This document shows, one piece after another, positions 1 through 64,000 of a stretch of DNA of 64,000 bases. The notes beneath the pieces are model-generated. The model was not told the DNA's origin. It was given only the letters and a program-made list of their open reading frames with translations, and ran no database searches. How positions within the stretch are numbered: position 1 is the first letter of the stretch; the number at the start of each line of letters is the position of its first letter. Both the position numbers and the translations under genes were made by a program. The DNA is from Dehalococcoidia bacterium (GTDB taxonomy: Bacteria; Chloroflexota; Dehalococcoidia; SM23-28-2; RBG-16-64-32), in the NCBI GenBank assembly GCA_035512435.1, contig DATKDX010000057.1:46829-110828 (forward strand). Direction: 5' to 3'.

Positions 1-14
1 AGCACATCGGGCCA

Positions 15-395
15 ATGACGGAGGGTGCGCACGAGCGCTTCCTGGCTGACTTCGCGCGCCCCGATGCGCCGTTCGCCGCCTTTATCGCGGAAGTAGACGG
101 CCGGCCGGCGGGGTACGCGATTGTCTACGAGACGTATTCCACCCTGCGTGCCCGCCCCCGCCTCTTCATCGAGGACATCTTCGCCTACGAGGAGTACCGA
201 GGCACGCCGGTGGGCTGGGAGCTGATGCGGGCGATCGTGCGGCACGCGAAGGAGCGGGGGTGCTGCCTTATCGAGTGGCAGGTCCTGACGTGGAACCAGC
301 CAGCGATCGACTTCTACGAGCGTGCGGGAGCAGCCCGCGACGGCGAGTGGTACACGTACCGGCTCAGCGAAGAGGCGATGCTGGCCATCGATTAA
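15..395 (+). CDS. GNAT family N-acetyltransferase (possibly 5'-truncated by window edge)
   Basis: ORF translation shows acetyl-CoA binding GNAT core (IVRHAKERGCCLIEWQVLTWNQPAIDFYERAG); only ~126 aa from first Met at nt 15, N-terminal strands may lie upstream of window. Confidence 0.7.
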   Translation: MTEGAHERFLADFARPDAPFAAFIAEVDGRPAGYAIVYETYSTLRARPRLFIEDIFAYEEYRGTPVGWELMRAIVRHAKERGCCLIEWQVLTWNQPAIDFYERAGAARDGEWYTYRLSEEAMLAID

Positions 396-1792
396 CGCCC
401 GCGCGGGCGACCGCGCTGCGCCGGGCGCTCGGGGCGGTCCTTGCCCCAGAAGTCGAACCGGCCCATGAGCAATATGGTGCTGACCTGCGGGTCGGTCAGG
501 CGCGAGGCGAGGCGGCCGTCGAGGTCGCGAATCGTCAGGTTGGTGGTGATGACGGTGGGGAGGCAGGCGTTGTAGCGATGGTTCACGAGCTGGAATAGCT
601 TTTCGTCGGCCCAGGGGGTGCCGCTCTGGGACCCGAGGTCGTCGAGGATGAGTAGCGGGACGTTGCGCACGTGGTCAAACATGTCGTCAAAAGCGCGGGG
701 GTTGGCGGGGTTGTACGCCGCGCGCAGGCGATCCAGTAGATCCGGCACAACTACGAACATCGCCTGTTGGCCCGCCTCTCGGCGGTAGTTGCCGATGGCC
801 GCCGCCAGCCGCGTCTTGCCGCGGCCCGTGCCTCCGGCGATAACGAGCCAGTCGGCCGGTTCCTCGGCGAACTTCATCGCTGTGCGGTAGGCGTTCTGAG
901 TCTCCTTTAGCTCCTCGGAAGTGCTGGCGAGAAGGCGTGCGTCAAAGTTCTTAAATGTCATGCCGCGAAGCAGCGCCAGGTCCAGTGCGTCGATGCCGGA
1001 CGACATGGCGTCCCCGCCGGACTCGAGGTAGTGGACCTGTGCCAGGTCCGAGTCGGTCAGGCGCGTCTGTAGGCGCGCGTCGAAGGCTGCCGGGTCCAGA
1101 TTGGTATTGATGACGGTTGGCGTGCGCTCGCCGTAGCGGTGGTTAATCAGCTGGAAGAGCTTCTCTTCCGCCCAGGGAGTGGCGCTTTGCACGCCGAGGT
1201 CGTCGAGCACGAGCACCGGCGCATTGCGCACTAGCTCGAATAGCTCGTCGTAGCCGACTTCGCTGCCGGGCTGGTACGCGGAGCGCAGATGGTCGAGGAG
1301 GTCGGGAACGACCATGAACAGCGCGGACTGGCCTCGCTCGATGCAGCGGCCGGCGATGGCGGCGGAGAGGTGGGTTTTGCCGCAGCCGCTGGGGCCGGTC
1401 AACACGAACCAGCCTGACGGCGATTCCGCGAAGCGGCGACCGCCCTCCGCTGCTTTGGCGAAAGCCTCCTGGTGGGGTGGGCTAGGGCTGCGTCCGCGCG
1501 GGCTCAGGTTTTCGAACGTCAGGCGGGAGAGAGCGCCGAGGCCGCTATAGCGAAGAAGGCGGGCCTTCTTGTCGTCGGCCTTCTCGTTTTCCGTGCAGAC
1601 ACAGGGAAAGGCACGCCCGAAGTCGGGGTGGCCGAGGTGGACAGGTCGCCGGACGAATCCTGCGCCGCCGCAGTGATCGCACTCGTCTTCCTCGTCGAAG
1701 GACTGGTCAGGCGCCAGGGCGCGCAGGTCGCTTGCCTTCGCGGAAGCGTCGCTCAAGCCAGTCGATTTGAGGATCTCGTTGAGACTCTTCAT
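392..1792 (-). CDS. DnaC/DnaI-like helicase loader with N-terminal Cys-rich Zn-binding motif and two tandem IstB/DnaC-type AAA+ modules
   Basis: CDHCGG...CVC motif, then Walker A GPSGCGKTHL / Walker B VLVLDDLG, then second copy GGTGRGKTRL / LLILDDLG; the two halves are clearly paralogous; located immediately downstream of dnaB and a DnaD-domain gene. Start taken at Met (MKSLNEIL); longest ORF extends to 1837 and overlaps upstream gene. Confidence 0.6.
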   Translation of the reverse strand: MKSLNEILKSTGLSDASAKASDLRALAPDQSFDEEDECDHCGGAGFVRRPVHLGHPDFGRAFPCVCTENEKADDKKARLLRYSGLGALSRLTFENLSPRGRSPSPPHQEAFAKAAEGGRRFAESPSGWFVLTGPSGCGKTHLSAAIAGRCIERGQSALFMVVPDLLDHLRSAYQPGSEVGYDELFELVRNAPVLVLDDLGVQSATPWAEEKLFQLINHRYGERTPTVINTNLDPAAFDARLQTRLTDSDLAQVHYLESGGDAMSSGIDALDLALLRGMTFKNFDARLLASTSEELKETQNAYRTAMKFAEEPADWLVIAGGTGRGKTRLAAAIGNYRREAGQQAMFVVVPDLLDRLRAAYNPANPRAFDDMFDHVRNVPLLILDDLGSQSGTPWADEKLFQLVNHRYNACLPTVITTNLTIRDLDGRLASRLTDPQVSTILLMGRFDFWGKDRPERPAQRGRPRGR

Positions 1793-2414
1793 GGTCGCGT
1801 CCCTCTGTTTCCCATCGCCGCAGGATGCTGGCGACATAGCGCCAGCTGCGCTTGTTGAGTTCAGCCGATTCGCGTATGGCGGCGCGGATCCACTCCGCGG
1901 GGTAACGTGCCTCGGCGTCCTTCAGATCGTCCGCGATTAGCGGCGTGATGCTGCCGATATTGGCCTCATATAGCGTGAAGATATCGGGGGCGGGTTCGTC
2001 GGGTGCCGGTGGTAGCGCCTCTTCCAGTTGCATATCGCCGGCAGATTCGAGCGCGCGGTAGTTTGCCGGGTTGTTCACCGCATAGACTTCCGAGTCGCCG
2101 CCGCGGGCTCGGATCAGACTTCCCCGCCGCACGGCCAGATCCAGTCCCCGCGACAGTGCTTCACCATCGCTACCGCCGGAAACGTTTGCGAGCGCCTGTA
2201 CGAGCGTCCGGTCCGCCGCCAGCTCATCCCGGCTGACGACGCGCGGGTGCCGCTTCTGGTGGAGCTGCGCTGAGAAGAAGAAGTAGACCGAGACAACCAG
2301 CTCCGCCGGATCCGTGATCCCCGGCATTATGCGTGAGAAGAAGAGGTTGGGCACAGCGGTTGCCAGCCCGGAGTTCGGGAACCCGGCGAAGTCCTCTCTT
2401 GTCTCTTGTCTCAT
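1707..2414 (-). CDS. DnaD-domain (DnaB_2 family) replication initiation/primosome protein
   Basis: C-terminal segment LYEANIGSITPLIADDLKDAEARYPAEWIRAAIRESAELNKRSWRYVASILRRWETEG matches the DnaD C-terminal domain signature; sits between dnaB and the loader gene. Confidence 0.6.
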   Translation of the reverse strand: MRQETREDFAGFPNSGLATAVPNLFFSRIMPGITDPAELVVSVYFFFSAQLHQKRHPRVVSRDELAADRTLVQALANVSGGSDGEALSRGLDLAVRRGSLIRARGGDSEVYAVNNPANYRALESAGDMQLEEALPPAPDEPAPDIFTLYEANIGSITPLIADDLKDAEARYPAEWIRAAIRESAELNKRSWRYVASILRRWETEGRDHEESQRDPQIDWLERRFREGKRPARPGA

Positions 2415-2416
2415 CT

Positions 2417-3865
2417 CTACGCCCAGTCCGCGCTGCCTTCGTCGTCATCTCGGGTGGCTTCCCATTGCTCGTCGCGCATCAGAAAGTCCTCGAAGCGGGA
2501 GAGCTTGTCGCGGAAGCGCAGGTGGATCGTGCCGGTGGCGCCGTTGCGGTGCTTGGCCACGATGAGTTGTGTGATGCCGGCTGGGTATTCTCGGCGCTTC
2601 TCGTCGCCAGCGTGCTCACGTTCCCACTGCTCGCGGCTCACGTACTTCTCTTCGCGATAGATAAACATCACTACGTCGGCGTCCTGCTCGATGCTTCCGG
2701 ACTCGCGGAGGTCACTGAGCATCGGGATGTTATTGGCACGGTTCTCCGCCGCACGCGAAAGCTGTGAGCAGGCGATGACCGGCACGTCAAGGTCGCGAGC
2801 GAGTTGCTTGAGCGCGCGCGAGATGTAACTGACTTCTTGCACGCGGTTCTCGTTGCGCGCCCCGGAGGACATCAACTGCATGTAGTCGACGATGATGAGG
2901 TCGAGGCCGCGTTCGAGCTGTAGACGTCGTGCCTTAGCGCGCATCTCGGCGACGGTCAGGGTCGCGGCGTCGTCGAAGTAGACGGGGATGTCGCTGAGGA
3001 CGCCGAGCGCCTGCATGATCTTCGCCTCTTCACGGTCGGAGTACGTGCCAAGCACGAGCCGCGTCGAGTCGACGCCGGCTTCCATGGCGACCATGCGCTG
3101 CACCAGCTGGTCGGCGGCCATCTCCACGGAGAAGAAGCCGACTACGGCGTTGTGCTTAAGCGCCGCGTTACGGGCAAAGTTCAGCACCAGCGAAGTCTTA
3201 CCGAGGCTGGGCCGGGCCGCCACGATGACGAGGTCGCCGCGCTTGAGGCCGGGGGCCAGCATGGTGTCGAGGTCGGAATAGCCGGAGGTCACGGCGCGTG
3301 CCATGGAGGCTGCGGCTGCGGTGCCACTCTGCAGGCCCTCCAGATAGCCTGCGAGCAGGTCGCGGATGTGCTGGAAGTCGCGCAGCGATTCGCCGCTGCG
3401 CACGGTGGCGATGAGGGATTCCGCCTGGCCAAGCGCTTCGCCGACGTCGGCGCCACCGGTGTAGGCGATCTGTGCGATCTGGCCTGCCGCCGAGATCAGT
3501 TTGCGGTATGTGGCGTCGCGCTGGACGATGCCGGCGTAGTTCTCGACGCCCACAGAGGTCGGCAGGTCAGTGACGAGGCGGCTGAGGTAGGCGACGCCGC
3601 CGACGTCAGCCAGGCGCCCCTGGCGGTCGAGCTCGTGCGCCACAGTGATCTGGTTGATCGACTCGCTGCGGTCCCAGAGGGCGCGGCAGGCCTGGTAGAC
3701 CCAGGCGTTCTTCTCGCGGAAGAAGTCTTCCGGCTTAAGTCTGGGCGCTACTTTGAAGATTGCTTCGGGGTCGACGAGGAGGGAAGCGATGACCGCTTCC
3801 TCTGCCTCATTGTCGTGAGGCGGCAGTTTCTCCCCGCCCCTGGCGGATCCGGCTTCGATGACCAT
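2417..3865 (-). CDS. dnaB: replicative DNA helicase DnaB
   Basis: 482 aa; Walker A GKTSLVLNFA, DnaB motifs (DYMQLM, SRAVE-like, IACSQLSR), N-terminal DnaB domain; rplI immediately upstream (conserved rplI-dnaB synteny). Confidence 0.9.
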   Translation of the reverse strand: MVIEAGSARGGEKLPPHDNEAEEAVIASLLVDPEAIFKVAPRLKPEDFFREKNAWVYQACRALWDRSESINQITVAHELDRQGRLADVGGVAYLSRLVTDLPTSVGVENYAGIVQRDATYRKLISAAGQIAQIAYTGGADVGEALGQAESLIATVRSGESLRDFQHIRDLLAGYLEGLQSGTAAAASMARAVTSGYSDLDTMLAPGLKRGDLVIVAARPSLGKTSLVLNFARNAALKHNAVVGFFSVEMAADQLVQRMVAMEAGVDSTRLVLGTYSDREEAKIMQALGVLSDIPVYFDDAATLTVAEMRAKARRLQLERGLDLIIVDYMQLMSSGARNENRVQEVSYISRALKQLARDLDVPVIACSQLSRAAENRANNIPMLSDLRESGSIEQDADVVMFIYREEKYVSREQWEREHAGDEKRREYPAGITQLIVAKHRNGATGTIHLRFRDKLSRFEDFLMRDEQWEATRDDDEGSADWA

Positions 3866-3952
3866 TGTCTATTTAAGGATGCCCCCTGGGCGGTGCCGGA
3901 TCCGCGTCTGTTTGTCACTCGTTTGTTGACGAGGTGACGGAAACCGGCGTAC

Positions 3953-4687
3953 TCAGCCTTCCTGGCTTACGTTCTCGTCTTCCTCAGTCTCGATCGCTAA
4001 GTCTTCTTCTTCACTGGCTTCCGCTTCGGCGGCCGTGTCTTCGATTGCGGTCTCGGCGGCGTCTTCATCGGCCGGAGCCTCAACTTCGGCGTCGGCGAGT
4101 TCGGCCGGCGAAGGTTCCTCGTCAACGGGCGCTGCGGCCTCGGTGGCGGAAACTTCCGCCTCTTCGCTTTCGGCGGACGCTTCAGGTTCTGTGGCGACTT
4201 CCGCCGCCTGAGCCGCTGCGTCTGCCTCTTCCTCGCCGCCGAGGCGGACCACATTGACGGTCACGGTGGCGACGACGTTACGGGTGATCTTGACCGGTAC
4301 CTGGTGGGCACCCACCTCGCGGATCGGCTGGCGCAGTTCGACCTGCTTGTGCTCCAGCTCGACCTTGGTCTCGGCCTGCAGAGCCTCGGCGATGTCGCGC
4401 GAGGTTACTGAGCCGAAGAGCTTTTCTTGCTCGCCTACGCGAACTTCGATCGTGATCGACTTGCCGTCGACCATCGGCAGGACCTTGTCGCGCGCCTCTT
4501 CGTCCAGGCGGTCCTGGCGACGGGCGTACTTGGTGGCCTTCTGGGTGGCGATGTTGATGTAGTGCTCAGTCGCCGGAGCTGCCAGCTTTCGCGGCAGCAG
4601 GAAGTTGCGGGCGAAGCCGTCCGCGACGTTCTTGACGTCACCGGCCATCGCCGTCCCTTCTACTTCTTCAAGAAACACGACCTTCAT
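3953..4687 (-). CDS. rplI: 50S ribosomal protein L9 with ~95-aa acidic Glu/Ala-rich C-terminal extension
   Basis: N-terminus MKVVFLEEVEG...DVKNVADGFARNFLLPRKLA and C-domain typical of bL9; 244 aa instead of ~150 due to low-complexity acidic tail. Confidence 0.85.
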   Translation of the reverse strand: MKVVFLEEVEGTAMAGDVKNVADGFARNFLLPRKLAAPATEHYINIATQKATKYARRQDRLDEEARDKVLPMVDGKSITIEVRVGEQEKLFGSVTSRDIAEALQAETKVELEHKQVELRQPIREVGAHQVPVKITRNVVATVTVNVVRLGGEEEADAAAQAAEVATEPEASAESEEAEVSATEAAAPVDEEPSPAELADAEVEAPADEDAAETAIEDTAAEAEASEEEDLAIETEEDENVSQEG

Positions 4688-5159
4688 GGTTTATCTCCTT
4701 CTGCATCCTAAATAAGCCCAGCCTTGGGCAGGCAACGGGCTTCTCTACAGATTAATCGACATTCTCCCAACAGGCCAACCACTCCGCGTCTAGCGCGACG
4801 TGGACTTATCATGTGAGACAGGATGCCGAGCTTCCGCGACTTCTTCACTAACCTTCGCGCGGACATGCCGCTCACCCGCAAGGTGCAGCGACTGGTGGCC
4901 AATAACCTAATCAAGCTGCGCAGCCGACGCGATTGCTGCGGCAACCACGGCGAGCCTGGTTGCTGACAGGTCATTCAAGACCCGGGTCCCGGGCCAAGCG
5001 ACGATCAGGACAGTTCCGAGTCCGTGGCCTGAGCCTTCTGTAACCGTTCTGTAAAAACTCAACGGCATCGCCATCATTCGCCTTGTCGCCGTCTGTAAGG
5101 CTCCGGTACATTGGCAACGCCCAACGCCCAGGCGCACATCATAAGGAGGGATACGCCAC

Positions 5160-5390
5160 ATGGCAGTCGCCGGTCTTTCCAAAGCCCCTAACCTCGAGCA
5201 ACGGCTCCAAGAACTCCAACGACAGCTCGCAAGCGAATTTTCAGGGCGCTACACCAGCCACGAGGTCGCGCGCATTGCAGAGGAGGCCCGGGCATCCTTG
5301 GGGGATGCGAAGGTGAAAGATTTCGTGCCCCTATTCGTAGCCCGCGAGACAAGGGCACGCCTCCTCGCCCGCCAGAGCGCTTCGTCGTAA
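5160..5390 (+). CDS. small hypothetical protein (76 aa, predicted helical)
   Basis: ORF preceded by strong RBS (cataaggaggg) 8 nt upstream of ATG; followed by hairpin+T-tract; no family recognised. Confidence 0.45.
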   Translation: MAVAGLSKAPNLEQRLQELQRQLASEFSGRYTSHEVARIAEEARASLGDAKVKDFVPLFVARETRARLLARQSASS

Positions 5391-5419
5391 CGAAACGGTC
5401 CGCCCAGACCGCACGGTTT

Positions 5420-5439
5420 CCGCATTATGCGGTTTTATT
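5420..5439 (+). terminator. putative intrinsic terminator (ccgca-tta-tgcgg + TTTTATT) directly abutting ppk start codon
   Basis: short GC stem followed by T-run 5433-5439; a second stem cggtc-cgccca-gaccg lies just upstream. Confidence 0.4.
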
Positions 5440-5446
5440 ACCATCT

Positions 5447-7528
5447 ATGGTTTCCTACGCTGAGAAGACAGACCGTACGCCAGAGGCCCTCGCCGCTCCA
5501 GCACGCTATCTAAACCGCGAAATCTCGCACCTGCAATTCAACGACCGAGTCCTGCAATTGGCCGAAGACCCCACCGTACCCTTACTGGAGCGCGTGAAGT
5601 TTCTCGCCATCGCCGCTGGCAACCTGGACGAGTTCTACATGGTCCGCGTCGCCGGCCTCAAGCGCCAACAGGCGGCCGGCATGGAAGTCCCGTCGGCCGA
5701 CGGGCTCTCACCCACAGAGCAGCTCTCGCTCATCTCAAGTGTGGCTGGGCCACAGATGGGCCGCCTGGCCCGCCTCTTCACAAACGAGGTCCTGCCCGGC
5801 CTTCACGCGGCCGACATCAAAATCCTACGCTGGGCCGACCTGAACCGCGATCAGCGCAAAGCCATGCGGGATACCTACCGCGACCAGATCTTCCCTATCC
5901 TGACGCCCCTGGCAGTGGACCCTGGGCACCCCTTCCCCTATATCTCGAACCGCTCCCTGAACCTGGCTGTATTCGTCCGTGACGAGAACGAGACGCATTT
6001 CGCGCGGCTTAAAGTGCCGCCGATCCTGCCGCGCTTGCTTTCCGTCGGCGACGGCTGCCACGTGCCCCTCGAGGACGTAATCAGTGCGAACCTTCAGGAT
6101 CTGTTTCACGGCATGAAGGTGCTTGAAAGCCACGTCTTCCGCGTCACTCGCGACGCCGAACTGGAAGTCGACGACGACGGCGCCGAAGACCTGATGAGCG
6201 CGCTCGAGCAGGAACTGACCCGGCGCCGCTTCAGCAAAGCGGTGCGGTTGGAGGTGGAGCCGGGCATGTCGGAAGAGCTGCTTACAATGTTGATCCGCGA
6301 GCTGCAGCTTTCCAGCGACGATGTCTTTCGGCTGGCGGGACCGCTGGACGTAACGTTTCTATGGAGCCTCTACGATGACGCCCCGTCGGACTTAAAGTAT
6401 CCTGCTTTCCGGCCGGCCACACACCCCGACCTGCAGGAGACGGAGGACGTAGCGCTCGACGTATTCTCGTCGATACGCAAGCGCGACATCTTGCTGCACC
6501 ACCCTTACCAGTCATTCGCGACCAGTGTGCAGGCGTTCGTGGAGCAGGCGGCGGACGACCCAGACGTGCTCGCCATCAAGCAAACGCTATACCGCACTTC
6601 CGGCGAATCGCCCGTCGTTGACGCGCTGATCGAAGCGGCGGAATCCGGGAAGCAAGTCGTCGTCCTCGTCGAAATCAAGGCTCGCTTCGATGAAGTCGCC
6701 AACATCAACTGGGCGCGGACGCTGGAGCGCGCCGGCTGCCACGTCGTCTATGGCCTCGTCGGCCTCAAGACGCATTGCAAGCTCTGCATGGTTGTTCGGC
6801 AAGAGAAAGACGGCCTGCGCCGATATGTCCACATTGGTACCGGGAACTACAACCCGACTACCGCCCGAAGCTACGAGGATCTTGGTATTCTGACCGCAGA
6901 CCGGGAACTTGGCGCCGATGTCGGCGACCTCTTCAATTACCTCACCGGCTACTCCCGCCGCGGCAACTACGATTCGCTCCTCGTGGCCCCGCACGAACTG
7001 CGAGAGCGGATGATGGCTCTGATCGACCGAGAGGCGCAGTTCGCGCGGGACGGCCAGCCGGCTCGGCTAATCCTCAAGCTCAACGCTTTGGTCGATGAAC
7101 AAATCATCGATTCGCTCTACGAGGCATCCGATGCCGGCGTGCAGGTCGACATCATCGCCCGTGGCATCTGCGGATTGAAGCCGCAGGTGCCCGGCCTGAG
7201 CGAGAACATTCGCGTGAAGAGCATCGTTGGGCGCTTCTTGGAACACTCCCGGATCTTTTACTTCGCCAACGGCGGCAACAGCGAGGTGCTCTTCGGCAGC
7301 GCCGACATGATGCACCGCAACCTGGACCGCCGCGTGGAGGCGCTGGTACGGATCGACGCCAAGCGCCTAAAGCGCCGCCTCGCGGATATCCTGGAACTTG
7401 CGCTGGCCGACAACACGAACTCCTGGGTGCTCGGCCCAGACGCCGAATGGGCCCGCGTGCCACCGCCCAGTAACGGCAACGCCCATTCCCTGCAGAAGGA
7501 GCTATTGAAGCGTGCCCGCACAAGATAA
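5447..7528 (+). CDS. ppk: polyphosphate kinase 1
   Basis: 693 aa; N-terminal YLNREISHLQFNDRVL, middle and PLD-like C-domains (KTHCKLCMVVRQE...HIGTGNYN) typical of PPK1. Confidence 0.9.
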   Translation: MVSYAEKTDRTPEALAAPARYLNREISHLQFNDRVLQLAEDPTVPLLERVKFLAIAAGNLDEFYMVRVAGLKRQQAAGMEVPSADGLSPTEQLSLISSVAGPQMGRLARLFTNEVLPGLHAADIKILRWADLNRDQRKAMRDTYRDQIFPILTPLAVDPGHPFPYISNRSLNLAVFVRDENETHFARLKVPPILPRLLSVGDGCHVPLEDVISANLQDLFHGMKVLESHVFRVTRDAELEVDDDGAEDLMSALEQELTRRRFSKAVRLEVEPGMSEELLTMLIRELQLSSDDVFRLAGPLDVTFLWSLYDDAPSDLKYPAFRPATHPDLQETEDVALDVFSSIRKRDILLHHPYQSFATSVQAFVEQAADDPDVLAIKQTLYRTSGESPVVDALIEAAESGKQVVVLVEIKARFDEVANINWARTLERAGCHVVYGLVGLKTHCKLCMVVRQEKDGLRRYVHIGTGNYNPTTARSYEDLGILTADRELGADVGDLFNYLTGYSRRGNYDSLLVAPHELRERMMALIDREAQFARDGQPARLILKLNALVDEQIIDSLYEASDAGVQVDIIARGICGLKPQVPGLSENIRVKSIVGRFLEHSRIFYFANGGNSEVLFGSADMMHRNLDRRVEALVRIDAKRLKRRLADILELALADNTNSWVLGPDAEWARVPPPSNGNAHSLQKELLKRARTR

Positions 7529-9014
7529 GGAACGCGAAATCAAGCTCATAGTTCCGGAGGACTTCGATATGCCAGATCTCAACGGCGGTGCGACGGGCGT
7601 CGCCTCCGTCGTTGAGGCGGAGCCGCTCGATCTCACCGCCTCGTATTTTGATACGTCTGACCTGCGCTTGATGTCGAGTGGCATTACCGTTCGCCGCCGC
7701 ACAGGTGAGGCGCCGGAGCCTGTCTGGACACTCAAGCTTCCCGTCGACGGTGACCCAACGCTTCGCACTGAGGTTACACAAGCTTCGGACGGGCACGAGC
7801 CGCCGCCCGAAATTGCCTCGCTGCTGAAGGCCGTGCTCATCGACGCCGATCTGGTGCCCGTTGCTGAGCTGAAGACGCGCCGGCGAGTCTGGCGCCTGCT
7901 GGACGCCGAGGGTGGGGAGCTGGCTGAGCTAGTCGACGACCGCGTCTCGATTCTCGACGGCAACGAGATCAAGGACAGCTTCCGCGAAATCGAGGTGGAG
8001 GCCCGGAATGCCGAGGCGGCTGGCCTGAAGAGGATCGCGCGTGTTATCGAAAAGTCCGGCGGCAAGCCGGAGCAACGCTCCAAGGCCAGCCGCGCGCTCG
8101 ATGTCATCCGCAACAGGACGGCGCCCACCGCCGCGCCCGCCGTCTCACCCGGCGATCCCGCTGCTGCCGCCGTACGGGACACGCTGTCCCGCTTGCTACG
8201 AGCTATGGTGGCGCGCGCGCCACACGCTCTTCTCGCTGAAGTCGAAGGCGTTCACCGCATGCGAGTCGGCCAGCGACGGCTGCGCAGCGTTCTGCGCGCC
8301 TTTGGGCCGCTTCTCGACAAGGACAAGGTCACGCCGTTCGTCGATGAGTTGCGCTGGCTCGGCACCGTTCTCGGCGAAGTTCGGGACCTGGACGTGTTCG
8401 AGATCAACCTGCGCGACTCCGCTGGCGACGATCCAACGCTGACACCGCTCTTTTCCACCGTAGCTGCGCGCAAAGAAGCAGCCCGCGCCCGCCTCGCCGA
8501 AGCGCTCGCATCTGACCGATACCTCGATCTTATCCGCACGGGCCAGAAGCTCCTCGATGATGAGGCACTTGTAGTTGCCCAGGGCCCGTGTACGGAAACC
8601 CTGCCGCCGCTGACCACCTCCGCCGCCGACAAGCTGCGCAAGACGGCCGGCGCCCTGACACCAGCTTCGCCGGAGGCGGACTACCACGAAGTGCGCAAGC
8701 TGGCCAAACGCGCGCGCTATACGGCGGAAGCCGTCAGCGAATATGAGAAAAGGAAAGAGTCTCGCGCACTTCTGGAATTTGCCGGGCGCATGACGGCGGT
8801 GCAAAATGTGTTTGGCGCACACCAGGATGCCACGCTGGCCCGCGATACTATCATCGCCATCGCGAGCGAGCATCCGACAAACGGCGCGCTCAACCTGCAG
8901 ACCGGCCGCCTTATCGAGCGCGCGGACAAACAGGCCTCAGCACTAAGGGAGTTGGCGCTCCGCAAATGGAACAAGCTGGAGAAGGACAAGAGCACTAAGT
9001 GGCCCAGGAGGTAG
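7512..9014 (+). CDS. CYTH and CHAD domain-containing protein
   Basis: N-terminal EIKL... CYTH-like start, C-terminal CHAD signature HRMRVGQRRLRSVLRAF; overlaps ppk stop by 17 nt (operonic). Confidence 0.8.
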   Translation: MPAQDKEREIKLIVPEDFDMPDLNGGATGVASVVEAEPLDLTASYFDTSDLRLMSSGITVRRRTGEAPEPVWTLKLPVDGDPTLRTEVTQASDGHEPPPEIASLLKAVLIDADLVPVAELKTRRRVWRLLDAEGGELAELVDDRVSILDGNEIKDSFREIEVEARNAEAAGLKRIARVIEKSGGKPEQRSKASRALDVIRNRTAPTAAPAVSPGDPAAAAVRDTLSRLLRAMVARAPHALLAEVEGVHRMRVGQRRLRSVLRAFGPLLDKDKVTPFVDELRWLGTVLGEVRDLDVFEINLRDSAGDDPTLTPLFSTVAARKEAARARLAEALASDRYLDLIRTGQKLLDDEALVVAQGPCTETLPPLTTSAADKLRKTAGALTPASPEADYHEVRKLAKRARYTAEAVSEYEKRKESRALLEFAGRMTAVQNVFGAHQDATLARDTIIAIASEHPTNGALNLQTGRLIERADKQASALRELALRKWNKLEKDKSTKWPRR

Positions 9015-9910
9015 CAACCGGCAAACTGATCCGCGCCGCCGGTGGTGTGCTGTGGCGGGCGGTGGCCGGAAGCAACGGAAACTCAGTGGAAGTCGCCATC
9101 ATTCACCGCCCGCGGTACGACGACTGGAGCATCCCAAAGGGCAAGCTGAACGCCGGCGAAATAGAGATCGAAGGGGCTGTACGCGAAGTCACCGAGGAGA
9201 CCGGATTCCGCGCCACCATCGTCAGCCCGCTGGGTGAAGTGACGTACATCAAGGAGGACCGGCCCAAGGTCGTGCGCTACTGGGCTATGCGCGCAAAAGG
9301 CGGAGTATTTACCCCGGGCCGTGAAGTGGACGAACTCCGCTGGCTCCCCATCGATGAGGCAATCAGCCTCGTGACCATGGACCGCGACCGCGACCTGCTG
9401 CGCCGCTTCCTGGCCGCGCCACCCGCTCTCCGCACGGTGCTCCTCGTCCGCCACGGCTCTGCCGGCTCACGCTCCTACTGGGAAGAGCCAGACGCCAACC
9501 GACCGCTCGACGACAAGGGCCGGGACCAGGCCGACGCACTGATCTGGCTGCTCACGCGGTGGGACGTGCGCGAGATTTTTTGCGCGCCCGTTGAACGCTG
9601 TGTCCAGACGGTGGAACCGCTCGCCTCCGCCGTAGGCCTCGCTATCCAGGAGCAGCCGCTGCTGGCGGAAGAGATCTTCCCTGGCAAGCGCGCCGAGGCG
9701 ATCAAGTGGGTCCGCCAGGCCGCGCATGAAGATACCGCTTCCGTGCTCTGTAGCCAGGGCGGGGTTATCCCGGAAATCCTGACACGACTAGCATCGGAGG
9801 ATGGCGTAGAGCTGCCGCAGCCCCGCCCATGCAAGAAAGGGAGCATGTGGTCGGTAACGCTGGCGGCGGATCGGGTGTATGCTGCTGAGTACTTCGCGCC
9901 ACTGGCGTAG
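8999..9910 (+). CDS. NUDIX hydrolase fused to SixA-type histidine phosphatase (MutT1-like)
   Basis: Nudix box GKLNAGEIEIEGAVREVTEETGF; C-terminal LLVRHGSAGSR... histidine phosphatase motif; ppk1-adjacent as for mycobacterial mutT1. Confidence 0.8.
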   Translation: MAQEVATGKLIRAAGGVLWRAVAGSNGNSVEVAIIHRPRYDDWSIPKGKLNAGEIEIEGAVREVTEETGFRATIVSPLGEVTYIKEDRPKVVRYWAMRAKGGVFTPGREVDELRWLPIDEAISLVTMDRDRDLLRRFLAAPPALRTVLLVRHGSAGSRSYWEEPDANRPLDDKGRDQADALIWLLTRWDVREIFCAPVERCVQTVEPLASAVGLAIQEQPLLAEEIFPGKRAEAIKWVRQAAHEDTASVLCSQGGVIPEILTRLASEDGVELPQPRPCKKGSMWSVTLAADRVYAAEYFAPLA

Positions 9911-10015
9911 CTCGGAGAGTGCGGCCCAGAGCTGCGTGCTCTTGAACGCAGGCCAATGAGGGTCCCAGAGATCCGGATCAGCGCCCGCAACGACGCGCCT
10001 GTTACGCCTGACGCC

Positions 10016-10840
10016 TCAGCCACTGCGCTTCTTGAACATACGTCCCGAAATCTTGCGCACGGCGAAGCGCGGGAAGACGCGGTTCATATTCGTCGTCATC
10101 TTGTTGAGGACGCCCGGCGTGGCGATCGCGCTGCCGCGCTTAGTCGCCTTCAGGGCGTGGCGGACCACCGCCTCGGACGACATGAAGGCGAACTCGGGGA
10201 TGCTGCGTTCGTTGAGGCCGGCCACTTCCTGGAACTCCGTCCGTGTGCCGCCGGGGCAGAGGCAGGTTACCGTCACGCCGTAACGCTTCACTTCTTCGTG
10301 CAGTCCCTCGCTGAAGCTGAGTACGTAAGCCTTCGTGGCAGCGTAAGTCGACATGTAGGGCACCGGCTGGTAAGCGCCGGTGGAAGCGACGTTGATGATC
10401 GCCCCCTTCTCCTTCTCCTTCATAGACTGGAGAGCGACATGTGAAAGCTGCGTCAGAGCGCGGATGTTGAGGTCGATTTCCTCCAGTTCGCGCTCAAGCG
10501 GCATCGCGGCGAACTCGCCGTTGGTGCCGAAGCCGGCGTTGTTCACGAGCAGTCCAACGTCGCCCCTCTGCAGCCGCTCGACTACTTGCGCCACGCCTTC
10601 CGGCCGGCATAGGTCCGCCTCGATAATTTCCGCCTGCCGCCCACTTTCGGCGATCTCCTGCGCCAGTTTCTCGAGCCGGTCACGGCGACGGGCGACGATG
10701 ACGACATCGTAGCCCTGCTTCGACAGTTGCCGCGCGAACTCCTCGCCGATGCCGGAAGAAGCGCCGGTTATCAGAGCCAGCCTGCGGGTGGGCTGCGGCT
10801 GTGCCTGCGTTTCGGTCTTCTCCTGGGTGTCGGTGACCAT
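10016..10840 (-). CDS. SDR family oxidoreductase
   Basis: TGASSGIG Rossmann motif, YxxxK region. Confidence 0.8.
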   Translation of the reverse strand: MVTDTQEKTETQAQPQPTRRLALITGASSGIGEEFARQLSKQGYDVVIVARRRDRLEKLAQEIAESGRQAEIIEADLCRPEGVAQVVERLQRGDVGLLVNNAGFGTNGEFAAMPLERELEEIDLNIRALTQLSHVALQSMKEKEKGAIINVASTGAYQPVPYMSTYAATKAYVLSFSEGLHEEVKRYGVTVTCLCPGGTRTEFQEVAGLNERSIPEFAFMSSEAVVRHALKATKRGSAIATPGVLNKMTTNMNRVFPRFAVRKISGRMFKKRSG

Positions 10841-10858
10841 TGCCCTCTCCTTCTTCCC

Positions 10859-12217
10859 TTAGCCGAGGACCTCGAGCACCTCGTTGGCGACGCGCTCGCC
10901 GGAGCGTACGGCGCCATCCATGTATCCGCAATTGATCTCGGCAGTTTCGGTGCCGGCCCAGTGGATGCGACCGACGGGTTCCCGCAGAGCGGTGCCGCAG
11001 GAGACCAGAGTGCCGGCGGGCAACACTGCTCCGTAGCAGCCGCGGCTCCACTGCTCGGCGGGCCAGTTGCCTTCGATGAAGTCGATGGGATTGGCGGCTC
11101 GTTCGCCGAAGTAGCGGACAAAGCACTCGAGCGCCAGCTTGCGGCGCTCCGCGGGTTCGAAGCCGGAGAGACGGCGTCCGTCGCCGCCTTCGATGAAGCC
11201 CATGAGGAGGCCAGGCTTCCCTTCTGGCGGGCTGTTGTCGAAGATGACCTTGATGGGGCCGGTGTCGCTGACGACGCGGCCGGAGAGGCCCTCGTCGCGC
11301 CACCACGGTGTGTCGTAGACGGCGTGGACCTTGATCACGCTCCCCATCGGCGCGCGAGTCGTCAACTGGTCGCGGAGGGGTGGCATGATCGGATCGTAGT
11401 CGATGCGGCCGGCCAGCGCGGGCGGGGCGGTGACGACGCAGACCTTGCCCGTGACGGAGAAGTCGTCGCCGAGAGCTGTGATGCTGCCGTTGTCCTGGCG
11501 GATGGAGCGTACAGGGCAGGATAGCCAGACTTCGTCGAGCGTTGCCGCGGCCTTCTGGACGACCGTCTGAGCGCCGCCGTTAAAGCGATCCGCCTGGGCG
11601 CCGCCCTCGGTGGAGACCAGATAGAAGAAGCCCTGTCCCGACTTAGCGTAGAAGAGCGCGTGGAGGAGCGAGACATCGTGCGGTTCAGCGGCGAAGACTG
11701 CTTCGATCGCCGTCTGGAAGCCGTCGCGGGCGCGGGGGGTGTCGAGATTCTGATCGATCCACGTCTGCACGCTCATGCCATCCAGCGCACGGGCGTCGGG
11801 GGCGTTCCATGGGGTGTCCAGTGGGACCGTCTGCGCCAGCTGGTCAAAGGCGATGATCGCTTGCACCACTTTGCCCATGGTTTCGGGATCGTCGGTGGAG
11901 AACTCGCCGCTGTAGCGGCGAAGACCGAGGCCTTCCGTGTACTGAAGATGCTCGCCCTCCGGCCAGGTAGGAAAGGATTCGACGCCCACCTCATCGCCGA
12001 GGGCGCGGACGCGGTCCTGCCCTGGCCCGGTCCACTGGCCGCCGACGTCTAGCCAGTAACCGTCCTTCTGTTGCGTCCAGACGCGGCCGCCGACGCGGTC
12101 TCGCGCTTCGAGAACGACGACGCTCACGCCGCGGCGGGTCAGGTCACGGGCGGCGGTGACGCCAGCAAAGCCGGCGCCGACGACGATGACATCAGTGGAA
12201 GCTGTCCTGGTGGCCAC
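10859..12217 (-). CDS. flavin-containing amine oxidase (putrescine/monoamine oxidase-like)
   Basis: N-terminal VIVVGAGFAGVTAARDL dinucleotide fold, amine oxidase fold length 452 aa. Confidence 0.75.
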   Translation of the reverse strand: MATRTASTDVIVVGAGFAGVTAARDLTRRGVSVVVLEARDRVGGRVWTQQKDGYWLDVGGQWTGPGQDRVRALGDEVGVESFPTWPEGEHLQYTEGLGLRRYSGEFSTDDPETMGKVVQAIIAFDQLAQTVPLDTPWNAPDARALDGMSVQTWIDQNLDTPRARDGFQTAIEAVFAAEPHDVSLLHALFYAKSGQGFFYLVSTEGGAQADRFNGGAQTVVQKAAATLDEVWLSCPVRSIRQDNGSITALGDDFSVTGKVCVVTAPPALAGRIDYDPIMPPLRDQLTTRAPMGSVIKVHAVYDTPWWRDEGLSGRVVSDTGPIKVIFDNSPPEGKPGLLMGFIEGGDGRRLSGFEPAERRKLALECFVRYFGERAANPIDFIEGNWPAEQWSRGCYGAVLPAGTLVSCGTALREPVGRIHWAGTETAEINCGYMDGAVRSGERVANEVLEVLG

Positions 12218-12309
12218 GGGAACTCCTTTCGCCGCGTGGGGCGGCGTTGGTCAGTATAAGGCTTCGCCCAAACAGGCAAACAGGCAAGCAAACGAACAGG
12301 CAAGCGAGA

Positions 12310-13494
12310 CTAAGCGTTGCCGAGCATGCGGGCGCGTGCGGCATCGTCGGCGGGGGCGAGGCGCGGGCCTGCCATCATCGTGTCAGGAATGACACCCTCC
12401 TCCGCAAAGAGCCGGGGCAGCACTTTGGCGCGGACAGCATTCGCCTCTTCGCCCGGATCCATCATGAGTTCGGTGAGCCAGGACTCCGCGCGGCGGATAT
12501 GCCCGAACATCTCGTTGGCGTAAGCGGCGTAGGCGTTGCCAGCAGCTGTCCAGTCGTCATCAGAGAGCAGTGCGTCTCGCAAGAGCCGCGCGTGCGAGAG
12601 CGCGATCGAGACGCCCTGGCCCCACGTCTGGTCACTGGTAGCCGCGGCATCGCCGATGAGCGCAACGCCGTCTTTGTAGGGGTGGGGGACCCAGGAGTCG
12701 TAGCCATCGAATGTAGCGAGCGGTCCGGCCTGCGTGGCGCCTTCGTAGGAGGCGGCGGAGATGCCGGTGCGGACCGACTCGTCGACGAATCGGGCGAAGT
12801 GGGCATCACCAGTCAGCTTTGTGCCGGTCGCCGTGCGGGCGCCGAAGTAGGCGCGTGCGCGGCCACTGCCCTGAGGGGAGAGGAGGGAGATCTGGCCGAG
12901 CGCGAAATTGAAGGCAATGATGCTGACATCTGGATCGATGGTCATGCCGTCCACGAGGACGCCGGCAAGCCACTGCTGAGGCTCGTCTTCTTCAGCCTCA
13001 AAATCGGCCCAGCTTCGAACACTGGAATTGCGTCCGTCGGTCCCGACCACCAGTCTGGCGGAGGCGGTCTCGCCATCCACCGCAACGGATGGTGTTTCGC
13101 CGGGGGAGACTCCGGTCACACGTGCGCCGCGCCGTACCTCGGCGCCAGCTGCGGCCGCTGCAACCAGGACCGCTTCCTGCATGGCAGGGTGATAGATGTT
13201 GACGGCAGCTTCTCCGATGTCCTCGATTAGGTTACGTGGTGGCAGCGGGGCGGGGCCAGCCTGGACCTGCAGGAAGCGCGCCTCCCGTCCGCCCGCAGCC
13301 ATGATCGCGTCGTAGACTCCGAGTTCCCTCGCCTCCATGACGCCCCACGGGCAGATGAATTCGCCACGAACGCGGTCTTTGAATTCGGTGGAGCTTTCGA
13401 GAACGAGGACGCGGCAGCCGCGCGCTGCCATGGCCCTGGCCAGTGAAGCGCCAGCGATGCCGCCGCCCACAGTGATGATGTCGTAGTCAGGCAC
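12310..13494 (-). CDS. FAD-dependent monooxygenase / oxidoreductase
   Basis: YDIITVGGGIAGASLARAMAARGCRVLVLE FAD-binding GxGxxG motif. Confidence 0.7.
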   Translation of the reverse strand: MPDYDIITVGGGIAGASLARAMAARGCRVLVLESSTEFKDRVRGEFICPWGVMEARELGVYDAIMAAGGREARFLQVQAGPAPLPPRNLIEDIGEAAVNIYHPAMQEAVLVAAAAAGAEVRRGARVTGVSPGETPSVAVDGETASARLVVGTDGRNSSVRSWADFEAEEDEPQQWLAGVLVDGMTIDPDVSIIAFNFALGQISLLSPQGSGRARAYFGARTATGTKLTGDAHFARFVDESVRTGISAASYEGATQAGPLATFDGYDSWVPHPYKDGVALIGDAAATSDQTWGQGVSIALSHARLLRDALLSDDDWTAAGNAYAAYANEMFGHIRRAESWLTELMMDPGEEANAVRAKVLPRLFAEEGVIPDTMMAGPRLAPADDAARARMLGNA

Positions 13495-13607
13495 AAGAAC
13501 CTCCGGAGATTGAACTGCCTAAGTATAGGCAGACGGCCCGGACCCAACAACTGACTAAGTGACGAACTATTTTGACGGCGCGAAGCCTTCGGGACGGGAC
13601 CGAAGGT

Positions 13608-14969
13608 CTATGCCGGGTCTTCGCGCCAGCTGACTTCGTAGACGCGGACGGGGTCTTCGAAGCCGCGGAGGGCGCGCTCCCCGCGATCGGCGAAGAGGAA
13701 GCCGCGGCCGGCGACGAGTTCGCGGACGACGTTGGAGGCGAGGATCTCGCCACCCTTGGCCTGAGCGGCGATGCGGGCGGCGAGGATGACGGAAGTGCCG
13801 AAGAGGTCCTCCTCCTCGGCGATGGGTTCGCCGGCGTTGAGGCCGATGCGAACGTTGATTGGCGTGTCGGAATCGAGATGGGAGAAGGCGCGCTGGATGG
13901 CGATGGCGCACTGCAGGGCGCGTGCGGCCGAGCCGAACGACGCCATGAATCCGTCGCCCATGGTCTTGACCTCGGAGCCGCTGTGCTCGGCGAGGGCTTC
14001 GCGGGTAATGCGCTCGTGTTCGCGCATGACTTCTCGGGACTTCATGTCGCCAAGGCGCTGGGTCATGGCGGTGGAGCCTTCGACGTCGGTGAAGAGGATC
14101 GTGACGAGCTGGCCGGTGTCCATCGGAGCCGGCGTGCTGACGTCGGCGGCGACGGGGCCGAGCAGGCGGTCCACTGCTGCGTTCATGACGGCCACGTCAT
14201 TACCGGGGCGGCCCCATGTGTTGTCGAGCACGACGAGCTCTGCGTTGGGCAGGCGGGACGCGAGGGAGCGGCTGGTCTCGAAGTCCGGGATCGCCATGGT
14301 GCGGTGGCTGAAGACCACGGTGGGCTGGGAGACCTGGGGCAGCAGGTCACCGACGTCTGTCTGCAGGATGTACTCCTGGAAAAATCGCAGGACATATTCC
14401 TGGGTCGTCGACTCATGCAGGAAGATCATGTATTCGCGCGAAGCTTCGCTATCCCATTCGTTCATGAAGTGGGCGAGGGTGCTGCAGAAGAGGTTGTAGT
14501 CATTCTCCATCATGGAGAGGAAAGCCTTGGTCTGCGGGATCTCGGCGAACGCGGCGCCGCTAGGATAGCAATCCGTCAGCATGAGATGGGACACGCGTTC
14601 CGGCTGCGTGGCGGCAAGCTTGATGGCCACGAGGCCGTCGGACGTGGTTCCACTGAGGGCGAATTGGTCGAAACCGAGCTTATCGGCGACGGCCTCAATG
14701 TCGAGGATGAACGCGTCGGCCGTTAGCTCGCCCACGTTGCGCGATGAGAGGCCGCAGCCGCGGCAGTCGAGAGTGACAAAGCGCCGCTTGCCCCAGACGT
14801 TTTCGTACCAGTACGCGTAGAACCGGCCCAGGCGCCACTCCGCCTGCACATGGGTGAAGGGAGTGCCGCGCAAATAGATGATGGGCAGCCCGGGACCATC
14901 GCTATCGGCAAAGGCGATGCTGGCGCCGTCCGAGGTGGTCGCGTACTGGATACGCGGTTCGCTGACCAT
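13608..14969 (-). CDS. alpha/beta-hydrolase domain fused to class III adenylyl/guanylyl cyclase domain (LipJ-like), paralog 1
   Basis: N-terminal MVSEPRIQYATTSDG... alpha/beta fold; C-terminal cyclase motifs ILFTDVEGSTAM, KTMGDGFMA, RIGLNAGEP. Confidence 0.8.
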   Translation of the reverse strand: MVSEPRIQYATTSDGASIAFADSDGPGLPIIYLRGTPFTHVQAEWRLGRFYAYWYENVWGKRRFVTLDCRGCGLSSRNVGELTADAFILDIEAVADKLGFDQFALSGTTSDGLVAIKLAATQPERVSHLMLTDCYPSGAAFAEIPQTKAFLSMMENDYNLFCSTLAHFMNEWDSEASREYMIFLHESTTQEYVLRFFQEYILQTDVGDLLPQVSQPTVVFSHRTMAIPDFETSRSLASRLPNAELVVLDNTWGRPGNDVAVMNAAVDRLLGPVAADVSTPAPMDTGQLVTILFTDVEGSTAMTQRLGDMKSREVMREHERITREALAEHSGSEVKTMGDGFMASFGSAARALQCAIAIQRAFSHLDSDTPINVRIGLNAGEPIAEEEDLFGTSVILAARIAAQAKGGEILASNVVRELVAGRGFLFADRGERALRGFEDPVRVYEVSWREDPA

Positions 14970-15016
14970 ACGACGTCAATTCTACGCCAGCGCTCGACTG
15001 GCTTATACTCACGACC

Positions 15017-15973
15017 GTGCGATACGTCATCTACGGCGCAGGCGCGATTGGCGGGACGATAGGCGGAAGGCTTTTCGCGCACGGACGGGATGTGGCCTTC
15101 ATCGCGCGCGGCGCCCACCTGGAAGCGATGCGTTCGAGCGGTCTCACGCTGCACACGCCCGCCGAAGCGCAAACTCTGAGGGTACCGGTTGCCGGTAGCC
15201 CCACTGAACTCGACTGGCGCGATGGAGACGTAGCTCTGCTGGCGATGAAGTCGCAGGACACGCAAGCAGCGTTGGAAGCGCTGCGCGACGCCGCCGGCGA
15301 CGTCCCCGTCATCTGCGCGCAGAACGGCGTGGCCAACGAGCGCATGGCGCTGCGGCTCTTCTCCCGCGTCTACGGCATGGTGGTCTGGATGCCGGCCACT
15401 CACCTGACGCCGGGCGAGGTCGTCGCGCACTCCGGGAAGGTGACCGGGTGCCTTGACGCCGGAGTCTATCCGCAGGGCACCGACGACCTTATCGAGTCTG
15501 TGGCCGCCGACCTGCGAGACAGTACCTTCAAGTGCGATGCGAACCAGCGTGTGATGCGGCTGAAGTACGCCAAGCTGCTCTCCAACCTGCTGAACATCGT
15601 GCAGGCGCTGTGCGAAGGCGGCGCCGCCGGTGACCTGGTCCGGCAGGTGCGCGACGAGGCGAATGCCGTATACGAAGCGGCGGGCATCGATTCGGCGACG
15701 CCGGAGGAGCTGGCTGATCGCACGTCGGGCATCGCCATCGACGCAGTGCCGGGTTTTGAAGGGCGGCCGGGGGGCAGCACATGGCAGAGCTTGACGCGTG
15801 GGGGTTCGCTGGAGACGGACTACCTGAACGGTGAAATCGCCCTGCTTGGTGCACTCCAGGGCGTTCCGACGCCATACAACCGGATGTTGCAGCAGGTGGC
15901 GGCGGAGGCACAGCGAGAAGGCCGGGGACCCGGATCGTACACGCCGGAGTCGTTGCTGGCGCTTATCCCCTGA
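15017..15973 (+). CDS. 2-dehydropantoate 2-reductase family (ApbA/PanE-like) oxidoreductase
   Basis: GTG start; N-terminal YVIYGAGAIGG Rossmann motif, ketopantoate reductase-like length and C-domain. Confidence 0.7.
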   Translation: MRYVIYGAGAIGGTIGGRLFAHGRDVAFIARGAHLEAMRSSGLTLHTPAEAQTLRVPVAGSPTELDWRDGDVALLAMKSQDTQAALEALRDAAGDVPVICAQNGVANERMALRLFSRVYGMVVWMPATHLTPGEVVAHSGKVTGCLDAGVYPQGTDDLIESVAADLRDSTFKCDANQRVMRLKYAKLLSNLLNIVQALCEGGAAGDLVRQVRDEANAVYEAAGIDSATPEELADRTSGIAIDAVPGFEGRPGGSTWQSLTRGGSLETDYLNGEIALLGALQGVPTPYNRMLQQVAAEAQREGRGPGSYTPESLLALIP

Positions 15974-15978
15974 TCGGA

Positions 15979-16377
15979 CTATGCTCCGGAACCGATAATT
16001 GCCTCGGCCTCGATCTCTACAAGCATCTCAGCATCGATCAGCTCCGCCACGCCCACCATCGTCGCCGCGGGCCGGATTTCGCCAAATAGCTCGCCGTGCG
16101 CGCGAGCCACTTCATCGGCTCTCGAGACGTCCGTCACGTACATGCGAGTGCGCACGACGTCCGCCATGGACGCTCAGGCCTGCGCCAGTGCCTTTTCGAT
16201 GTTTCGCAGGACTTGCCTAGTCTGTCCATACATATCGCCAGCCGCGGCCAGCTTGCCGTCGTCACCCCAAGCCACGGTGCCGGACACGCAGACGCGGTCG
16301 CCAACGCGAACGGCGCGCGAGAAGCCGAAGACGGGTTCGTATGGTGACCCGGATGAGATTCGCTGGCGGTCAGGCAT
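15979..16377 (-). pseudogene. RidA/YjgF family protein interrupted by in-frame TGA at 16174-16176
   Basis: Two ORFs 16174..16548 and 15979..16167 are in the same frame and together give a full RidA (…LRNIEKALAQA*ASMADVVRTRMYVTD…); the stop aligns with the conserved Gly of the RidA helix-turn (GGA to TGA). Confidence 0.6.
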
Positions 16378-16441
16378 TGGTGACAATCCTCCTTGGGTGG
16401 TGGGGTTCGGATTGTAACGCAGGGATGACGATAGGTGGACG

Positions 16442-16945
16442 CTATCCTGCCGCCGCGCTCGCATCCGCCGCGGCGGTCTCCGCCTCGCGGCGGATGCGCG
16501 CGTTTTCTTCAGCCATGATGGCATTGCTCCTGCGCAAGTAGTCGACAATCAGCTCGATTTGCTCGGGCTCGTACCTTCGCCAAAGCTCGCTCATACGCAT
16601 GCCGATGGGCGCGAAGTAGCGGAAAACGCCGGGGCCTTTTTCAGCAACAGGTTCGATGATGACGCGCCGCCTGTCGTTTGGATCGCGGGTGCGGCGGACG
16701 TAGCCCGCACCTTCCAGGCGATCGATAAGGCGGGTTGTGGCGCCGCTGGAGAGACCGGTAAGTTCGGAAAGGCGGCCGGCGGTCATGGGCCCGAACAGGT
16801 TGAGGAAATCAAGCGACTCCATGTCGGTGTGCCCGATGCCAAGCTGCTCTGCAACGGCCTGGCCATAGAGGGCGCTGAATGTAGTCATCAGGCGCGTCTC
16901 CCTGTTGAGTTCATCCAGCATTTCTCTACCTGTGACTTTGCTCAC
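16442..16945 (-). CDS. MarR family transcriptional regulator
   Basis: winged-helix MarR core (LSELTGLSSGATTRLIDRLEGAGYVRRTRDPNDRR); divergent from MMPL gene. Confidence 0.8.
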   Translation of the reverse strand: MSKVTGREMLDELNRETRLMTTFSALYGQAVAEQLGIGHTDMESLDFLNLFGPMTAGRLSELTGLSSGATTRLIDRLEGAGYVRRTRDPNDRRRVIIEPVAEKGPGVFRYFAPIGMRMSELWRRYEPEQIELIVDYLRRSNAIMAEENARIRREAETAAADASAAAG

Positions 16946-16975
16946 TTGACACTGCCTCTTCTGCCTAATTACTCT

Positions 16976-17004
16976 GCATGGCGCAGATAATGCACGGCGC
17001 AGAT
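16976..17004. promoter_or_regulatory. tandem 14-nt direct repeats (tgcatggcgcagat / tgcacggcgcagat) in marR-mmpL divergent intergenic region; candidate operator
   Basis: seen directly in sequence, 1 mismatch, 2-nt spacer. Confidence 0.3.
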
Positions 17005-17064
17005 GCCTAAATTAGATTGTAGCGTATTGGCGGAAAATGCCAAGCACGTTTAGATGGGAGATAG

Positions 17065-19251
17065 TTGATGAGATCACTTGCCAGGTTCTGCTACGAAAAA
17101 CGCCGCCTTGTCGTACCCGGCTGGATTGGGATCATCGTGGGACTGTTCGTCCTGTCGACTGCTTTCGGTGGCGAGTTCAACACAGAATTCAGCCTGCCGG
17201 GCTCCGAAAGCCAGGAAGCGATCGACCTGCTCGAAGAAAGCGGTGCCGACACCCGCGCCGGATTCCAGGGCCAGGTGGTCTTTGAAGCAGAGCAAGGAGT
17301 CGACGATCCGGAAGTCCGGCAGGCAATCGGATCGTTCCTGGCCGATATCGACGCATCGATCGAGGGTCTGGAGATCGAAAGCCCTTACACAGAAGGTAAC
17401 GAATACCTCGTCGCCGACGGCGGTGACATCGCCTACGCAGAACTGAATTTCTCCAGCAAGGACACTGACGGGGGCGACCGCGACTTTGAGGAGTACATCG
17501 ATGCCGGCGACGTCATCAAGAACCTGCGCGAAGAGGTCAGCGTAGAGGGTTTGCGCATCGAGTTGGGCGGCGACGTCTTTGCCGAGGAGCCGGCATTCTC
17601 CAGCGAAGCCATCGGTTTGGCCGCCGCGGTAATCATCCTGCTGATCGCCTTTGGGTCCATCATCGCCATGGGGCTGCCCATTTTCACTGCGCTGTTCGGC
17701 ATCGGCTGTGGCGTGGCCATTATCGGCTTGCTGACGCGAATAATGGCCGTTCCTGAGTTCACGACGCAGATCGCCGCCATGATCGGCATCGGGGTCGGCA
17801 TTGACTACGCGCTGCTGATCGTCTCCCGCTATCGCGACGCCCTACGCGACGGTCTGGAGCCCGAGGAGTCCGTCGTCCTGAGCATCGACACGTCCGGTCG
17901 TGCCGTCCTCTTTGCCGGGCTCACGGTGGTCATAGCGCTCCTCGGCATGTTCATGATGAACCTTGACTTCGTCCGCGCGATCAGCATTAGCGCCATCCTT
18001 GCCGTTCTCATGACAATGAGCGCATCGCTGACGCTTCTGCCGGCGCTCCTTGGTTTCGTTGGGCGCAACATCGACCGATTTGGCCTGCCGCACCGTAAGG
18101 AGCAGCCGGGCGAGATTCATCGCACGATCTGGTGGCGCTGGAGCCGGGTGATCCAGGCCCACCCCTGGCCGGCTCTCATCATTAGCACGGGCCTGCTCAT
18201 CGTCATCGCGCTGCCCATCTTCTCGCTGCGCCTCGGCTTTGGCGACGCCGGCAACCGTCCGGATGGGGACACCAGCCGGCAGGCTTACGACCTTCTCTCG
18301 GAAGGCTTCGGGCCCGGCTTTAATTCGCCGATCCTCGTCGTCGTTGACGGTGATAACGGCCCGCCAACCGAGGGGGAAATCCAGACGCTGGTGAGCGAGC
18401 TTGAAGGCACCGAAGGCGTCGCCTCCGTGAGCGGCCCGTTCGGGGCCGGAGATAGCGATCTTGCCCTGCTCAGCGTTTTCCCGACAACGGCGCCCCAGGA
18501 CGCAGAGACGACAGACCTGGTACATCGCCTGCGCGACCAGACTGACGCGCTGGTCAAGTCTCAGGGCTCTTACAACATCCTTGCCACCGGCGGCCCCGCC
18601 GGCGTCGTCGACTTCGCCGACTATGTTGGGGAGCGCCTGCCGTTCTTCATCGGGGCGGTGCTTGCGTTGTCGTTCCTGCTGCTGCTCGTCGTCTTCCACA
18701 GCGTTGTCGTGCCGATCAAGGCAGTGCTGATGAACCTGCTTTCGATCGGCGCGGCGTTCGGCGCGATGGTTGCCGTCTTCCAGTGGGGCTGGTTCGACTT
18801 TCTCATCGGCCAGGGCAAGGAGGGACCGATCGAGGCCTGGGCGCCGATGATGCTGTTCGCCATCGTCTTCGGCCTTTCGATGGACTACGAGGTCTTCCTC
18901 TTGACCCGCGTCCGTGAAGAGTACGACCGCACCGGAGATAACGCCCGCGCAGTCGCCGATGGCCTGGCGGCGACGGGCCGGGTGATCTCGGCCGCGGCGG
19001 CGATCATGGTCTGCGTCTTCGGCGCCTTCGTCCTCGGCGAACAGCGCGACATCAAGCTTTTCGGCTTCGGGCTGGCGTTCGCCGTCTTCATTGATGCGAC
19101 GATTGTGCGGCTCGTGCTGGTGCCCTCGGCGATGGAGCTAATGGGCACAGCGAACTGGTGGGCGCCCGAGTGGCTCGTCCGCTACCTGCCCACGATACGC
19201 GTGGATAACGTGGAGCCCGCGCCGGAACCGGTCGCAGGCGGCGGCGGTTAG
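17065..19251 (+). CDS. MMPL family RND-type transporter
   Basis: 728 aa, two 6-TM bundles with large periplasmic loops, MMPL-type sequence (GLPIFTALFGIG..., second repeat VVFHSVVVPIKAVLMNLLSIGAAFG). Confidence 0.85.
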   Translation: MMRSLARFCYEKRRLVVPGWIGIIVGLFVLSTAFGGEFNTEFSLPGSESQEAIDLLEESGADTRAGFQGQVVFEAEQGVDDPEVRQAIGSFLADIDASIEGLEIESPYTEGNEYLVADGGDIAYAELNFSSKDTDGGDRDFEEYIDAGDVIKNLREEVSVEGLRIELGGDVFAEEPAFSSEAIGLAAAVIILLIAFGSIIAMGLPIFTALFGIGCGVAIIGLLTRIMAVPEFTTQIAAMIGIGVGIDYALLIVSRYRDALRDGLEPEESVVLSIDTSGRAVLFAGLTVVIALLGMFMMNLDFVRAISISAILAVLMTMSASLTLLPALLGFVGRNIDRFGLPHRKEQPGEIHRTIWWRWSRVIQAHPWPALIISTGLLIVIALPIFSLRLGFGDAGNRPDGDTSRQAYDLLSEGFGPGFNSPILVVVDGDNGPPTEGEIQTLVSELEGTEGVASVSGPFGAGDSDLALLSVFPTTAPQDAETTDLVHRLRDQTDALVKSQGSYNILATGGPAGVVDFADYVGERLPFFIGAVLALSFLLLLVVFHSVVVPIKAVLMNLLSIGAAFGAMVAVFQWGWFDFLIGQGKEGPIEAWAPMMLFAIVFGLSMDYEVFLLTRVREEYDRTGDNARAVADGLAATGRVISAAAAIMVCVFGAFVLGEQRDIKLFGFGLAFAVFIDATIVRLVLVPSAMELMGTANWWAPEWLVRYLPTIRVDNVEPAPEPVAGGGG

Positions 19252-19330
19252 ATAAGACAACGGGGGCGCCCCTCTCGGGCGCCCTTCTTTGTCTCTATGC
19301 ACTGGTCAGTGGTGCTATCCTGAACACGTT

Positions 19331-19618
19331 ATGGCTGACGACCTCGTCCTCCTCGGCACAGCGGGTCACCTCGAGGCCCGAATCTGGCGCGACGCACTCG
19401 CCCAGGAGGGCATCCCGGTGCTGATGCGCCCGGCCGATCCGTTGGGGCCGGCCGGCTACGCCCCAGCAATGGGCGATGTCCGGGTATACGTCCGCAGCGA
19501 GCACGAGCGGCGCGCCCGCTGGGTAATGGGCGACGGCATCGAGCCGGCGATTACCGTGCCGGGCGAGGAACCGGAAGCCGAGGTCGCCGAAGAAGAGCGG
19601 GCGAAGGCGGGGGACTAG
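19331..19618 (+). CDS. DUF2007-like small protein (putative signal-transducing protein fold)
   Basis: MADDLVLLGTAGHLEARIWRDALAQEGIPVLMR... pattern; stop overlaps next gene start. Confidence 0.5.
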   Translation: MADDLVLLGTAGHLEARIWRDALAQEGIPVLMRPADPLGPAGYAPAMGDVRVYVRSEHERRARWVMGDGIEPAITVPGEEPEAEVAEEERAKAGD

Positions 19619-20283
19619 TGGAACTGCCGCTCTTCCCGCTGAACACTGTCCTCTTCCCGGGTAACACGATCCCACTGCACATCTTTGAGGACCGCTACAA
19701 GCTGATGATCGGCGAGTGCATCGCTGCACGCCGCCCCTTCGGCGTCGTCCTCATCCGACGGGGGCAGGAAGCGGGCTCGCCAGTTGCAGAGCCTTTCGAG
19801 GTAGGAACGACTGCGCGCGTCGTCGATGCCGAGACCCTGGACGACGGCAAGTTGAACATCACTTGCCTGGGCCTGCAGCGCTTCCGCGTCCTCGGCATCC
19901 GCCGGCGTGAGCCATACCTCGTAGGCGACATTGAGATGCTGGAGGGCGAGCCGCTGAGCAAGGAAGATGCGGACCGCGAGATCGCGGAACTGGACGCGCA
20001 AGCGCGCAACCTGTTCGCTGAGTACGTGCGCCTGAACCTGACATTGACGCACCAGTGGGCCCGCATCATCGAGATGCCCGACGATTCTGGCGCTCTGGCC
20101 GATTTCATCGGGCACCGGCTGGCGGTCGATCTCCAGGCCAAGCAGCGCTTGCTGGAAGAAGCCTCGCCGCGCCACCGCCTCAAGACCGAGGTCAGCATCC
20201 TGGCGGAAAGCATCCGTTTGCTGGAGCCGCGGGTGCGCGCCGCCCGCTCGACCCGCTGGGCCGGCCTCGGCGCGATGAACTAG
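19618..20283 (+). CDS. LON N-terminal (substrate-binding) domain protein
   Basis: PLFPLNTVLFPGNTIPLHIFEDRYKLMIGECIAARRPFGVVLI is the canonical Lon N-domain start. Confidence 0.75.
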   Translation: MELPLFPLNTVLFPGNTIPLHIFEDRYKLMIGECIAARRPFGVVLIRRGQEAGSPVAEPFEVGTTARVVDAETLDDGKLNITCLGLQRFRVLGIRRREPYLVGDIEMLEGEPLSKEDADREIAELDAQARNLFAEYVRLNLTLTHQWARIIEMPDDSGALADFIGHRLAVDLQAKQRLLEEASPRHRLKTEVSILAESIRLLEPRVRAARSTRWAGLGAMN

Positions 20284-20489
20284 GTTAGTTCCCGAAGTCC
20301 AGAGCGACGTTATCCGGCGGCGGCGTCGGCTGAGGCGCGTGGCTGATCTGGACCGTCGGCAGCGGGGCGCGACGGCTCCGCTACTGGAACGTGGCTACGG
20401 TTCGCTTGCCATGAGGCTCTCGAATGGGCGAGCGGCCCAACGACCACGCGACATTGCCAGATCGCCAAACGCACGGATGTCGGGAACGC

Positions 20490-21797
20490 TTACTTCGCGC
20501 CGTCGAGGGCGGCCTGGGTGTAGGGAAGCAGCGTCTTCTGGACGTCGACCTTAGAGTCGAGGTGTTTGCCGAGGCCGCTAAGCAAGCCTGTCACGCGCAT
20601 GATCAGCAGCAGCTCCCGCGGGATGTCGGTGATGGGATTCGCGCGCACGGCCTGGGCAAAACGCTCATTGGCCTCGGCGACTAGGTCGGCGTCGGCGTAG
20701 CCCTCGCCGGGCTTCGATGTCTCCATGAAGGAGCGGCCCATCTCGACGTAGATGCGCGGGTCGTCGGGGTTCTTGACCTTGATCCCCATCTCTTTGTAGG
20801 CCTCGACGAGCGCGGGCAGGTCCCAGCGCAGCATAGCGTTCGTCATGCGGGCGTAGCGTAGGCGGAAGGTGTCGTCGTACTGGCGGCAGAGGCCGAAGTC
20901 CAGCATGACGATCGTCGGGCCCGGCTGTACCAGCAGATTGCCGGGGTGCGGGTCGGCGTGGAACATACCGTGCAGGAAAAGCTGCTCGCAGTAAAGGTCG
21001 GTGACCAGCTGGGCGACCGCCTGCGTGTCGATGCCGGCGTCCCTCAGAGCCCCGACATCGGTTATCTTGATGCCCTCCATGAACTCCATGGTCAGCACGC
21101 GGCGGCTGGTGTACTCCCAGTAGATCTTCGGAACGACGATGGCCGGCCGGCCCTCAAAGTTGCGAGCGATCATCTCGGCGTTGTGGCCTTCATTAACGAA
21201 GTCGAGCTCCAGCGGTGCGTTGTGCGAAAGCTCCTCGATGATCGGCGCGAAGTCGAGATTGCGCTCAAAGCGGGCGAGGATGCGGAGCAGAAGGCGGATG
21301 TTTCGCAGGTCCGCTTCGACTGTCTCCTGGATGCCGGGGTACTGCACCTTGACGGCCACGACGCGTCCGCCTTTGAGGCGCGCCCGGTGTACCTGGGCGA
21401 GCGATGCGGAGGCGATCGGCGTTTCCTCGAAGTCGTCGAAGATGTCGTCGATAGGGCGCTCCAGCTCACCTTCGACGACGGCGCGGATCGTCGGGAACTC
21501 ACGCGGGGGCACCGCGTCCTGCAGGCGGCTGAGGACGTGGATGTACTCGTCCGGGATCAGGTCGGGGCGGGAGCCGATGATCTGGCCCAGCTTGATCAGC
21601 AGCCCCTGTCGGCGCACGGCGGTGCGGTAAAACGCTTTGGCGCTGCGCTCATGGTGGCGCGAGCGCTTCCGCTGCGCTTTCGGTTTCTCGAGCCCGAAGC
21701 GCTTCTCCCGGACGCTGATCCACTTGTAGCCGGCATAGACACGGGCAGCGAGCACGCCGACGTCCACAGTGCGGCCGAGGCGCTGGGTTAGGGCCAT
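20490..21797 (-). CDS. ABC1/UbiB family atypical kinase
   Basis: ABC1 motifs (LIKLGQIIGSRPDLIPDEY, AAASLAQVHRARL, HADPHPGN); start taken at MALTQRLGR rather than upstream pyrimidine-repeat-encoded extension. Confidence 0.8.
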   Translation of the reverse strand: MALTQRLGRTVDVGVLAARVYAGYKWISVREKRFGLEKPKAQRKRSRHHERSAKAFYRTAVRRQGLLIKLGQIIGSRPDLIPDEYIHVLSRLQDAVPPREFPTIRAVVEGELERPIDDIFDDFEETPIASASLAQVHRARLKGGRVVAVKVQYPGIQETVEADLRNIRLLLRILARFERNLDFAPIIEELSHNAPLELDFVNEGHNAEMIARNFEGRPAIVVPKIYWEYTSRRVLTMEFMEGIKITDVGALRDAGIDTQAVAQLVTDLYCEQLFLHGMFHADPHPGNLLVQPGPTIVMLDFGLCRQYDDTFRLRYARMTNAMLRWDLPALVEAYKEMGIKVKNPDDPRIYVEMGRSFMETSKPGEGYADADLVAEANERFAQAVRANPITDIPRELLLIMRVTGLLSGLGKHLDSKVDVQKTLLPYTQAALDGAK

Positions 21798-22012
21798 GTC
21801 TTCATTATGAAGCAGTGGACACGGGGATGGGGACAAGGGACAGGAGACAGGAGACATGCGACAAGGACTGGGACCCGGGTGGGGAGAAGTGGAAAGACGA
21901 GGTTTCCGTTCGCAGCGTTACGTTTGTCATTGACACCCGTTTTCACCTGTGCGTTCACTTGCATACTCATGCACCACGCTCCCAGGAACCGAGAAGCGTT
22001 ACGTCTAGTAGC

Positions 22013-22168
22013 CCGATAATCGGTCTATACGTCGAGCAGGGCGACTGGGTGGAGCGCGGTCAGGCACTCGGCGGCGTCGGCTGCACCGACGCGCCGACGG
22101 GCACACACCTGCACTTCGAGGCGAGATGGCATTCCCGTCGACCCTCTCCTCTACGTCAACTAATGTTG
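22013..22168 (+). pseudogene. C-terminal remnant of M23 family metallopeptidase
   Basis: IIGLYVEQGDWVERGQALGGVGCTDAPTGTHLHFEARW matches M23 C-terminal LAS region; no N-terminal catalytic part in any frame upstream. Confidence 0.4.
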
Positions 22169-22291
22169 TAAGGCCGGGCCGTATCTCTTCGGGCCGACGA
22201 GCGTGTTACTGTACGTACAACCAGGGTTTAACCGCCCAGCAAACGACCGGGAGTTGACCCGGAAGCTCCTGGCAGGCGAAACTGTTGTGAC

Positions 22292-23557
22292 GTGCTCCAT
22301 ATGACAAATCGACGCACCCAGCTCGTCTCCGCTATAGCCATCTCGCTCATCGCCGCCGCCGTTCTGTTCGGCGTTTCAGGTAGCGACGACGCTTCCGCCG
22401 CCGACGCCGAGACGGCGAAGCTCATCTCGTACTTCAACTCCTATCGCGCATCGCAGGGCGTCGGCGCACTGACCACCAGCGCCACGCTTAACCAGCAAAC
22501 CCAGCAGGCGGCCAACGACAGCGTGAACGCGATTCCCTGCCGCTTCCTTCTACCCAGCGGCTCCGGCAAGAAGTGGGGCGCCTACGGTTACATCACGGCG
22601 GAGCAGCTCTGGGCGGCCTACCAGAACGACCCCATCACACTCCCGTGGATCGCCGATCCCAAGTACAAGTCAGTTGGCGTCGGCCGCGCCTACAAGGAAG
22701 GCTGCAACTACGGCTACATGTGGATCATCTGGCTCAGCACCGAGGGCTCCTCAAGCACGCCTGCGCCGACTTCGGCGGCCTCGCCAACGCCGCCGCCTAA
22801 CCCCACGTCGACGCCTGTCACGACTCCCACTGCGCTGCCGACCCAAACGCCGGCACCTACGACGCCCGCGCCCACAGCCACCCCCTTCCTGCAGATGCAG
22901 GGCGACGTCAACTGTGACGGCGCCGTCACCCTGACGGATGCGATGGATGTAATGAAGTACCTCGGCGACGCTGACTCCAACGTCGCTTGCGCCGGCCCGA
23001 CCGGCGTCGACTGCGTCGCCGGCATCGATGAGAACGACGCGCTGGCCCTCATGCGCTTCCTCGGCGGCATTCCGTTCGAATATCCGGACGGCTGCCCGCA
23101 TATCGGACTGCCCGTGCCTACACCAACGCCGGCGCCGACGCCGACCCCGGCGGACGGCGAAACAGCGACCCCCACGCCCACCGCCGGCGCCAGCGACCAC
23201 TGCTGGATCGCCATCCTCGCCTACGACATGACGTACCCCTGGGAACTAAACGGCGATCATAACTGCGGACCTGCCGAGGGCGCTGCTTACACGTGCGCCT
23301 TCCCGCTATCGTCGAACCAGGTCGATTGCTTGGCCCATGTTGACGGCCCGTATGACTACGATTGCCACGTCTTTCCGAGCCTGACCGTACCCTGTCTCGC
23401 GCTGGATGGCCCGGACGCCGCCGACTTCGTCTGCGAGCGCACTACGCCGATCGTCTGCACTAGCGAAGGGGGCCCGACATACGAGTGCGACGTCGCCGAC
23501 CATGTCGTTACCTGCCACGGCCCGGCAACCGTCGTCTGGCCGCAACCCGCTTCCTAA
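22292..23557 (+). CDS. secreted multi-domain protein: signal peptide, CAP/SCP-like domain, Pro/Thr linker, dockerin-like repeat pair, Cys-rich C-terminal domain
   Basis: N-terminal hydrophobic signal; YFNSYRASQGVGAL... CAP-like; GDVNCDGAVTLTDAMDVMKYL and VDCVAGIDENDALALMRFL dockerin-type Ca-binding repeats; 14 Cys in last 120 aa. Confidence 0.6.
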   Translation: MLHMTNRRTQLVSAIAISLIAAAVLFGVSGSDDASAADAETAKLISYFNSYRASQGVGALTTSATLNQQTQQAANDSVNAIPCRFLLPSGSGKKWGAYGYITAEQLWAAYQNDPITLPWIADPKYKSVGVGRAYKEGCNYGYMWIIWLSTEGSSSTPAPTSAASPTPPPNPTSTPVTTPTALPTQTPAPTTPAPTATPFLQMQGDVNCDGAVTLTDAMDVMKYLGDADSNVACAGPTGVDCVAGIDENDALALMRFLGGIPFEYPDGCPHIGLPVPTPTPAPTPTPADGETATPTPTAGASDHCWIAILAYDMTYPWELNGDHNCGPAEGAAYTCAFPLSSNQVDCLAHVDGPYDYDCHVFPSLTVPCLALDGPDAADFVCERTTPIVCTSEGGPTYECDVADHVVTCHGPATVVWPQPAS

Positions 23558-23600
23558 CCGACGAATCGGTAGGCAGCGTCGGTCGCTGGCAGCCTGTCCG

Positions 23601-23918
23601 CTAGTCGCCGAACTCGTCAGGCTCCCCGTCTTCGTCCTCGAAGTCCTCGTCTGAATACGTGGCGTGCTCCCGCCCGTTCCAGACCGTGACCAGGAAATCT
23701 TCGCGGAACGGGTCGTTGGTCAGCACGAAGCGCTCATCGATCTCGCTAATCAACGAGCGGATCTCGTCCTCCGTAATGCTTTCCAGCACACAGAGCGTCC
23801 CGTAGGTGATTGCCGGTGTGTAGTGCAGCTCGACGCGGCCGATCTCCTCGTCATCCTGGTCGATGACGTAGCTTTCGGACGTCGCGGTGCGGCATTCGCG
23901 GTCGAATTGGAAAGCCAT
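23601..23918 (-). CDS. hypothetical acidic protein
   Basis: 105-aa ORF, acidic C-tail, no family recognised. Confidence 0.4.
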   Translation of the reverse strand: MAFQFDRECRTATSESYVIDQDDEEIGRVELHYTPAITYGTLCVLESITEDEIRSLISEIDERFVLTNDPFREDFLVTVWNGREHATYSDEDFEDEDGEPDEFGD

Positions 23919-23981
23919 GCGTGTTTCCCTCCAGGCATGCGCCGACGCGGCTCATGTCGTGTCTCGTGTCCATGGTTCTCG

Positions 23982-25268
23982 CTAGGGCCTTGTCTGGCCG
24001 TTGCCGAAGACGATCCACTTGTAGGTCGTGATCTCGCGCAGACCGACAGGCCCGCGGGCGATCGTCTTCTGGGTTGAGTCGATGATCTCGGCACCCAGGC
24101 CGAACTGCGCACCGTCTGTGAATTGTGTGCTGGCGTTCACGTAGACCACCGCCGAGTCCACCTCGTCCAGGAAGCGCATCGCCGCCCCGTAGTCCTCCGT
24201 GATGATGGCGTCGGAGTGGCCAGTGCTGTGCTGGTAGTGGTGCTCGATGGCGTCGTCGAGGGAATCGACGATGCGGACGGAGCAGGTGAGCGCAAGGAAT
24301 TCGGTGTCGAAGTCTTCGGGGCCAGCGGGGACGACGGTCACGCCGGGGAAGTCCTGGCCGCCGATGATCGCCATCGCACGCTCGTCGCAGCGCATTTCGA
24401 CGCCGCCCTTCTCGCCGAACTTGCGGGCCATCGCTGGCAGGAAGTCGGAGGCGACGTCGGCGTGGACGACGATGGTGTCGAGGGCGTTGCAGATGCTGAC
24501 CTTGCGGGTCTTGGCGTTGAACACGACGTTGATCGCCTTCTGCAGGTCGGCGGCGCGGTCAACGTAGGTGGGGCAGACGCCGATGCCACCGACGAGGACG
24601 GGCATTTTGGCGTTTTCGCGGACGAAGTTGATCAGCTCACGCCCGCCGCGCGGTACGACGAGATCGATGACGTCCGACATCCTGAGCAGGTCGGCCACCA
24701 GCTCGCGTTCCGTGTTCTCGATTACCTGTACGGCTCCGCCGGGCGCCCCGGCAGATGTTATGGCCTCCCGAAGGATGTGTGCGATCACCTTGTTCGAATT
24801 GATCGTCTCCTTGCCGCCGCGCAGGATGCAGGCGTTGCCGGACTTCAGGCACAGCGAGGCGATATCCACTGTGACGTTTGGTCGCGCCTCGTAAATCGCC
24901 GCGATCACGCCGAGCGGCACGCGTTTGCGCCCGACCTGCAGTCCGTTGGGCAGCTGCCGCATGTCGATCATCTCACCAACGGGGTCCGGCAGGAGCGCCA
25001 CCGCCCTCGCATCGTTCCCGATGTTCGCGATGCGCTCTTCGGTCAGAGTCAGCCGGTCGATCACAGCATCGGTGATCCCCGCCGCCTTCGCGCCTTCCAC
25101 GTCGATCTCATTCGCTCGCAAAATCTCGTCCGTTCGCTCCACCAGCGCATCGGCGATGGCATGCAACGCATTGTTCTTGACATCGGTGGACGTGCGCGCC
25201 AGCTGACGGGCCGCTCGCTTGGCGGCGTCGCCCTTCGTTTGTAGTTCGTTAGCGGTGGTAGTCATCAT
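23982..25268 (-). CDS. proA: glutamate-5-semialdehyde dehydrogenase (gamma-glutamyl phosphate reductase)
   Basis: 428 aa ALDH-fold with ProA-specific motifs; proB nearby. Confidence 0.9.
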   Translation of the reverse strand: MMTTTANELQTKGDAAKRAARQLARTSTDVKNNALHAIADALVERTDEILRANEIDVEGAKAAGITDAVIDRLTLTEERIANIGNDARAVALLPDPVGEMIDMRQLPNGLQVGRKRVPLGVIAAIYEARPNVTVDIASLCLKSGNACILRGGKETINSNKVIAHILREAITSAGAPGGAVQVIENTERELVADLLRMSDVIDLVVPRGGRELINFVRENAKMPVLVGGIGVCPTYVDRAADLQKAINVVFNAKTRKVSICNALDTIVVHADVASDFLPAMARKFGEKGGVEMRCDERAMAIIGGQDFPGVTVVPAGPEDFDTEFLALTCSVRIVDSLDDAIEHHYQHSTGHSDAIITEDYGAAMRFLDEVDSAVVYVNASTQFTDGAQFGLGAEIIDSTQKTIARGPVGLREITTYKWIVFGNGQTRP

Positions 25269-25406
25269 TTGGCTCCGTCATGTGACAAGATTGTACATGG
25301 AATCCGCCCTGCCTACCGCACGACGCAAAGAAGCGGCCTGCCTTCGCAGGCCGCTTCGGTTCATGAGCCAGGTTGCGCCAACCAGCAGCGTGGAGCGCGG
25401 CTAAGA

Positions 25407-25502
25407 CTAGCCGTGCCGCCGCTGCCAGCGGGTCTTCTTCAGCATCTTGCGGTGCTTGTGCTTGCCTATTTTCTTGCGCCGCTTCTTGATGACGGAACCC
25501 AT
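25407..25502 (-). CDS. small ribosomal subunit protein bS22 (AURKAIP1/COX24-like 31-aa basic peptide)
   Basis: hand translation of minus strand: MGSVIKKRRKKIGKHKHRKMLKKTRWQRRHG, near-identical in pattern to mycobacterial bS22 (MGSVIKKRRKRM..KKHRKLL..TR.QRR); below ORF-track length cutoff. Confidence 0.75.
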   Translation of the reverse strand: MGSVIKKRRKKIGKHKHRKMLKKTRWQRRHG

Positions 25503-25680
25503 CTATCCTCCAAAGTCTTGGCTTGAGACGCGGACACGCGGTGGGAGTGATTCGGGATGAATCGTGGACCCTGGGCGGAATCCTGTCTCGATGTCACGCG
25601 GGAACCGCAGTTCCAGCCGCTCTCTCTATCCTACACAGGTTTGGGGGGCAATTCCAGCGCAGTTATATTCGGGTAGTGGG

Positions 25681-25998
25681 TCAGTTTGAAGGAGACGCCG
25701 ATTTGTTCAGTAGGGCCGCTGCTCGCCTAGCCTCGTTCTTATCGGCAGTCCTCAGAGCAACTTTGGCCATGTATCCGGCGTGGTTCAGGCCGACAACCGC
25801 ATACATGACCGGCTCCGCTTTCGGGGCTGGTCGCCCAGCGATCTTGCGCGGAACGCTGTAGTCTTTCCGTACCACCCACTTGTGTGGAGCGATACGTTCC
25901 TGATGCATCGAGCGAAAGTCCTGCCGCTCGACGTGGGGGCTGACAAACTGCGCGAGATTGGCCTCGGCTTTACTACGTTTCACGCTAGTAGTATACAA
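25681..25998 (-). CDS. hypothetical protein
   Basis: 105-aa ORF, basic, no family recognised. Confidence 0.35.
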   Translation of the reverse strand: MYTTSVKRSKAEANLAQFVSPHVERQDFRSMHQERIAPHKWVVRKDYSVPRKIAGRPAPKAEPVMYAVVGLNHAGYMAKVALRTADKNEARRAAALLNKSASPSN

Positions 25999-26098
25999 TC
26001 GGGTCTCGAAGAAATTGTAATGCTCCTTGACGATTCAAACTGACCCACTACCTATGTTCGAGGACCGTCGTTCGGCCCCAACACCGCTAACCTAACGG

Positions 26099-27241
26099 CT
26101 ACAGCAACACCATGTTGTTGCGGTGCAATACCTCGCTACCGTAGTGGTGCCCCAACACCTCCTCGATGCGGTCCGAGCGGATTCCGCGGATGCGCAGGAT
26201 CTCCTCCGAGCTATAGTTCGTGATGCCGCAGGCGATACGCGCTCCGTTCCCGTCGACGATGGCCACGGTCTCCCCGCGCTGGAACGACCCCTCGACTTCC
26301 TTGACGCCGGCCGGCAGCAGACTTGTCTTGCGCTCCCGCAGCACTTTCGCCGCCCCGTCATCGACGACAATATCGCCCTTTACGGAGAGGGCGGCCAGCA
26401 TCCAGCGCTTGCGACTCTCCATGCGGTCGACGCCGGCTGGGAAGTAGGTGCCGCCGGACTCGCCGTTCGCCAGTCGCATCAGCATGCCGGCTTCGTGACC
26501 AGAGGCGATCACGACGTCGGTGCCGCCGCCAGTGGCCAGGCGTGCCGCCTGGATCTTGGTGATCATTCCGCCGACGCCGAGCCCCGAGGTCCCGCCGGCC
26601 AGCGCCTCGATCTCCGCGTCGATGCGCTCCACGCGCGGGATCAGTGCGGCGTTCGGGCTGGTCCGAGGATCCGCCGTGTGCAGACCGCCGATGTCGGTCA
26701 GGATGGCAAGCAGATCGGCGTCGATCAGATTGGCTACGAAGGCGGAGAGGTTATCGTTGTCGCCGATCTTCGCTCCCTCGATCTCCTCGACGGCCACGAC
26801 GTCGTTCTCGTTGACGATTGGGATGATGCGCAGCTCCAGCATTGCCAGCAGCGTATTGCGCGCATTCAGGTAACCGACGCGGTCCGCGAGGTCGCGGCGG
26901 GTCAGCAACGTCTGAGCAATGGCGATGTCGTGAGGCGCGAAGAGTGACTGATACGTCTGCATCAGGTCGCTCTGGCCGACCGCCGCCAGCACCTGGCGGA
27001 AGGGGATGTCCTTGCGGTCCTTCTGGTGCCCCAGCAGGCCCAGCCGGTGGCGCCCCGTGGCGATCGCCCCCGACGTCACCACGATGACCTCCGCGCCTGC
27101 ACGGTGCAGCTCTGCCACCTGGCTGACAAGCGATGCCATAAGCTCCAGATCAAGACGGTCGCTGCCCGCGGTCAGCACGTTGGTGCCGAATTTGGCCACG
27201 ATACGCCGATATTTCAGGGGCTGCGCGCTGCCGTCTGACAT
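26099..27241 (-). CDS. proB: glutamate 5-kinase with PUA domain
   Basis: start at MSDGSAQPLKYRRIVAKFGTNVL (longer ORF to 27541 is an upstream extension); amino-acid kinase fold plus C-terminal PUA. Confidence 0.9.
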   Translation of the reverse strand: MSDGSAQPLKYRRIVAKFGTNVLTAGSDRLDLELMASLVSQVAELHRAGAEVIVVTSGAIATGRHRLGLLGHQKDRKDIPFRQVLAAVGQSDLMQTYQSLFAPHDIAIAQTLLTRRDLADRVGYLNARNTLLAMLELRIIPIVNENDVVAVEEIEGAKIGDNDNLSAFVANLIDADLLAILTDIGGLHTADPRTSPNAALIPRVERIDAEIEALAGGTSGLGVGGMITKIQAARLATGGGTDVVIASGHEAGMLMRLANGESGGTYFPAGVDRMESRKRWMLAALSVKGDIVVDDGAAKVLRERKTSLLPAGVKEVEGSFQRGETVAIVDGNGARIACGITNYSSEEILRIRGIRSDRIEEVLGHHYGSEVLHRNNMVLL

Positions 27242-27256
27242 GGGAAAAGTCACCTT

Positions 27257-28063
27257 GTGAAGAATTGTACGTGCCAAGCTACCCGTGATACAGTCCGCAT
27301 CGTGAATCAAAAGCAGGGTGCATTCGCTTCTGCAGCGGTGGTCGCCGGTCTGATCGTGGCCATACTGGCTGCGCTCTCGGCCGGCACCGCTCCGACTTCC
27401 GCACAGGAAGACGATGCCCCCGTCCTCACCTTCAGCAATCCGGCCCAGGGCGTCACCATCAGGGAGCCTGCCTTCTTCATCCAGATGTGCTTCGAGGAAC
27501 CGGTAAACATCCTGGACCTCGACAAGGGCGGCGACTTCCACTTCTCCCTCACCCCGCCGGAGACCTTTCCACTGGGACTGCGAATCGTGTTCCAGCCAGA
27601 CGGCCAGGGCCTGGCGATCTACGCCAACAACGCCGACGCCGACGTGACCGAAGGCGAATGGAACCTGGAGTACCGCCTGACCGCGCCCGAGACCCTGACG
27701 CCGCTGGAAGGCACGCTAACCTGGACCGTCGACCCTGACGGCGAAGAGGTGCCGCAGGCTACGCCGCCGCCATGTATCGAGGGCGGCTTCACCGCCACCC
27801 CGGGCGCCGGCGACGGCCCGACGCCACCCCCCGTTATCACCACGCCCACCCCGGACGGCGACGACACGCCCAGCGTCACATCCGGTTCTGGTGAGGGTGA
27901 AGATGACGACGACGACGATCCCGACATCCTCCTGCTTGCGCTCCTCACTATCAGCGCGGCGGCGGCCGTCGGTGTCATCGCGCTAATCGCCTTCTTCGTC
28001 CGCCGCGGCGTCGGCTTCGAGCCCCACCGCCCCGGACCCGACGACGAACCCCCGCATCACTAG
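27257..28063 (+). CDS. hypothetical exported/membrane-anchored protein with acidic stretch and C-terminal TM helix
   Basis: N-terminal hydrophobic segment, Pro/Thr/Asp-rich region, poly-Asp (EDDDDDDPD), C-terminal LLLALLTISAAAAVGVIALIAFFVRRG. Confidence 0.45.
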   Translation: MKNCTCQATRDTVRIVNQKQGAFASAAVVAGLIVAILAALSAGTAPTSAQEDDAPVLTFSNPAQGVTIREPAFFIQMCFEEPVNILDLDKGGDFHFSLTPPETFPLGLRIVFQPDGQGLAIYANNADADVTEGEWNLEYRLTAPETLTPLEGTLTWTVDPDGEEVPQATPPPCIEGGFTATPGAGDGPTPPPVITTPTPDGDDTPSVTSGSGEGEDDDDDDPDILLLALLTISAAAAVGVIALIAFFVRRGVGFEPHRPGPDDEPPHH

Positions 28064-28096
28064 GAACCTGCGCCAGCGAACAACTTCCTGAAGTTG

Positions 28097-28573
28097 TTAC
28101 TGGCTGCGCGTCGGAGCGGCGTCGCGCTCCATCTCGTCAAGCTCTTTCTTCCAGCGCTGAAACAGCTTCAGACGCTCGTCGAGTTGCACTTCCATCTGGC
28201 GCATCTGCTCGATCTTCTGCTTGACGATCGTGTACTGAGCTTCGGTGACTTCCGTGGCGCGGTTCAGCTGGCGCCGCTTGTCGGCGATCGCCGCCGCCGG
28301 ATCGAACTGAGCACGCAGTTCGCGCAGCACCTCGTCGGCGTCGACCATCTCCTTGATGCCCGCTAGGCTCACCCCCAGCAGGTCCTGCAGGCGGCGGATG
28401 TGCTTCACCCGTTTGACGTCCTCCTCGGAGTAGAGCCGGAAGCCGCCTTCCATGCGCTCGGGCGGGCGCAGCAGCCCCTTCTCCTCGTAAAAGCGGAGAG
28501 TACGCTGCGTTACTCCAGTACGCTCGGCGACCTCGCCGATCTGCAACTGGTCGCCCTGCTTTTCATTCGCCAA
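28097..28573 (-). CDS. MerR family transcriptional regulator
   Basis: TTG start with AGGAGA RBS; N-terminal LQIGEVAERTGVTQRTLRFYEEKGLL HTH; long coiled-coil C-terminus. Confidence 0.8.
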   Translation of the reverse strand: MANEKQGDQLQIGEVAERTGVTQRTLRFYEEKGLLRPPERMEGGFRLYSEEDVKRVKHIRRLQDLLGVSLAGIKEMVDADEVLRELRAQFDPAAAIADKRRQLNRATEVTEAQYTIVKQKIEQMRQMEVQLDERLKLFQRWKKELDEMERDAAPTRSQ

Positions 28574-28608
28574 AGATGTCTCCTAGGGAGGGGGAATATG
28601 CTGGCCGG

Positions 28609-28638
28609 AGTATATTTGCGCCTTAACGCCAACGTCAA
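28609..28638 (-). promoter_or_regulatory. putative MerR-type promoter (TTGACG-18 nt-TATACT) with imperfect palindrome TTGACGTTGGCGTTAA overlapping -35/spacer
   Basis: seen in sequence on minus strand ~35 nt upstream of merR RBS. Confidence 0.3.
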
Positions 28639-28777
28639 GGTTATAGTGTCGCTCGCTCGTCAGGAATCAACTGCACCACATCCGTGCTGATCAGCCCTCG
28701 TCAAGCGGGGGAATGGGACCCCCCGATTTTTCCAAACAAATTCCGTATCTAAAACCCCGGGCGTCTCTATCTGATGC

Positions 28778-29509
28778 TCAGTCGTCCCAGTCGTCGTCAT
28801 CGTCGTCATCGTCGTAGCCCGACGATTGCAGAGGCAGTAGCGGCTCACGCTTCTCCTCCTTGGCCTTGCTGCGCGCCGGCAGGCCGGTGATGCGCTCCTT
28901 CAGCGCTCCAACGCTGCCCGCGTCGTCGATGACGACACCTGCCGCGCCGGAATCGCGTATCAGACGCAGCGACACGCCGTCGATATCAGCCGGGACAGCC
29001 ACAAGCAGCGCCGTGTGCGCGAGCACCGAGACCCGGCGCACGGCCAGCAACCGTTCAACTGTCAGCGGCAACTCCGGCGCCGAAATCAGCAGCGCGTCGA
29101 GGCCCAGGTCCCCGATCAAGCGCAGCGTTGTGTCGTCAGCGTCCTCTGCGACTGCCAGCACCCGGCCGACCTTCTCCTCAAGAAGGCCCGCAGCCGGCGC
29201 CGCAGCTCCGGGGACGACGATGAAGTCGACGCCGGACTTCCGCAGCTCTCGTGCGGCTTCCTGGTCAAACTCACCGGAGACGCCAACGACCGCGCCATCG
29301 GCTTTGTCGAGGCCCTTCAGCTTGGCCGCCTCCTCGACGATGACGATGTCGGCGCCGTTAGAGGCGGCCTCTGCGGCCTTGCCGCCATCGGCCAGCCGCA
29401 CGACGCAGAGGAGCGTCGCCGGCTTCTCGCGGGTGGCGACAGCGGCGAAGCCCATCGGCGCGGGTTCTGTTTTACCGATCTTGCGGATCTTGTCGGATAG
29501 CTTGCTCAT
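28778..29509 (-). CDS. hypothetical protein with poly-Asp C-terminus
   Basis: ORF, start at MSKLSDKIRKIG; ends YDDDDDDDDWDD; upstream of merR on same strand. Confidence 0.4.
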   Translation of the reverse strand: MSKLSDKIRKIGKTEPAPMGFAAVATREKPATLLCVVRLADGGKAAEAASNGADIVIVEEAAKLKGLDKADGAVVGVSGEFDQEAARELRKSGVDFIVVPGAAAPAAGLLEEKVGRVLAVAEDADDTTLRLIGDLGLDALLISAPELPLTVERLLAVRRVSVLAHTALLVAVPADIDGVSLRLIRDSGAAGVVIDDAGSVGALKERITGLPARSKAKEEKREPLLPLQSSGYDDDDDDDDWDD

Positions 29510-29606
29510 GAGTGCTCCGGTTCCAGGGGGCGTGTGGATTGCCATCAATTATGCATGATGCAGCCTCCCCGCTGAACGGATACCATGCCGTGACAAGGAG
29601 GTCCGC

Positions 29607-30368
29607 ATGCCAGAGGGAAGACTGAAGGACAAGACGGCGCTCGTCACAGGGGCGGGTTCAGGCATCGGCAAAGCCATCTCGGTTACGTTCGGCCGCGAGG
29701 GCGCCAACGTCGTCGCCTCTGACATCAACGAAGAGGCCGCCAGAGCCACCGCCGCCCAGATCGAAGACGCCGGTGGCAGCGCCCGCGCCATCCGCACCGA
29801 CACTACCAGCGAAGAGGACGTGAAGGCCGCCATTCAATCGACCGCCGACGCCTACGGCGGACTCGACATCATGGTCAACAACGCGGGCATCGGCGGCCCT
29901 CAATACACCTGGGAGCAGATCATCTCCGTCAACGAGCGCGGGGTCTATTACGGTTGCCTGCACGCCTTCGCGCAGATGCAAACTCAGAGGCGCGGCGGCG
30001 CCATCGTCAACATGGCCTCGATGATGGGTCTGACCGGCTGGATCACGCCCTTCGGCCCCGGCGGCGCGGGGTACGCCTACCACGCTTCGAAGCACGCCGT
30101 CATCGGCCTCACGCGCCAGTTCGGGCTGGACGGCGCGCCGCACAACATCCGCGTCAACGCCATCTGCCCCGGCTGGATCGAGACGCCTCTCCTGGCCCCG
30201 ATCAAGATGTCGGGCGAGCTAACGCGCTCACTCGTCGAAGGCACGCCGATGAACCGGCTCGGCCAGCCGGAAGAGATCGCCAAAGCCGCGCTCTTCCTGG
30301 CCAGCGACGACTCCTCGTTCATGACGTCGACGTACCTGGTGGTCGACGGAGGCTGGACCGCGCGCTAG
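29607..30368 (+). CDS. SDR family oxidoreductase (3-oxoacyl-ACP reductase-like)
   Basis: TGAGSGIGKA, NNAG, YxxxK motifs. Confidence 0.85.
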   Translation: MPEGRLKDKTALVTGAGSGIGKAISVTFGREGANVVASDINEEAARATAAQIEDAGGSARAIRTDTTSEEDVKAAIQSTADAYGGLDIMVNNAGIGGPQYTWEQIISVNERGVYYGCLHAFAQMQTQRRGGAIVNMASMMGLTGWITPFGPGGAGYAYHASKHAVIGLTRQFGLDGAPHNIRVNAICPGWIETPLLAPIKMSGELTRSLVEGTPMNRLGQPEEIAKAALFLASDDSSFMTSTYLVVDGGWTAR

Positions 30369-30395
30369 AGGATCCGGCTGAGGAACGAACGATGC

Positions 30396-31931
30396 TTGAC
30401 CGCCGCCGCATATTGCGCATATGTTGACGCCCGCATGGCGAATTATCCAGTGATCGTCGGCGCGGGCCAGTTCACCAACCACGCGCAGAGCCTTGATGGC
30501 GCGCTCGAACCGCTCGAGTTGATGGCTCGTGCCGCCCGCTCCGCCGACGAAGACGCCGGCGGGGGGCTGCTGGCCGCGCTCGACTCCCTACAGGTAGTTA
30601 ACATCCTTGGCTGGCCATACCCGGATGCGCCGGGCCTGCTCTCGGAGCGTCTGGGCGCATCACCGGCCCAGAAGGTGTATACGGCGGTCGGCGGTGAGAC
30701 GCCGCAGCGCCTCGTCAACGAGACAGCCGAAGCCATCGTCAGGGGCGAGACGCGGTTGGCGTTGATCGCCGGGGCGGAGGCCATGAACTCGCGACGGCTG
30801 GCGCGCAGGGCCGACGTCCACCTGCCCTGGCCCATCCGTGGGAACCCCGAGCACGTCGTCGGCGACACCCGCCCCGGATTCTCGGACATCGAGGCACGGC
30901 ACGGCACCGTCGCTCCGGTGCGGGTTTACCCGCTGTTTGAAAACGCCATCCGCGCGAACGCCGCGCGGACGGTGGACGAGCACCAGGCGCACCTCGGTCG
31001 CCTCTGCGCAGCGTTCACCGCTGTCGCCGCGAAGAACCCTTACGCCTGGTTCCCGCAGGAGCGATCGCCCGACGAACTAACCGAAGTCAACGCTGGCAAC
31101 CGCTGGGTCTGCTTCCCCTATCCCAAGCGCATGAACGCGATCATGGAAGTCGACCAGGGCGCCGCGTTGATCATGACGGGCAGCGAGACCGCGCGGGAAC
31201 TGGGCATCCCGGAAGAGAAATGGGTCTACGTCCGCGGCTGCGGCCAGGCCAACGACAAGTGGCTCGTCAGCGACCGCGTCAACTACCACACATCGCCCGC
31301 GATCCGCGCCGCAATCAGCCGCGCGCTGGACCAGGCCGGCCTCACCGTCGACGACATCGACATGTTCGATATCTACTCTTGCTTCCCGGCGGCGGTGCAA
31401 CTGGGTGCCGACGCCCTCGGCATTAGCACGGACGACCCACGTGGGCTGACGCTGACGGGCGGCCTGCCGTACTTCGGCGGCCCGGGCAACAACTACGTCT
31501 CTCACTCGATCGCGGCCGCCGTCGAGCGCCTGCGTGCCGAGCCAGAGAAGAAGGCCCTGCTCACCGGCCTCGGCTGGTTCTCCACCAAGCACTCCGCCGG
31601 CGTCTACTCCAGCACACCGCCCACGGGCAAATGGGTCCGCACAGACCCGAAAGAGGACCAGGAGACGATCGAAGTGATGGAATCGCCGTCGGTCGTCGAC
31701 GCGGCGGACGGCAAAGCCACGATCGAGACTTATACGGTGGCCTTCGGCCGCGAAGGTGAGCCGGAGACCGGCATCGTCATCGGGCGGCTGGCGGACGGCA
31801 CACGCTTCTGGGCCAACACTCCATCTGATACCGACCTCATGCTCGCTATGACTCGCGAGGAGTTCGTCGGCCGAGACGGGACCGTGGCCCACGACGCCGC
31901 CACGCAGCGCAACATATTCACCCCGAGATAA
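30396..31931 (+). CDS. thiolase-like (SCP-x/lipid-transfer type) protein fused to C-terminal OB-fold (DUF35-like) domain
   Basis: thiolase-fold length and motifs lacking classic Cys-His-Cys spacing of biosynthetic thiolases; C-terminal ~110 aa resemble the OB-fold partner normally encoded separately; alternative start at 30435 (MANYPVIVGAGQ). Confidence 0.65.
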   Translation: MTAAAYCAYVDARMANYPVIVGAGQFTNHAQSLDGALEPLELMARAARSADEDAGGGLLAALDSLQVVNILGWPYPDAPGLLSERLGASPAQKVYTAVGGETPQRLVNETAEAIVRGETRLALIAGAEAMNSRRLARRADVHLPWPIRGNPEHVVGDTRPGFSDIEARHGTVAPVRVYPLFENAIRANAARTVDEHQAHLGRLCAAFTAVAAKNPYAWFPQERSPDELTEVNAGNRWVCFPYPKRMNAIMEVDQGAALIMTGSETARELGIPEEKWVYVRGCGQANDKWLVSDRVNYHTSPAIRAAISRALDQAGLTVDDIDMFDIYSCFPAAVQLGADALGISTDDPRGLTLTGGLPYFGGPGNNYVSHSIAAAVERLRAEPEKKALLTGLGWFSTKHSAGVYSSTPPTGKWVRTDPKEDQETIEVMESPSVVDAADGKATIETYTVAFGREGEPETGIVIGRLADGTRFWANTPSDTDLMLAMTREEFVGRDGTVAHDAATQRNIFTPR

Positions 31932-31933
31932 CG

Positions 31934-32302
31934 ATGGCAGACGAAGCGGCCGTCCACGCAGCGCTCATCGAACTATTCGGCGTCGCCAACGCGCCGCTGA
32001 CGCTGCCGCAACGCGTCCAGCGTAGCGCCCCAGTGCTGAACCGCATCGGCATGACCATCGAGCAGCTCATCGACACGATCCGGCAGCCGGATCTCAGCTG
32101 GAACGCCGAGCGGGCGAAAGCGCTGGGTGTTACGCCGGCCGTCTGGCAGGACGCGCTGACTGCGGCCGGCCTCGAGGCCGTCTACGACCTGGCGATGCTG
32201 CTTGATGTAATGCACCGCGCGGAAGCGGCCTCGGCAATGCTGCGGGCCGGGTACGTGCCATCTACAGACGTCGAGGGCAAGCTAAACTGGGTGCGTGCTT
32301 GA
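31934..32302 (+). CDS. hypothetical protein
   Basis: 122-aa ORF, no family recognised. Confidence 0.4.
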   Translation: MADEAAVHAALIELFGVANAPLTLPQRVQRSAPVLNRIGMTIEQLIDTIRQPDLSWNAERAKALGVTPAVWQDALTAAGLEAVYDLAMLLDVMHRAEAASAMLRAGYVPSTDVEGKLNWVRA

Positions 32303-32401
32303 CCATCCCTCACACAGGTTTGACGCGATTTGTTACGCTAGTCTATATTCGATTCCCGGACGTGCCCCACGTCCAAACTAGGCAAAGAGGTGTGATTCAA
32401 C

Positions 32402-32521
32402 GTGACAAACCAGGTCGGTAAGCGATACATGTGCGGCAAGTGCGGCACCGAGATGATCGTCACCAAGGGTGGCGAAGGCGAACTCGCCTGTTGCGGCGAG
32501 ACCATGCAGCAGAAGCAATAG
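32402..32521 (+). CDS. desulforedoxin-like small metal-binding protein (39 aa, CxxC…CC)
   Basis: GTG start 9 nt after AAGAGGTG RBS; VTNQVGKRYMCGKCGTEMIVTKGGEGELACCGETMQQKQ; Cys spacing C-x2-C-x15-CC identical to Desulfovibrio desulforedoxin; not in ORF track (too short). Confidence 0.6.
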   Translation: MTNQVGKRYMCGKCGTEMIVTKGGEGELACCGETMQQKQ

Positions 32522-32536
32522 GCGGGAGGGACTACA

Positions 32537-32680
32537 TTGGCTAACCAGCTAGGCAAGCGATTCCAGTGCGAGACCTGCAACACGGAAGTGCTCTGCATCA
32601 AGGCCGGCGACGGCGAGATTGCGTGCTGCAGCAAGGCGATGGAGCTCATGCAGCCGAAGGTCCTGCCCTCGGCAGACTAG
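32537..32680 (+). CDS. desulforedoxin-like small metal-binding protein, tandem paralog (47 aa)
   Basis: TTG start 6 nt after GGGAGGG; LANQLGKRFQCETCNTEVLCIKAGDGEIACCSKAMELMQPKVLPSAD; same C-x2-C-x15-CC spacing. Confidence 0.55.
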   Translation: MANQLGKRFQCETCNTEVLCIKAGDGEIACCSKAMELMQPKVLPSAD

Positions 32681-32908
32681 CGTCCGCCCCGTACGAGCCA
32701 AGTGCCGCTCGCCGTGGGCGGCTCTTTACAATTGGGACGGGAAACGTCGGGCCGCATCCGGATGTCGTATGTCCCACGCGCCCGCTCAACAACGTGCCGC
32801 GCCCCCTGGTGTTCCAAGCCCGTTGCCGTTGCCCTTGACCGTAAACGTTAATAAACCTACAATCCAGACTGATTTCCCATACATTGTATGGCCGAGGAGT
32901 GATTCTTT

Positions 32909-33100
32909 TTGCCCGAAGTGATCATCAACAACAGTGATAACTTTGACCAGGCCCTGAAGAAGTTCAATAAGCTCGTGCAGCAGACAGGCATCCTGGCTGA
33001 GGCGCGCCGGCGGGAGCACTACGAACCGCCCAGCGTCGTCCGCAAGAAAAAGGCCGCCGCCAAGCGCCGCAAGAGCATGAAGAACACCCAGCGCGGCTAG
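32909..33100 (+). CDS. rpsU: 30S ribosomal protein S21
   Basis: TTG start after GAGGAG RBS; MPEVIINNSDNFDQALKKFNKLVQQTGILAEARRREHYEPPSVVRKKKAAAKRRKS is canonical bS21. Confidence 0.85.
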   Translation: MPEVIINNSDNFDQALKKFNKLVQQTGILAEARRREHYEPPSVVRKKKAAAKRRKSMKNTQRG

Positions 33101-33130
33101 GCCGCCGCGTCACGCACCCCCCTCTATCAA

Positions 33131-33586
33131 ATGTCGCTCAAGCAGCAGCTGTCGGACGACCTTACCGCTGCCATTCGCTCCGGAGATGAGACGCGCAAGT
33201 CTACGTTGCGCATGCTGATGACCGCGGTCAACACCCAGGAGGTCTCCGGCTCCGAGCGCAAAGAGCTGGACGACGCCGCAGTCACGCAGGTCATCGCCAA
33301 GCAGGTGAAGCAACGGCGCGAAAGCGCGGAGGAGTTCCGCAAGGCCGGCCGCGAGGACCTGGCCAGCAAAGAAGACGCCGAGATGGCCGTGCTGCAGGAA
33401 TACATGCCTGAGCAGGCCGGGCGCGAAGAGATCGAGGCGGAAGCCCGCAAGGCAATCGAAGAAGCGGGCTCCACGGGGCCGCAGGACAAGGGCAAGGTGA
33501 TGCAGATCATCATGCCGCGCCTCAGCGGTAAGGCAGAGGGCCGCGACATCAATGAAGTCGTGACCGAACTCCTGGCGTCTCTCTAG
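33131..33586 (+). CDS. GatB/YqeY domain-containing protein
   Basis: MSLKQQLSDDLTAAIRSGDETRKSTLRMLMTAVNTQEV… canonical YqeY; conserved position after rpsU. Confidence 0.8.
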   Translation: MSLKQQLSDDLTAAIRSGDETRKSTLRMLMTAVNTQEVSGSERKELDDAAVTQVIAKQVKQRRESAEEFRKAGREDLASKEDAEMAVLQEYMPEQAGREEIEAEARKAIEEAGSTGPQDKGKVMQIIMPRLSGKAEGRDINEVVTELLASL

Positions 33587-33673
33587 AAACGGGCGGCCAC
33601 ATTGCAGCGTTGTAGTGGTGCTGGCTCTGGTATCATGAGCTAGCCTGACACAATTGCACAGGCGAATACTCTA

Positions 33674-35335
33674 ATGACAGCCTTACGCAAGGCAAACCCG
33701 ACTATCACTGCCCTTCAGGCGCTCGGAATGGCGGTCGCCATCGCCGTGGCGCTGACCGTTGTGCTCGTCCCAGTGCTTCCGGGCGAAACGCCGCTAGAAG
33801 CGGGCGATCCCGCATTCAAGGATTTCGCGGCGGGCGGCATCACCATCGTCGAAGAGGGCCAGATCGTCGAAGAAGCCGACCTCGACCGCATCAAGGCGGC
33901 CGGCTTGCTGGATAACGACATCGGCTTCGCGGAGGTGTTTAGCGCAATGCTGGTGGCCGCGCTGGCCGGCGGCTTCACAGGGCTCTATCTCTGGCTATTT
34001 CAGCCGCGCGAGGTCAACACGAACCGGCGGCTAGTCATGTACGGCCTGCTGGTCGTGCTCTGGGTGGCGGGCGCGAAGGTATTCTTCTCGCAGGCGCTGC
34101 CCGACAACGACCGCCTCTTCCTGGGCTACATGCTGCCGATCGCGGCGGCGCCGATGCTCATCGCCACCCTCCTCGATGCCGGCCTGGCCCTCTTCACGGC
34201 AGCCCTTCTGGCGATCGTCTGCGCATATGCCGGCTTTTATATGCCAGACGCACGCCAGTCGCTCTCCACAGAGCCGGTGCTGCCTCTGCAGATGGTGGCG
34301 ACACTTTTCCTGGCCAGCATCGCCGGCGTCTTCGCCGTGCACAAGGCGGAGCGAATCAACACCTACGCGACCGCGGGCGCGGGCGTCGGCGTAATGACGT
34401 TCGTTTCGCTCTTCGCCTTCTGGCTCCTCCTACCCGAACGCGAGGGCGTGGACATCGCCTGGATGTTGATGGCGGGCGTCGTGGCCGGCGTCGGCTCCGT
34501 TGTGATTACCCTCGGCGGCGCCTACGTTCTTGGAGGCACCTTCGGCGTTGCAACGCGGATCCAGTTAATGGAGCTAGCTCAGCTTAGCCACCCGCTCCTG
34601 CGGGAGCTGCAAGAGAAGGCACCGGGGACCTTCCACCACTCCGTCATCGTCGGCAATTTGGCGGAGCGCGCGGCCGACCTCACCGGAGCAGACGCGCTGC
34701 TCGTGCGGGTCGGCTGCTACTTCCATGACATCGGCAAGATCGCCAAGCCGACGTACTACATCGAGAACCAGATGGGCGCCGATAACCCGCACGACCGCAT
34801 GTCCCCTGCCGATAGCGCGAAGATGGTCGCCGAACACGTGCGGGCCGGCCTGCGTATTACCGGCAAGTACCGCATCCCGTCGAGAGTGCGAGCGTTCATC
34901 CCGGAGCACCACGGCACGCGACTGGTCACGTATTTCTACCGCAAGGCCGCGCTCGAGAACCCGAACACCGACCCGGAGAAGTTCCGCTACCCCGGCCCCA
35001 AACCACAGAGCAAAGAGACCGCGATGGTCATGCTCGCCGACTCCGTCGAGGCCGTCGTGCGCTCCAGCAAGGACCGCTCACACGAACGCATCGATGAGCT
35101 GGTGGACGGCGTTATCCGGGAGCGCTTCAACGAGGGTCAGCTGGACGACTCCGATCTGACAATGCGAGACCTCAAGGTGATCGCGGAATCGTTCAAGGCC
35201 ACTTTGCGCGGCATCTACCACGAACGCATCGAATATCCGGCCCCGACGAAGGCTGAGCAGGACGCAACGGCCGCGGGAAGTGTCGCATTCTTGAAACCAC
35301 CTTCCGATCCCATGGAAGTCCCTCCGGCCTCATAG
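33674..35335 (+). CDS. 7TM receptor with intracellular HD hydrolase (PgpH/YqfF-like HD phosphohydrolase)
   Basis: multi-TM N-region followed by HD domain (HHSVIVGNLAERAA…YFHDIGKIAKPTYYIENQ). Confidence 0.8.
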   Translation: MTALRKANPTITALQALGMAVAIAVALTVVLVPVLPGETPLEAGDPAFKDFAAGGITIVEEGQIVEEADLDRIKAAGLLDNDIGFAEVFSAMLVAALAGGFTGLYLWLFQPREVNTNRRLVMYGLLVVLWVAGAKVFFSQALPDNDRLFLGYMLPIAAAPMLIATLLDAGLALFTAALLAIVCAYAGFYMPDARQSLSTEPVLPLQMVATLFLASIAGVFAVHKAERINTYATAGAGVGVMTFVSLFAFWLLLPEREGVDIAWMLMAGVVAGVGSVVITLGGAYVLGGTFGVATRIQLMELAQLSHPLLRELQEKAPGTFHHSVIVGNLAERAADLTGADALLVRVGCYFHDIGKIAKPTYYIENQMGADNPHDRMSPADSAKMVAEHVRAGLRITGKYRIPSRVRAFIPEHHGTRLVTYFYRKAALENPNTDPEKFRYPGPKPQSKETAMVMLADSVEAVVRSSKDRSHERIDELVDGVIRERFNEGQLDDSDLTMRDLKVIAESFKATLRGIYHERIEYPAPTKAEQDATAAGSVAFLKPPSDPMEVPPAS

Positions 35336-35458
35336 TTCGTATCAGCGTAACGATGACGCCTGTGTACCCGGCCTTGACCATGACCTGACGCGTTGTGGTT
35401 TACTAGGGCCGAGCCCCAGCGCTCATGACGTGCTAGCGAACGAAAGGAGACGTGTCCT

Positions 35459-36835
35459 ATGCACAAGTCATTCCCGAGGCCTTTATGGCTCATTCTCTCC
35501 CTCCTTGCCATCCTTTCACTTGCGGCCTTTGCTGCCTGTGGCGACGACGATGACGATGACGACGGAGGCGAAACAACCGCACCAGGTGAGACCGACGATG
35601 GCGAGCCGACTGACGATGGAGGTGGCGGTGACATTGGCTCCGTCGACGTAATTGGTCTGTGGGGCGCCGAAGAAGAGGACAATCTCCGCGCGCTGGTGGC
35701 GCCGTGGGAGGATGAAACAGGTGGCAGCCTTTCTTACACGGGTACCCGCGATGACGTGGAGACCGTGCGGACCCGCGTCGAGGGCGGCGACCCGCCTGAC
35801 GTATACTTCCCGGCGAGCCTTGGCTTCTTTCGAGAACTGCAGGCCGATGGCGAGTTAATGCCACTGAGTTCGTGCGCCAACCTCGATCTGGCGGAGTTGG
35901 AGTCCATGTACGGCGCGAGCCTCGACGACTTCACAATTGACGGCGAAGTCTACGGATTCCTCTTCAAGAGTGGAATGAAGGGCACAGTCTGGTACAGCCC
36001 GACCGCATTCTCCGACGCTAATTACGAAGTTCCGGAGACCTACGACGAACTAATTGCCCTCTCCGACCAGATAGTGTCGGACGGCGGAACGCCGTGGAGC
36101 GTCGCTGAGTTCGCAAACGGCGGAACGGGCTTCCCCGGCTCCGACTTCATACAGCAGTTCCTGATCAAGGAATTTGGCCCCGAAGTCTACGACCAGGTAG
36201 CCTCCGGCGAAATCCCATACACCGACGACCGTGTTAAGTCAGCATGGGAGAAGTATGGCGAGATCGTTCTGACCGACGGCTACGTCGTCGGTGGGCCGAC
36301 CCAGGCGCTGGCCACGACGTTCTCGGAGGGCAGTCTGCCGTTGTTCGAGGACCCGCCGGGAGCCTACATGCACTATCTGGGTGCCTTCAACTCCGGATTT
36401 ATCACGGACACCTCGCTGGGCTTCCCGGAGGGTCTTGTGGCAGGAGAAGATTTCGACTTCTTCCGGTTCCCGACAATCGATTCTGAATTTGCTGGCGCCG
36501 TGACAGGTGATGGCAATATGGCCGTGATCTTCAACAACGACGAAACGACCTGCTCCTTCCTGGAGCATGTGGCTTCGCCGGAGGCGCAGGAAATCTGGGT
36601 TGGGGCCGGGGGATTCCTTTCGGTGAACAACCAGGTACCGACGAGCGCCTATCCCAACGAAATAGACCAGAGAGTCGCCGAGGTCCTGGGTAGCACAGAC
36701 GCGATCTTCCGCTTCGACCTGGATGATGCTCAGGGAAGCGCGCCCCAGGTGGCTGTATTCGCTGGTGTGCAGGAGTACATTCAGGGCGGCGATCTGGACG
36801 ACATCCTGTCGCAGATCGCCGCGGCCTACGAGTAA
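35459..36835 (+). CDS. ABC transporter extracellular solute-binding lipoprotein (carbohydrate, family 1)
   Basis: lipoprotein signal LAAFAACGDDDDDDDGGE…, SBP family-1 architecture. Confidence 0.8.
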   Translation: MHKSFPRPLWLILSLLAILSLAAFAACGDDDDDDDGGETTAPGETDDGEPTDDGGGGDIGSVDVIGLWGAEEEDNLRALVAPWEDETGGSLSYTGTRDDVETVRTRVEGGDPPDVYFPASLGFFRELQADGELMPLSSCANLDLAELESMYGASLDDFTIDGEVYGFLFKSGMKGTVWYSPTAFSDANYEVPETYDELIALSDQIVSDGGTPWSVAEFANGGTGFPGSDFIQQFLIKEFGPEVYDQVASGEIPYTDDRVKSAWEKYGEIVLTDGYVVGGPTQALATTFSEGSLPLFEDPPGAYMHYLGAFNSGFITDTSLGFPEGLVAGEDFDFFRFPTIDSEFAGAVTGDGNMAVIFNNDETTCSFLEHVASPEAQEIWVGAGGFLSVNNQVPTSAYPNEIDQRVAEVLGSTDAIFRFDLDDAQGSAPQVAVFAGVQEYIQGGDLDDILSQIAAAYE

Positions 36836-36911
36836 CGGATTTGAGGTGAAGTAGGTAATAGTGGTGGGGCAGCCCCTGTGGCTGCCCCACCAGCGGAGTT
36901 AGAACGACAAT

Positions 36912-37874
36912 ATGATTGGCCGAAAATGGTGGACGCCCTGGCTCTGGATGTCGCCAGCGATGGTGCTTCTCGGGGTATTTCTCGTTTACCCGGTCGTGAA
37001 CACGTTCGTAACGAGCTTCATGGATGCCGATTCTGCAGGCGGCATCGTCGACCTGATCAAGGACCCTGGCAAATTTGTGGGACTCGACAATTACGAGTTC
37101 ATCATTGACAATCCACGGCCCCTCGTATCGAACACGCACGCGGCGCTGTATAACAACGGACTCTGGCTGATCGTCTTCACGGGGCTGACCGTCCCGATCG
37201 GCCTGATCTTCGCTGTACTGGCATCGCGGGTGCGATATGAGGCGGTTGCGAAGTCGGCGATCTTCATCCCGATGGCGATTTCGTTCGTGGCGGCTTCCGT
37301 TATCTGGCGCTTCATGTACGAGTTCAACCCCGACGTGGGCACAGTGAACGCGATAAAGACAGCTGTGGGCAGCGACTCGACGGCCTGGCTGCTGGACAGA
37401 GGGTCGCCGCAGACGCCTATCACTGACGTTGGCCCTGACAGTGCCTGGGGACCATTCCAGGTCAACAACTTCGCCTTGATAATGGTTGGTGTCTGGATGT
37501 GGGCAGGGTTCGCGATGGTGGTCTTGTCGGCTGGACTCAAGGGAATTTCGACGGAGGTACTAGAGGCTGCGCGTGTCGACGGCGCGGGCGAGTGGCAGAT
37601 ATTCCGGCGGATCATACTGCCAATTCTGTCGCCGACAATCATCGTGGTTGCGACGACACTGGTAATCCAGGCACTCAAGAAGTTCGACCTGGTCTGGGTG
37701 ATGACGGGTGGACGGGCTGAGACGGACGTCGTGGCCACTTTGTTCTATACGGAAGCATTCAGGCAGGGTGAGTTCGGGCGTGGTGCCGCGCTGGCGGTGG
37801 TCCTGTTGCTATGGGTGGTGCCGATCATGGTACTCAGCATCCGGCGGTTTCAGTTCCAGGAAGAGACCCGCTAA
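36912..37874 (+). CDS. carbohydrate ABC transporter permease (MalF/SugA-like)
   Basis: 6 TM with EAA loop (EAARVDGAGEWQIFRRIILP). Confidence 0.8.
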   Translation: MIGRKWWTPWLWMSPAMVLLGVFLVYPVVNTFVTSFMDADSAGGIVDLIKDPGKFVGLDNYEFIIDNPRPLVSNTHAALYNNGLWLIVFTGLTVPIGLIFAVLASRVRYEAVAKSAIFIPMAISFVAASVIWRFMYEFNPDVGTVNAIKTAVGSDSTAWLLDRGSPQTPITDVGPDSAWGPFQVNNFALIMVGVWMWAGFAMVVLSAGLKGISTEVLEAARVDGAGEWQIFRRIILPILSPTIIVVATTLVIQALKKFDLVWVMTGGRAETDVVATLFYTEAFRQGEFGRGAALAVVLLLWVVPIMVLSIRRFQFQEETR

Positions 37875-38860
37875 TGTCCAGGCGCGTAGAAGACGTACGA
37901 GGCGAAGGCGCGCTGGCACCGGCATCCTTGAGGCGAGACTCACTCTCGGAAATGATGAAGCGTCAGTTCCGGCGGCTGCCTCTGCACCTCCTCCTCATCT
38001 TCTTCGTCGTCATCTGGAGCATCCCGACAATCGCGCTGCTCGTCAGCTCCCTTCGAGAGCCGGGGGACGTCGTTACCTCCGGATGGTGGAACGCCCTTGC
38101 GCATCCCTTCGATATCACGCTGCAGAACTACGAGGACGTCCTCAGTACCCGGGACATGGACAAGGCTTTCATCAACAGCCTTCTGATCACGATCCCCAGC
38201 ACGTTCTTCGTCGTTCTGGTAGCGGCCTTCGCTGCGTACGCCTTCGCCTGGATGGATTTCCCCGGGCGCAACGCGCTCTTCATCCTGATGGTGGCGCTTT
38301 TGGTAGTGCCGTTGCAGATGACGTTGATTCCAGTGCTGCGGCTTTACACGGAGATCAGCGACATCAGGATCCCTCTCCTGGGCACACCCTTTGATGACGA
38401 CATGCCACTTCTCGGTGGGCGGGTCTTTGGCACTAACAGCTATATCGGAATCTGGATGGCGCATACTGCCTATGGGTTACCGTTCGCTATCTACCTGCTG
38501 CGCAACTTCTTCGGCTCGCTGCCACGGGATATCCTGGAGTCCGCCTACATCGACGGCGCCTCCGACGCTGGCATTTTTTTCAAGCTGATCCTCCCGCTGT
38601 CGATGCCGGCGATCGCGGCGCTGACGATTTTCCAATTCCTCTGGGTCTGGAATGACCTTCTCGTCTCCCTGATTCTGCTTGGGGATCCTGAACTGGCGCC
38701 GATGACGCTCAAGATCAGCTCACTCGTAAGCTCGTTTGGAACGCAGTACCAGTTGCTGACGGCAGCGGCCTTCATCTCGATGGCGTTGCCGCTGGTGATT
38801 TTCTTCGCGCTCCAACGCTACTTCGTGCAGGGAATCCTTGCTGGTTCCGTGAAAGGCTAA
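37874..38860 (+). CDS. carbohydrate ABC transporter permease (MalG/SugB-like)
   Basis: start at ATG overlapping preceding stop (TAATG); EAA loop ESAYIDGASDAGIFFKLILP. Confidence 0.8.
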   Translation: MSRRVEDVRGEGALAPASLRRDSLSEMMKRQFRRLPLHLLLIFFVVIWSIPTIALLVSSLREPGDVVTSGWWNALAHPFDITLQNYEDVLSTRDMDKAFINSLLITIPSTFFVVLVAAFAAYAFAWMDFPGRNALFILMVALLVVPLQMTLIPVLRLYTEISDIRIPLLGTPFDDDMPLLGGRVFGTNSYIGIWMAHTAYGLPFAIYLLRNFFGSLPRDILESAYIDGASDAGIFFKLILPLSMPAIAALTIFQFLWVWNDLLVSLILLGDPELAPMTLKISSLVSSFGTQYQLLTAAAFISMALPLVIFFALQRYFVQGILAGSVKG

Positions 38861-38871
38861 GGGGGTCCGCC

Positions 38872-39995
<1,124 letters not shown>

Positions 39996-39999
<4 letters not shown>

Positions 40000-40811
40000 C
40001 GTTCGCCGGTGACCTGGTTGAGGAAGGCGCCGAGCGCAGCGTTGTACAACTCCGGCCGTTCCCACTGGGGCTGATGCCCCGTCTCCGGGATGACCGCGAG
40101 TTGCGCGCCGGGGATGTTCTGCGCCAGGCGCTTCGAACCCTCGATCAGGAAGCCTGTGTCGAGGTCGCCGTAGATTACCAGCGTCGGCACGCTTACCGCG
40201 GTGATGCGATCGCGGGTTCCGGGCCACGCCTCGAGCGCCAGCCAGGCGCCGATAAACGCGTCGACTGACATGCGGGAGAGTCGCTCGTCCGTAGAGGCCT
40301 GGCGCTCGGTGGGCATGTGTGGCGGCGGTGGGAACGGCGTTTTCATGGCAGCGACCGCGGCCATGCCTTGCTCCTCCGCCACCTTGAAGCGGTAGTCCCG
40401 CCACATCGCGATTGGGCCATTGTTGCCGACTGCGCCGAAGCTGTCGGTCGTGTCGTGTAAAGTCAGTGAGAGGAGGCGTTCCTGGCTGCGCAGCGCGATC
40501 TCCTGAACGATGGTGCCGCCCATTGAGTGGCCCAATAGGTGGTAACGGCCAATGCCGAGGTCATCGATTAGCGTCTCAACGTCCTCAGCGAAGTGATCAA
40601 TGCTGTAGTGCGAGCGGTCGGTCGGCGCATGTGACGCGCCGTGTCCACGCAGGTCAATCGCAACGACCTGGAACGAAGGCGAGAACGCCGGCACCTGGTG
40701 ATGCCAGTCCGTGATGTCGCCGGTGTAGCCGTGAACAAAGACGAGGGGCTGGCCACCCTCGCCGATGATCTCAAAGTTCAGTTCGACGCCGTTGATGGTT
40801 GCTCTAGGCAT
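39996..40811 (-). CDS. alpha/beta hydrolase
   Basis: HGYTGD oxyanion region, nucleophile elbow GHSMGG. Confidence 0.75.
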
Positions 40812-41039
40812 ATCGTCTTTCCCCCTGCGCTCATTGTAGCGTCATTCAACCGAGACGCGGGCGATGGTCGTGAACGTCGTCATGCGGCTGCGCACGGCCA
40901 GCTTCTCGCCGGGCTGGAGGGCGAGGCCGGCGCCCTGCGGCGGCGCCTGCGTGCGGCGAGGGCCGCCGTCTTCGCCGGGCCAGCGTCCGGGCCAGTAACC
41001 GGCCAGCACAGGTTCACTCTTCGTGGTCATCGAGCGCAA

Positions 41040-41081
41040 TCGTACAACTGCTTGACGTTTGACGAGTCTCCGGCCCTATAA
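41040..41081 (+). promoter_or_regulatory. putative sigma70-like promoter (TTGACG … TATAAT) upstream of DinB-like gene
   Basis: cttgacgtttgacgagtctccggccctataat seen 30-70 nt upstream of GTG start with GGAGG RBS. Confidence 0.35.
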
Positions 41082-41114
41082 TCGCGCTGCAAACGCCCCT
41101 ACGAAGGAGGAACT

Positions 41115-41633
41115 GTGAACGCCATCGAACTATTCCGCGCCCAGATCAACGCCTCGCACGATATCGTCGAGGGTACTGTCAACGATCTCACGCAGGAGGC
41201 CTGCGACACACCGGTGGAGGGCACTGCGCACCCCATCGGCGCTACCTATGCGCACATCCTGAGCAGCGAGGACTTCATCGTGAACATGCTCTGTCGCGGC
41301 CAGACCCCGCTGATGATGGGCGAGTGGGCCGCCAAGACAGGAATGAGTGCTCCGCCACCAGCCCCCGGCGGCGACACTTACGGTTGGGCGACGACGGTCA
41401 AGGTCGACCTGCCACAGGCGCGCGAATACGCGAAGGCCGTCTATAAGGCGACGAACGAGTATCTCGACACGCTCTCGGAATCCGATCTGGACCGCGAAAT
41501 GGAAGTTCCGGGGTTCGGTAAGCAGCCTATGGCGTTCTTCCTGGGAATCGGGGCGCTAATCCACCCTGCGAACCATATCGGGGAGATCTCGGCGCTCAAG
41601 GGTATCCAGGGGATGAGGGGCTACCCGTTCTAA
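41115..41633 (+). CDS. DinB_2/DUF664-like (DinB superfamily) protein
   Basis: four-helix DinB-like pattern, conserved His positions; 172 aa. Confidence 0.55.
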   Translation: MNAIELFRAQINASHDIVEGTVNDLTQEACDTPVEGTAHPIGATYAHILSSEDFIVNMLCRGQTPLMMGEWAAKTGMSAPPPAPGGDTYGWATTVKVDLPQAREYAKAVYKATNEYLDTLSESDLDREMEVPGFGKQPMAFFLGIGALIHPANHIGEISALKGIQGMRGYPF

Positions 41634-43156
41634 GCCCGCCGCTCCCAGTACCGCACGAACGCCGCCAGCGCCCGCACCGCCCGCTCCACGCTGGGGAACA
41701 CTACGAGCCCGGCAGCCGCCAGCTGCTCCCGCATGCCTGACACCATGCGCCAGCGCTCCTCGTCCGCGTAGTCAGAAGGGCCGAGCACGACGGCGTAGGG
41801 TTTCTCTGTCCTATCGCCGACGCCGATGAAGCGCTTCGCCACGCGCGGCAGGATGTCAGTCGCGTTCGGCCGCCCGAAGGCCCACGCTTCGTTCATGTTG
41901 GCCAGCAGCAGGTCGAACTCCGCGCTCTCGTCGAACCACTCCAGCACCTCGCCGCCGCCCAGCCCGCTTCCTGCTAGGATCGACTGATCGACCGGATTTG
42001 TCACCCAGCCCGCCAGGTCAGGCGCGCGCTCAGACACTCGCGCCTCCAGGTCGGCGGGAAATGGCGGAACCACGAGCCCAAGCTCCTCGCAGAGGTCAGC
42101 CGTCAGCACGGAACGCCCGCCACCCGAGCCCACCATACCCAGCCGCCGCCCCGTGCCCGGCTTCATGCGCGAAAACGCAATCAACATGTCGATCAGGTCC
42201 TCGCCGGTGTCGACGGCCAGGCAGCCGGCCTGCGTCAGCGCAGCCTCCCAGACCTCCGAAGCTCCCGCCAGTGCCGCCGTGTGCGATGCGGCAGCCCTGC
42301 CCCCCGCCCGCGTGCGCCCGCCTTTCAGCACTACGACCGGCTTTTGCGACGCCGCCCGCTTAAGCGCTTCCAGGAAGCGGCGCCCGTCCTGCACACCTTC
42401 GATGTAAGCGCCGACGACCTTCGTCTCCGGGTCGTCCCCGAAATAGGTCATGAAATCGCTTTCGTCGAGGTCGACGCCGTTGCCGTAACTGATCGCCTTG
42501 GAGAAGCGCAGCCCTCGCGGGCCGCCATAGTGCGTAATCTCGAAGAGCAGGTTTCCGCTCTGCGACAGGAACCCGATGTTCCCCGCCTCGTGCGACATGT
42601 CACGCCGGAACGAGATACCGTGCGCGGGATAGAGCAGTCCCATGCAGTTCGGCCCGATGAGCCTTACGCCCAAACGCTGCGCTTCCGCCAACAGCGCGCG
42701 TTCCGCCTCGGCGCCTTCCTCACTTCCGGTCTCGCTGAAGCGCCCGGTGAACAGCTGCAGCGCCTTCACGTTGCGCTCCCCGCACTGCCGCACGACATCC
42801 ATGATGTAATCCGCTGGGATGCAGGAGATCACGTAGTCGACATCACCTGAGATATCGCCAACCGATTCGGCAACCGGCAAGCCCAATATCTCGCCGCCCT
42901 TGGGGTTCACGGGGTAGATGTCGCCACGGAAGCCGAACTCCTGCATCGACTTCACGTAGTCGTAGCCCGGCGTATCGGGGTTCGCGGAGGCGCCAACCAC
43001 TGCCACCGACCGTGGTTTGAAGATGGCGTCGATGAGGCGGAATGTGTCGCTGGTCACGGCGAGAAGACTACGAGATGCCGATACTGGGAACAACTCGCCC
43101 CGCGGCGCGGAGCGGGTTATCTTTCCCCAGGAAGGAGCGTCGATATGGGCAGCCAA
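41630..43156 (-). CDS. CoA-binding acyl-CoA synthetase (NDP-forming) alpha-type / succinyl-CoA-synthetase-like flavodoxin domain protein
   Basis: RSVAVVGASANPDTPGYDYV…DIYPVNPKGGEILG CoA-binding Rossmann start, ligase-CoA domain. Confidence 0.65.
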   Translation of the reverse strand: MAAHIDAPSWGKITRSAPRGELFPVSASRSLLAVTSDTFRLIDAIFKPRSVAVVGASANPDTPGYDYVKSMQEFGFRGDIYPVNPKGGEILGLPVAESVGDISGDVDYVISCIPADYIMDVVRQCGERNVKALQLFTGRFSETGSEEGAEAERALLAEAQRLGVRLIGPNCMGLLYPAHGISFRRDMSHEAGNIGFLSQSGNLLFEITHYGGPRGLRFSKAISYGNGVDLDESDFMTYFGDDPETKVVGAYIEGVQDGRRFLEALKRAASQKPVVVLKGGRTRAGGRAAASHTAALAGASEVWEAALTQAGCLAVDTGEDLIDMLIAFSRMKPGTGRRLGMVGSGGGRSVLTADLCEELGLVVPPFPADLEARVSERAPDLAGWVTNPVDQSILAGSGLGGGEVLEWFDESAEFDLLLANMNEAWAFGRPNATDILPRVAKRFIGVGDRTEKPYAVVLGPSDYADEERWRMVSGMREQLAAAGLVVFPSVERAVRALAAFVRYWERRA

Positions 43157-43678
43157 TTCACTTACATCACGGACGAGCAGACGGAACTCATCCGCAACTC
43201 ACCTGTCTTCTTCGTGGCCAGCGCCGCGTCCGACCTGAGTGCGGGGCCGGAAGATCAGGGGCCCGTGAACCTCTCTCCGAAGGGCGCCACGCCGCTGCAC
43301 GTCATCGACGCCAACCACGTCGCCTACCTCGACTACCGCGGCAGTGGCAACGAGACGGCCCGCCACGCTGCCAGCGAAGGCCCTGTAACCGTGATGATCA
43401 TGTCGATGGGCAAGGAAGACGCCGGAATCATCCGTCTCTACGGCCATGCGAAAGTCGTCGCGCTGGAAGAGTCTTCCCTTGCCGACGAGCTCAAGGCTGA
43501 CGCTTCCGAGACGATCGGCCTAGCCATGCGCCAGGTCGTCGAAGTCACCGTGGAGAGCACGCAGACCAGCTGTGGCTACGGCGTCCCCGTCTTCGAATTC
43601 GTCGAGCAGCGCACGAAGTTCGGACGCGGCCGCCGCTACAAGCCCGCCCGCGCCGAAGCGAAGCAGCCCTCTTCCTGA
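43145..43678 (+). CDS. pyridoxamine 5'-phosphate oxidase family (PPOX-class, possibly F420/FMN-binding) protein
   Basis: split-barrel PNPOx-like pattern (VFFVASAAS…GPVNLSPKGA). Confidence 0.6.
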   Translation: MGSQFTYITDEQTELIRNSPVFFVASAASDLSAGPEDQGPVNLSPKGATPLHVIDANHVAYLDYRGSGNETARHAASEGPVTVMIMSMGKEDAGIIRLYGHAKVVALEESSLADELKADASETIGLAMRQVVEVTVESTQTSCGYGVPVFEFVEQRTKFGRGRRYKPARAEAKQPSS

Positions 43679-43732
43679 CCCGTTCCTGCTCCTTGCGTCT
43701 GGATCCTCCCCGCGTGTTATAACGGAGTAGCC

Positions 43733-44428
43733 ATGCGCTTCGCTGTTATCGTCTTCCCCGGCACCTGGAGCGACCACGATTCTCAGTACTCCCTCCAGGT
43801 CGCCGGCCAGGAAGCCGACCTCGTCTGGCACTGCGAGACCGACCTGTCGAAGTATGACGCCATCGTCCTGCCCGGCGGCTTTTCCTACGGCGACTATCTG
43901 CGCACAGGCGCCATCGCCCGCTTTTCGCCCGTCATGCAGACCGTTATCGCGGATGCTGAAGCCAGTAAGCCCGTCATCGGCATCTGCAACGGCTTCCAAA
44001 TCCTGTGCGAGGCGCACCTGCTGCCCGGCGCCCTGATGCGCAACGAGTCCCTGCAATACCGCTGCCAGTGGATCTACCTGCGTACCGAAAACGCTGATTC
44101 CGCTTGGACCGGCGCCCTCGACCCCGGCCAGGTCATTCAGATCCCGGTCTCACATGGCGAGGGCCGCTATACCGCCGAGACCGCCACCCTCGACGAACTC
44201 GAATCCACCGGACGCGTCGCCTTCCGATACTGCACTGCCGACGGCGAGACATCATCCCAGGCCAACCCCAACGGCAGTGACCGCAACATCGCCGGCATCA
44301 CGAATGAGCGCGGCAATATCCTGGGTCTCATGCCGCACCCGGAGCGTGCCTGCGAACCGCTCCTCGGCGGCGAGGACGGCCTCCTCATCTGGCGCTCCGT
44401 CGTGGAGTGGGCAAAGGTAACCGCCTGA
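43733..44428 (+). CDS. purQ: phosphoribosylformylglycinamidine synthase subunit PurQ (glutaminase)
   Basis: MRFAVIVFPGT…LPGGFSYGDYLRTGAIA…ICNGFQIL…HPE class-I glutamine amidotransferase triad. Confidence 0.9.
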   Translation: MRFAVIVFPGTWSDHDSQYSLQVAGQEADLVWHCETDLSKYDAIVLPGGFSYGDYLRTGAIARFSPVMQTVIADAEASKPVIGICNGFQILCEAHLLPGALMRNESLQYRCQWIYLRTENADSAWTGALDPGQVIQIPVSHGEGRYTAETATLDELESTGRVAFRYCTADGETSSQANPNGSDRNIAGITNERGNILGLMPHPERACEPLLGGEDGLLIWRSVVEWAKVTA

Positions 44429-44507
44429 CGCAGAAGTTAACCAATCCGCTGCCGGGGAGTTATCTAGATAAGCGCGGCAGGCGTTTCTGTTTGCCGGGTC
44501 AGCGCAT

Positions 44508-44707
44508 ATGAGTGACGAATCGGTCATCCACGGGACGCCGCAGCCGGAAGTGGTTATCGTCGTCATCGCCTGTTCGCGATTCTCTTCGCGGGCAAATTCC
44601 CACGCGGTCTGTACGATTTCGTCACCGGATTCAATCGGTGGCAGGCCCGTGTAACCGCCTACGTCACGTCGCTCACCGATAGATACCCGCCGTTTAGCCT
44701 GAACTGA
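44508..44707 (+). pseudogene. frameshifted single-repeat DUF4389 fragment
   Basis: ATG frame gives MSDESVIHGTPQPEVVIVVIA… (TM-like) then in the +2 frame LFAILFAGKFPRGLYDFVTGFNRWQARVTAYVTSLTDRYPPFSLN*, which is a complete DUF4389 repeat unit matching both repeats of the downstream gene. Confidence 0.4.
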
Positions 44708-44730
44708 TCCGCACCAAGGAGGGAAGACAG

Positions 44731-45324
44731 ATGACAACTGAACCGATGGTAAGCTCACCAGGCGGCCCACCCGTCCGCTTCGACGTCGAGTCCTCAGAGT
44801 CACTCTCGCGAATACTGATCTTCGTTAAGTGGCTGCTCTGGATACCGCATTACATCATTCTCTATCTGCTCTCCTACATCGTGCTTGTCATCACGGTGAT
44901 CGCCTTCTTCGCGATCCTCTTTACGAAGAAGTATCCAAGGGGCATGCACAACTTCGTGGTTGGCGTCGCGCGCTGGAACGCCAACGCGTACGCCTATGTG
45001 CTCTTGCTGCGCGATGAGTACCCGCCGTTCTCCTGGGAACCGGGCAAATATCCGGTCAGCTTTGAGATCGACTACCCCGAAGATCTGAGTCGGTGGGCGC
45101 CGCTCTATAAGTGGTTGCTCGTGATCCCCAATCTTCTCGTCCTATTCATAGTCATGATCATCGCGATTCTGCTTATCGTCATCGGTTGGTTCGCGATCCT
45201 GTTCACGGGCAGGTTGCCGCGCGGCATCCACGACTTCATCGAAGGCACGATGCGCTGGTACGCCCGTGTGTACGCGTATGTTTACCTGCTGCGCGATGAA
45301 TACCCGCCGTTCAGCATGAAGTAG
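44731..45324 (+). CDS. DUF4389 domain membrane protein (two internal repeats)
   Basis: repeats FAILFTKKYPRGMHNFVVGVARWNANAYAYVLLLRDEYPPFS and FAILFTGRLPRGIHDFIEGTMRWYARVYAYVYLLRDEYPPFS. Confidence 0.7.
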   Translation: MTTEPMVSSPGGPPVRFDVESSESLSRILIFVKWLLWIPHYIILYLLSYIVLVITVIAFFAILFTKKYPRGMHNFVVGVARWNANAYAYVLLLRDEYPPFSWEPGKYPVSFEIDYPEDLSRWAPLYKWLLVIPNLLVLFIVMIIAILLIVIGWFAILFTGRLPRGIHDFIEGTMRWYARVYAYVYLLRDEYPPFSMK

Positions 45325-45554
45325 GCCCGCGATCGCAGACAAAGCCGCCACCCGGCCCAGGGCCTGGTACGAGTCGCTCTGGGCCACGATTCTCCTTAGC
45401 TACGTCTTCGCGCCTATCGGCCTGTTCCTGATGTGGCGCTACCAGCCGTGGCCGACCTGGCTCAAGGCCGGCCTCACCGTCTTCGGGCTGACAATGTGGG
45501 TCGCCGGCACTTACGTCTCTTCCACGTACATCACGCCGCGGCTATTCTGATTTC

Positions 45555-47882
45555 GTGGCCATCGATCAGTCCGTCCTCGATACCATCGCCCTCTCTCGCG
45601 ACGAGTACGAATCCATCGTTCAGAAGCTCGGTCGCGAGCCCAACGAAGTCGAACTCGGCATGTTCGGCGCGCTGTGGAGCGAGCATTGCGGCTACAAGAA
45701 CTCGAAACCGCTCCTCCGCAAGCTTCCTGCTGAGGGCGCCGTCGTGCTCACCAAGCGCGGCACCGAAAACGCCGGCGCCGTCGACATCGGTGACGGCCTC
45801 TGCGTCGTCATGAAGATCGAGTCCCACAACCACCCCAGCGCCGTCGAGCCCTACCAGGGCGCAGCGACAGGCGTCGGCGGCATCGTACGCGACATCTTCG
45901 CCATGGGCGCCCGCCCCATCGCTCTCCTCGACTCGCTACGTTTCGGCCCTCTCGCGCCTGCCCCCCGGACCAGCGCCCCTACGCGGGACGACGAACCGGA
46001 ATTCGTCGCAGCCACGCCTTCCGTCTCCGCCTCAGGCGAACTCCTGGCGGAAGTGGACGGCGACCAGTACCGCCATAACCGCTACCTGTTCGAAGGCGTC
46101 GTCGCGGGCATCGGCGGCTACGGCAACTGCCTTGGCATTCCCACCGTTGGCGGCGAGGTCTACTTCGAGGATTCGTATTCCACCAACCCGCTCGTCAACG
46201 CCATGTGCGTCGGTTTCGCGCCCATCGACAAGCTGATCACCGCCAAAGCGGAAGGCCCTGGCAACATCCTCATGCTCGCCGGCTCCGCCACTGGCCGCGA
46301 CGGCATCCACGGTGCATCCGGCCTCGCTTCCCGAACCGACCCCGGCGCGCGTTTCGAGGAGATGCGGCCCGCGGTGCAGGTCGGCAACCCCTTCCTCGAA
46401 AAGATGCTGCTCGAAGCCTGCATCGACCTGGCACACAACCACGCCGACTGGATCACCGGCATCCAGGACCTCGGCGCGGCCGGCCTCACCTCGTCTGCCA
46501 TCGAATCGGCCAACCGCGGCGGCACCGGACTCGTAATCGACGTCGCGAAGGTTCCGCGCCGCGAGGAAGGCATGACTCCCTACGAGGTCATGCTCTCCGA
46601 GTCCCAGGAACGCATGCTCATAATCGTCCGCAAGGGCCACGAGGACGACGTCGCGAACCTGTTCGCGCGTTGGGAGGTCGAGACCGCGATTATCGGCCAC
46701 GTTACCGAAGACCGCGTCGCCCACATCATGGACGGCGACGCGGAGGTCGGCACCATGCCGATCGACCTTCTCGTCGAAGCGCCGGAGTACAGTCGCCAAG
46801 GCGTGCCCGATCCGCAACTCTTCGAGATGGAGCAACTCGACATCCTGTCGCTTCCCGATCTGACGGACGCCAACCCCGCCCTCCTTCGGCTCCTCGCCGC
46901 GCCCAACATCACCAGCAAACGCTGGATCCACCGCCAGTACGACCAGAGCGTGCTCAACAACACGGTCGTCAGCGCGGGCGGGGACGCGGCGGTGCTGCGC
47001 ATCAAGGGCACCAGCAAGGGCATCGCCGTGGCCACGGACGGTAACGGCCGCTATTGCCACGTCGACCCCTATCGCGGCGCCTCGATCGCCGTCGCGGAGG
47101 CGGCACGAAACGTCGTCTGCGCGGGCGCGCACCCGGTGGCCGTGACGGACTGCCTCAACTTTGGCAACCCGGAACGCCCGCACGTCTACCACCAGATGCA
47201 GGCCGCCGTGCACGGAATCGCCGAGGCCTGCGAAGCGCTCGGCACGCCCGTCATCAGCGGCAACGTCTCGCTCTACAACGAGACCGGCGACCAGCCGGTC
47301 TACCCGACGCCGGTTATCGGCATGCTGGGCATCCTGGACGACGTGACGCAGCACTGCACCATGGCGCCGACGCCCGGCGACCACCTCTTCATGCTCGGCG
47401 CGCAGGTGGAGCAGCCGCTGGACTCCCTCAGCGCCAGCGAGTACCTCCGCATGGAGCACGGCGTCATCGGTGGGCGGCTGCACATTGACCTGCAACTGGA
47501 GGAACGCGTGCAGCGCGCTACCCTGGCCGCCATCCGCCAGGGTATCGCCACTGCAGCACACGACTGCTCCGATGGCGGACTCGCGGTCGCGCTGGCCGAG
47601 ATGTGTCTCGCTGCCGACGCCAGCATCGAGGCGTCCGGCGCCATTATGGGCGCGCGCCTTGACGCGACGCTCTTCGGAGAAGGCCAGTCACGCATTATCG
47701 TCGCCATCAAGATCGAGCGTCGCGCGGATCTTCTGCACATAGCGGAACTGGGCAACGTACCCCTCCAGTACATCGGCGAGGTGACAGAGGGCGATCGTTT
47801 CCGCTTCGGCCCCATCGACCTCGGCCTCCCCGAACTCCGCGACGCCTACGAAGGCGGCCTCGAGCGCGCGCTGGCGGGTTGA
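45555..47882 (+). CDS. purL: phosphoribosylformylglycinamidine synthase subunit PurL
   Basis: 775 aa; N-terminal LGMFGALWSEHCGYKNSK, two PurM-like halves. Confidence 0.9.
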   Translation: MAIDQSVLDTIALSRDEYESIVQKLGREPNEVELGMFGALWSEHCGYKNSKPLLRKLPAEGAVVLTKRGTENAGAVDIGDGLCVVMKIESHNHPSAVEPYQGAATGVGGIVRDIFAMGARPIALLDSLRFGPLAPAPRTSAPTRDDEPEFVAATPSVSASGELLAEVDGDQYRHNRYLFEGVVAGIGGYGNCLGIPTVGGEVYFEDSYSTNPLVNAMCVGFAPIDKLITAKAEGPGNILMLAGSATGRDGIHGASGLASRTDPGARFEEMRPAVQVGNPFLEKMLLEACIDLAHNHADWITGIQDLGAAGLTSSAIESANRGGTGLVIDVAKVPRREEGMTPYEVMLSESQERMLIIVRKGHEDDVANLFARWEVETAIIGHVTEDRVAHIMDGDAEVGTMPIDLLVEAPEYSRQGVPDPQLFEMEQLDILSLPDLTDANPALLRLLAAPNITSKRWIHRQYDQSVLNNTVVSAGGDAAVLRIKGTSKGIAVATDGNGRYCHVDPYRGASIAVAEAARNVVCAGAHPVAVTDCLNFGNPERPHVYHQMQAAVHGIAEACEALGTPVISGNVSLYNETGDQPVYPTPVIGMLGILDDVTQHCTMAPTPGDHLFMLGAQVEQPLDSLSASEYLRMEHGVIGGRLHIDLQLEERVQRATLAAIRQGIATAAHDCSDGGLAVALAEMCLAADASIEASGAIMGARLDATLFGEGQSRIIVAIKIERRADLLHIAELGNVPLQYIGEVTEGDRFRFGPIDLGLPELRDAYEGGLERALAG

Positions 47883-47968
47883 TTCGCCACATCAGTCTGA
47901 GGCGGGCCAGGATGGATACAATGTTGAAGCCATGTCCGTTGTCAGTTGAACTAGGGCGATAGCGTTCC

Positions 47969-49513
47969 GTGCAAACTCGATGTCTATCTTGCGGGGAGCT
48001 ACTCGCAGGCGTCGCTCAGCTATGCGAAGCCTGTGAGGCACGTGAGAACGCCCACGTAGCCATACCCCAACCGGCAGAGCGGCCGACGCCTGCTCCAGCC
48101 GAATCGGACACGTCCGAGCTCGTAATCAATCTTGCCTTCGTTGCCATCATCACCAGCCTGGTCCTCGGCGCCGCCGTCTGGCTGATCGCCTTGGGTGGCG
48201 CAAGCACCCTGGGCTTGAGCGGGAACGGCGACGGGCCAGAAGTCGTAATCGCGACCGGAACGCAAACCCCGGTGACCTCCCTTGTGCCACTAGGATATGA
48301 GACCGGTGACTGTGAGTTCGCTGCGCCGGACGGCGTGACGGTGGAATGCGGATACCTGACGGTCCCCCAGGACCGCGCCCAGCCCGATTTCGGCAGGGTG
48401 CGTCTGCCGGTCGCCGTCTTCAAGTCGCAAAGCGCTGAGCGCAAGGCTGACCCCATCGTATATCTGGATGGAGGGCCCGGCGGCGACACACTCGAAGGGA
48501 TCGAGTTTCTTTACCCGGCGCTTGAACCGCTTGCAGCGAACCGCGACCTTATCGTCTTCGATCAGCGCGGAGCAGGCGGATCCGTTCCCTCCCTAGCCTG
48601 CCCCGAAGTCACCAACATCAACTACGATCACATCCTCCGCCAATTCTCGATCGACGAAAGAGTAGCCCAGGATGAGGCTTCAGCCAGAAGCTGTTACAAC
48701 CGGTTGGTGGAGTCCGGCATCGACCCCACATTAGCCAGGAGCGCCGAGAGTGCCGCGGACGTCAATGACCTGAGACAGGCGCTCGGGTACGAGCAGTGGA
48801 ATCTCTACGGCGTTTCCTATGGCACAAAGCTGGCCCTGACTGTCATGCGCGACTTTCCAGAGGGTGTGCGCAGCGCCGTCCTCGATTCCGTCTATCCGCT
48901 GCAGTCCGACCTGTATTCGGAGCATCAGGCCGGCTTCGACCGCGCGTTGGGTGTCCTGTTCGAGTCGTGCGCCTCGGCCCCATCGTGCAGTAGTCCTTAC
49001 CCGGAGTTGGAACAGGCCTTCTATGACACAGTCGATCGGCTGAACGAGATCCCGGTCCAGTTTTCGATCGGTAGCATTACCGGTAGATCGCGGATAACTG
49101 CGACGATCGATGGGGTCTGGTTCAGCGCCTTCGTCTTCTCCGCCCTCTACTCAGAGGATCTGATCGCGCTACTGCCGAAGATGATCTTCGACACCAGGGA
49201 TCATAATTATCAACTGCTGAAGATCGTCGCTGATTTGCACCTGCAGGACATACAGTCCTTCAGCCAGGGCATGTACTTCTCGGTTCAGTGCGCTGAAGAG
49301 GCCCCGTTCACAGACCGGGAGGCGGTGGTTGCCGCGGCCGAAGCACACCCAAGACTGTCTGAATTCAGCGAGTACGCTGCACGATCCATATTCGCCTCCT
49401 GCGACGAGTGGCAGGCGCCCCCAGCACCCGCTAGCGAGAACGAGCCGGTGAACAGCCCTGTGCCGGCCCTTGTGCTGGCCGGGCAGTTCGATCCCATCAC
49501 ACCGCCGGAGTGA
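47969..49513 (+). CDS. membrane-anchored S33-family (TAP/proline-iminopeptidase-like) alpha/beta hydrolase with N-terminal Cys4 zinc-ribbon; reading frame interrupted by in-frame TGA (homology continues to 49698)
   Basis: CLSCG…CEAC then TM helix then hydrolase; after the TGA at 49511-49513 the same frame encodes GRLAAEGLDNSYFFEFPGLGHGV… i.e. the conserved C-terminal His-containing segment; stop replaces expected Trp (TPPEW). Confidence 0.6.
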   Translation: MQTRCLSCGELLAGVAQLCEACEARENAHVAIPQPAERPTPAPAESDTSELVINLAFVAIITSLVLGAAVWLIALGGASTLGLSGNGDGPEVVIATGTQTPVTSLVPLGYETGDCEFAAPDGVTVECGYLTVPQDRAQPDFGRVRLPVAVFKSQSAERKADPIVYLDGGPGGDTLEGIEFLYPALEPLAANRDLIVFDQRGAGGSVPSLACPEVTNINYDHILRQFSIDERVAQDEASARSCYNRLVESGIDPTLARSAESAADVNDLRQALGYEQWNLYGVSYGTKLALTVMRDFPEGVRSAVLDSVYPLQSDLYSEHQAGFDRALGVLFESCASAPSCSSPYPELEQAFYDTVDRLNEIPVQFSIGSITGRSRITATIDGVWFSAFVFSALYSEDLIALLPKMIFDTRDHNYQLLKIVADLHLQDIQSFSQGMYFSVQCAEEAPFTDREAVVAAAEAHPRLSEFSEYAARSIFASCDEWQAPPAPASENEPVNSPVPALVLAGQFDPITPPE

Positions 49514-49766
49514 GGCCGCCTGGCCGCGGAAGGCCTCGACAACAGTTACTTCTTCGAGTTCCCCGGCCTGGGCCACGGTGTAGCGCTGGGCGATGAATGC
49601 CCGGCTCAAATCACACTCGACTTCCTCGAAAATCCTCAGCAACCGCCGCCGAGCCAATGCCTGGCGAGTCTGACTGGACCGTCATGGCTCTCGTTCTGAG
49701 CGCGGCCTCCCTGTCCTGACACGGCCCCATCCCCAACCTTGACAGCTTCCCGCCCGTGCCTAACAC

Positions 49767-51012
49767 TTGGGCCACACCCCGGAGGGAGGCAGCATCATGG
49801 TCGCCGAACGCAAGCAGGGACACGATTGGGCCATCGACTACGATATCTTCGACCCGGATTATGTCCGCGATCCCTATCCCATCTGGGATGACCTGCGTCA
49901 GCAGTGCCCCATCGCCCACACTGAGCGCTGGAGTCGTTCGTGGCTCCCCACCCGCTATGCTTGACGTTTTCGACATCGCCCAGGACCACGAGCGCTTCTC
50001 CTCACGCTCAATCACCGTTACGCCCGTCCCGCACGAACAAGCCGCCGCCGCCGACTACGGCATCAAGGCGCTACCGATATCTGTCGATCCGCCGGTCCAC
50101 ACGTGGTCGCGCAAGCTGTTGCTACCCGCGTTCAACCTGCAGTCCATGCAGAAATGGGAGCCCGTCACCCGCGACCTCTGCCGCTCGCTCGTCGACGGCT
50201 TCGTCAACGCGGGCCGCGCCGACGCTGCGGCCGGGTACGCCCAGCAGATACCCGTGCGTGTCATCGCCGGCATGCTCGGCATCCCCGCCGACATGTCTGA
50301 CACCTTCACGGACTGGGTGCGCGGCGTCCTCGAGATCGGTTTGACAAACCCCGAAGTGCGCATCGCCTCGCGCGCGAAGATCATCGGTTTCTTCCGCGAG
50401 TGCATCGCCGAGCGTCGTATCAACCCCGGTGACGACTTGATAAGCGAGATGCTGGCGGCAGAGGTCGATGGTGCGCCCGTGGCCGACGACGACATCATCG
50501 GTATCTGCACGCTACTCCTCGTCGCCGGAATCGACACGACGTGGAGCGCCATCGGCTCCTCACTCTGGCATTTGGCCACGCACGCGGACGACCGGCACCG
50601 CCTCGCCGCCGATCCCACGCTCATGGGCACCGCCGTCGAAGAGTTGCTGCGCGCCTACGCCCCCGTCACCATGGCTCGCATCGTCGCCGAAGACACCGAA
50701 GTCGCAGGCTGCCCGATGAAGGCCGGCGACCGCATCCTCATGGCTTTCCCGGCCGCCAACCGCGATCCCGAGAAGTTCCCCGATGCAGACAAGATCCTGC
50801 TGGACCGCCAGAAGAACGCGCACATCGCCTTTGGCGTCGGCATCCACCGCTGCGTCGGCTCCAACCTGGCGCGCATGGAAGTGCGGGTGGCGCTTGAGGA
50901 ATGGATGTCCCGCATCCCCGACTTCTGGATCGAAGACTCCAACGATGTGACGTGGGCTGGTGGGCAGGTACGCGGACCGCGCTCGTGTGTGGTGGTCTTT
51001 CCGGCGGCCTAG
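49767..51012 (+). pseudogene. cytochrome P450 with +1 frameshift near codon ~65
   Basis: N-terminal P450 segment (DPYPIWDDLRQQCPIAHTERWSRSWLPTRYA*) in one frame, remainder (DVFDIAQDHERFSSR … FGVGIHRCVG heme loop) in the +1 frame; a single extra T near 49961-49962 restores WLPTRYADVFDIAQDHERFSS. Confidence 0.6.
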
Positions 51013-52346
51013 CGCCAGCTCACCTGGTACACGCGGACCGGGTCCTCGAACCCCTTCGCCACGAACTCCCCGCGATCCGCGAAAAGGAACCCCTTGCCGG
51101 AACAGAGGCCGCGCACCGTGTCGGCTACGAGTATCTCGCCGCCCTCGGCTTTCGCGGCAATGCGGGCGGCGAGGATGACCGTCTCACCGAAGAGGTCGCC
51201 GTCTTCCTGGATCGGCTCGCCTGCGTTGAGGCCGACGCGTACGTGAAGCGGTTCATCGGAGGAGCGTTTAGCGAAGGCGCGTTGGAGGTCGATGCCGCAC
51301 TCGACGGCCTTGGTCACAGACGTGAACGCAGCCATGAAGCCATCCCCCATCGTCTTTACCTCGGAGCCGTTGTGAGCCTTGAGGACATCCCGTGTGACCT
51401 GCTCGTGCTCGCGAAGCACGGCGCGGCCCCTCGCGTCGCCGAGGCGATGCATCATCTCCGTGTGACCCACGAGGTCAGTAAAGAGGATCGCGCGGAATCC
51501 ACCGTCGGAGGAGGTCGGCGCCGGATGCTGGACGGGCTGTGATTCCCGGATGAAGTCGGCGATGATCTTGCTGCCCTCGAGGATCGCGTCAAGGGGCGGA
51601 ATGTGGCCGCCCTTGAGGGAGACGAACCTCGCGCCCTTGATGCCAGCTGCTACTTCCTGCGCGAACTCAAATGGCACGACCCTGTCGTCGCGATTGTGGA
51701 CGACGAGTGTCGGGCACTTGATGGCAGGGAGCAGCGGACGGACATCGATGTCGGCGGCGGCGCGCAGGATCTTGTAGGCGTCCTCCGCATTGGCGCCGGA
51801 ACGCTGGTAAGCGCCGAAGGCTTCGGGGGTCATGAACGACTCGCCTTCGCCGATGAAGAGTTCGGAGAGTAGCTTGGATGCGAGGCCCCATTCAGCCTTG
51901 AGTATGGTGAAGACGCCGTCTTGAATATCCTTTGATCCTGCCAGTCCCGCGCCATTCGCGTAGGAGCCGGAGATGACGAGGCGTGGCACCATGTCAGGAT
52001 GCCTGGCGGCGAAGGCGATGGCGATCGGACCGCCCTCGGAAAGGCCACCGAGCGCGAAGGTGTCCAGCCCCAGATCTTCGATGACAGCTTCGATGTCCAT
52101 GATGCGGGCGTCAAGGGAATAGTCATCGAGGTTGCGGCTGGAAAGGCCTGTACCGCGCTTGTCGAGGGTGACTCGCATGATCCCCTCATAGGCGTCAAAC
52201 ACGCCGAGGCCACCAAGCATCTGGTTGTCAATTTCCAGATTGCTGATCCATCCAGGCACGAAAACGTACGGTGTTCCCTCCCCGTTTACGGAATAGGCAA
52301 TGCGCACGCCATCAGGGGTGGTTACATAGCGGACTTGACCAGCCAT
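51009..52346 (-). CDS. alpha/beta-hydrolase + class III nucleotidyl cyclase fusion (LipJ-like), paralog 2
   Basis: MAGQVRYVTTPDG…; retains GLSEG nucleophile elbow; cyclase motifs ILFTDLVGHTEM, KTMGDGFMA. Confidence 0.8.
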   Translation of the reverse strand: MAGQVRYVTTPDGVRIAYSVNGEGTPYVFVPGWISNLEIDNQMLGGLGVFDAYEGIMRVTLDKRGTGLSSRNLDDYSLDARIMDIEAVIEDLGLDTFALGGLSEGGPIAIAFAARHPDMVPRLVISGSYANGAGLAGSKDIQDGVFTILKAEWGLASKLLSELFIGEGESFMTPEAFGAYQRSGANAEDAYKILRAAADIDVRPLLPAIKCPTLVVHNRDDRVVPFEFAQEVAAGIKGARFVSLKGGHIPPLDAILEGSKIIADFIRESQPVQHPAPTSSDGGFRAILFTDLVGHTEMMHRLGDARGRAVLREHEQVTRDVLKAHNGSEVKTMGDGFMAAFTSVTKAVECGIDLQRAFAKRSSDEPLHVRVGLNAGEPIQEDGDLFGETVILAARIAAKAEGGEILVADTVRGLCSGKGFLFADRGEFVAKGFEDPVRVYQVSWR

Positions 52347-52370
52347 GGCCCGAATTCTACCGCATACAGC

Positions 52371-53207
52371 TCAAGAGAACGTTGGCGCCCGCTTCTCCCG
52401 AAACGCCGTCACGCCTTCCCGTGCGTCCTCGTGGTGGTCCGAGACCGCCGTCTTCGCTGCGATGTCGTCCAGCGCGTGCGCCCACGTCTGCTCCGCCGCG
52501 TTGTAGAGACTACGCTTCAGCAGCCGAATCGCGATCTGTGGGCCTGCAGCGAACTCGCGGGCGAGTTCCGTCGCGCGCGTCATCAGCCGGTCCGGCTCAG
52601 CTACGTCATGCACCAGACCCAGCGCCAGGGCCTCCTCGCCGGAGACAATGCGGTTGCGCATGAAGAAGTCCAGCGCGCGGGGCAGGCCCAGCATCTGCAC
52701 GATCAGCCAGTGGCCACCCTCGTCCGGCATCAGCCCAAAGCGCAGCGTCCCTGATCCAATCCGGGCCTCCGTCGACGCGATGCGGAAATCACACGAAAGC
52801 GCCAGAGACATCCCGGTCTGGATCGCAACGCCGTTCACCGCTGCAATCGTGATCTTGTCCAGTTGGCGCACCGCAGTGTTCAGCGTCTGCGAAAGCACTC
52901 GCAGTCCCTCGTACGTCCCGATTGGCGTATCGTGCCCCGTCCCGATGTCCGGCATCAGCGCCGTGGCACCCGTCCCACCGAGCGGCCGCCCCGTGATGTC
53001 ATCCCCCGCGGAGAACGCGCGCCCGGAGCCCGTCAACACCACCACACGCACGGCATCGTCCATCTGCGCCTGGCTCAGGATCTCGATAAGGTCTCGCTTC
53101 AGCCCTTGCGTCATCCCGTTCAGCCGGTCCGGCTGGTTCAGCGTGACAAGCGCGATGCCGGGCGGTTCGAGCGTGACTTCAAAGCCGCGAAAGTTGCCGG
53201 TCTGCAT
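52371..53207 (-). CDS. enoyl-CoA hydratase/isomerase (crotonase) family protein
   Basis: crotonase fold motifs (VVLTGSGRAFSAGDDI…). Confidence 0.8.
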   Translation of the reverse strand: MQTGNFRGFEVTLEPPGIALVTLNQPDRLNGMTQGLKRDLIEILSQAQMDDAVRVVVLTGSGRAFSAGDDITGRPLGGTGATALMPDIGTGHDTPIGTYEGLRVLSQTLNTAVRQLDKITIAAVNGVAIQTGMSLALSCDFRIASTEARIGSGTLRFGLMPDEGGHWLIVQMLGLPRALDFFMRNRIVSGEEALALGLVHDVAEPDRLMTRATELAREFAAGPQIAIRLLKRSLYNAAEQTWAHALDDIAAKTAVSDHHEDAREGVTAFREKRAPTFS

Positions 53208-53320
53208 GGGCGTGCCTCCTTTGCGGGCTGATTATACGCGCGCCGTACTCGCAATCTGCGCCACATGTCCAGCGCATGCACGATAATATGCGGTGATGCG
53301 ACGGCTGGAGTGATCGCTGC

Positions 53321-55099
53321 ATGACTAACGACCAAATCGTTGTCTTCGCCACGCTGTTCGGGACGCTGGTCTTCTTTGTCTGGGGCCGCTGGCGCTATGA
53401 CATCGTTGCCCTGCTGGCCTTGCTCACGCTCGTTCTGGCCGATATCGTGCCCGCTGGCGACGCCTTCAGCGGCTTCGGGCACCCTGCCGTCGTTACCGTG
53501 GCCGCGGTCCTGGTCGTCAGCCGTGGACTGTTCGAGTCAGGTATCGTCGATCACATCGCGCGCCGGCTGTCCGGCCTCGCAAGCCGCCCCTCAACGCTCG
53601 TCCCCGCCGTGACCGTCCCTGCCGCAGCGTCGTCTGGATTCATGAACAACGTGGGAGCGCTAGCACTCTTCCTGCCGGTCGCCATCAACCTCGCCCGCAA
53701 GAGCGGCACACCGCCCTCCACCGTCCTTATGCCGCTCGCCTTCGGTTCCCTTCTCGGTGGCCTCACCACTCTCATCGGCACCCCGCCCAACGTCATCATC
53801 GCCACCTTCCGCGCCGAGGAGAACGGTGAAGCTTTCCGCATGTTTGACTTCACACCGGTCGGCGGCGGCATCGCCCTCGCGGGTCTCCTCTTCATCTCGC
53901 TCGTTGGCTGGCGCCTCGTTCCCCAGCGCAAAGGTGAAGCTTCCGGGTCCGATCTCTTCGAAGTCGAAGACTACATCACCGAAGTCGAGGTGCCCGAGGA
54001 CTCGAAGGCCGCCGGTAAACCAATCCGCGAACTCGAAAGCGAAGAAGGCGCAGGCGTTACCGTCGCCGCAATCATCCGCGAGGGCCGGACTCAGTCGGCG
54101 CCGCCCTCCTGGGAGATACTCCACGCGGGCGACGTCCTCGTCGTTACCGGCGACACCGAGATCATCGCCACTCTCGTCCGTGATAGCGGCCTCCAACTCG
54201 TCGGAGACCAGGAAATCGACAAGGAGTTGCTCACTTCCGGCGACGTCAGCGTCGTCGAAGCCGTCGTACGGCCGGACTCGCCGATCGAAGGGCGCACCGC
54301 GATCGGCCTCAACCTGCGCCGGCGGTTCGGCGTCAACCTCCTCGCGATCAGCCGCCAGGGCGTGCGGCCGCCCCAGACCAGGCTGGGCCGGACCGCCTTC
54401 CGCCGCGGCGACGTCCTGTTGATGCAGGGTGGCTCCGAGGCGCTGACTGAGATCATGTCCTCGCTGGGGCTCTTGCCGCTGGCCGGGCGAGAGCTGCGTA
54501 TCGGCCCGCCGCAGAAGCTCTTCCTTGCCCTCGCCATCTTCGCCATCGCCATTGCCAGCACGGCCCTCGGGCTCGTCGAGGTGCAGATCGCCCTGGTTGC
54601 CGCCGCCGTTGGCATGATCCTGGTCGGGCTGGTTACGCCACGCATCGCGTACGAGGCCATCGAGTGGCCAATCATAGTCCTGCTCGGCGCTATGATTCCG
54701 GTCGGCGGCGCGCTCCAAACGACGGGCGCGGCCACCGAAGTCGCCGGCCTCATCCTCGAACTCGGCGACGACCTCCCCGTTTGGGTCGCCCTTGCCATCG
54801 TCTTCGTAGCAACCATGTTCCTCTCGGATGTCGTAAACAACGCCGCGGCCGCCGTGCTCATGGCGCCTGTCGGACTCAGCGTCGCCGATGGCGTGGACGC
54901 ATCGGCAGATCCCTTCCTCATGGCCATTGCCATTGGCGCCTCCTGCGCCTTTCTGACTCCGATAGGCCACCAGTCCAATACCCTCGTCATGGGGCCCGGC
55001 GGCTACCGCTTCTCCGACTACTGGCGCCTCGGACTGCCACTCGAAGCTATCATCACTATCGTTGCCATACCCCTTATCCTTCTCGTATGGCCACCTTGA
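53321..55099 (+). CDS. SLC13/DASS-family anion transporter with two central TrkA-C domains
   Basis: 592 aa, N- and C-terminal TM bundles flanking cytoplasmic TrkA-C-like repeats. Confidence 0.75.
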   Translation: MTNDQIVVFATLFGTLVFFVWGRWRYDIVALLALLTLVLADIVPAGDAFSGFGHPAVVTVAAVLVVSRGLFESGIVDHIARRLSGLASRPSTLVPAVTVPAAASSGFMNNVGALALFLPVAINLARKSGTPPSTVLMPLAFGSLLGGLTTLIGTPPNVIIATFRAEENGEAFRMFDFTPVGGGIALAGLLFISLVGWRLVPQRKGEASGSDLFEVEDYITEVEVPEDSKAAGKPIRELESEEGAGVTVAAIIREGRTQSAPPSWEILHAGDVLVVTGDTEIIATLVRDSGLQLVGDQEIDKELLTSGDVSVVEAVVRPDSPIEGRTAIGLNLRRRFGVNLLAISRQGVRPPQTRLGRTAFRRGDVLLMQGGSEALTEIMSSLGLLPLAGRELRIGPPQKLFLALAIFAIAIASTALGLVEVQIALVAAAVGMILVGLVTPRIAYEAIEWPIIVLLGAMIPVGGALQTTGAATEVAGLILELGDDLPVWVALAIVFVATMFLSDVVNNAAAAVLMAPVGLSVADGVDASADPFLMAIAIGASCAFLTPIGHQSNTLVMGPGGYRFSDYWRLGLPLEAIITIVAIPLILLVWPP

Positions 55100-55947
55100 C
55101 GACGCCAACCATCAGCCGGATCCTCGTCGCGCTCGATGGCTCCGAGCGGGGGGAGAGTGTCTTGCCGCTCGTCCGCAAGATCGCCGCCGCCACCGGCGCC
55201 ACCATCATTCTCGTCCGCGGCATACCCGAGCTCTCCACTCCCAACCCCGAGATTGTCTACCAGTACATCAAGGAACAGTCCCCAAAAATCCGCGCTTATC
55301 TGGGCAACATGCGCCGCCGGCTCAAAGCTGGTGGCCTCACGGCAACCACCCGTCAACTCCACGGCGCCATGGCCGAATCCATCGCCGCTCTCGCCCAGAA
55401 GGAGCGCGCGGACCTCATCGCCATCGCCACCCGCGGCAGGTCGGGCGTCAAACGTGCCATCCTCGGCAGCACCGCCACCCGTATCGTCCGCCTGGCCGCC
55501 TGTCCCGTCCTCGTCCTCAAGCACGACGAGCACGGCGCCACACAGGCGCCCACGTTCGAATGTGTCCTCGTGTCGCTCGACGGCACTCAGCTCGCCGAGT
55601 CTATCCTCCCCGCTACGCGCGCTCTGGCAGACCTCGACTCAGGCACCCTCGTCCTCTGTCACCACATCTCCGGTAACGACGACCTCGAAGAGGCTCAGAG
55701 GTACCTCCACCACACCGCCGAGACCCTCAGAAACCAGGGCGCTTCCGTCGAGAGCAAGCTCTACAGAGGCAGCCGCGCCGAGGCCGCTCTGGCAGTTGCT
55801 GAAGAAATTGACGCCGGACTTATCGCCGTCTCGACACGCGGCCGCTCCGCGCTCGGGCGCATACTCAAGGGCAGCGCGGCCGACGAGGTCCTCACACAGA
55901 CCAACCGCCCCTGCCTCACAATCAATTCCTCGGCAGAACCCGCCTGA
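55087..55947 (+). CDS. universal stress protein (tandem UspA domains)
   Basis: two USP repeats (ILVALDGSERG… and CVLVSLDGTQLAE…), ATP-binding G-x2-G-x9-GS-like motifs. Confidence 0.8.
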   Translation: MATLTTPTISRILVALDGSERGESVLPLVRKIAAATGATIILVRGIPELSTPNPEIVYQYIKEQSPKIRAYLGNMRRRLKAGGLTATTRQLHGAMAESIAALAQKERADLIAIATRGRSGVKRAILGSTATRIVRLAACPVLVLKHDEHGATQAPTFECVLVSLDGTQLAESILPATRALADLDSGTLVLCHHISGNDDLEEAQRYLHHTAETLRNQGASVESKLYRGSRAEAALAVAEEIDAGLIAVSTRGRSALGRILKGSAADEVLTQTNRPCLTINSSAEPA

Positions 55948-55994
55948 CATATCACACCGCGCCGCCGCCGGCCTGACAGGCTAGAATAAGCCGC

Positions 55995-56573
55995 ATGTCA
56001 GGCTCAGACCCATTCGTACAGTCACTCCGCAACCGCATCCGCGCCATGAACATCATCTGGGAGCGAGCCGTCAGCGACATGACGCTAGACCAGATGAACC
56101 ACCACGAGCGCGAGGGCGTCCTGCCCATCGCCTTCAGCTTCACCCACTACATCCAGGCCCAGGACCAGTCAGCCAGCCTCTTCTTCCGTAAAGAGCCGCC
56201 GCTCTGGGTGCGCGGCGGCTGGGCGGAAAAGACCGGCGTATCCATCAACGCCCTCGGGCGCGAGGAGACCGTCAACGAGATGCAGAACCAGCGCATCGGC
56301 GACCTCGACGCCTGGAAAGCCTACCAGGCCGCAGTCATCGCCCAGACGGATGAAGTGCTCGACAGCCTGACCGCAGACCTCCTCCTGGAAGTCATCTTCC
56401 CTCAGCTGCCACCGAACATGCAGAACATCTTCTGTGCCATCGTCATTGGGCCCGGCAGCCCGCTGCGCAAGCTGGACGTCCTCGAGTGCTTCGTCTACCA
56501 GCACGGCCTCCGCCACATGGGCGAAGTCGAACACGGCCGCGCCCTCGTCGGGCTCGGCGGCATGACGAGCTGA
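55995..56573 (+). CDS. DinB/DUF664-like superfamily protein
   Basis: weak pattern similarity to DinB_2 family; 192 aa. Confidence 0.45.
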   Translation: MSGSDPFVQSLRNRIRAMNIIWERAVSDMTLDQMNHHEREGVLPIAFSFTHYIQAQDQSASLFFRKEPPLWVRGGWAEKTGVSINALGREETVNEMQNQRIGDLDAWKAYQAAVIAQTDEVLDSLTADLLLEVIFPQLPPNMQNIFCAIVIGPGSPLRKLDVLECFVYQHGLRHMGEVEHGRALVGLGGMTS

Positions 56574-56583
56574 GTACGAGCTG

Positions 56584-57888
56584 ATGGAACCACGCATCCA
56601 GTACGCCAGGACGAGCGATGGGGTGAACATCGCGTATTCGACGGTGGGCGAGGGCCGTCCGTTTATCGCGATAGCGCCTCCTGGTTTCAATCATGCCGAA
56701 CTGAACTGGCAGATGTTTGGCGCGCTGAATGAAGCCCTTGCCGCCATGTTTCACGTCGTTAACTACGATTCGCGCGGAAATGGTCTGTCCGACCGGAGCG
56801 CGGTCGACTTCTCGATGGACGCGATGATCCGCGATCTTGAAGCGGTGGTCGAACGAAGCGGTTTCGAAACGTTCGTGCTGGTTTCCTGGGCCACCGCAGT
56901 GCCGATCGGCGTGACCTACGCAGTTACTCACCCGGAGCGGGTATCTCACCTGATCCTGATCGACGGTTACGCCAGCGTCTCGGACTTTGCGGAGTCAACC
57001 GTTTACAAGACGGGGGTGGCGCTGCTAGACGCGGACTGGGTGCTCTTCACGGAGACCTTCGCGCAGGTGCTGTGGGCATGGCCGGACCCGGAGTTTGCGA
57101 GGCGTTACGCTGAGTTCATACGCGCGTGCTGTGAACCGGAGGCGATGCGAACCCTCTGGAAGGCATGGGAAAGCCTCGACGTCTCCGCGCTCCTGCCCAG
57201 CGTAACCACGCCCACACTCATCGTTCACAATAAGAACAACCGCTGGTTTCCTGTAGACGTTGGCCAGCGCCTCGCTGCTGCCGTTCCGAATGCACGCTTG
57301 ACCCTTATAGACGACATGTCATGGGCTCCCGTGCCGAACCTCATCGATGCGTTCGTAGGCGAGGGCCAGCCGCGGGAGCCGTCGCTTCCCTCCGGCATGA
57401 CCGCTATCCTCTTCGCCGACATCGTCGACTCCACCGCGCTCACCGAGCGCCTCGGTGATACCGCCTTCCGCGCGAAGGCGAGGGAGCTGGACGGGGCGCT
57501 GCAAGCGGTGATCCGTGAGGGAGGCGGCACGCCTGTGGAAGGCAAGCTGCTGGGCGATGGGGTGCTGGCGGTATTTACGAGCGCGCGGCAGGCGATCGCA
57601 GCGGCGCTCAAGTGCGGCGTGGCGGGCGAGGAGGGCGGCCTGCCGCTGCATCTGGGCATACATGCTGGCGACGTGATTGAAGAGGATGGCAACGTGTTTG
57701 GCGGAGCGGTGAACATTGCGGCGCGGATTGCGGATGAGTCGGCACCGGGGGAGGTGCTCGTGTCGCGCACCGTCACAGACCTGGCGCGGACGTCCGCCGG
57801 CGTTGCATTCGAAGACCGTGGCGAGCACGAACTGAAGGGCGTCGCCGGGCCACAGTGCGTGTTCGCGGTGCGGAAGGACGGCGAGTGA
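56584..57888 (+). CDS. alpha/beta-hydrolase + class III nucleotidyl cyclase fusion (LipJ-like), paralog 3
   Basis: MEPRIQYARTSDGVNIAY…; cyclase motifs ILFADIVDSTALTERLGD, GKLLGDGVLAVF, VNIAARIADES. Confidence 0.8.
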   Translation: MEPRIQYARTSDGVNIAYSTVGEGRPFIAIAPPGFNHAELNWQMFGALNEALAAMFHVVNYDSRGNGLSDRSAVDFSMDAMIRDLEAVVERSGFETFVLVSWATAVPIGVTYAVTHPERVSHLILIDGYASVSDFAESTVYKTGVALLDADWVLFTETFAQVLWAWPDPEFARRYAEFIRACCEPEAMRTLWKAWESLDVSALLPSVTTPTLIVHNKNNRWFPVDVGQRLAAAVPNARLTLIDDMSWAPVPNLIDAFVGEGQPREPSLPSGMTAILFADIVDSTALTERLGDTAFRAKARELDGALQAVIREGGGTPVEGKLLGDGVLAVFTSARQAIAAALKCGVAGEEGGLPLHLGIHAGDVIEEDGNVFGGAVNIAARIADESAPGEVLVSRTVTDLARTSAGVAFEDRGEHELKGVAGPQCVFAVRKDGE

Positions 57889-59252
57889 TGGAGCCGCGCA
57901 TTCAATACACCAAAACGACTGATGGAGTAAATATAGCCTACTACACGATTGGTGACGGGCCTCCGTTGGTCGTCATGTCACCTCGGATAGCGACGAATAT
58001 TGAGGACGAATGGACCATCCCGCCGCTTCAAAGCTTGTTCAGAGCGACTGCGATGACGTTCACAGTTGTGCGGTATGACATGCGAGGATGCGGCTTATCC
58101 GACCGAAACATAACTGACTTCTCACCGGCTGCAATGATGAGGGATCTGGAGGCGCTGGCAGATGTCGCGGCACCCGGGTCCTTTGCGCTCCTGGCCTCCG
58201 GTACAAGTATACCTACCGCGCTCACCTACGCCGCTTCTCACCCAGACCGTGTGTCGGATCTAATGCTATGGGCCGTACTCCTGGGCGCGAAGCCTGAGCC
58301 GCTTGATCGCCTATTCCGACTGGCGCGGACAGATTGGACTCTCGCCAGCGAGTCCTTCCAGTCCGCGATCGACAGCTGGTCTAACAACGACGACGCTCGC
58401 CGGTACGCGGCAATGATGCGTCGCTCCGTTACCCCCGACCTGTTCATCCGCCACGAAACGGCGAGTAACTCGTGGGACATGACTGAGATCGCACCCCAGG
58501 TGAGGGCGCGAACGCTTGTGATGCATCCTCGCGATCATCCCTACTACCCAACGGAGGGTGCGCGGAAGCTAGCCGCTGCGATTCCTGGCGCACGCCTGGT
58601 CCTCTCCGAGGGAAACACCGTGCTGGTGCCTGGCCCGCAGGCGATCGCGGCGATGGCTGAGTTCCTCTCCCATCTCTCAGGTGTCACCGTGACCTACGCT
58701 GCCAGCCACGGCCCCGAGGCCCGCCGAGATGGTTTCACAGGCCGAGCTGACAGATCCGGCACCGCCGTCATCCTCTTCGCCGACATCGTCGACTCCACCG
58801 CCCTCACCGAACGCCTCGGCGACACCGCCTTCCGCGAGAAGGCCCGCGACCTGGACGTCACGCTGCGCAACATCATCCGCGAAGCGGGTGGCACCCCCGT
58901 CGAAGGCAAACTCCTCGGCGACGGCGTCCTCGCCGTCTTCAGCAGCGCCCGCCAGGCCATCGAGGCCGCACTCAAGTGCGGGGCTGCTGGCGAACAAGGA
59001 GGCCTACCCCTTCACCTGGGCATCCACGCTGGCGACGTGATTGAAGAGGACGGCAACGTGTTCGGCGGCGCCGTCAACACAGCGTCCCGCATCAGCGGGC
59101 TGTCGGCGCCAGGCGAGGTGCTGGTTTCGGATACGGTGCGATCGCTGGCGCGAACGAGCGCGGGGGTGACGTTCGAAGACCGTGGCGAGCAGGAGTTGAA
59201 GGGCGTGGGGGAGCCGGTACGGGTCTTTGCGGTTCGCGAGGCAACTGCCTGA
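57888..59252 (+). CDS. alpha/beta-hydrolase + class III nucleotidyl cyclase fusion (LipJ-like), paralog 4
   Basis: ATG overlaps preceding TGA (TGATG); MEPRIQYTKTTDGVNIAY…; same cyclase motifs. Confidence 0.8.
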   Translation: MEPRIQYTKTTDGVNIAYYTIGDGPPLVVMSPRIATNIEDEWTIPPLQSLFRATAMTFTVVRYDMRGCGLSDRNITDFSPAAMMRDLEALADVAAPGSFALLASGTSIPTALTYAASHPDRVSDLMLWAVLLGAKPEPLDRLFRLARTDWTLASESFQSAIDSWSNNDDARRYAAMMRRSVTPDLFIRHETASNSWDMTEIAPQVRARTLVMHPRDHPYYPTEGARKLAAAIPGARLVLSEGNTVLVPGPQAIAAMAEFLSHLSGVTVTYAASHGPEARRDGFTGRADRSGTAVILFADIVDSTALTERLGDTAFREKARDLDVTLRNIIREAGGTPVEGKLLGDGVLAVFSSARQAIEAALKCGAAGEQGGLPLHLGIHAGDVIEEDGNVFGGAVNTASRISGLSAPGEVLVSDTVRSLARTSAGVTFEDRGEQELKGVGEPVRVFAVREATA

Positions 59253-60568
59253 TGGAGCCGCGCATCCAGTACGCAAAGACGAGCGATGGGGTGAACATCG
59301 CCTTCACGGTCGTAGGAAGCGGCCCGCCCGTGCTCGTCTCCGGCGACCTCGCGGACGCTCACGTCCAGCTCATGTGGCAGCACTCACCCTATGCCCCCTT
59401 CTACGAACGCCTGACGGAGCGGTATACGGTGATCAAGTTCGACAGTCGCGGCTACGGATTATCCGACAGAGATGTGGAGGATTTTTCGCTCGATTCGCTA
59501 CTTCTGGACGTGAACGCAGTCGCCGATCAGCTTGACTTGAGTAGTTTCGGTGTACTGGGTCTCTTCGGCGGGGGTCCGCTTGCAATCGCTTTTGCGGCGC
59601 GCCGTCCCGATCAGGTCACCAGGCTGTGTCTGGTCGGCACTTCTGTGCGAACACGTGAGACCCTCGCGCGCCACCGAGCCTTTCGCATCCCCTCTCTAAT
59701 GAGGGAAGACTGGGATCTGTTCTTGCAAAACCTTGCCGCCGTCAACTACGGGTTCGGCAAGGAGGAGTCCGCGCGGACCGCGGAGTTCCTCGCCGCGGCT
59801 CTGGATCAGAACACGCTGCTCCAGTCCGCGAGCTTCGTGAATGCGTGGGATGTCACGGACTCGCTGCCTCTCGTACGCTGCCCGACGCTGATCGTTCACT
59901 ACAGCGGGATCCACTACCTGACGATGGATATGGCACGCGAGCTGGCCGCCGGGATCCCGGATTCACATTTGCTGGTGCTGGATTATGCTTCGGCTCTTCG
60001 TGACGATCAGGTCGTCGCGGCCGTAGTCGACTTCTTTGCGGACGAGGAGGCGCGGGCGGACCCGACCCTCCCCTCCGGCATGACCGCCATCTTCGTCGCC
60101 GACATCGTCGAGTCTACGGCCCTCACCGAGCGCTTAGGCGATACGGCCTTCCGCGAACGAGCGCGAGCGCTTGACGGCTCGCTGCGCACCATCATCCGCG
60201 AGGCTGGCGGTACACCCGTCGAGGGCAAGCTCCTCGGCGACGGCGTCCTCGCTACGTTCGCCTCCGCCCGCCAGGCGATCGAGGCGGCGCTGCGCTGCGG
60301 GTCTGCGGGAGACGAATGCGGCCTCCCCCTCCACCTCGGCCTACACGCCGGCGACGTCATCCGAGAAGACGACAACGTGTACGGTGGCGCGGTGAACATT
60401 GCCGCACGCGTGTCGGCACTGGCCGCACCTGGCGAAGTACTCGTCTCCCAGACCGTGCGTGATCTGGCCCGCACATCCGCCGCCGTAACCTTCGAAGACG
60501 CCGGAGAACGCTCGCTCAAGGGTGTCAGCGAACCCCTGCGCCTGTGGCGCGTCGCCCCTACCATATAA
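59252..60568 (+). CDS. alpha/beta-hydrolase + class III nucleotidyl cyclase fusion (LipJ-like), paralog 5
   Basis: ATG overlaps preceding TGA (TGATG); MEPRIQYAKTSDGVNIAF…; same cyclase motifs. Confidence 0.8.
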   Translation: MEPRIQYAKTSDGVNIAFTVVGSGPPVLVSGDLADAHVQLMWQHSPYAPFYERLTERYTVIKFDSRGYGLSDRDVEDFSLDSLLLDVNAVADQLDLSSFGVLGLFGGGPLAIAFAARRPDQVTRLCLVGTSVRTRETLARHRAFRIPSLMREDWDLFLQNLAAVNYGFGKEESARTAEFLAAALDQNTLLQSASFVNAWDVTDSLPLVRCPTLIVHYSGIHYLTMDMARELAAGIPDSHLLVLDYASALRDDQVVAAVVDFFADEEARADPTLPSGMTAIFVADIVESTALTERLGDTAFRERARALDGSLRTIIREAGGTPVEGKLLGDGVLATFASARQAIEAALRCGSAGDECGLPLHLGLHAGDVIREDDNVYGGAVNIAARVSALAAPGEVLVSQTVRDLARTSAAVTFEDAGERSLKGVSEPLRLWRVAPTI

Positions 60569-60806
60569 TCTCTACCCCGTCGCGGTGGCGTCCGCCATTC
60601 CCCCTGCTTCCCGATCCCTGAACCTGAACCTGCTTTAACCGTTCTCTTACCGAACTCACCCCGCCTGTTTACCCCACCATGATGACCAATGCCGGAAAAT
60701 ACATTCTGGTGTTAAGTTGCGTTGACTCCGCTCCTGGATGTGGTTGCGAGTGATCGGATTGATGGCCGGAGCGAGTTGAAATAGCGCAACTTGGTGGTTG
60801 GGGGGC

Positions 60807-60842
60807 GACGGGCCGTCTCTTGGGGACGGCCCGTCTCCTTTT
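60807..60842 (+). terminator. intrinsic terminator: perfect 11-bp stem gacgggccgtc / gacggcccgtc, 7-nt loop, followed by tcctttt
   Basis: seen directly in sequence ~240 nt downstream of cyclase operon. Confidence 0.55.
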
Positions 60843-60851
60843 GCGCGGGAG

Positions 60852-61787
60852 CTACTCCCTTGGCGCCCACTCTTCGCCGTCGCGCGTCGCCCGCCCCTCT
60901 GACTCCAGCTTGGCCAGGTGCGCCTCGATCTGACGTAGCGCCGCCGTGTGCATCCGCTTGTCCAGCTCCGAATAGATCGCGTTGAGCATCGCCTTCGTCG
61001 TGCGCTTGCCTTTGCGCATCAGACCCAGGATCTGCTCCTCGCGGGCGTGGCGGTGGTCGATGAGTTCCTGCAGCTTCGCTGGCACGTCGTGGACGGCCTG
61101 ACCGTGGCCCGGGCACATGACCGCGCTGTCCAGTGTCTGCAGCCGCGCCAGCGACTCCAGGTACAGCGCCATGTCCCCGTGCGGTGGCGGCGAGATGGCC
61201 ACCGTCCCTAGGCCCAGCGCCGTGTCGCCGGTGAAGAGCGCCTTCTCCTGCGGAATGTAGATGCAGACCGACCCGAGCGTGTGTCCCGGCGTGTGAACGA
61301 CTCGCAGCGTCAGGTCACCAACGGCGAACTCGTCGCCGTCGTTCATCATGATCGTGGGGTTGGCTTCGGCGGCCTGCTTGCGGAACGTCTCCACCTTCTC
61401 GCGCAGTTCCTTCGCCTCCTCCGGTATCTCGATGTCCTGCGGCGCGTCGCTGTCCCACTCGAGCAGGAACTTCTCCTCTTGCGGATGCAGCGCCACCACC
61501 CCGCCCGTCGCGTCGTGGATCTGCTTCGCTCCGGCCGAATGGTCGAAGTGGTGGTGCGTCAGCACGATGTACTTCACCCGCACGTCCTTGTACTCCGCCA
61601 GGAAGTCCAGCCGTGCCTTGACGGATGGTTCGTCTCCGAATCCAGCGTCGATCAGAGCCCCTTCGTCCCCATCGCGCACCAGGAAGACGTTCGGAGACTG
61701 CGGGCCCGTGTAGAACGCCTGCTCAACCGGGATCGCATGGATGCGCGGCGTGATTTCCACGCTAGGCGTCCACGTCCGGCCGCACAA
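60852..61787 (-). CDS. MBL-fold metallo-hydrolase with C-terminal helical extension
   Basis: HHHFDHSAG metallo-beta-lactamase motif, downstream His/Asp ligands. Confidence 0.7.
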   Translation of the reverse strand: MCGRTWTPSVEITPRIHAIPVEQAFYTGPQSPNVFLVRDGDEGALIDAGFGDEPSVKARLDFLAEYKDVRVKYIVLTHHHFDHSAGAKQIHDATGGVVALHPQEEKFLLEWDSDAPQDIEIPEEAKELREKVETFRKQAAEANPTIMMNDGDEFAVGDLTLRVVHTPGHTLGSVCIYIPQEKALFTGDTALGLGTVAISPPPHGDMALYLESLARLQTLDSAVMCPGHGQAVHDVPAKLQELIDHRHAREEQILGLMRKGKRTTKAMLNAIYSELDKRMHTAALRQIEAHLAKLESEGRATRDGEEWAPRE

Positions 61788-62322
61788 CCGACATCAGCAG
61801 CATGTCGATCGGCTGCTTGTAGCGCTGGCGCTTGCCGCGCAGCAATCCCTCATGCTTAAACCCGGCCTTCTCGTAGGCGCGGATGCCGCGGTCATTGTCA
61901 GCGTCTGTTATCAGCTCGATGCGGTGCAGGTCCAGCGTCTCGAAGGCGAAGCGCAGGATCACCCGCAGCGCGTCCGTCCCGAAGCCGCGGCCCCAGTACG
62001 CCTTCTCGCCGATCGAGATACCCAGCTCCGCCCGCCGGTGAGCTTCGTCGATCGCCACCAGTCCCACCTGCCCGATCGGCACGCCCTCCGTCGTCTCGAT
62101 CACAAAGCTGAGACGCGTCGGGTCGCCGCGGGTCAGCTCCCAGCGCTGGCGCTCCCCGTCCAGTGTTTGCTCCGGCGCCTCCGACATGTGCAGCCAGTGG
62201 CGCACTTCCGGGTCGTTGTACCAGCGCACGAATTTCGGCAGGTCCGACTCTTTGCGCATGCGCAGCCGCACGACATCGCCCTCCAGCCGGATGTCGTCAG
62301 CGACCGTCATCGCACCTGCCAT
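61762..62322 (-). CDS. GNAT family N-acetyltransferase (RimJ/RimL-like)
   Basis: VRLRMRKESDLPKFVRWYNDPEV… and acetyl-CoA site EKAYWGRGFGTDALR. Confidence 0.75.
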   Translation of the reverse strand: MAGAMTVADDIRLEGDVVRLRMRKESDLPKFVRWYNDPEVRHWLHMSEAPEQTLDGERQRWELTRGDPTRLSFVIETTEGVPIGQVGLVAIDEAHRRAELGISIGEKAYWGRGFGTDALRVILRFAFETLDLHRIELITDADNDRGIRAYEKAGFKHEGLLRGKRQRYKQPIDMLLMSVVRPDVDA

Positions 62323-62891
62323 TCCTCACGCAGGATCGACAAGATCAACGAGTCGCTTGGAACGCCGTCTATCATGCGGTGCTTGCGCAGCACGCCCTCC
62401 TGAGTGAAGCCGCACTTTTCGTAGCTGCGGATGGCGCGCGTGTTGTCGTGGTCAGTCGTCAGTTCGACGCGGTTCAGTTCCAGCTCGCCGAACGCGTACT
62501 CCAACACCAGCTTGAGTGCCTCGGTGCCGTAGCCCTGTCCCCAGTACTCGCGGTCGAAGATCGCGATACCCACCTCGCCGCGCAGGTTATTCACGCTCAT
62601 CCGCAGCTCCACGTTGCCCAGCAGCGTCCCCTCCGTCGTCTCGATTGCCCAGAGCACGCTATCGGGGTCCTGGCGACGGCTCACGTACCAGTCGAACTCC
62701 TCCTCTATGGTCGGCTGTTCGGTCACGGAGCCGATCCAACGGCGAAGCTCATCGTCGGCCAGCCAGCCCTGGTAGTGGGGCAGGTCGCTTTCCCGGACGG
62801 GCCTTAGGCGCACCGTTTTGCTGCTGAGGAAGGACTCCGAGATCACAGTGGACGCTATGTTACCATCCGATTCCGGAGGAGGAAGCCACAT
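62307..62891 (-). CDS. GNAT family N-acetyltransferase (RimJ/RimL-like), tandem paralog
   Basis: TVRLRPVRESDLPHYQGWLADDEL… and DREYWGQGYGTEALK; true start may be downstream of the first Met. Confidence 0.7.
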   Translation of the reverse strand: MWLPPPESDGNIASTVISESFLSSKTVRLRPVRESDLPHYQGWLADDELRRWIGSVTEQPTIEEEFDWYVSRRQDPDSVLWAIETTEGTLLGNVELRMSVNNLRGEVGIAIFDREYWGQGYGTEALKLVLEYAFGELELNRVELTTDHDNTRAIRSYEKCGFTQEGVLRKHRMIDGVPSDSLILSILREEWQVR

Positions 62892-63531
62892 GGACGTTTA
62901 CGCGGACGGCAACCTGACCGTCATGAAGTTCGGCCCGCTCGGACAGTGGGCCAACAACGCCTACATCATCACCGACGAGGGCTCGAAAGAGGCGCTGATC
63001 GTCGACATGCCGGCCGGCAGCGAGGAAGTCATCGCCGCTGCGCGCGACGTGCGCGTCAAGGCCATCCTCCTCACCCACACCCACCCCGACCACTGGGCCG
63101 ACTACGACCTCGTCAAGAACACCTTCGAGGCGCCCGTCCTCGCCCACCCCACCGAGACCATCCTGCCCAAAGACCGCATGGATGGACACCTGGAGCACGA
63201 CCAGACAATCAGCGTTGGCCCGTTCTACCTCAAGGCCCTGCACACCCCCGGCCATACCCCCGGCAGCACCAGCTTCCTCGTCCAGCGGTTCCTCTTCAGC
63301 GGCGACACCCTCTTCCCCGGCGGCCCCGGCCGCACCCAGTCCCCCGAAGACCTCAAGCAGTCCATCGACTCCATTACCTCCGTTCTCTACCAGCTCCCCG
63401 ACGACACCGACGTCCTCACCGGCCACGGCGACAACACGACCATCGGCGAATCAAAGCGTGAGTACGCCGTCTTCGCTTCGAAGGAGCACCCGGCTAATCT
63501 CTGTGGCGACGTTACGTGGGAGGGATCCTGA
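62890..63531 (+). CDS. MBL-fold metallo-hydrolase (glyoxalase II-like)
   Basis: THTHPDHWAD motif; start at MDVYADGNLTV. Confidence 0.75.
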   Translation: MDVYADGNLTVMKFGPLGQWANNAYIITDEGSKEALIVDMPAGSEEVIAAARDVRVKAILLTHTHPDHWADYDLVKNTFEAPVLAHPTETILPKDRMDGHLEHDQTISVGPFYLKALHTPGHTPGSTSFLVQRFLFSGDTLFPGGPGRTQSPEDLKQSIDSITSVLYQLPDDTDVLTGHGDNTTIGESKREYAVFASKEHPANLCGDVTWEGS

Positions 63532-63657
63532 CGTTCGGGCCTCGCCGCAGCGAAGGCGAGGAGCCTGCACCACGCTCCGAATGAGTGACAACACCGCCGT
63601 GCTAAACTGAATTCGGCCCCACTCTCGGGGCCTTTAATCACTCTAGAAATTTAACAA

Positions 63658-64000
63658 ATGCAAGAAATCCTCTCACCCACCGCCGGTCTGCCCTTTTACG
63701 AGCGGACCGTCCTCCCAAACGGCCTCCGCATCCTCACGTCATCGATGCCGCACACGCATTCGGTGACAGTCGCCGTCTACGTTGGCGCCGGATCTCGCTA
63801 CGAGCGGGACGGAGACGCAGGCGTCTCGCACTTCCTGGAGCACATGCTCTTTAAGGGCACGGAAAAGTGGCACACCGCCCGCGAAATCGCTGAAAAGGTA
63901 GATGGCGTCGGCGGCGTCATGAACGGCGCCACAGACCGCGAGTACACCCTGTACTACGTCAAGGTCGCGCGTCCGCATTTCGACATGGCCCTCGACGTCC
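63658..64000 (+). CDS. M16 family (insulinase-like) zinc peptidase, 3'-truncated by window end
   Basis: HFLEHMLFKGT inverted zinc-binding HxxEH motif; ORF open to end of window. Confidence 0.7.
   Translation, partial: MQEILSPTAGLPFYERTVLPNGLRILTSSMPHTHSVTVAVYVGAGSRYERDGDAGVSHFLEHMLFKGTEKWHTAREIAEKVDGVGGVMNGATDREYTLYYVKVARPHFDMALDV

Follow-up and report, generated by a model that had tools for sequence, protein, structure and literature searches.

Conserved tandem genes encode two diverged desulforedoxin-like mini-proteins in Chloroflexota

The window, that is, the whole stretch of 64,000 nucleotides analysed here, carries two small adjacent genes on its forward strand, dxA and dxB, whose products are desulforedoxin-like. 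In the list of open reading frames (ORFs), dxA (32402..32521) starts with GTG and encodes a protein of 39 amino acids (A), and dxB (32537..32680) starts with TTG and encodes one of 47 amino acids (B). The two genes share one frame and are separated by a TAG stop codon and 15 nt. Reading of the sequence places Cys11, Cys14, Cys30 and Cys31 of each protein in a C-x2-C-x15-CC motif, and B has in addition Cys20 and a C-terminal tail, QPKVLPSAD. Ribosome binding sites on the same strand were read 9 nt before the GTG of A (AGAGGTG, 32386..32392) and, within the 15-nt spacer, 6 nt before the TTG of B (GGGAGGG, 32524..32530); purine-rich sites comparable to that of A precede A at other loci. An earlier note on this DNA had described two adjacent ORFs of 39 and 47 amino acids, each with its own Shine-Dalgarno sequence and with GTG and TTG starts, and the sequence agrees exactly with this description. 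The note also stated that the pair was absent from the ORF track, which is true of the track that it had used, but GenBank calls both genes on this contig, as HUF54827.1 ('desulfoferrodoxin', A) and HUF54828.1 ('hypothetical protein', B). In other assemblies A is often overlooked by gene callers, and the JGI name for B is Elf1.

Regarding transcription, a promoter scan identified a sigma-70-type promoter for the pair (TTGACG-18 nt-TATATT, 32320..32349, +; 10 of 12 matches). Both boxes are invariant and their flanks diverged in an alignment of the window's clade, and at about 30 other loci, some of them linked to the cytochrome bc genes discussed below, an identical TTGACG-18-TATATT occurs 22-59 nt (mostly 37-59 nt) 5' of A. 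The downstream neighbour, rpsU (32909..33100, +; TTG start), lies outside the pair and encodes ribosomal protein S21 (Pfam Ribosomal_S21, E 1.8e-19). Because rpsU has a separate promoter (TTGACC-17-TACAAT, 32835..32863, +; also 10 of 12 matches in the scan), the pair is a transcription unit of its own, and the pair's own promoter likewise means that it is not co-transcribed with the bc genes. We propose that dxA-dxB is an autonomous two-gene operon driven by this conserved, near-consensus promoter, in which translation of the two genes is probably coupled. Read-through of the stop codon from A into B, suggested by the shared frame in the window, was rejected because the frame offsets over 80 pairs are spread evenly among 0, 1 and 2. 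A perfect 7-bp hairpin seen in the leader (GGACGTG-CCC-CACGTCC, 32358..32374, +) folds no better than shuffled sequences (z -0.28), is not kept in relatives, and is probably incidental. RNA folding also gave a G+C-rich hairpin followed by UCUUU (32704..32722, +), which might possibly serve as the terminator of the pair; it is statistically ordinary (z -1.07), and the terminator scan gave no call. A search of Rfam for riboswitches or further RNA elements near the pair gave no match.

Both proteins have the motif of desulforedoxin (Dx) and belong to its fold family. The same spacing, CXXCX15CC, is given for the metal-binding motif of desulforedoxin in SORGOdb (PMC3116461). In the profile search proposed by the earlier note, A and B both matched Pfam Desulfoferrod_N (PF06397) above its gathering cut-off of 23 bits, A with 31.3 bits (E 1.6e-7, profile positions 4-34 of 36) and B with 25.6 bits (E 9.4e-6, positions 5-36 of 36). 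Sequence matches in the PDB were 1dfx and 1cfw for A, and 1vzg (residues 8-43) and 1cfw for B. An AF2 model of B (pLDDT 78) gave as top Foldseek matches the N-domains of desulfoferrodoxin (Dfx) 2ji1 and 1vzg and the Dx chain 1dxg_A, on which it was superimposed with an rmsd of 1.0 Å over 33 columns (TM-target 0.81, probability 1.00); against 2ji2_A the alignment covers 46 columns. The kinship with desulforedoxin and the Dfx N-domain that the note had recognised is thus borne out by motif, PF06397 score, PDB matches and the predicted fold of B. By the stricter NCBIfam model TIGR00319 (desulf_FeS4), whose cut-off of 36.05 bits is reached neither by A (21.1 bits) nor by B (18.0 bits), the pair is a divergent branch.

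Existing names and neighbouring families fit the pair poorly. Neither protein, ending at 39 and 47 amino acids, matches the centre II domain (PF01880 / TIGR00332), for which a relative, P0218, served as a control and does match PF01880. Because centre II is missing and the TIGR00320 scores (22.7 and 27.5 bits) are far below the cut-off of 146.9, the GenBank name 'desulfoferrodoxin' overstates what A is. As to the name Elf1, the window's B has no match to the Elf1 zinc ribbon (PF05129 / NF011482) at E up to 10, and a fused relative, P0156, reaches these models with E 0.45 and 0.013 only, far below the cut-offs. Rubredoxins are excluded by the second ligand pair, which is an adjacent CC and not CxxC, and neither A nor B has a rubredoxin family match in Pfam. 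We found no curated family besides PF06397 for the tail-bearing branch, the fusions described below and the fusions with an N-domain of about 65 amino acids, and no description of the A-B pair in the literature on desulforedoxin and PF06397.

At least 574 species-level genomes of Chloroflexota carry the pair, which is also present in deep-ocean relatives, so the conservation of the mini-ORFs in relatives, which the earlier note had wished to see checked, is extensive. At 60-90 % identity the homologues form 103 clusters for B and 52 for A. In 80 distinct pairs A immediately precedes B, and A is missing at only 2 loci among those with enough upstream sequence; over the 80 pairs surveyed the spacer is mostly 9-22 nt long, contains a GGAGG-type site and shows no frame constraint. 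The same layout is found in 72 of 73 deep-ocean loci, and the A-to-B order and tight spacing are kept across more than 130 distinct pairs from deep lineages. Among the loci examined the flanking genes vary, A and B are never separated, and tandems of two A or two B genes were not seen. Both genes are under strong purifying selection, with dN/dS of 0.04-0.33 overall and 0.06-0.33 for A. Across 29 genomes, identity to the window is 76 % for A and 83 % for B, a level equal to that of S21 (79 %), the values for YqeY and 7TM-HD being 58 % and 65 %. A and B are paralogous (hhalign E 5e-23) and differ in fixed positions, M18-I-V-T-K in A and V18-L-C-I-K plus the tail in B. Judged by these comparisons, they are anciently diverged paralogues that form two distinct orthologous groups and an obligate pair. 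The idea of a duplicated stand-alone desulforedoxin therefore holds for the paralogy and fails as a simple duplication, the pair being obligate and B having its own Cys20 and tail. The note had further called the pair unexpected in an apparently aerobic gene context; that context is indeed aerobe-like, with cytochrome bc/cupredoxin operons beside the pair in relatives, but the pair is a lineage-wide trait of Chloroflexota and not peculiar to this genome. It is a core two-gene unit of aerobic-type Chloroflexota, probably with high expression.

In 51 of 70 loci, A is preceded at a distance of about 100 nt by the end of a co-directional cytochrome b/Rieske/cupredoxin operon (bc operon). The outer flanks of the block composed of bc operon and pair are shuffled: upstream, 36 loci show 24 gene families, and downstream, 39 loci show 20. 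The whole 64-kb window has no bc operon, and the linkage is also missing in the window's clade, the marine relatives and the fusion branch. Neighbours in the marine relatives are lineage-specific (lipA, MTHFR-like, thioredoxin-like and RNA methyltransferase genes), and those of the fusion branch are heterogeneous. Of 64 loci, 38 have rpsU no more than 2.5 kb downstream of the pair, and in 13 the distance is at most 350 nt. The position upstream of rpsU emphasised by the earlier note is correct for the window, but rpsU is a secondary neighbour, the bc operon being commoner (51/70 vs 38/64). As the primary neighbour it was rejected, since its linkage is weaker and it is not near the pair in many lineages.

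Within the orthologous pairs the motif is nearly invariant, all four Cys being present in 79 of 80 A and in 79 of 80 B. Cys20 of B is kept in 79 of the 80 pairs and the tail in all 80, and the N-terminus NQxGKR(Y/F) is invariant in both proteins. The ligand set of deep-ocean B proteins is C-C-C-H in 29 of 53 pairs; in one lineage (L008/P0103) none of the B ligands is left and A is short of one; and in the single-chain fusions of Acidimicrobiia most ligand Cys are gone with identity still at 64 %. Superfamily-wide, the invariant features are GKRY, the Cys20 equivalent and the tail at the C-terminus, and the four ligand Cys are dispensable. Because the tail and GKRY are better conserved than the metal Cys, it is insecure to read the pair purely as a redox or metallochaperone module, which the note had put forward as a possibility with Fe/Zn binding, and a strictly redox role is weakened by the CCCH variants and by the ligand losses of L008/P0103 and Acidimicrobiia. 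Each C-x2-C-x15-CC site most likely holds a single metal ion, which in classical desulforedoxin is Fe, and a redox role is inferred. The fifth conserved Cys of B is accompanied by the flexible tail QPKVLPSAD, which probably serves to dock the dimer on a partner.

The pair has many natural single-chain counterparts in which an A-like and a B-like module are fused, in that order. We defined the tail-bearing Dx-fold superfamily by a B-like module with G-K-R-(Y/F), the Cys of V-L-C-x-K and a C-terminal (K/R)-x-L-P-S-(S/A)-D, paired with or fused to an A-like module; it comprises 1,048 representative clusters at E<=1e-3. The window's B shows all three features, with A upstream, and they are kept in four alignments. 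B-like modules are also found fused to an unrelated domain of about 65 amino acids. The 'hypothetical proteins' of Acidimicrobiia (about 101-105 amino acids; 4,704 clusters, no Pfam domain) resemble the pair in one chain: the N-terminal half is A-like, and the C-terminal half shares with B the GKRY, the Cys of VLC(T/V)K and the K-x-LPSSD end, and aligns with B over its full length (hhalign probability 98.9 %). They differ in belonging to another phylum, in the loss of most metal-ligand Cys, and in their genes, which are found in catabolic operons (thiolase/DUF35, AMP-binding, molybdopterin oxidoreductase) and not beside bc or rpsU; the recurrence of thiolase/DUF35 near the fusions may reflect the abundance of those families in these genomes. 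An Acidimicrobiia fusion is modelled, linker included, as one compact unit (pLDDT 93, pTM 0.82), a confident prediction obtained without a Cys4 site. The obligate tandem pairing and the natural fusions of A with B, one of them compact in the model, suggest an A:B heterodimer that resembles the homodimer of desulforedoxin, and on sequence and modelling grounds this is the most likely arrangement. A 1:1 assembly of A and B would recreate the two-metal desulforedoxin dimer from two non-equivalent halves.

Among known systems, the closest is D. gigas desulforedoxin (1dxg, 1cfw; PF06397), which shares with the pair the stand-alone size of about 36-47 amino acids, the identical ligand spacing and, for the B model, the fold; it also works as a two-subunit unit, like the proposed A:B dimer. 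In contrast, D. gigas Dx is a homodimer from one gene and belongs to sulfate reducers, whereas here two paralogues are always co-encoded, in aerobic-type Chloroflexota. Unlike Dx, B has the conserved Cys20 and a conserved tail of 11 residues, the invariant NQxGKR(Y/F) is common to A and B, and relatives of the pair tolerate Cys-to-His replacement or total ligand loss. The best sequence matches of the pair are to domain I of desulfoferrodoxin, the class I (2Fe) superoxide reductase (1dfx, 1vzg, 2ji1; TIGR00320); the B alignment runs through the domain I-II linker (...M-E/K-L-M...), but the catalytic centre II (PF01880) is missing from A and B. Rubredoxin-like accessory proteins such as RubA/RBD1 of photosystem II offer a looser analogy, being small Cys4 proteins encoded beside membrane electron-transport genes; rubredoxins carry single electrons or help in assembly. 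Rubredoxins, however, have two CxxC knuckles, another fold family and a monomeric state, and the pair has the CC spacing and shows no sign of a membrane anchor or an assembly role.

Our reading is that the dxA-dxB products are cytoplasmic paralogous mini-proteins of desulforedoxin fold that would most likely form a small module for electron transfer, or an adaptor, in the cytoplasm, linked in most Dehalococcoidia to the cytochrome b/Rieske/cytochrome c-cupredoxin respiratory complex. Taken as a whole, with its own operon, a metal-binding A:B heterodimer and a docking tail, it is a reading towards which we lean with modest confidence. A broader proposal, which we regard as doubtful, is that this is the founding pair of an unnamed two-module Dx-fold superfamily, formed by the Chloroflexota hetero-pairs and by Acidimicrobiia and other fusions around a core of K-x-LPS(S/A)D tail and GKRY, and that the Dehalococcoidia A:B unit would serve the bc complex from the cytoplasm as a hitherto unrecognised accessory or redox partner (e.g. 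n-side feeding/tuning or assembly).

Several other explanations concern what the genes are. Long antisense ORFs are present at about half of the orthologous loci, which might suggest that dxA and dxB are chance ORFs or that the true gene is the 103-aa antisense ORF at 32338..32649; such ORFs are, moreover, frequent in high-GC DNA. This antisense ORF is interrupted at 41 of 80 orthologous loci, substitutions pile up at codon position 3 of the forward strand (0.27-0.30 vs 0.07-0.11), and significant Pfam matches, low dN/dS and a promoter and ribosome binding sites oriented with the pair all speak against chance, so that this explanation is refuted and A and B are real genes. The proximity of rpsU (38/64), conservation at the level of S21 and a weak, sub-threshold similarity to eS27-type ribbons could point to zinc-ribbon mini-proteins associated with the ribosome or translation. 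We consider this highly improbable: rpsU has its own promoter, the pair is distant from it in many lineages, the charge of the pair as read from its sequence is near neutral, unlike that of ribosomal proteins, and no ribosomal family matched near threshold. Another possibility is a local tandem duplication that gave rise to two independent, redundant desulforedoxins, each homodimeric and with no specific contact between A and B. A and B are clear paralogues, and classical Dx is a homodimer (PDB 1dxg), but the differences between A and B are fixed, their order and spacing are kept in more than 130 pairs, no A-A or B-B tandem was seen, and the fusions join an A-like module to a B-like one, all of which makes such redundancy quite improbable.

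The remaining explanations accept the pair and dispute its role. One is a non-redox adaptor, in which Zn or Fe would be structural only and the NQxGKR(Y/F) surface and the K-x-LPS(A/S)D tail of B would bind or regulate a partner without electron transfer. The invariance of GKRY, the Cys20 equivalent and the tail where ligand Cys are dispensable, the common CCCH variants, the confident folding of a modelled fusion without the Cys4 site, the joining of B-like modules to the unrelated domain of about 65 amino acids and the diverse operons of the fusion genes all agree with it. However, in the clade of the window 79 of 80 pairs retain all eight ligand Cys, which is explained only by selection on metal binding; the adjacent CC geometry is typical of redox-active Dx and not of ordinary Zn ribbons; and the contexts examined yielded no partner. 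We therefore regard a purely adaptor function as possible and, on balance, somewhat unlikely. An oxidative-stress module is improbable. Here the pair would be a detached Dx half donating electrons to a separate one-iron superoxide reductase (neelaredoxin), an idea to which the alignment of B with the Dfx N-domain plus linker (1vzg 8-43; 2ji2_A, 46 columns), the true Dfx P0218 with the same MANQLGKRY...VLCNK N-domain and the NCBI label of A lend some weight. PF01880 is nevertheless absent from A, B and the neighbours in the contexts examined, the neighbours are respiratory or housekeeping genes and not ROS genes, and the fusion branch is without the metal site.

Desulforedoxin has been a model protein of bioinorganic chemistry for decades, and to our knowledge it is known from a few sulfate reducers only. 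The pair described here makes a Dx-fold module a core unit of aerobic-type Chloroflexota, among them abundant lineages of soil, subsurface and deep ocean without cultured representatives. The Acidimicrobiia fusion family, which has 4,704 clusters, folds confidently in prediction and lacks a Pfam domain, is ready for family curation. There is also a consequence for annotation: 'superoxide reductase/desulfoferrodoxin' is listed among the ROS-defence enzymes in a survey of Chloroflexota MAGs (PMC11653643), and because A has no superoxide-reductase domain, surveys that trust the name 'desulfoferrodoxin' may be inflated. If the link to the bc operon is functional, the pair would be a new soluble component of a poorly studied respiratory chain.

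The two desulforedoxin-like (Dx) genes form a bicistronic operon with its own promoter, and the two Dx-fold paralogues that it encodes are under strong purifying selection. Gene dxA (A, 32402..32521, + strand) has a GTG start and encodes 39 aa, VTNQVGKRYMCGKCGTEMIVTKGGEGELACCGETMQQKQ; dxB (B, 32537..32680, + strand) has a TTG start and encodes 47 aa, LANQLGKRFQCETCNTEVLCIKAGDGEIACCSKAMELMQPKVLPSAD. Cys11, 14, 30 and 31 are present in both, giving the spacing C-x2-C-x15-CC. Purine-rich ribosome-binding sites were read from the sequence at 32386..32392 for A (AGAGGTG) and 32524..32530 for B (GGGAGGG), both on the + strand. The earlier note had described these ORFs, their ribosome-binding sites and the cysteine motif, and the sequence and ORF list bear it out. 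A promoter scan identified a sigma-70-type promoter, TTGACG-18-TATATT, 5' of A (32320..32349, +), and a near-consensus TTGACC-17-TACAAT (32835..32863, +) belonging to rpsU (32909..33100, +). Because A and rpsU have separate promoters, the pair constitutes its own transcription unit. RNA folding placed a weak hairpin followed by UCUUU 3' of B (32704..32722, +). Between the -10 box and A's ribosome-binding site is a perfect 7-bp inverted repeat, GGACGTG-CCC-CACGTCC (32358..32374), which is not maintained among relatives and whose folding is no stronger than that of shuffled sequence. Non-ATG starts are the rule for A (GTG in 47, TTG in 23 and ATG in 10 of 80 loci), and rpsU likewise starts with TTG.

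Judged by comparison with their homologues, A and B are real genes under selection. There are 103 homologue clusters for B and 52 for A, with 60-90 % identity, nearly all of exactly 47 and 39 aa, respectively. The dN/dS ratios of the two genes against 15 orthologous loci are 0.04-0.33, and variation among 80 orthologous pairs clusters at codon position 3 of the + strand (0.27-0.30 vs 0.07-0.11), while an overlapping 103-aa antisense ORF is broken in 41 of 80 loci. In one common set of 29 genomes, A and B have median identities to the window of 76 % and 83 %, compared with 79 % for ribosomal protein S21; YqeY reaches 58 % and the 7TM-HD protein 65 %.

Regarding fold, both proteins exceed the Pfam gathering cut-off of 23 bits for Desulfoferrod_N (A 31.3, B 25.6) and fall below the cut-off of 36.05 of the stricter NCBIfam model desulf_FeS4 (21.1 and 18 bits). 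The top solved-structure matches are the desulfoferrodoxin N-domains 1dfx, 1vzg and 2ji1 and the D. gigas desulforedoxin 1cfw/1dxg. The same structures rank first in Foldseek with an AlphaFold2 model of B (38 homologues, pLDDT 78), which fits onto 1dxg_A with an rmsd of 1.0 Å across 33 columns. SORGOdb (PMC3116461) defines the Dx domain by the motif CXXCX15CC. The Pfam scores, structure matches, superposition and motif thus uphold the fold and motif proposed from the sequence. Pfam and NCBIfam profile searches found no superoxide-reductase catalytic domain (PF01880) in A or B.

When one genome of each species was scanned, relatives of B turned up in at least 574 genomes, and the best 80 of these are nearly all uncultured Chloroflexota/Dehalococcoidia MAGs. 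Two of the 80, labelled Candidatus Binatia (L057, which also has the bc operon described below) and Acidobacteriota (L094), carry typical Chloroflexota-type pairs; their phylum labels are probably binning errors rather than signs of horizontal transfer. In these genomes and in metagenome contigs, A immediately precedes B at every locus with sufficient upstream sequence, L064 and L070 being the two exceptions. Among 80 distinct A-B pairs, A is mostly GTG- or TTG-initiated, and the spacer, 9-22 nt long in most of them (mode 14), contains a GGAGG-type site. Stop-codon read-through from A into B was considered and rejected, since frame offsets are evenly spread across pairs. In the alignments, A and B share an invariant N3-Q-(V/L)-G-K-R-(Y/F)9 and the four cysteines; M18-I-V-T-K is specific to A, and V18-L-C20-I-K and the tail Q39-P-K-V-L-P-S-A-D47 are specific to B, so that by sequence they are separate orthologous groups. 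The four ligand cysteines are intact in 79/80 A and 79/80 B, Cys20 of B is present in 79/80 pairs and the tail in all 80. The duplicated desulforedoxin of the earlier note therefore stands as tandem paralogues and falls as a casual duplication: the 80 distinct pairs with their fixed differences represent an obligate hetero-pair. A deep-ocean branch (L099-L178, GC 42-64 %) keeps the A-then-B order in 72 of 73 loci with a longer spacer (about 20-100 nt, mostly 30-70). Cys20 is invariant in its B, and His replaces the second Cys of the CC (C-x2-C-x15-C-H) in 29 of 53 distinct pairs.

The window has an SDR, a type-1 thiolase-like protein and a 122-aa ORF upstream of the pair, S21, YqeY and the 7TM-HD protein downstream, and proB further upstream on the opposite strand. 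The 122-aa ORF (31934..32302, HUF54826.1), directly 5' of the pair's promoter, matches no Pfam family and forms a singleton cluster; a relative was detected only in L016. Of 86 de-duplicated loci, 70 extend 3 kb or more upstream of the pair; in 51 of these the pair directly follows a co-directional bc operon, whose genes specify cytochrome b (N), cytochrome b (C), a Rieske protein, a cytochrome c-cupredoxin and, in most cases, a second cupredoxin. The pair retains its TTGACG-18-TATATT promoter even behind this operon. Gene rpsU is within 2.5 kb downstream in 38/64 loci, and only 5/53 have neither. On its outer sides the bc-pair block has much-shuffled neighbours: 24 gene families occur upstream of bc in 36 loci, and 20 occur downstream of B in 39 loci. 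The bc-pair junction is therefore more stable than background synteny. This context suggests, without proving, a link between the pair and the bc complex. No bc operon was found within the 64-kb window or in its closest relatives, which share its SDR/thiolase-like upstream genes, and marine relatives have lineage-specific neighbours with neither bc operon nor rpsU. The sole invariant partner of B is A. In bc operons of three different lineages a tiny called gene lies directly upstream of cytochrome b (N) (L004 251..385, 44 aa; L008 623..721, 32 aa; L010 442..564, 40 aa), and may be a further conserved mini-subunit of the bc complex.

Exhaustive searching with a profile of the B alignment gave 1,048 representative clusters (E <= 1e-3). 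Many of these relatives are single chains of 80-120 aa in which a linker joins an A-like N-terminal half to a B-like C-terminal half, the latter with (K/R)-x-LPS(S/A)D at its end. The biggest branch of these fusions, in Acidimicrobiia/Actinomycetota, has 4,704 clusters at 90 % identity and proteins of about 101-105 aa (P0305-P0422; L096-L098, L179-L183). Its C-terminal half can be aligned with the whole of B (hhalign probability 98.9 %, E 1.5e-17), and its AF2 model is a single compact unit including the linker (pLDDT 93, pTM 0.82) with no meaningful PDB match. The operon surroundings of fusion genes are varied. In L179 (2757..5908) the fusion overlaps the stop of a thiolase gene and ends 4 nt before the start of a DUF35 (zf-ChsH2/OB) gene; in L097 (4040..7770) its start lies at the stop codon of a molybdopterin oxidoreductase gene, and an AMP-binding enzyme follows. 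SDR-thiolase(-DUF35) genes are also upstream of the pair in the window and in L013, a recurrence that could reflect a functional link or the mere abundance of these families. B-like modules with the tail are also joined to an unrelated N-terminal domain of about 65 aa with the motif GFRW..GG (P0220, P0235, P0251, P0258, P0260, P0268, P0276, P0285, P0288). P0218 is a genuine desulfoferrodoxin carrying a B-like N-domain, and P0158 (122 aa) begins with a hydrophobic, signal-like stretch and has its modules in the opposite order, B-like before A-like.

A and B would very probably each bind one metal through their four cysteines. Fixed gene order, tight coupling and the natural fusions argue for a 1:1 A:B heterodimer, a likely arrangement that would mimic the Dx homodimer. 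The chances are about even that the flexible tail of B docks this dimer onto a partner. That the A-B unit transfers electrons is a tentative proposal, and the partner in most Dehalococcoidia may, with lower probability still, be a bc-type complex. The main rival explanation is a non-redox adaptor whose metal is purely structural. Most metal ligands are gone from the fusion branch, where GKRY, the VLC(T/V)K cysteine equivalent to Cys20 of B and the terminal K-x-LPSSD are invariant or nearly so; in a Chloroflexota lineage (L008/P0103) all B ligands and one A ligand are lost and the rest kept. This retention despite ligand loss indicates, at the level of sequence, that the wider family is marked by the tail and the N-terminal motif rather than by the metal site. 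Within the window's own clade, strong selection acts on the metal sites.

The exact window proteins are already on record from a Dehalococcoidia MAG, A as HUF54827.1 'desulfoferrodoxin' and B as HUF54828.1 'hypothetical protein'. JGI often labels B 'transcription elongation factor Elf1', and gene calling often misses A in other assemblies. The Dx-like identity of the pair is thus already implicit in public annotation. Its naming is inconsistent and misleading: A is a 'desulfoferrodoxin' without the superoxide-reductase domain, and both this name and 'Elf1' fail profile-based membership tests. In the searchable literature we found no description of an obligate hetero-pair, its B-specific features, lineage-wide distribution, S21-level conservation, bc linkage or tie to the large unnamed fusion family, all of which appear to be undescribed. 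The Acidimicrobiia branch has no Pfam domain and is annotated solely as 'hypothetical'; this two-domain family is a candidate for curation as a new family in its own right.

What the first reader, a model, noticed from the sequence alone, without database searches (positions are those of the whole stretch)
56584..60568. Three tandem, translationally coupled alpha/beta-hydrolase-adenylyl-cyclase fusion genes
Three consecutive ~435-465-aa genes each fuse an N-terminal alpha/beta-hydrolase-fold domain (all begin MEPRIQY…DGVNIA) to a C-terminal class III nucleotidyl cyclase domain. Their junctions are TGATG stop/start overlaps at 57886-57890 and 59250-59254, and a single clean terminator follows at 60807-60842. 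In all three the canonical G-x-S-x-G nucleophile elbow of the hydrolase domain appears lost (VSWAT, ASGTS, GLFGG at the expected position). The cyclase metal-binding Asp residues, the adenine-specifying Lys and the transition-state Asn are retained. This suggests the hydrolase fold has been repurposed as a ligand-sensing or regulatory module on an active cyclase. With the two unlinked paralogs at 13608-14969 and 51009-52346 this family is present five times in 64 kb. Such arrays are reminiscent of mycobacterial LipJ (Rv1900c) but the tandem organisation looks undescribed.
Basis: partly seen in the sequence, partly recalled or inferred. Interest (0 to 1): 0.75.

Follow-up and report, generated by a model that had tools for sequence, protein, structure and literature searches.

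The report
Tandem dead-hydrolase adenylyl cyclase genes
Three overlapping genes in a soil Dehalococcoidia genome each join a catalytically dead but well-conserved esterase-like domain to an apparently active cAMP-making domain, and belong to a large, unstudied family of probable chemical sensors that this bacterial lineage keeps in arrays of up to six.

Summary
ORFs 56584-57888, 57888-59252 and 59252-60568 (+) each encode an alpha/beta-hydrolase fold fused to a class III cyclase. They are joined by TGATG overlaps with Shine-Dalgarno-like motifs and followed by a strong terminator. All three lack the Ser-Asp-His triad but keep the cyclase metal Asp pair, Lys, Asn and Arg.

The dead hydrolase domain is not decaying: in P1 and P2 orthologs it is as conserved as the cyclase domain, or more. 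Sites that distinguish the paralogs lie in the cap and active-site loops, never in the cyclase.

The arrangement is not unique. Chloroflexota MAGs carry runs of 2-6 such genes, mostly with 1-nt overlaps, and only 7 of 129 copies keep a full triad (unlinked paralog P5 is one). Cyclase domains are more alike within an array or genome than between genomes, while the N-domains diverge.

Best reading: a battery of cytosolic one-component sensor cyclases with diversified non-catalytic ligand or regulatory domains. Heterodimerisation between neighbours is possible.

They share LipJ's architecture but are not LipJ equivalogs (about 160 bits against a cutoff of 800). This is a new variant of a known kind. 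Ligand, product and co-transcription are untested.

The parts
56584..57888 (+). P1: alpha/beta-hydrolase-fold (aa 1-262, triad-less, Ala103 at nucleophile elbow) + disordered linker (aa 263-270) + class III cyclase (aa 271-434; D279, K321, D325, N370, N377, R381)
   Evidence: 100% identical to P0001 from a Dehalococcoidia MAG
57888..59252 (+). P2: same architecture, 454 aa; Gly at nucleophile position (ASGTS), His at acid position, no catalytic His; cyclase signature D-K-D-N-N-R
   Evidence: orthologs 83% identical over full length; N-domain 90%
59252..60568 (+). P3: same architecture, 438 aa; Phe at nucleophile position (GLFGG); cyclase signature D-K-D-N-N-R
57886..57890 (+). TGATG stop/start overlap P1/P2 (1-nt overlap)
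   Evidence: the same junction type accounts for 25 of about 46 junctions in relatives' arrays
57872..57878 (+). Shine-Dalgarno-like GGAAGGA inside the 3' end of P1, 9 nt before the P2 start
   Evidence: SD-like motif in 34/39 close junctions against 20% background, p=5e-19
59250..59254 (+). TGATG stop/start overlap P2/P3
59238..59241 (+). Shine-Dalgarno-like GAGG inside the 3' end of P2, 10 nt before the P3 start
60807..60844 (+). Intrinsic terminator: 13-bp G+C-rich hairpin plus T-tract, 239 nt after the P3 stop and 17 nt from the stop of the convergent MBL-fold gene
   Evidence: dG -33.9 kcal/mol, z -3.7
55995..56573 (+). DinB_2-like gene ending 10 nt before the P1 start; possibly the same transcription unit
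   Evidence: spacing only, not conserved next to the family in most relatives
55087..55947 (+). Tandem universal-stress-protein (2 x Usp) gene; its start overlaps the upstream transporter's end by 13 nt; possibly the same transcription unit
53321..55099 (+). CitMHS/TrkA_C-domain transporter gene, first gene of the same-strand run
13608..14969 (-). P4: unlinked paralog, cyclase subtype B (D-K-D-D-I-R), Thr at nucleophile position, triad lost
51009..52346 (-). P5: unlinked paralog, cyclase subtype B, intact G-L-S-E-G / Asp221 / His248; probably a true bifunctional LipJ-like enzyme

Best explanation
The three genes encode cytosolic one-component signalling enzymes. In each, a class III nucleotidyl cyclase domain, most likely making cAMP as a dimer, is controlled by an N-terminal alpha/beta-hydrolase-fold domain. 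That domain has lost its catalytic triad and now acts as a non-catalytic binding or regulatory module.

The genes are expressed together from one transcript, with translation of each reinitiating at the stop of the previous one.

They are one instance of a lineage-wide birth-and-death expansion in Chloroflexota/Dehalococcoidia. In that expansion the N-domains diversify in the cap and pocket loops, giving different inputs. The cyclase output domains stay nearly identical within a genome, and especially between array neighbours.

Shown here: the architecture, the triad loss, the conserved cyclase catalytic residues, purifying selection on the dead domain, where the divergent sites lie, the recurrence of arrays and junction types, and the within-genome similarity of cyclase domains.

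Inferred: ligand sensing, cAMP as the product, co-transcription, and the direction of regulation.
For: Architecture and fold: (pLDDT 92.7).

Triad lost in P1-P3. Family-wide, Ser is at the nucleophile column in 15/129 copies and a complete triad survives in 7/129.

Cyclase residues: metal Asp 129/129 and 128/129, Lys 123/129, Arg 128/129.

The dead domain is constrained. P1 nearest orthologs have N 78% against C 77% identity, and the nucleophile position is the most variable site. P2 orthologs have N 84-90% against C 78-82%.

Sites conserved within but different between the P1 and P2 orthogroups number 0/172 in the cyclase, 9/74 in the cap, 8/62 in the C-terminal core with the acid and His loops, and 3/126 in the N-terminal core (Fisher p=6e-7).

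Structural neighbours of the N-domain include the ligand-receptor hydrolases KAI2, D14 and HTL as well as esterases.

Arrays: 20 pairs, 8 triples and one 4-, two 5- and one 6-gene run among 82 sequences (the window plus 81 loci). A 1-nt overlap is the commonest junction, and SD-like motifs precede 34/39 close junctions.

The duplication is old: synonymous sites are near saturation, and each paralog has its own orthologs.

An active cyclase with a non-canonical transition-state residue has a precedent in Ma1120, where Ala replaces Asn (PMC4215837).
Against: No ligand, activity or transcript data exist.

The Lys/Asn specificity pair of the trio is non-canonical, so the product (cAMP, cGMP or both) is uncertain.

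No cNMP-binding receptor or cAMP phosphodiesterase gene lies in the 64-kb window.

The AF2 pTM of 0.65 and the disordered linker give no defined interdomain interface, so the coupling mechanism is unknown.

The promoter scan is at chance level, and sigma-70 consensus may not apply to this phylum.

Conservation of the N-domain would equally fit a protein-protein interaction or purely autoinhibitory role.
Confidence: 0.55

Rival explanations
1. The array members do not act alone. Because class III cyclases are obligate dimers, translationally coupled neighbours with near-identical cyclase domains assemble into heterodimers or mixed oligomers. Each active site is then controlled by two different N-domains, giving combinatorial signal integration like a split version of the mammalian C1-C2 pseudo-heterodimer. 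This extends the best explanation and does not exclude it.
For: Overlapping starts with SD motifs favour co-translation in one place.

At matched N-domain divergence (25-45% identity), median cyclase-domain identity is 87.5% for array neighbours, 79.9% for same-genome non-neighbours and 67.5% for copies from different genomes (p=8e-14 and 4e-17).

The four-gene test with L082 shows N-domains grouping by orthology but cyclase domains grouping by genome.

Single polypeptides with layouts N-C-N, N-C-C, C-N-C and N-N-C exist in the family.

Arrays in relatives often mix the two cyclase subtypes.
Against: Every copy carries a complete catalytic set on its own, so no complementation is needed.

Array composition and order are not conserved. 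The P1 ortholog is 4th of 5 genes in L001 and 3rd of the complete copies in L002's six-gene run. The P2 ortholog is solitary in L084, and in L082 P3 is replaced by a different cyclase architecture.

Similarity within a genome can arise from gene conversion between tandem repeats with no functional meaning.

Some of the multi-unit proteins may be frameshift or gene-calling artefacts.
Confidence: 0.25
2. The N-domain is not a small-molecule sensor. It is a constitutive autoinhibitory, scaffolding or protein-interaction domain, for example docking onto a partner protein or membrane, and the paralogs differ in their partners, not their ligands.
For: Purifying selection and paralog-specific conserved surface or cap residues fit protein-protein recognition as well as ligand binding.

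Non-catalytic alpha/beta-hydrolase proteins that act through protein contacts are known (NDRG, neuroligins, CGI-58; own knowledge). Weak Pfam Ndr hits appear for P1 and P4.

From memory, the N-terminal domains of other mycobacterial cyclases such as Rv1264 are autoinhibitory.
Against: The divergent conserved sites map to the canonical pocket elements (the cap helices and the loops after strands 7 and 8) and are not spread over the surface.

No conserved partner gene accompanies the arrays.
Confidence: 0.15
3. The cyclase-like domain of the trio does not make cAMP. With a Lys/Asn pair in place of Lys/Asp it may make cGMP or be promiscuous. Alternatively it may serve mainly as a nucleotide-binding or dimerisation module of a regulator, as suggested by relatives that add a C-terminal LuxR-type DNA-binding domain.
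For: The substrate-specifying Asp is Asn in all 72 type A copies.

L002's whole array, P0013, P0089, P0090 and P0355 carry a GerE HTH after the cyclase domain.

Rv1900c and Ma1120 both have guanylyl cyclase side activity (Ma1120: PMC4215837; Rv1900c: PMC4886424).

From memory, Rv0386 uses a Gln/Asn pair and has GC side activity.
Against: Both metal Asp, Lys, Asn and Arg are essentially invariant, which argues for catalysis.

Guanylyl cyclases normally have Glu, not Lys, at the first position (PMC4215837).

The window's three proteins have no HTH.
Confidence: 0.12
4. The hydrolase domains are still enzymes that use non-canonical catalytic residues, or else the genes are decaying duplicates.
For: Some alpha/beta hydrolases use Asp or Cys nucleophiles (own knowledge). 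P1 and P2 have Ser residues one or two positions from the elbow.
Against: The elbow residue is Ala, Gly or Phe. The His is absent in all three, and the acid is absent or displaced.

The elbow position is the least conserved site in the P1 orthogroup.

Decay is excluded by intact ORFs, by 84-90% N-domain identity among P2 orthologs and by a pLDDT of 92.7.
Confidence: 0.03

Closest known systems
LipJ / Rv1900c of Mycobacterium tuberculosis (NCBIfam NF058673 'bifunctional lipase/adenylate cyclase LipJ'; PDB 1ybt/1ybu for the cyclase domain)
   Same: The architecture is collinear: N-terminal alpha/beta-hydrolase fold plus C-terminal short class III cyclase domain of about 160 aa. All five window proteins align to the LipJ model end to end. 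The P1 model's cyclase domain superposes on 1ybu with TM 0.91, rmsd 1.8 A and 38% identity.
   Different: Scores are 158-182 bits against a family cutoff of 800, so these are not equivalogs. LipJ is listed as a characterised esterase (review PMC10865251), whereas P1-P4 lack the triad. At the cyclase specificity and transition-state positions LipJ has Asn...Asp...His...Arg and the trio has Lys...Asn...Asn...Arg. To my knowledge LipJ is a single gene and not part of an array. LipJ's own triad could not be scored here.
Ma1120 of Mycobacterium avium (PDB 4wp3 and others)
   Same: It is the best sequence match among solved structures for the cyclase domain (E 1.8e-21). It is an active adenylyl cyclase with Lys and Asp and a non-canonical residue (Ala164) replacing the transition-state Asn (PMC4215837). 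That is a precedent for P4 and P5, which have Ile there.
   Different: Ma1120 has no alpha/beta-hydrolase domain. The trio keeps the Asn but changes the Asp.
PDB 3mr7, cyclase domain of an 'adenylate/guanylate cyclase/hydrolase, alpha/beta fold family' protein
   Same: It shows that the same fusion exists and is annotated in other bacteria (E 9e-15).
   Different: Only the cyclase domain was solved. I know of no functional study, and no array context is known.
Receptor-type and non-catalytic alpha/beta hydrolases (plant KAI2/D14/HTL, GID1; Bacillus RsbQ; NDRG)
   Same: The N-domain model has the same fold with a four-helix cap, and KAI2, D14, HTL1 and RsbQ appear among its structural or sequence neighbours. 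They share the concept of a hydrolase fold used to perceive a small molecule and pass the signal to an output. The family expansion with pocket diversification resembles the HTL expansion in parasitic plants (own knowledge).
   Different: KAI2, D14 and RsbQ keep an active triad and hydrolyse their ligand. GID1 lost only the His. Here all three residues are gone, and the output domain is fused in the same polypeptide. The resemblance is in how it may work, not in family membership.
Mycobacterial cyclase-STAND ATPase-LuxR HTH proteins (Rv0386 type)
   Same: A gene of this architecture (cyclase, NB-ARC/STAND, HTH_77; 890 aa) directly follows the P1-like/P2-ortholog pair in L082 and L083. Some family members carry a GerE HTH. 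From memory, Rv0386 also has Asn at the second specificity position.
   Different: The domain order and regulatory module differ, and there is no hydrolase fold.
Mammalian membrane adenylyl cyclases (C1-C2 pseudo-heterodimer)
   Same: Two paralogous class III domains cooperate. Relatives of this family include N-C-C and N-C-N single chains.
   Different: In C1-C2 the catalytic residues are split between the two domains. Here every copy is complete.

Membership tests
Class III nucleotidyl cyclase (Pfam PF00211) | Profile match above the gathering score | tested here: met
   P1 35.8, P2 41.8, P3 27.6, P4 68.4 and P5 61.8 bits against a cutoff of 21.9
Class III nucleotidyl cyclase (Pfam PF00211) | Cyclase homology domain fold | tested here: met
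   The AF2 model (pLDDT 92.7) matches 1ybu_B with TM 0.91 and rmsd 1.8 A, and 5d0e_B with TM 0.90
Class III nucleotidyl cyclase (Pfam PF00211) | Two metal-binding Asp | tested here: met
   D279 and D325 are invariant in the five paralogs. Across the family they are present in 129/129 and 128/129 copies
Class III nucleotidyl cyclase (Pfam PF00211) | Adenine-specifying Lys/Asp pair | tested here: inconclusive
   Lys321 is present in all. The Asp position is Asn370 in P1-P3 and Asp in P4 and P5
Class III nucleotidyl cyclase (Pfam PF00211) | Transition-state Asn/Arg pair | tested here: met
   N377 and R381 are present in P1-P3. P4 and P5 have Ile for Asn, which has a precedent in the active Ma1120 (Ala)
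Class III nucleotidyl cyclase (Pfam PF00211) | Cyclase activity and product identity | not testable with these tools
   This needs an enzyme assay
Alpha/beta-hydrolase fold superfamily (PF00561) | Profile match and fold | tested here: met
   P1 56, P2 26.9 and P3 44.5 bits against a cutoff of 25.8. Foldseek gives TM 0.7-0.8 (target-normalised) to esterases, enol-lactonase and PhaZ
Alpha/beta-hydrolase fold superfamily (PF00561) | Catalytic Ser(Asp/Cys)-acid-His triad with a G-x-S-x-G elbow | tested here: not met
   The elbow residue is Ala103 (P1), Gly (P2), Phe (P3) and Thr (P4), and His is absent in all four. Only P5 has S103, D221 and H248
LipJ equivalog (NCBIfam NF058673) | Whole-protein score at or above the curated cutoff (800 bits) | tested here: not met
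   158-182 bits
LipJ equivalog (NCBIfam NF058673) | Collinear hydrolase-cyclase two-domain architecture | tested here: met
   P2 residues 3-448 match model positions 8-448 of 449. P5 residues 4-440 match positions 9-447
LipJ equivalog (NCBIfam NF058673) | Esterase-competent hydrolase domain | tested here: not met
   The triad is absent in P1-P4. LipJ is reported as an esterase in review PMC10865251. LipJ's own residues could not be retrieved
LipJ equivalog (NCBIfam NF058673) | LipJ-type cyclase residues (Asn for Lys, His for Asn) | tested here: not met
   The 1ybt alignment shows N...D...H...R in LipJ against K...N...N...R in the trio
Pycsar defence cyclase (PycC) | Strong PycC profile match and an adjacent effector gene | tested here: not met
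   Only partial hits of 17-26 bits (E 1e-6 to 8e-4), which is generic class III homology. No TM or TIR effector lies nearby, and the setting is core chromosome
Operon with translational coupling | Same strand, overlapping stop/start, SD upstream of the downstream start, no internal terminator | tested here: met
Operon with translational coupling | A single transcript spanning the genes | not testable with these tools
   This needs RT-PCR or metatranscriptome reads across 57888 and 59252

The most novel reading that the evidence does not exclude
The arrays form a combinatorial chemosensory system. Dozens of triad-dead hydrolase-fold receptor domains per genome have diversified pockets. Their cyclase domains are kept interchangeable within a genome by gene conversion or co-adaptation, so that co-translated neighbours can form mixed dimers whose shared active sites integrate two different inputs into one cAMP output. 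This would be a bacterial parallel both to the plant KAI2/D14 receptor expansions and to the mammalian C1-C2 pseudo-heterodimer. It would also make cAMP a major integrating signal in soil Dehalococcoidia, a group for which I found no description of cAMP signalling in the papers I could search.
Probability: 0.2. Interest if true: 0.75.

Novelty: new variant of a known kind. Interest (0 to 1): 0.5.

Why it matters
The alpha/beta-hydrolase-cyclase fusion has been known since the M. tuberculosis genome (LipJ). What the hydrolase half does for the cyclase has never been settled.

This family offers a natural experiment. In 1,659 clusters at 50% identity (E <= 1e-30), mostly from uncultured Chloroflexota, the hydrolase chemistry has been discarded in about 95% of the copies examined. 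The fold is nevertheless kept under selection and diversified in its pocket region. That argues that its role in these proteins is perception or regulation, not catalysis.

If ligands can be found, these proteins would be a new class of cytosolic small-molecule receptors with a simple enzymatic read-out. That would be useful as biosensors and for learning what soil Dehalococcoidia sense.

The contrast between diverging input domains and cyclase domains held similar within a genome is a clear case of domain-specific concerted evolution. It raises the testable idea of mixed cyclase dimers.

In practical terms, it also shows that automatic annotation truncates or mislabels these genes. P2 is called at 278 aa, and the orthologs' N-domains fall below Pfam thresholds.

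Tried and rejected
(1) Recent gene conversion as the reason the trio's cyclase domains are 73-80% identical. This is rejected for this locus, because synonymous differences are near saturation in both domains (pS 0.60-0.64 against 0.72-0.78). Older or continuing homogenisation at family level is supported.

(2) Full-length LipJ retrieval. A search with the Rv1900c cyclase-domain sequence rebuilt from the PDB alignment returned only short cyclase-only proteins of at most 88% identity. The proposed five-paralog-against-LipJ triad alignment could therefore be done only for the cyclase domain.

(3) The Rv1900c structure paper (Sinha et al. 2005) is not held. The main text of the 2004 actinobacterial cyclase survey is not held either. 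Statements about LipJ's holoenzyme behaviour are therefore omitted or marked as memory.

(4) Pycsar or other defence-system cyclase: only weak generic hits.

(5) A conserved partner gene. The USP, DinB, MBL, transporter and GNAT neighbours are not conserved next to the family in relatives. DinB appears beside it in 2 other loci of the first 81 and again in L084.

(6) A cAMP receptor or phosphodiesterase in the window: none found.

(7) A structured RNA in the 239-nt stretch between the P3 stop and the terminator: no Rfam match beyond chance.

(8) The sigma-70 promoter scan is at chance level.

(9) A fixed heteromeric complex with conserved gene order: rejected, because the order and composition of arrays vary.

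(10) The afdb50 fold library was unavailable.

(11) The literature searches for prior description of this expansion or of pseudo-hydrolase cyclases found nothing relevant. That is not proof of absence.

Full report
**1. What is in the sequence**

The window carries three same-strand ORFs at 56584-57888 (P1, 434 aa), 57888-59252 (P2, 454 aa) and 59252-60568 (P3, 438 aa). The stop of each overlaps the next start as TGATG, at 57886-57890 and 59250-59254. A 13-bp G+C-rich hairpin followed by a T-tract lies at 60807-60844. Its folding energy is -33.9 kcal/mol, and none of 200 shuffles folds as well (z = -3.7).

Pfam finds Abhydrolase_1 followed by Guanylate_cyc above gathering thresholds in all three proteins. 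It finds the same in the two unlinked paralogs at 13608-14969(-) (P4) and 51009-52346(-) (P5). P1 is 100% identical to a protein from a Dehalococcoidia MAG contig of 119 kb.

The surrounding genes are ordinary chromosome: DnaB, L9, Ppk1, PurL/PurQ, ProB, an ABC transporter, a P450 and an enoyl-CoA hydratase. This is not a mobile island.

Upstream on the same strand lie a CitMHS/TrkA_C transporter (53321-55099), a tandem-USP gene (55087-55947) and a DinB_2-like gene (55995-56573). The spacings are -13, 47 and 10 nt. The transcription unit may therefore be six genes long. That rests on spacing alone.

**2. Catalytic residues**

P5's G-L-S-E-G, Asp221 and His248 align with the catalytic Ser, Asp and His of solved esterases and haloperoxidases. 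Against that reference, P1 has Ala103 at the nucleophile position (S-W-A-T-A), Asn at the acid position and no His. P2 has Gly (A-S-G-T-S), His at the acid position and no catalytic His. P3 has Phe (G-L-F-G-G) and neither acid nor His. P4 has Thr and no His.

The AlphaFold model of P1 has mean pLDDT 92.7. It places residue 103 exactly at the strand 97-102 / helix 103-115 elbow and shows a four-helix cap at 139-195. There is no shifted triad.

In the cyclase domain, both metal Asp (D279, D325), the Lys (K321), the transition-state Asn (N377) and the Arg (R381) are present in P1-P3. The second specificity residue, canonically Asp, is Asn370. P4 and P5 keep that Asp but have Ile instead of the transition-state Asn.

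Ma1120 is the best-matching solved cyclase. It is an active adenylyl cyclase with Ala at that position, and restoring Asn drastically reduces its AC activity and abolishes its residual GC activity (PMC4215837). LipJ has Asn, Asp, His and Arg at the four positions (PMC4886424).

**3. The family**

P1 has more than 5,338 homologs at E <= 1e-10 among the candidates scored. An exhaustive search of 1.84 billion representatives gives 1,659 clusters at 50% identity with E <= 1e-30.

A scan of species-representative genomes found more than 560 copies. The best 80 loci are almost all Chloroflexota/Dehalococcoidia MAGs, and up to 11 copies per genome were recovered from those loci alone.

I called every copy in the window and 81 loci. 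There are 149 ORFs with both domains. Same-strand runs comprise 65 singletons, 20 pairs, 8 triples, one run of 4, two of 5 and one of 6. A 2.78-Mb contig has five in a row, including a 77% ortholog of P1.

The 1-nt overlap accounts for 25 of about 46 junctions. An SD-like tetramer lies 5-18 nt upstream of the downstream start in 34 of 39 close junctions, against a 20% background (p = 5e-19). Both window junctions have one. The tandem, overlapping arrangement is thus the norm for this family and not a peculiarity of this locus.

**4. The hydrolase domain is dead but maintained**

Among 129 complete copies, the nucleophile column is Ser in 15, and a full G-x-S-x-G/Asp/His set survives in 7 (P5 is one). 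Six of those seven are of cyclase subtype B. By contrast, the cyclase metal Asp, Lys and Arg are present in 123-129 of 129 copies.

The dead domain is not decaying. In P1's nearest orthologs the N-domain is 78% identical and the cyclase domain 77%, while the nucleophile position itself is the least conserved site, with the top residue at 19%. In P2's orthologs the N-domain (84-90%) is more conserved than the cyclase domain (78-82%). This includes residues 1-176, which the deposited annotation omits (P0247, 278 aa).

I then looked at positions conserved within each of the P1 and P2 orthogroups but different between them. They number 0 of 172 in the cyclase, 3 of 126 in the N-terminal core, 9 of 74 in the cap and 8 of 62 in the C-terminal core. 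The last group includes the loops that normally carry the acid and the His (Fisher p = 6e-7 for cap plus C-core against the rest). These are the elements that shape the substrate pocket in alpha/beta hydrolases.

Structural neighbours of the N-domain include esterases, enol-lactonase and PhaZ. They also include the receptor hydrolases KAI2, D14 and HTL.

**5. Two cyclase subtypes and modular evolution**

The copies fall into two subtypes. Type A has D-K-D-N-N-R (64 exact copies; the trio). Type B has D-K-D-D-[I/Q]-R (40 copies; P4 and P5). Only 11 copies are fully canonical. Type A is one clade in a cyclase-domain tree, with 72 of 72 sequences in a clade of 73. Arrays in relatives often combine several type A genes with one type B gene.

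Within the trio the N-domains are 32-38% identical and the cyclase domains 73-80%. Synonymous differences are near saturation in both, so the triplication is old and there has been no recent conversion here.

The family shows a systematic pattern, however. For type A pairs with 25-45% N-domain identity, median cyclase-domain identity is 87.5% for array neighbours (n=23), 79.9% for same-genome non-neighbours (n=63) and 67.5% for copies from different genomes (n=2256). The p-values are 8e-14 and 4e-17, but the pairs are not independent.

A four-gene test against L082, which has a P1-like gene and the 83% P2 ortholog with the same 1-nt overlap, confirms discordant histories. N-domains group by orthology (0.90 and 0.60, against 0.37-0.38 for paralogs). 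Cyclase domains group by genome (0.80 and 0.86, against 0.74 and 0.78), and codon identity is raised as well.

The output domain is therefore kept similar within a genome, by gene conversion or by co-adaptation, while the input domain diverges.

**6. Array dynamics**

Order and content are not conserved. The P1 ortholog is 4th of 5 genes in L001 and the 3rd of the five complete copies in L002's six-gene run. In L082 and L083 the gene after the P2 ortholog is an 890-aa cyclase-STAND-HTH protein, not a P3 ortholog. In L084 the P2 ortholog is solitary, and a frameshifted fusion pseudogene lies nearby.

All five complete genes of L002, and several metagenomic proteins, add a C-terminal GerE/LuxR HTH. 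Representatives with N-C-N, N-N-C, N-N-N-C, N-C-C and C-N-C layouts exist. This is birth-and-death evolution with domain shuffling.

**7. Mechanism**

The best-supported reading (confidence about 0.55) is as follows. Each protein is a one-component cytosolic sensor. A non-catalytic hydrolase-fold domain binds a ligand, or otherwise regulates. Through a flexible linker (residues 263-270, pLDDT below 50) it controls formation or closure of the cyclase dimer, which most likely makes cAMP. The three genes are made together from one mRNA.

Steps shown and steps inferred are separated in the Best explanation section.

The main add-on rival (about 0.25) is that neighbours form mixed dimers. Coupling, the within-genome similarity of the dimerising domain and the existence of multi-unit polypeptides favour it. 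The completeness of every copy's catalytic set and the variable array composition argue against an obligate complex.

Other rivals are a protein-interaction or purely autoinhibitory N-domain, a product other than cAMP or a regulator-type role, and residual hydrolase activity or decay. The last is effectively excluded.

**8. Comparison with what is known**

The architecture is that of LipJ/Rv1900c. NCBIfam's LipJ equivalog model aligns end to end but scores 158-182 bits against a cutoff of 800. LipJ is listed as a characterised esterase (PMC10865251) and has different cyclase specificity residues. Membership as LipJ is therefore not met, while membership in the class III cyclase and alpha/beta-hydrolase-fold superfamilies is met.

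PDB 3mr7 shows that the fusion is annotated elsewhere too. Pycsar membership is not met. Functionally, the nearest analogies are the receptor-type or non-catalytic alpha/beta hydrolases. That is a resemblance in how it may work, not a family assignment.

I found no paper describing the triad-less form, its expansion in Dehalococcoidia or the arrays. The library is incomplete, and key cyclase papers are not held.

**9. Verdict**

The pseudo-hydrolase interpretation passes every test that could be run here. The sensor function, the product and co-transcription remain untested.

It is a new variant of a known kind (a LipJ-like fusion), not a new kind. It sits in a large uncharacterised family with an unusual evolutionary signature. 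Interest 0.5.

Noticed in passing
window 57888-59252 (P2): The deposited annotation of this contig calls only the C-terminal 278 aa (P0247, starting at Met177). Orthologs are 90% identical over residues 1-176 and start MEPRIQY, so the gene is truncated in the public record. The P2 orthologs' N-domains also fall below precomputed Pfam thresholds.
   Followed up: yes
L002 6828-14875; proteins P0013, P0089, P0090, P0355: These relatives carry a third, C-terminal GerE/LuxR-type HTH after the cyclase domain. All five complete genes of the L002 array have it, including a 68% ortholog of P1, and their HTH tails are almost identical. The layout is hydrolase fold, cyclase, then DNA-binding domain.
   Followed up: partly
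L082/L083 6679-12042: A P1-like gene and the 83% P2 ortholog, joined by the same 1-nt overlap, are followed after 10 nt by an 890-aa cyclase-NB-ARC/STAND-HTH_77 gene (Rv0386-like architecture) in place of P3.
   Followed up: partly
L084/L085 10806-12136: An Abhydrolase ORF and a cyclase ORF overlap in different frames. This looks like a frameshifted (pseudogenised) fusion gene near a solitary P2 ortholog, which is itself flanked by DinB and GNAT genes as in the window.
   Followed up: no
family-wide (window plus L001-L081): Cyclase domains of type A copies are far more alike between array neighbours (median 87.5%) and within a genome (79.9%) than between genomes (67.5%) at matched N-domain divergence. 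N- and C-domain histories are discordant in a four-gene test. This is domain-restricted concerted evolution or co-adaptation.
   Followed up: partly
proteins P0359, P0360, P0285, P0305, P0249, P0500: Multi-unit polypeptides occur in the family with layouts N-C-N, N-N-N-C, N-N-C, N-C-C (10 member sequences), C-N-C and C-N-N. Some may be read-through or gene-calling artefacts, others real fusions.
   Followed up: partly
window 55087-55947: A tandem universal-stress-protein gene sits immediately upstream in the same-strand run. A mycobacterial USP (Rv1636) is a documented cAMP-binding protein (PMC11107214). The adjacency is not conserved in relatives, so this is only a lead to a possible cAMP receptor.
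   Followed up: partly
window 33674-35335: A 7TM-7TMR_HD plus HD-domain protein (PgpH-like architecture). From memory, the Listeria homolog is a cyclic-di-AMP phosphodiesterase.
   Followed up: no
window 5447-9910: Polyphosphate kinase 1, a CYTH-CHAD protein and a NUDIX/histidine-phosphatase fusion sit in a row with overlapping ends. This is a polyphosphate-related cluster.
   Followed up: no
window 60569-60806: A 239-nt non-coding stretch lies between the P3 stop and the terminator. It is visibly less G+C-rich than the coding flanks and has no Rfam match above chance.
   Followed up: partly
window 39996-40811 and 47969-49513: Two further stand-alone alpha/beta-hydrolase genes are present. One is a strong canonical Abhydrolase_1 (E 4e-39). 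The other has a TAP-like C-terminal domain. The window therefore holds seven hydrolase-fold genes in 64 kb.
   Followed up: no
window 41115-41633 and 55995-56573: Two DinB_2-superfamily genes are present. DinB-like genes also lie next to family members in L012, L037 and L084.
   Followed up: partly
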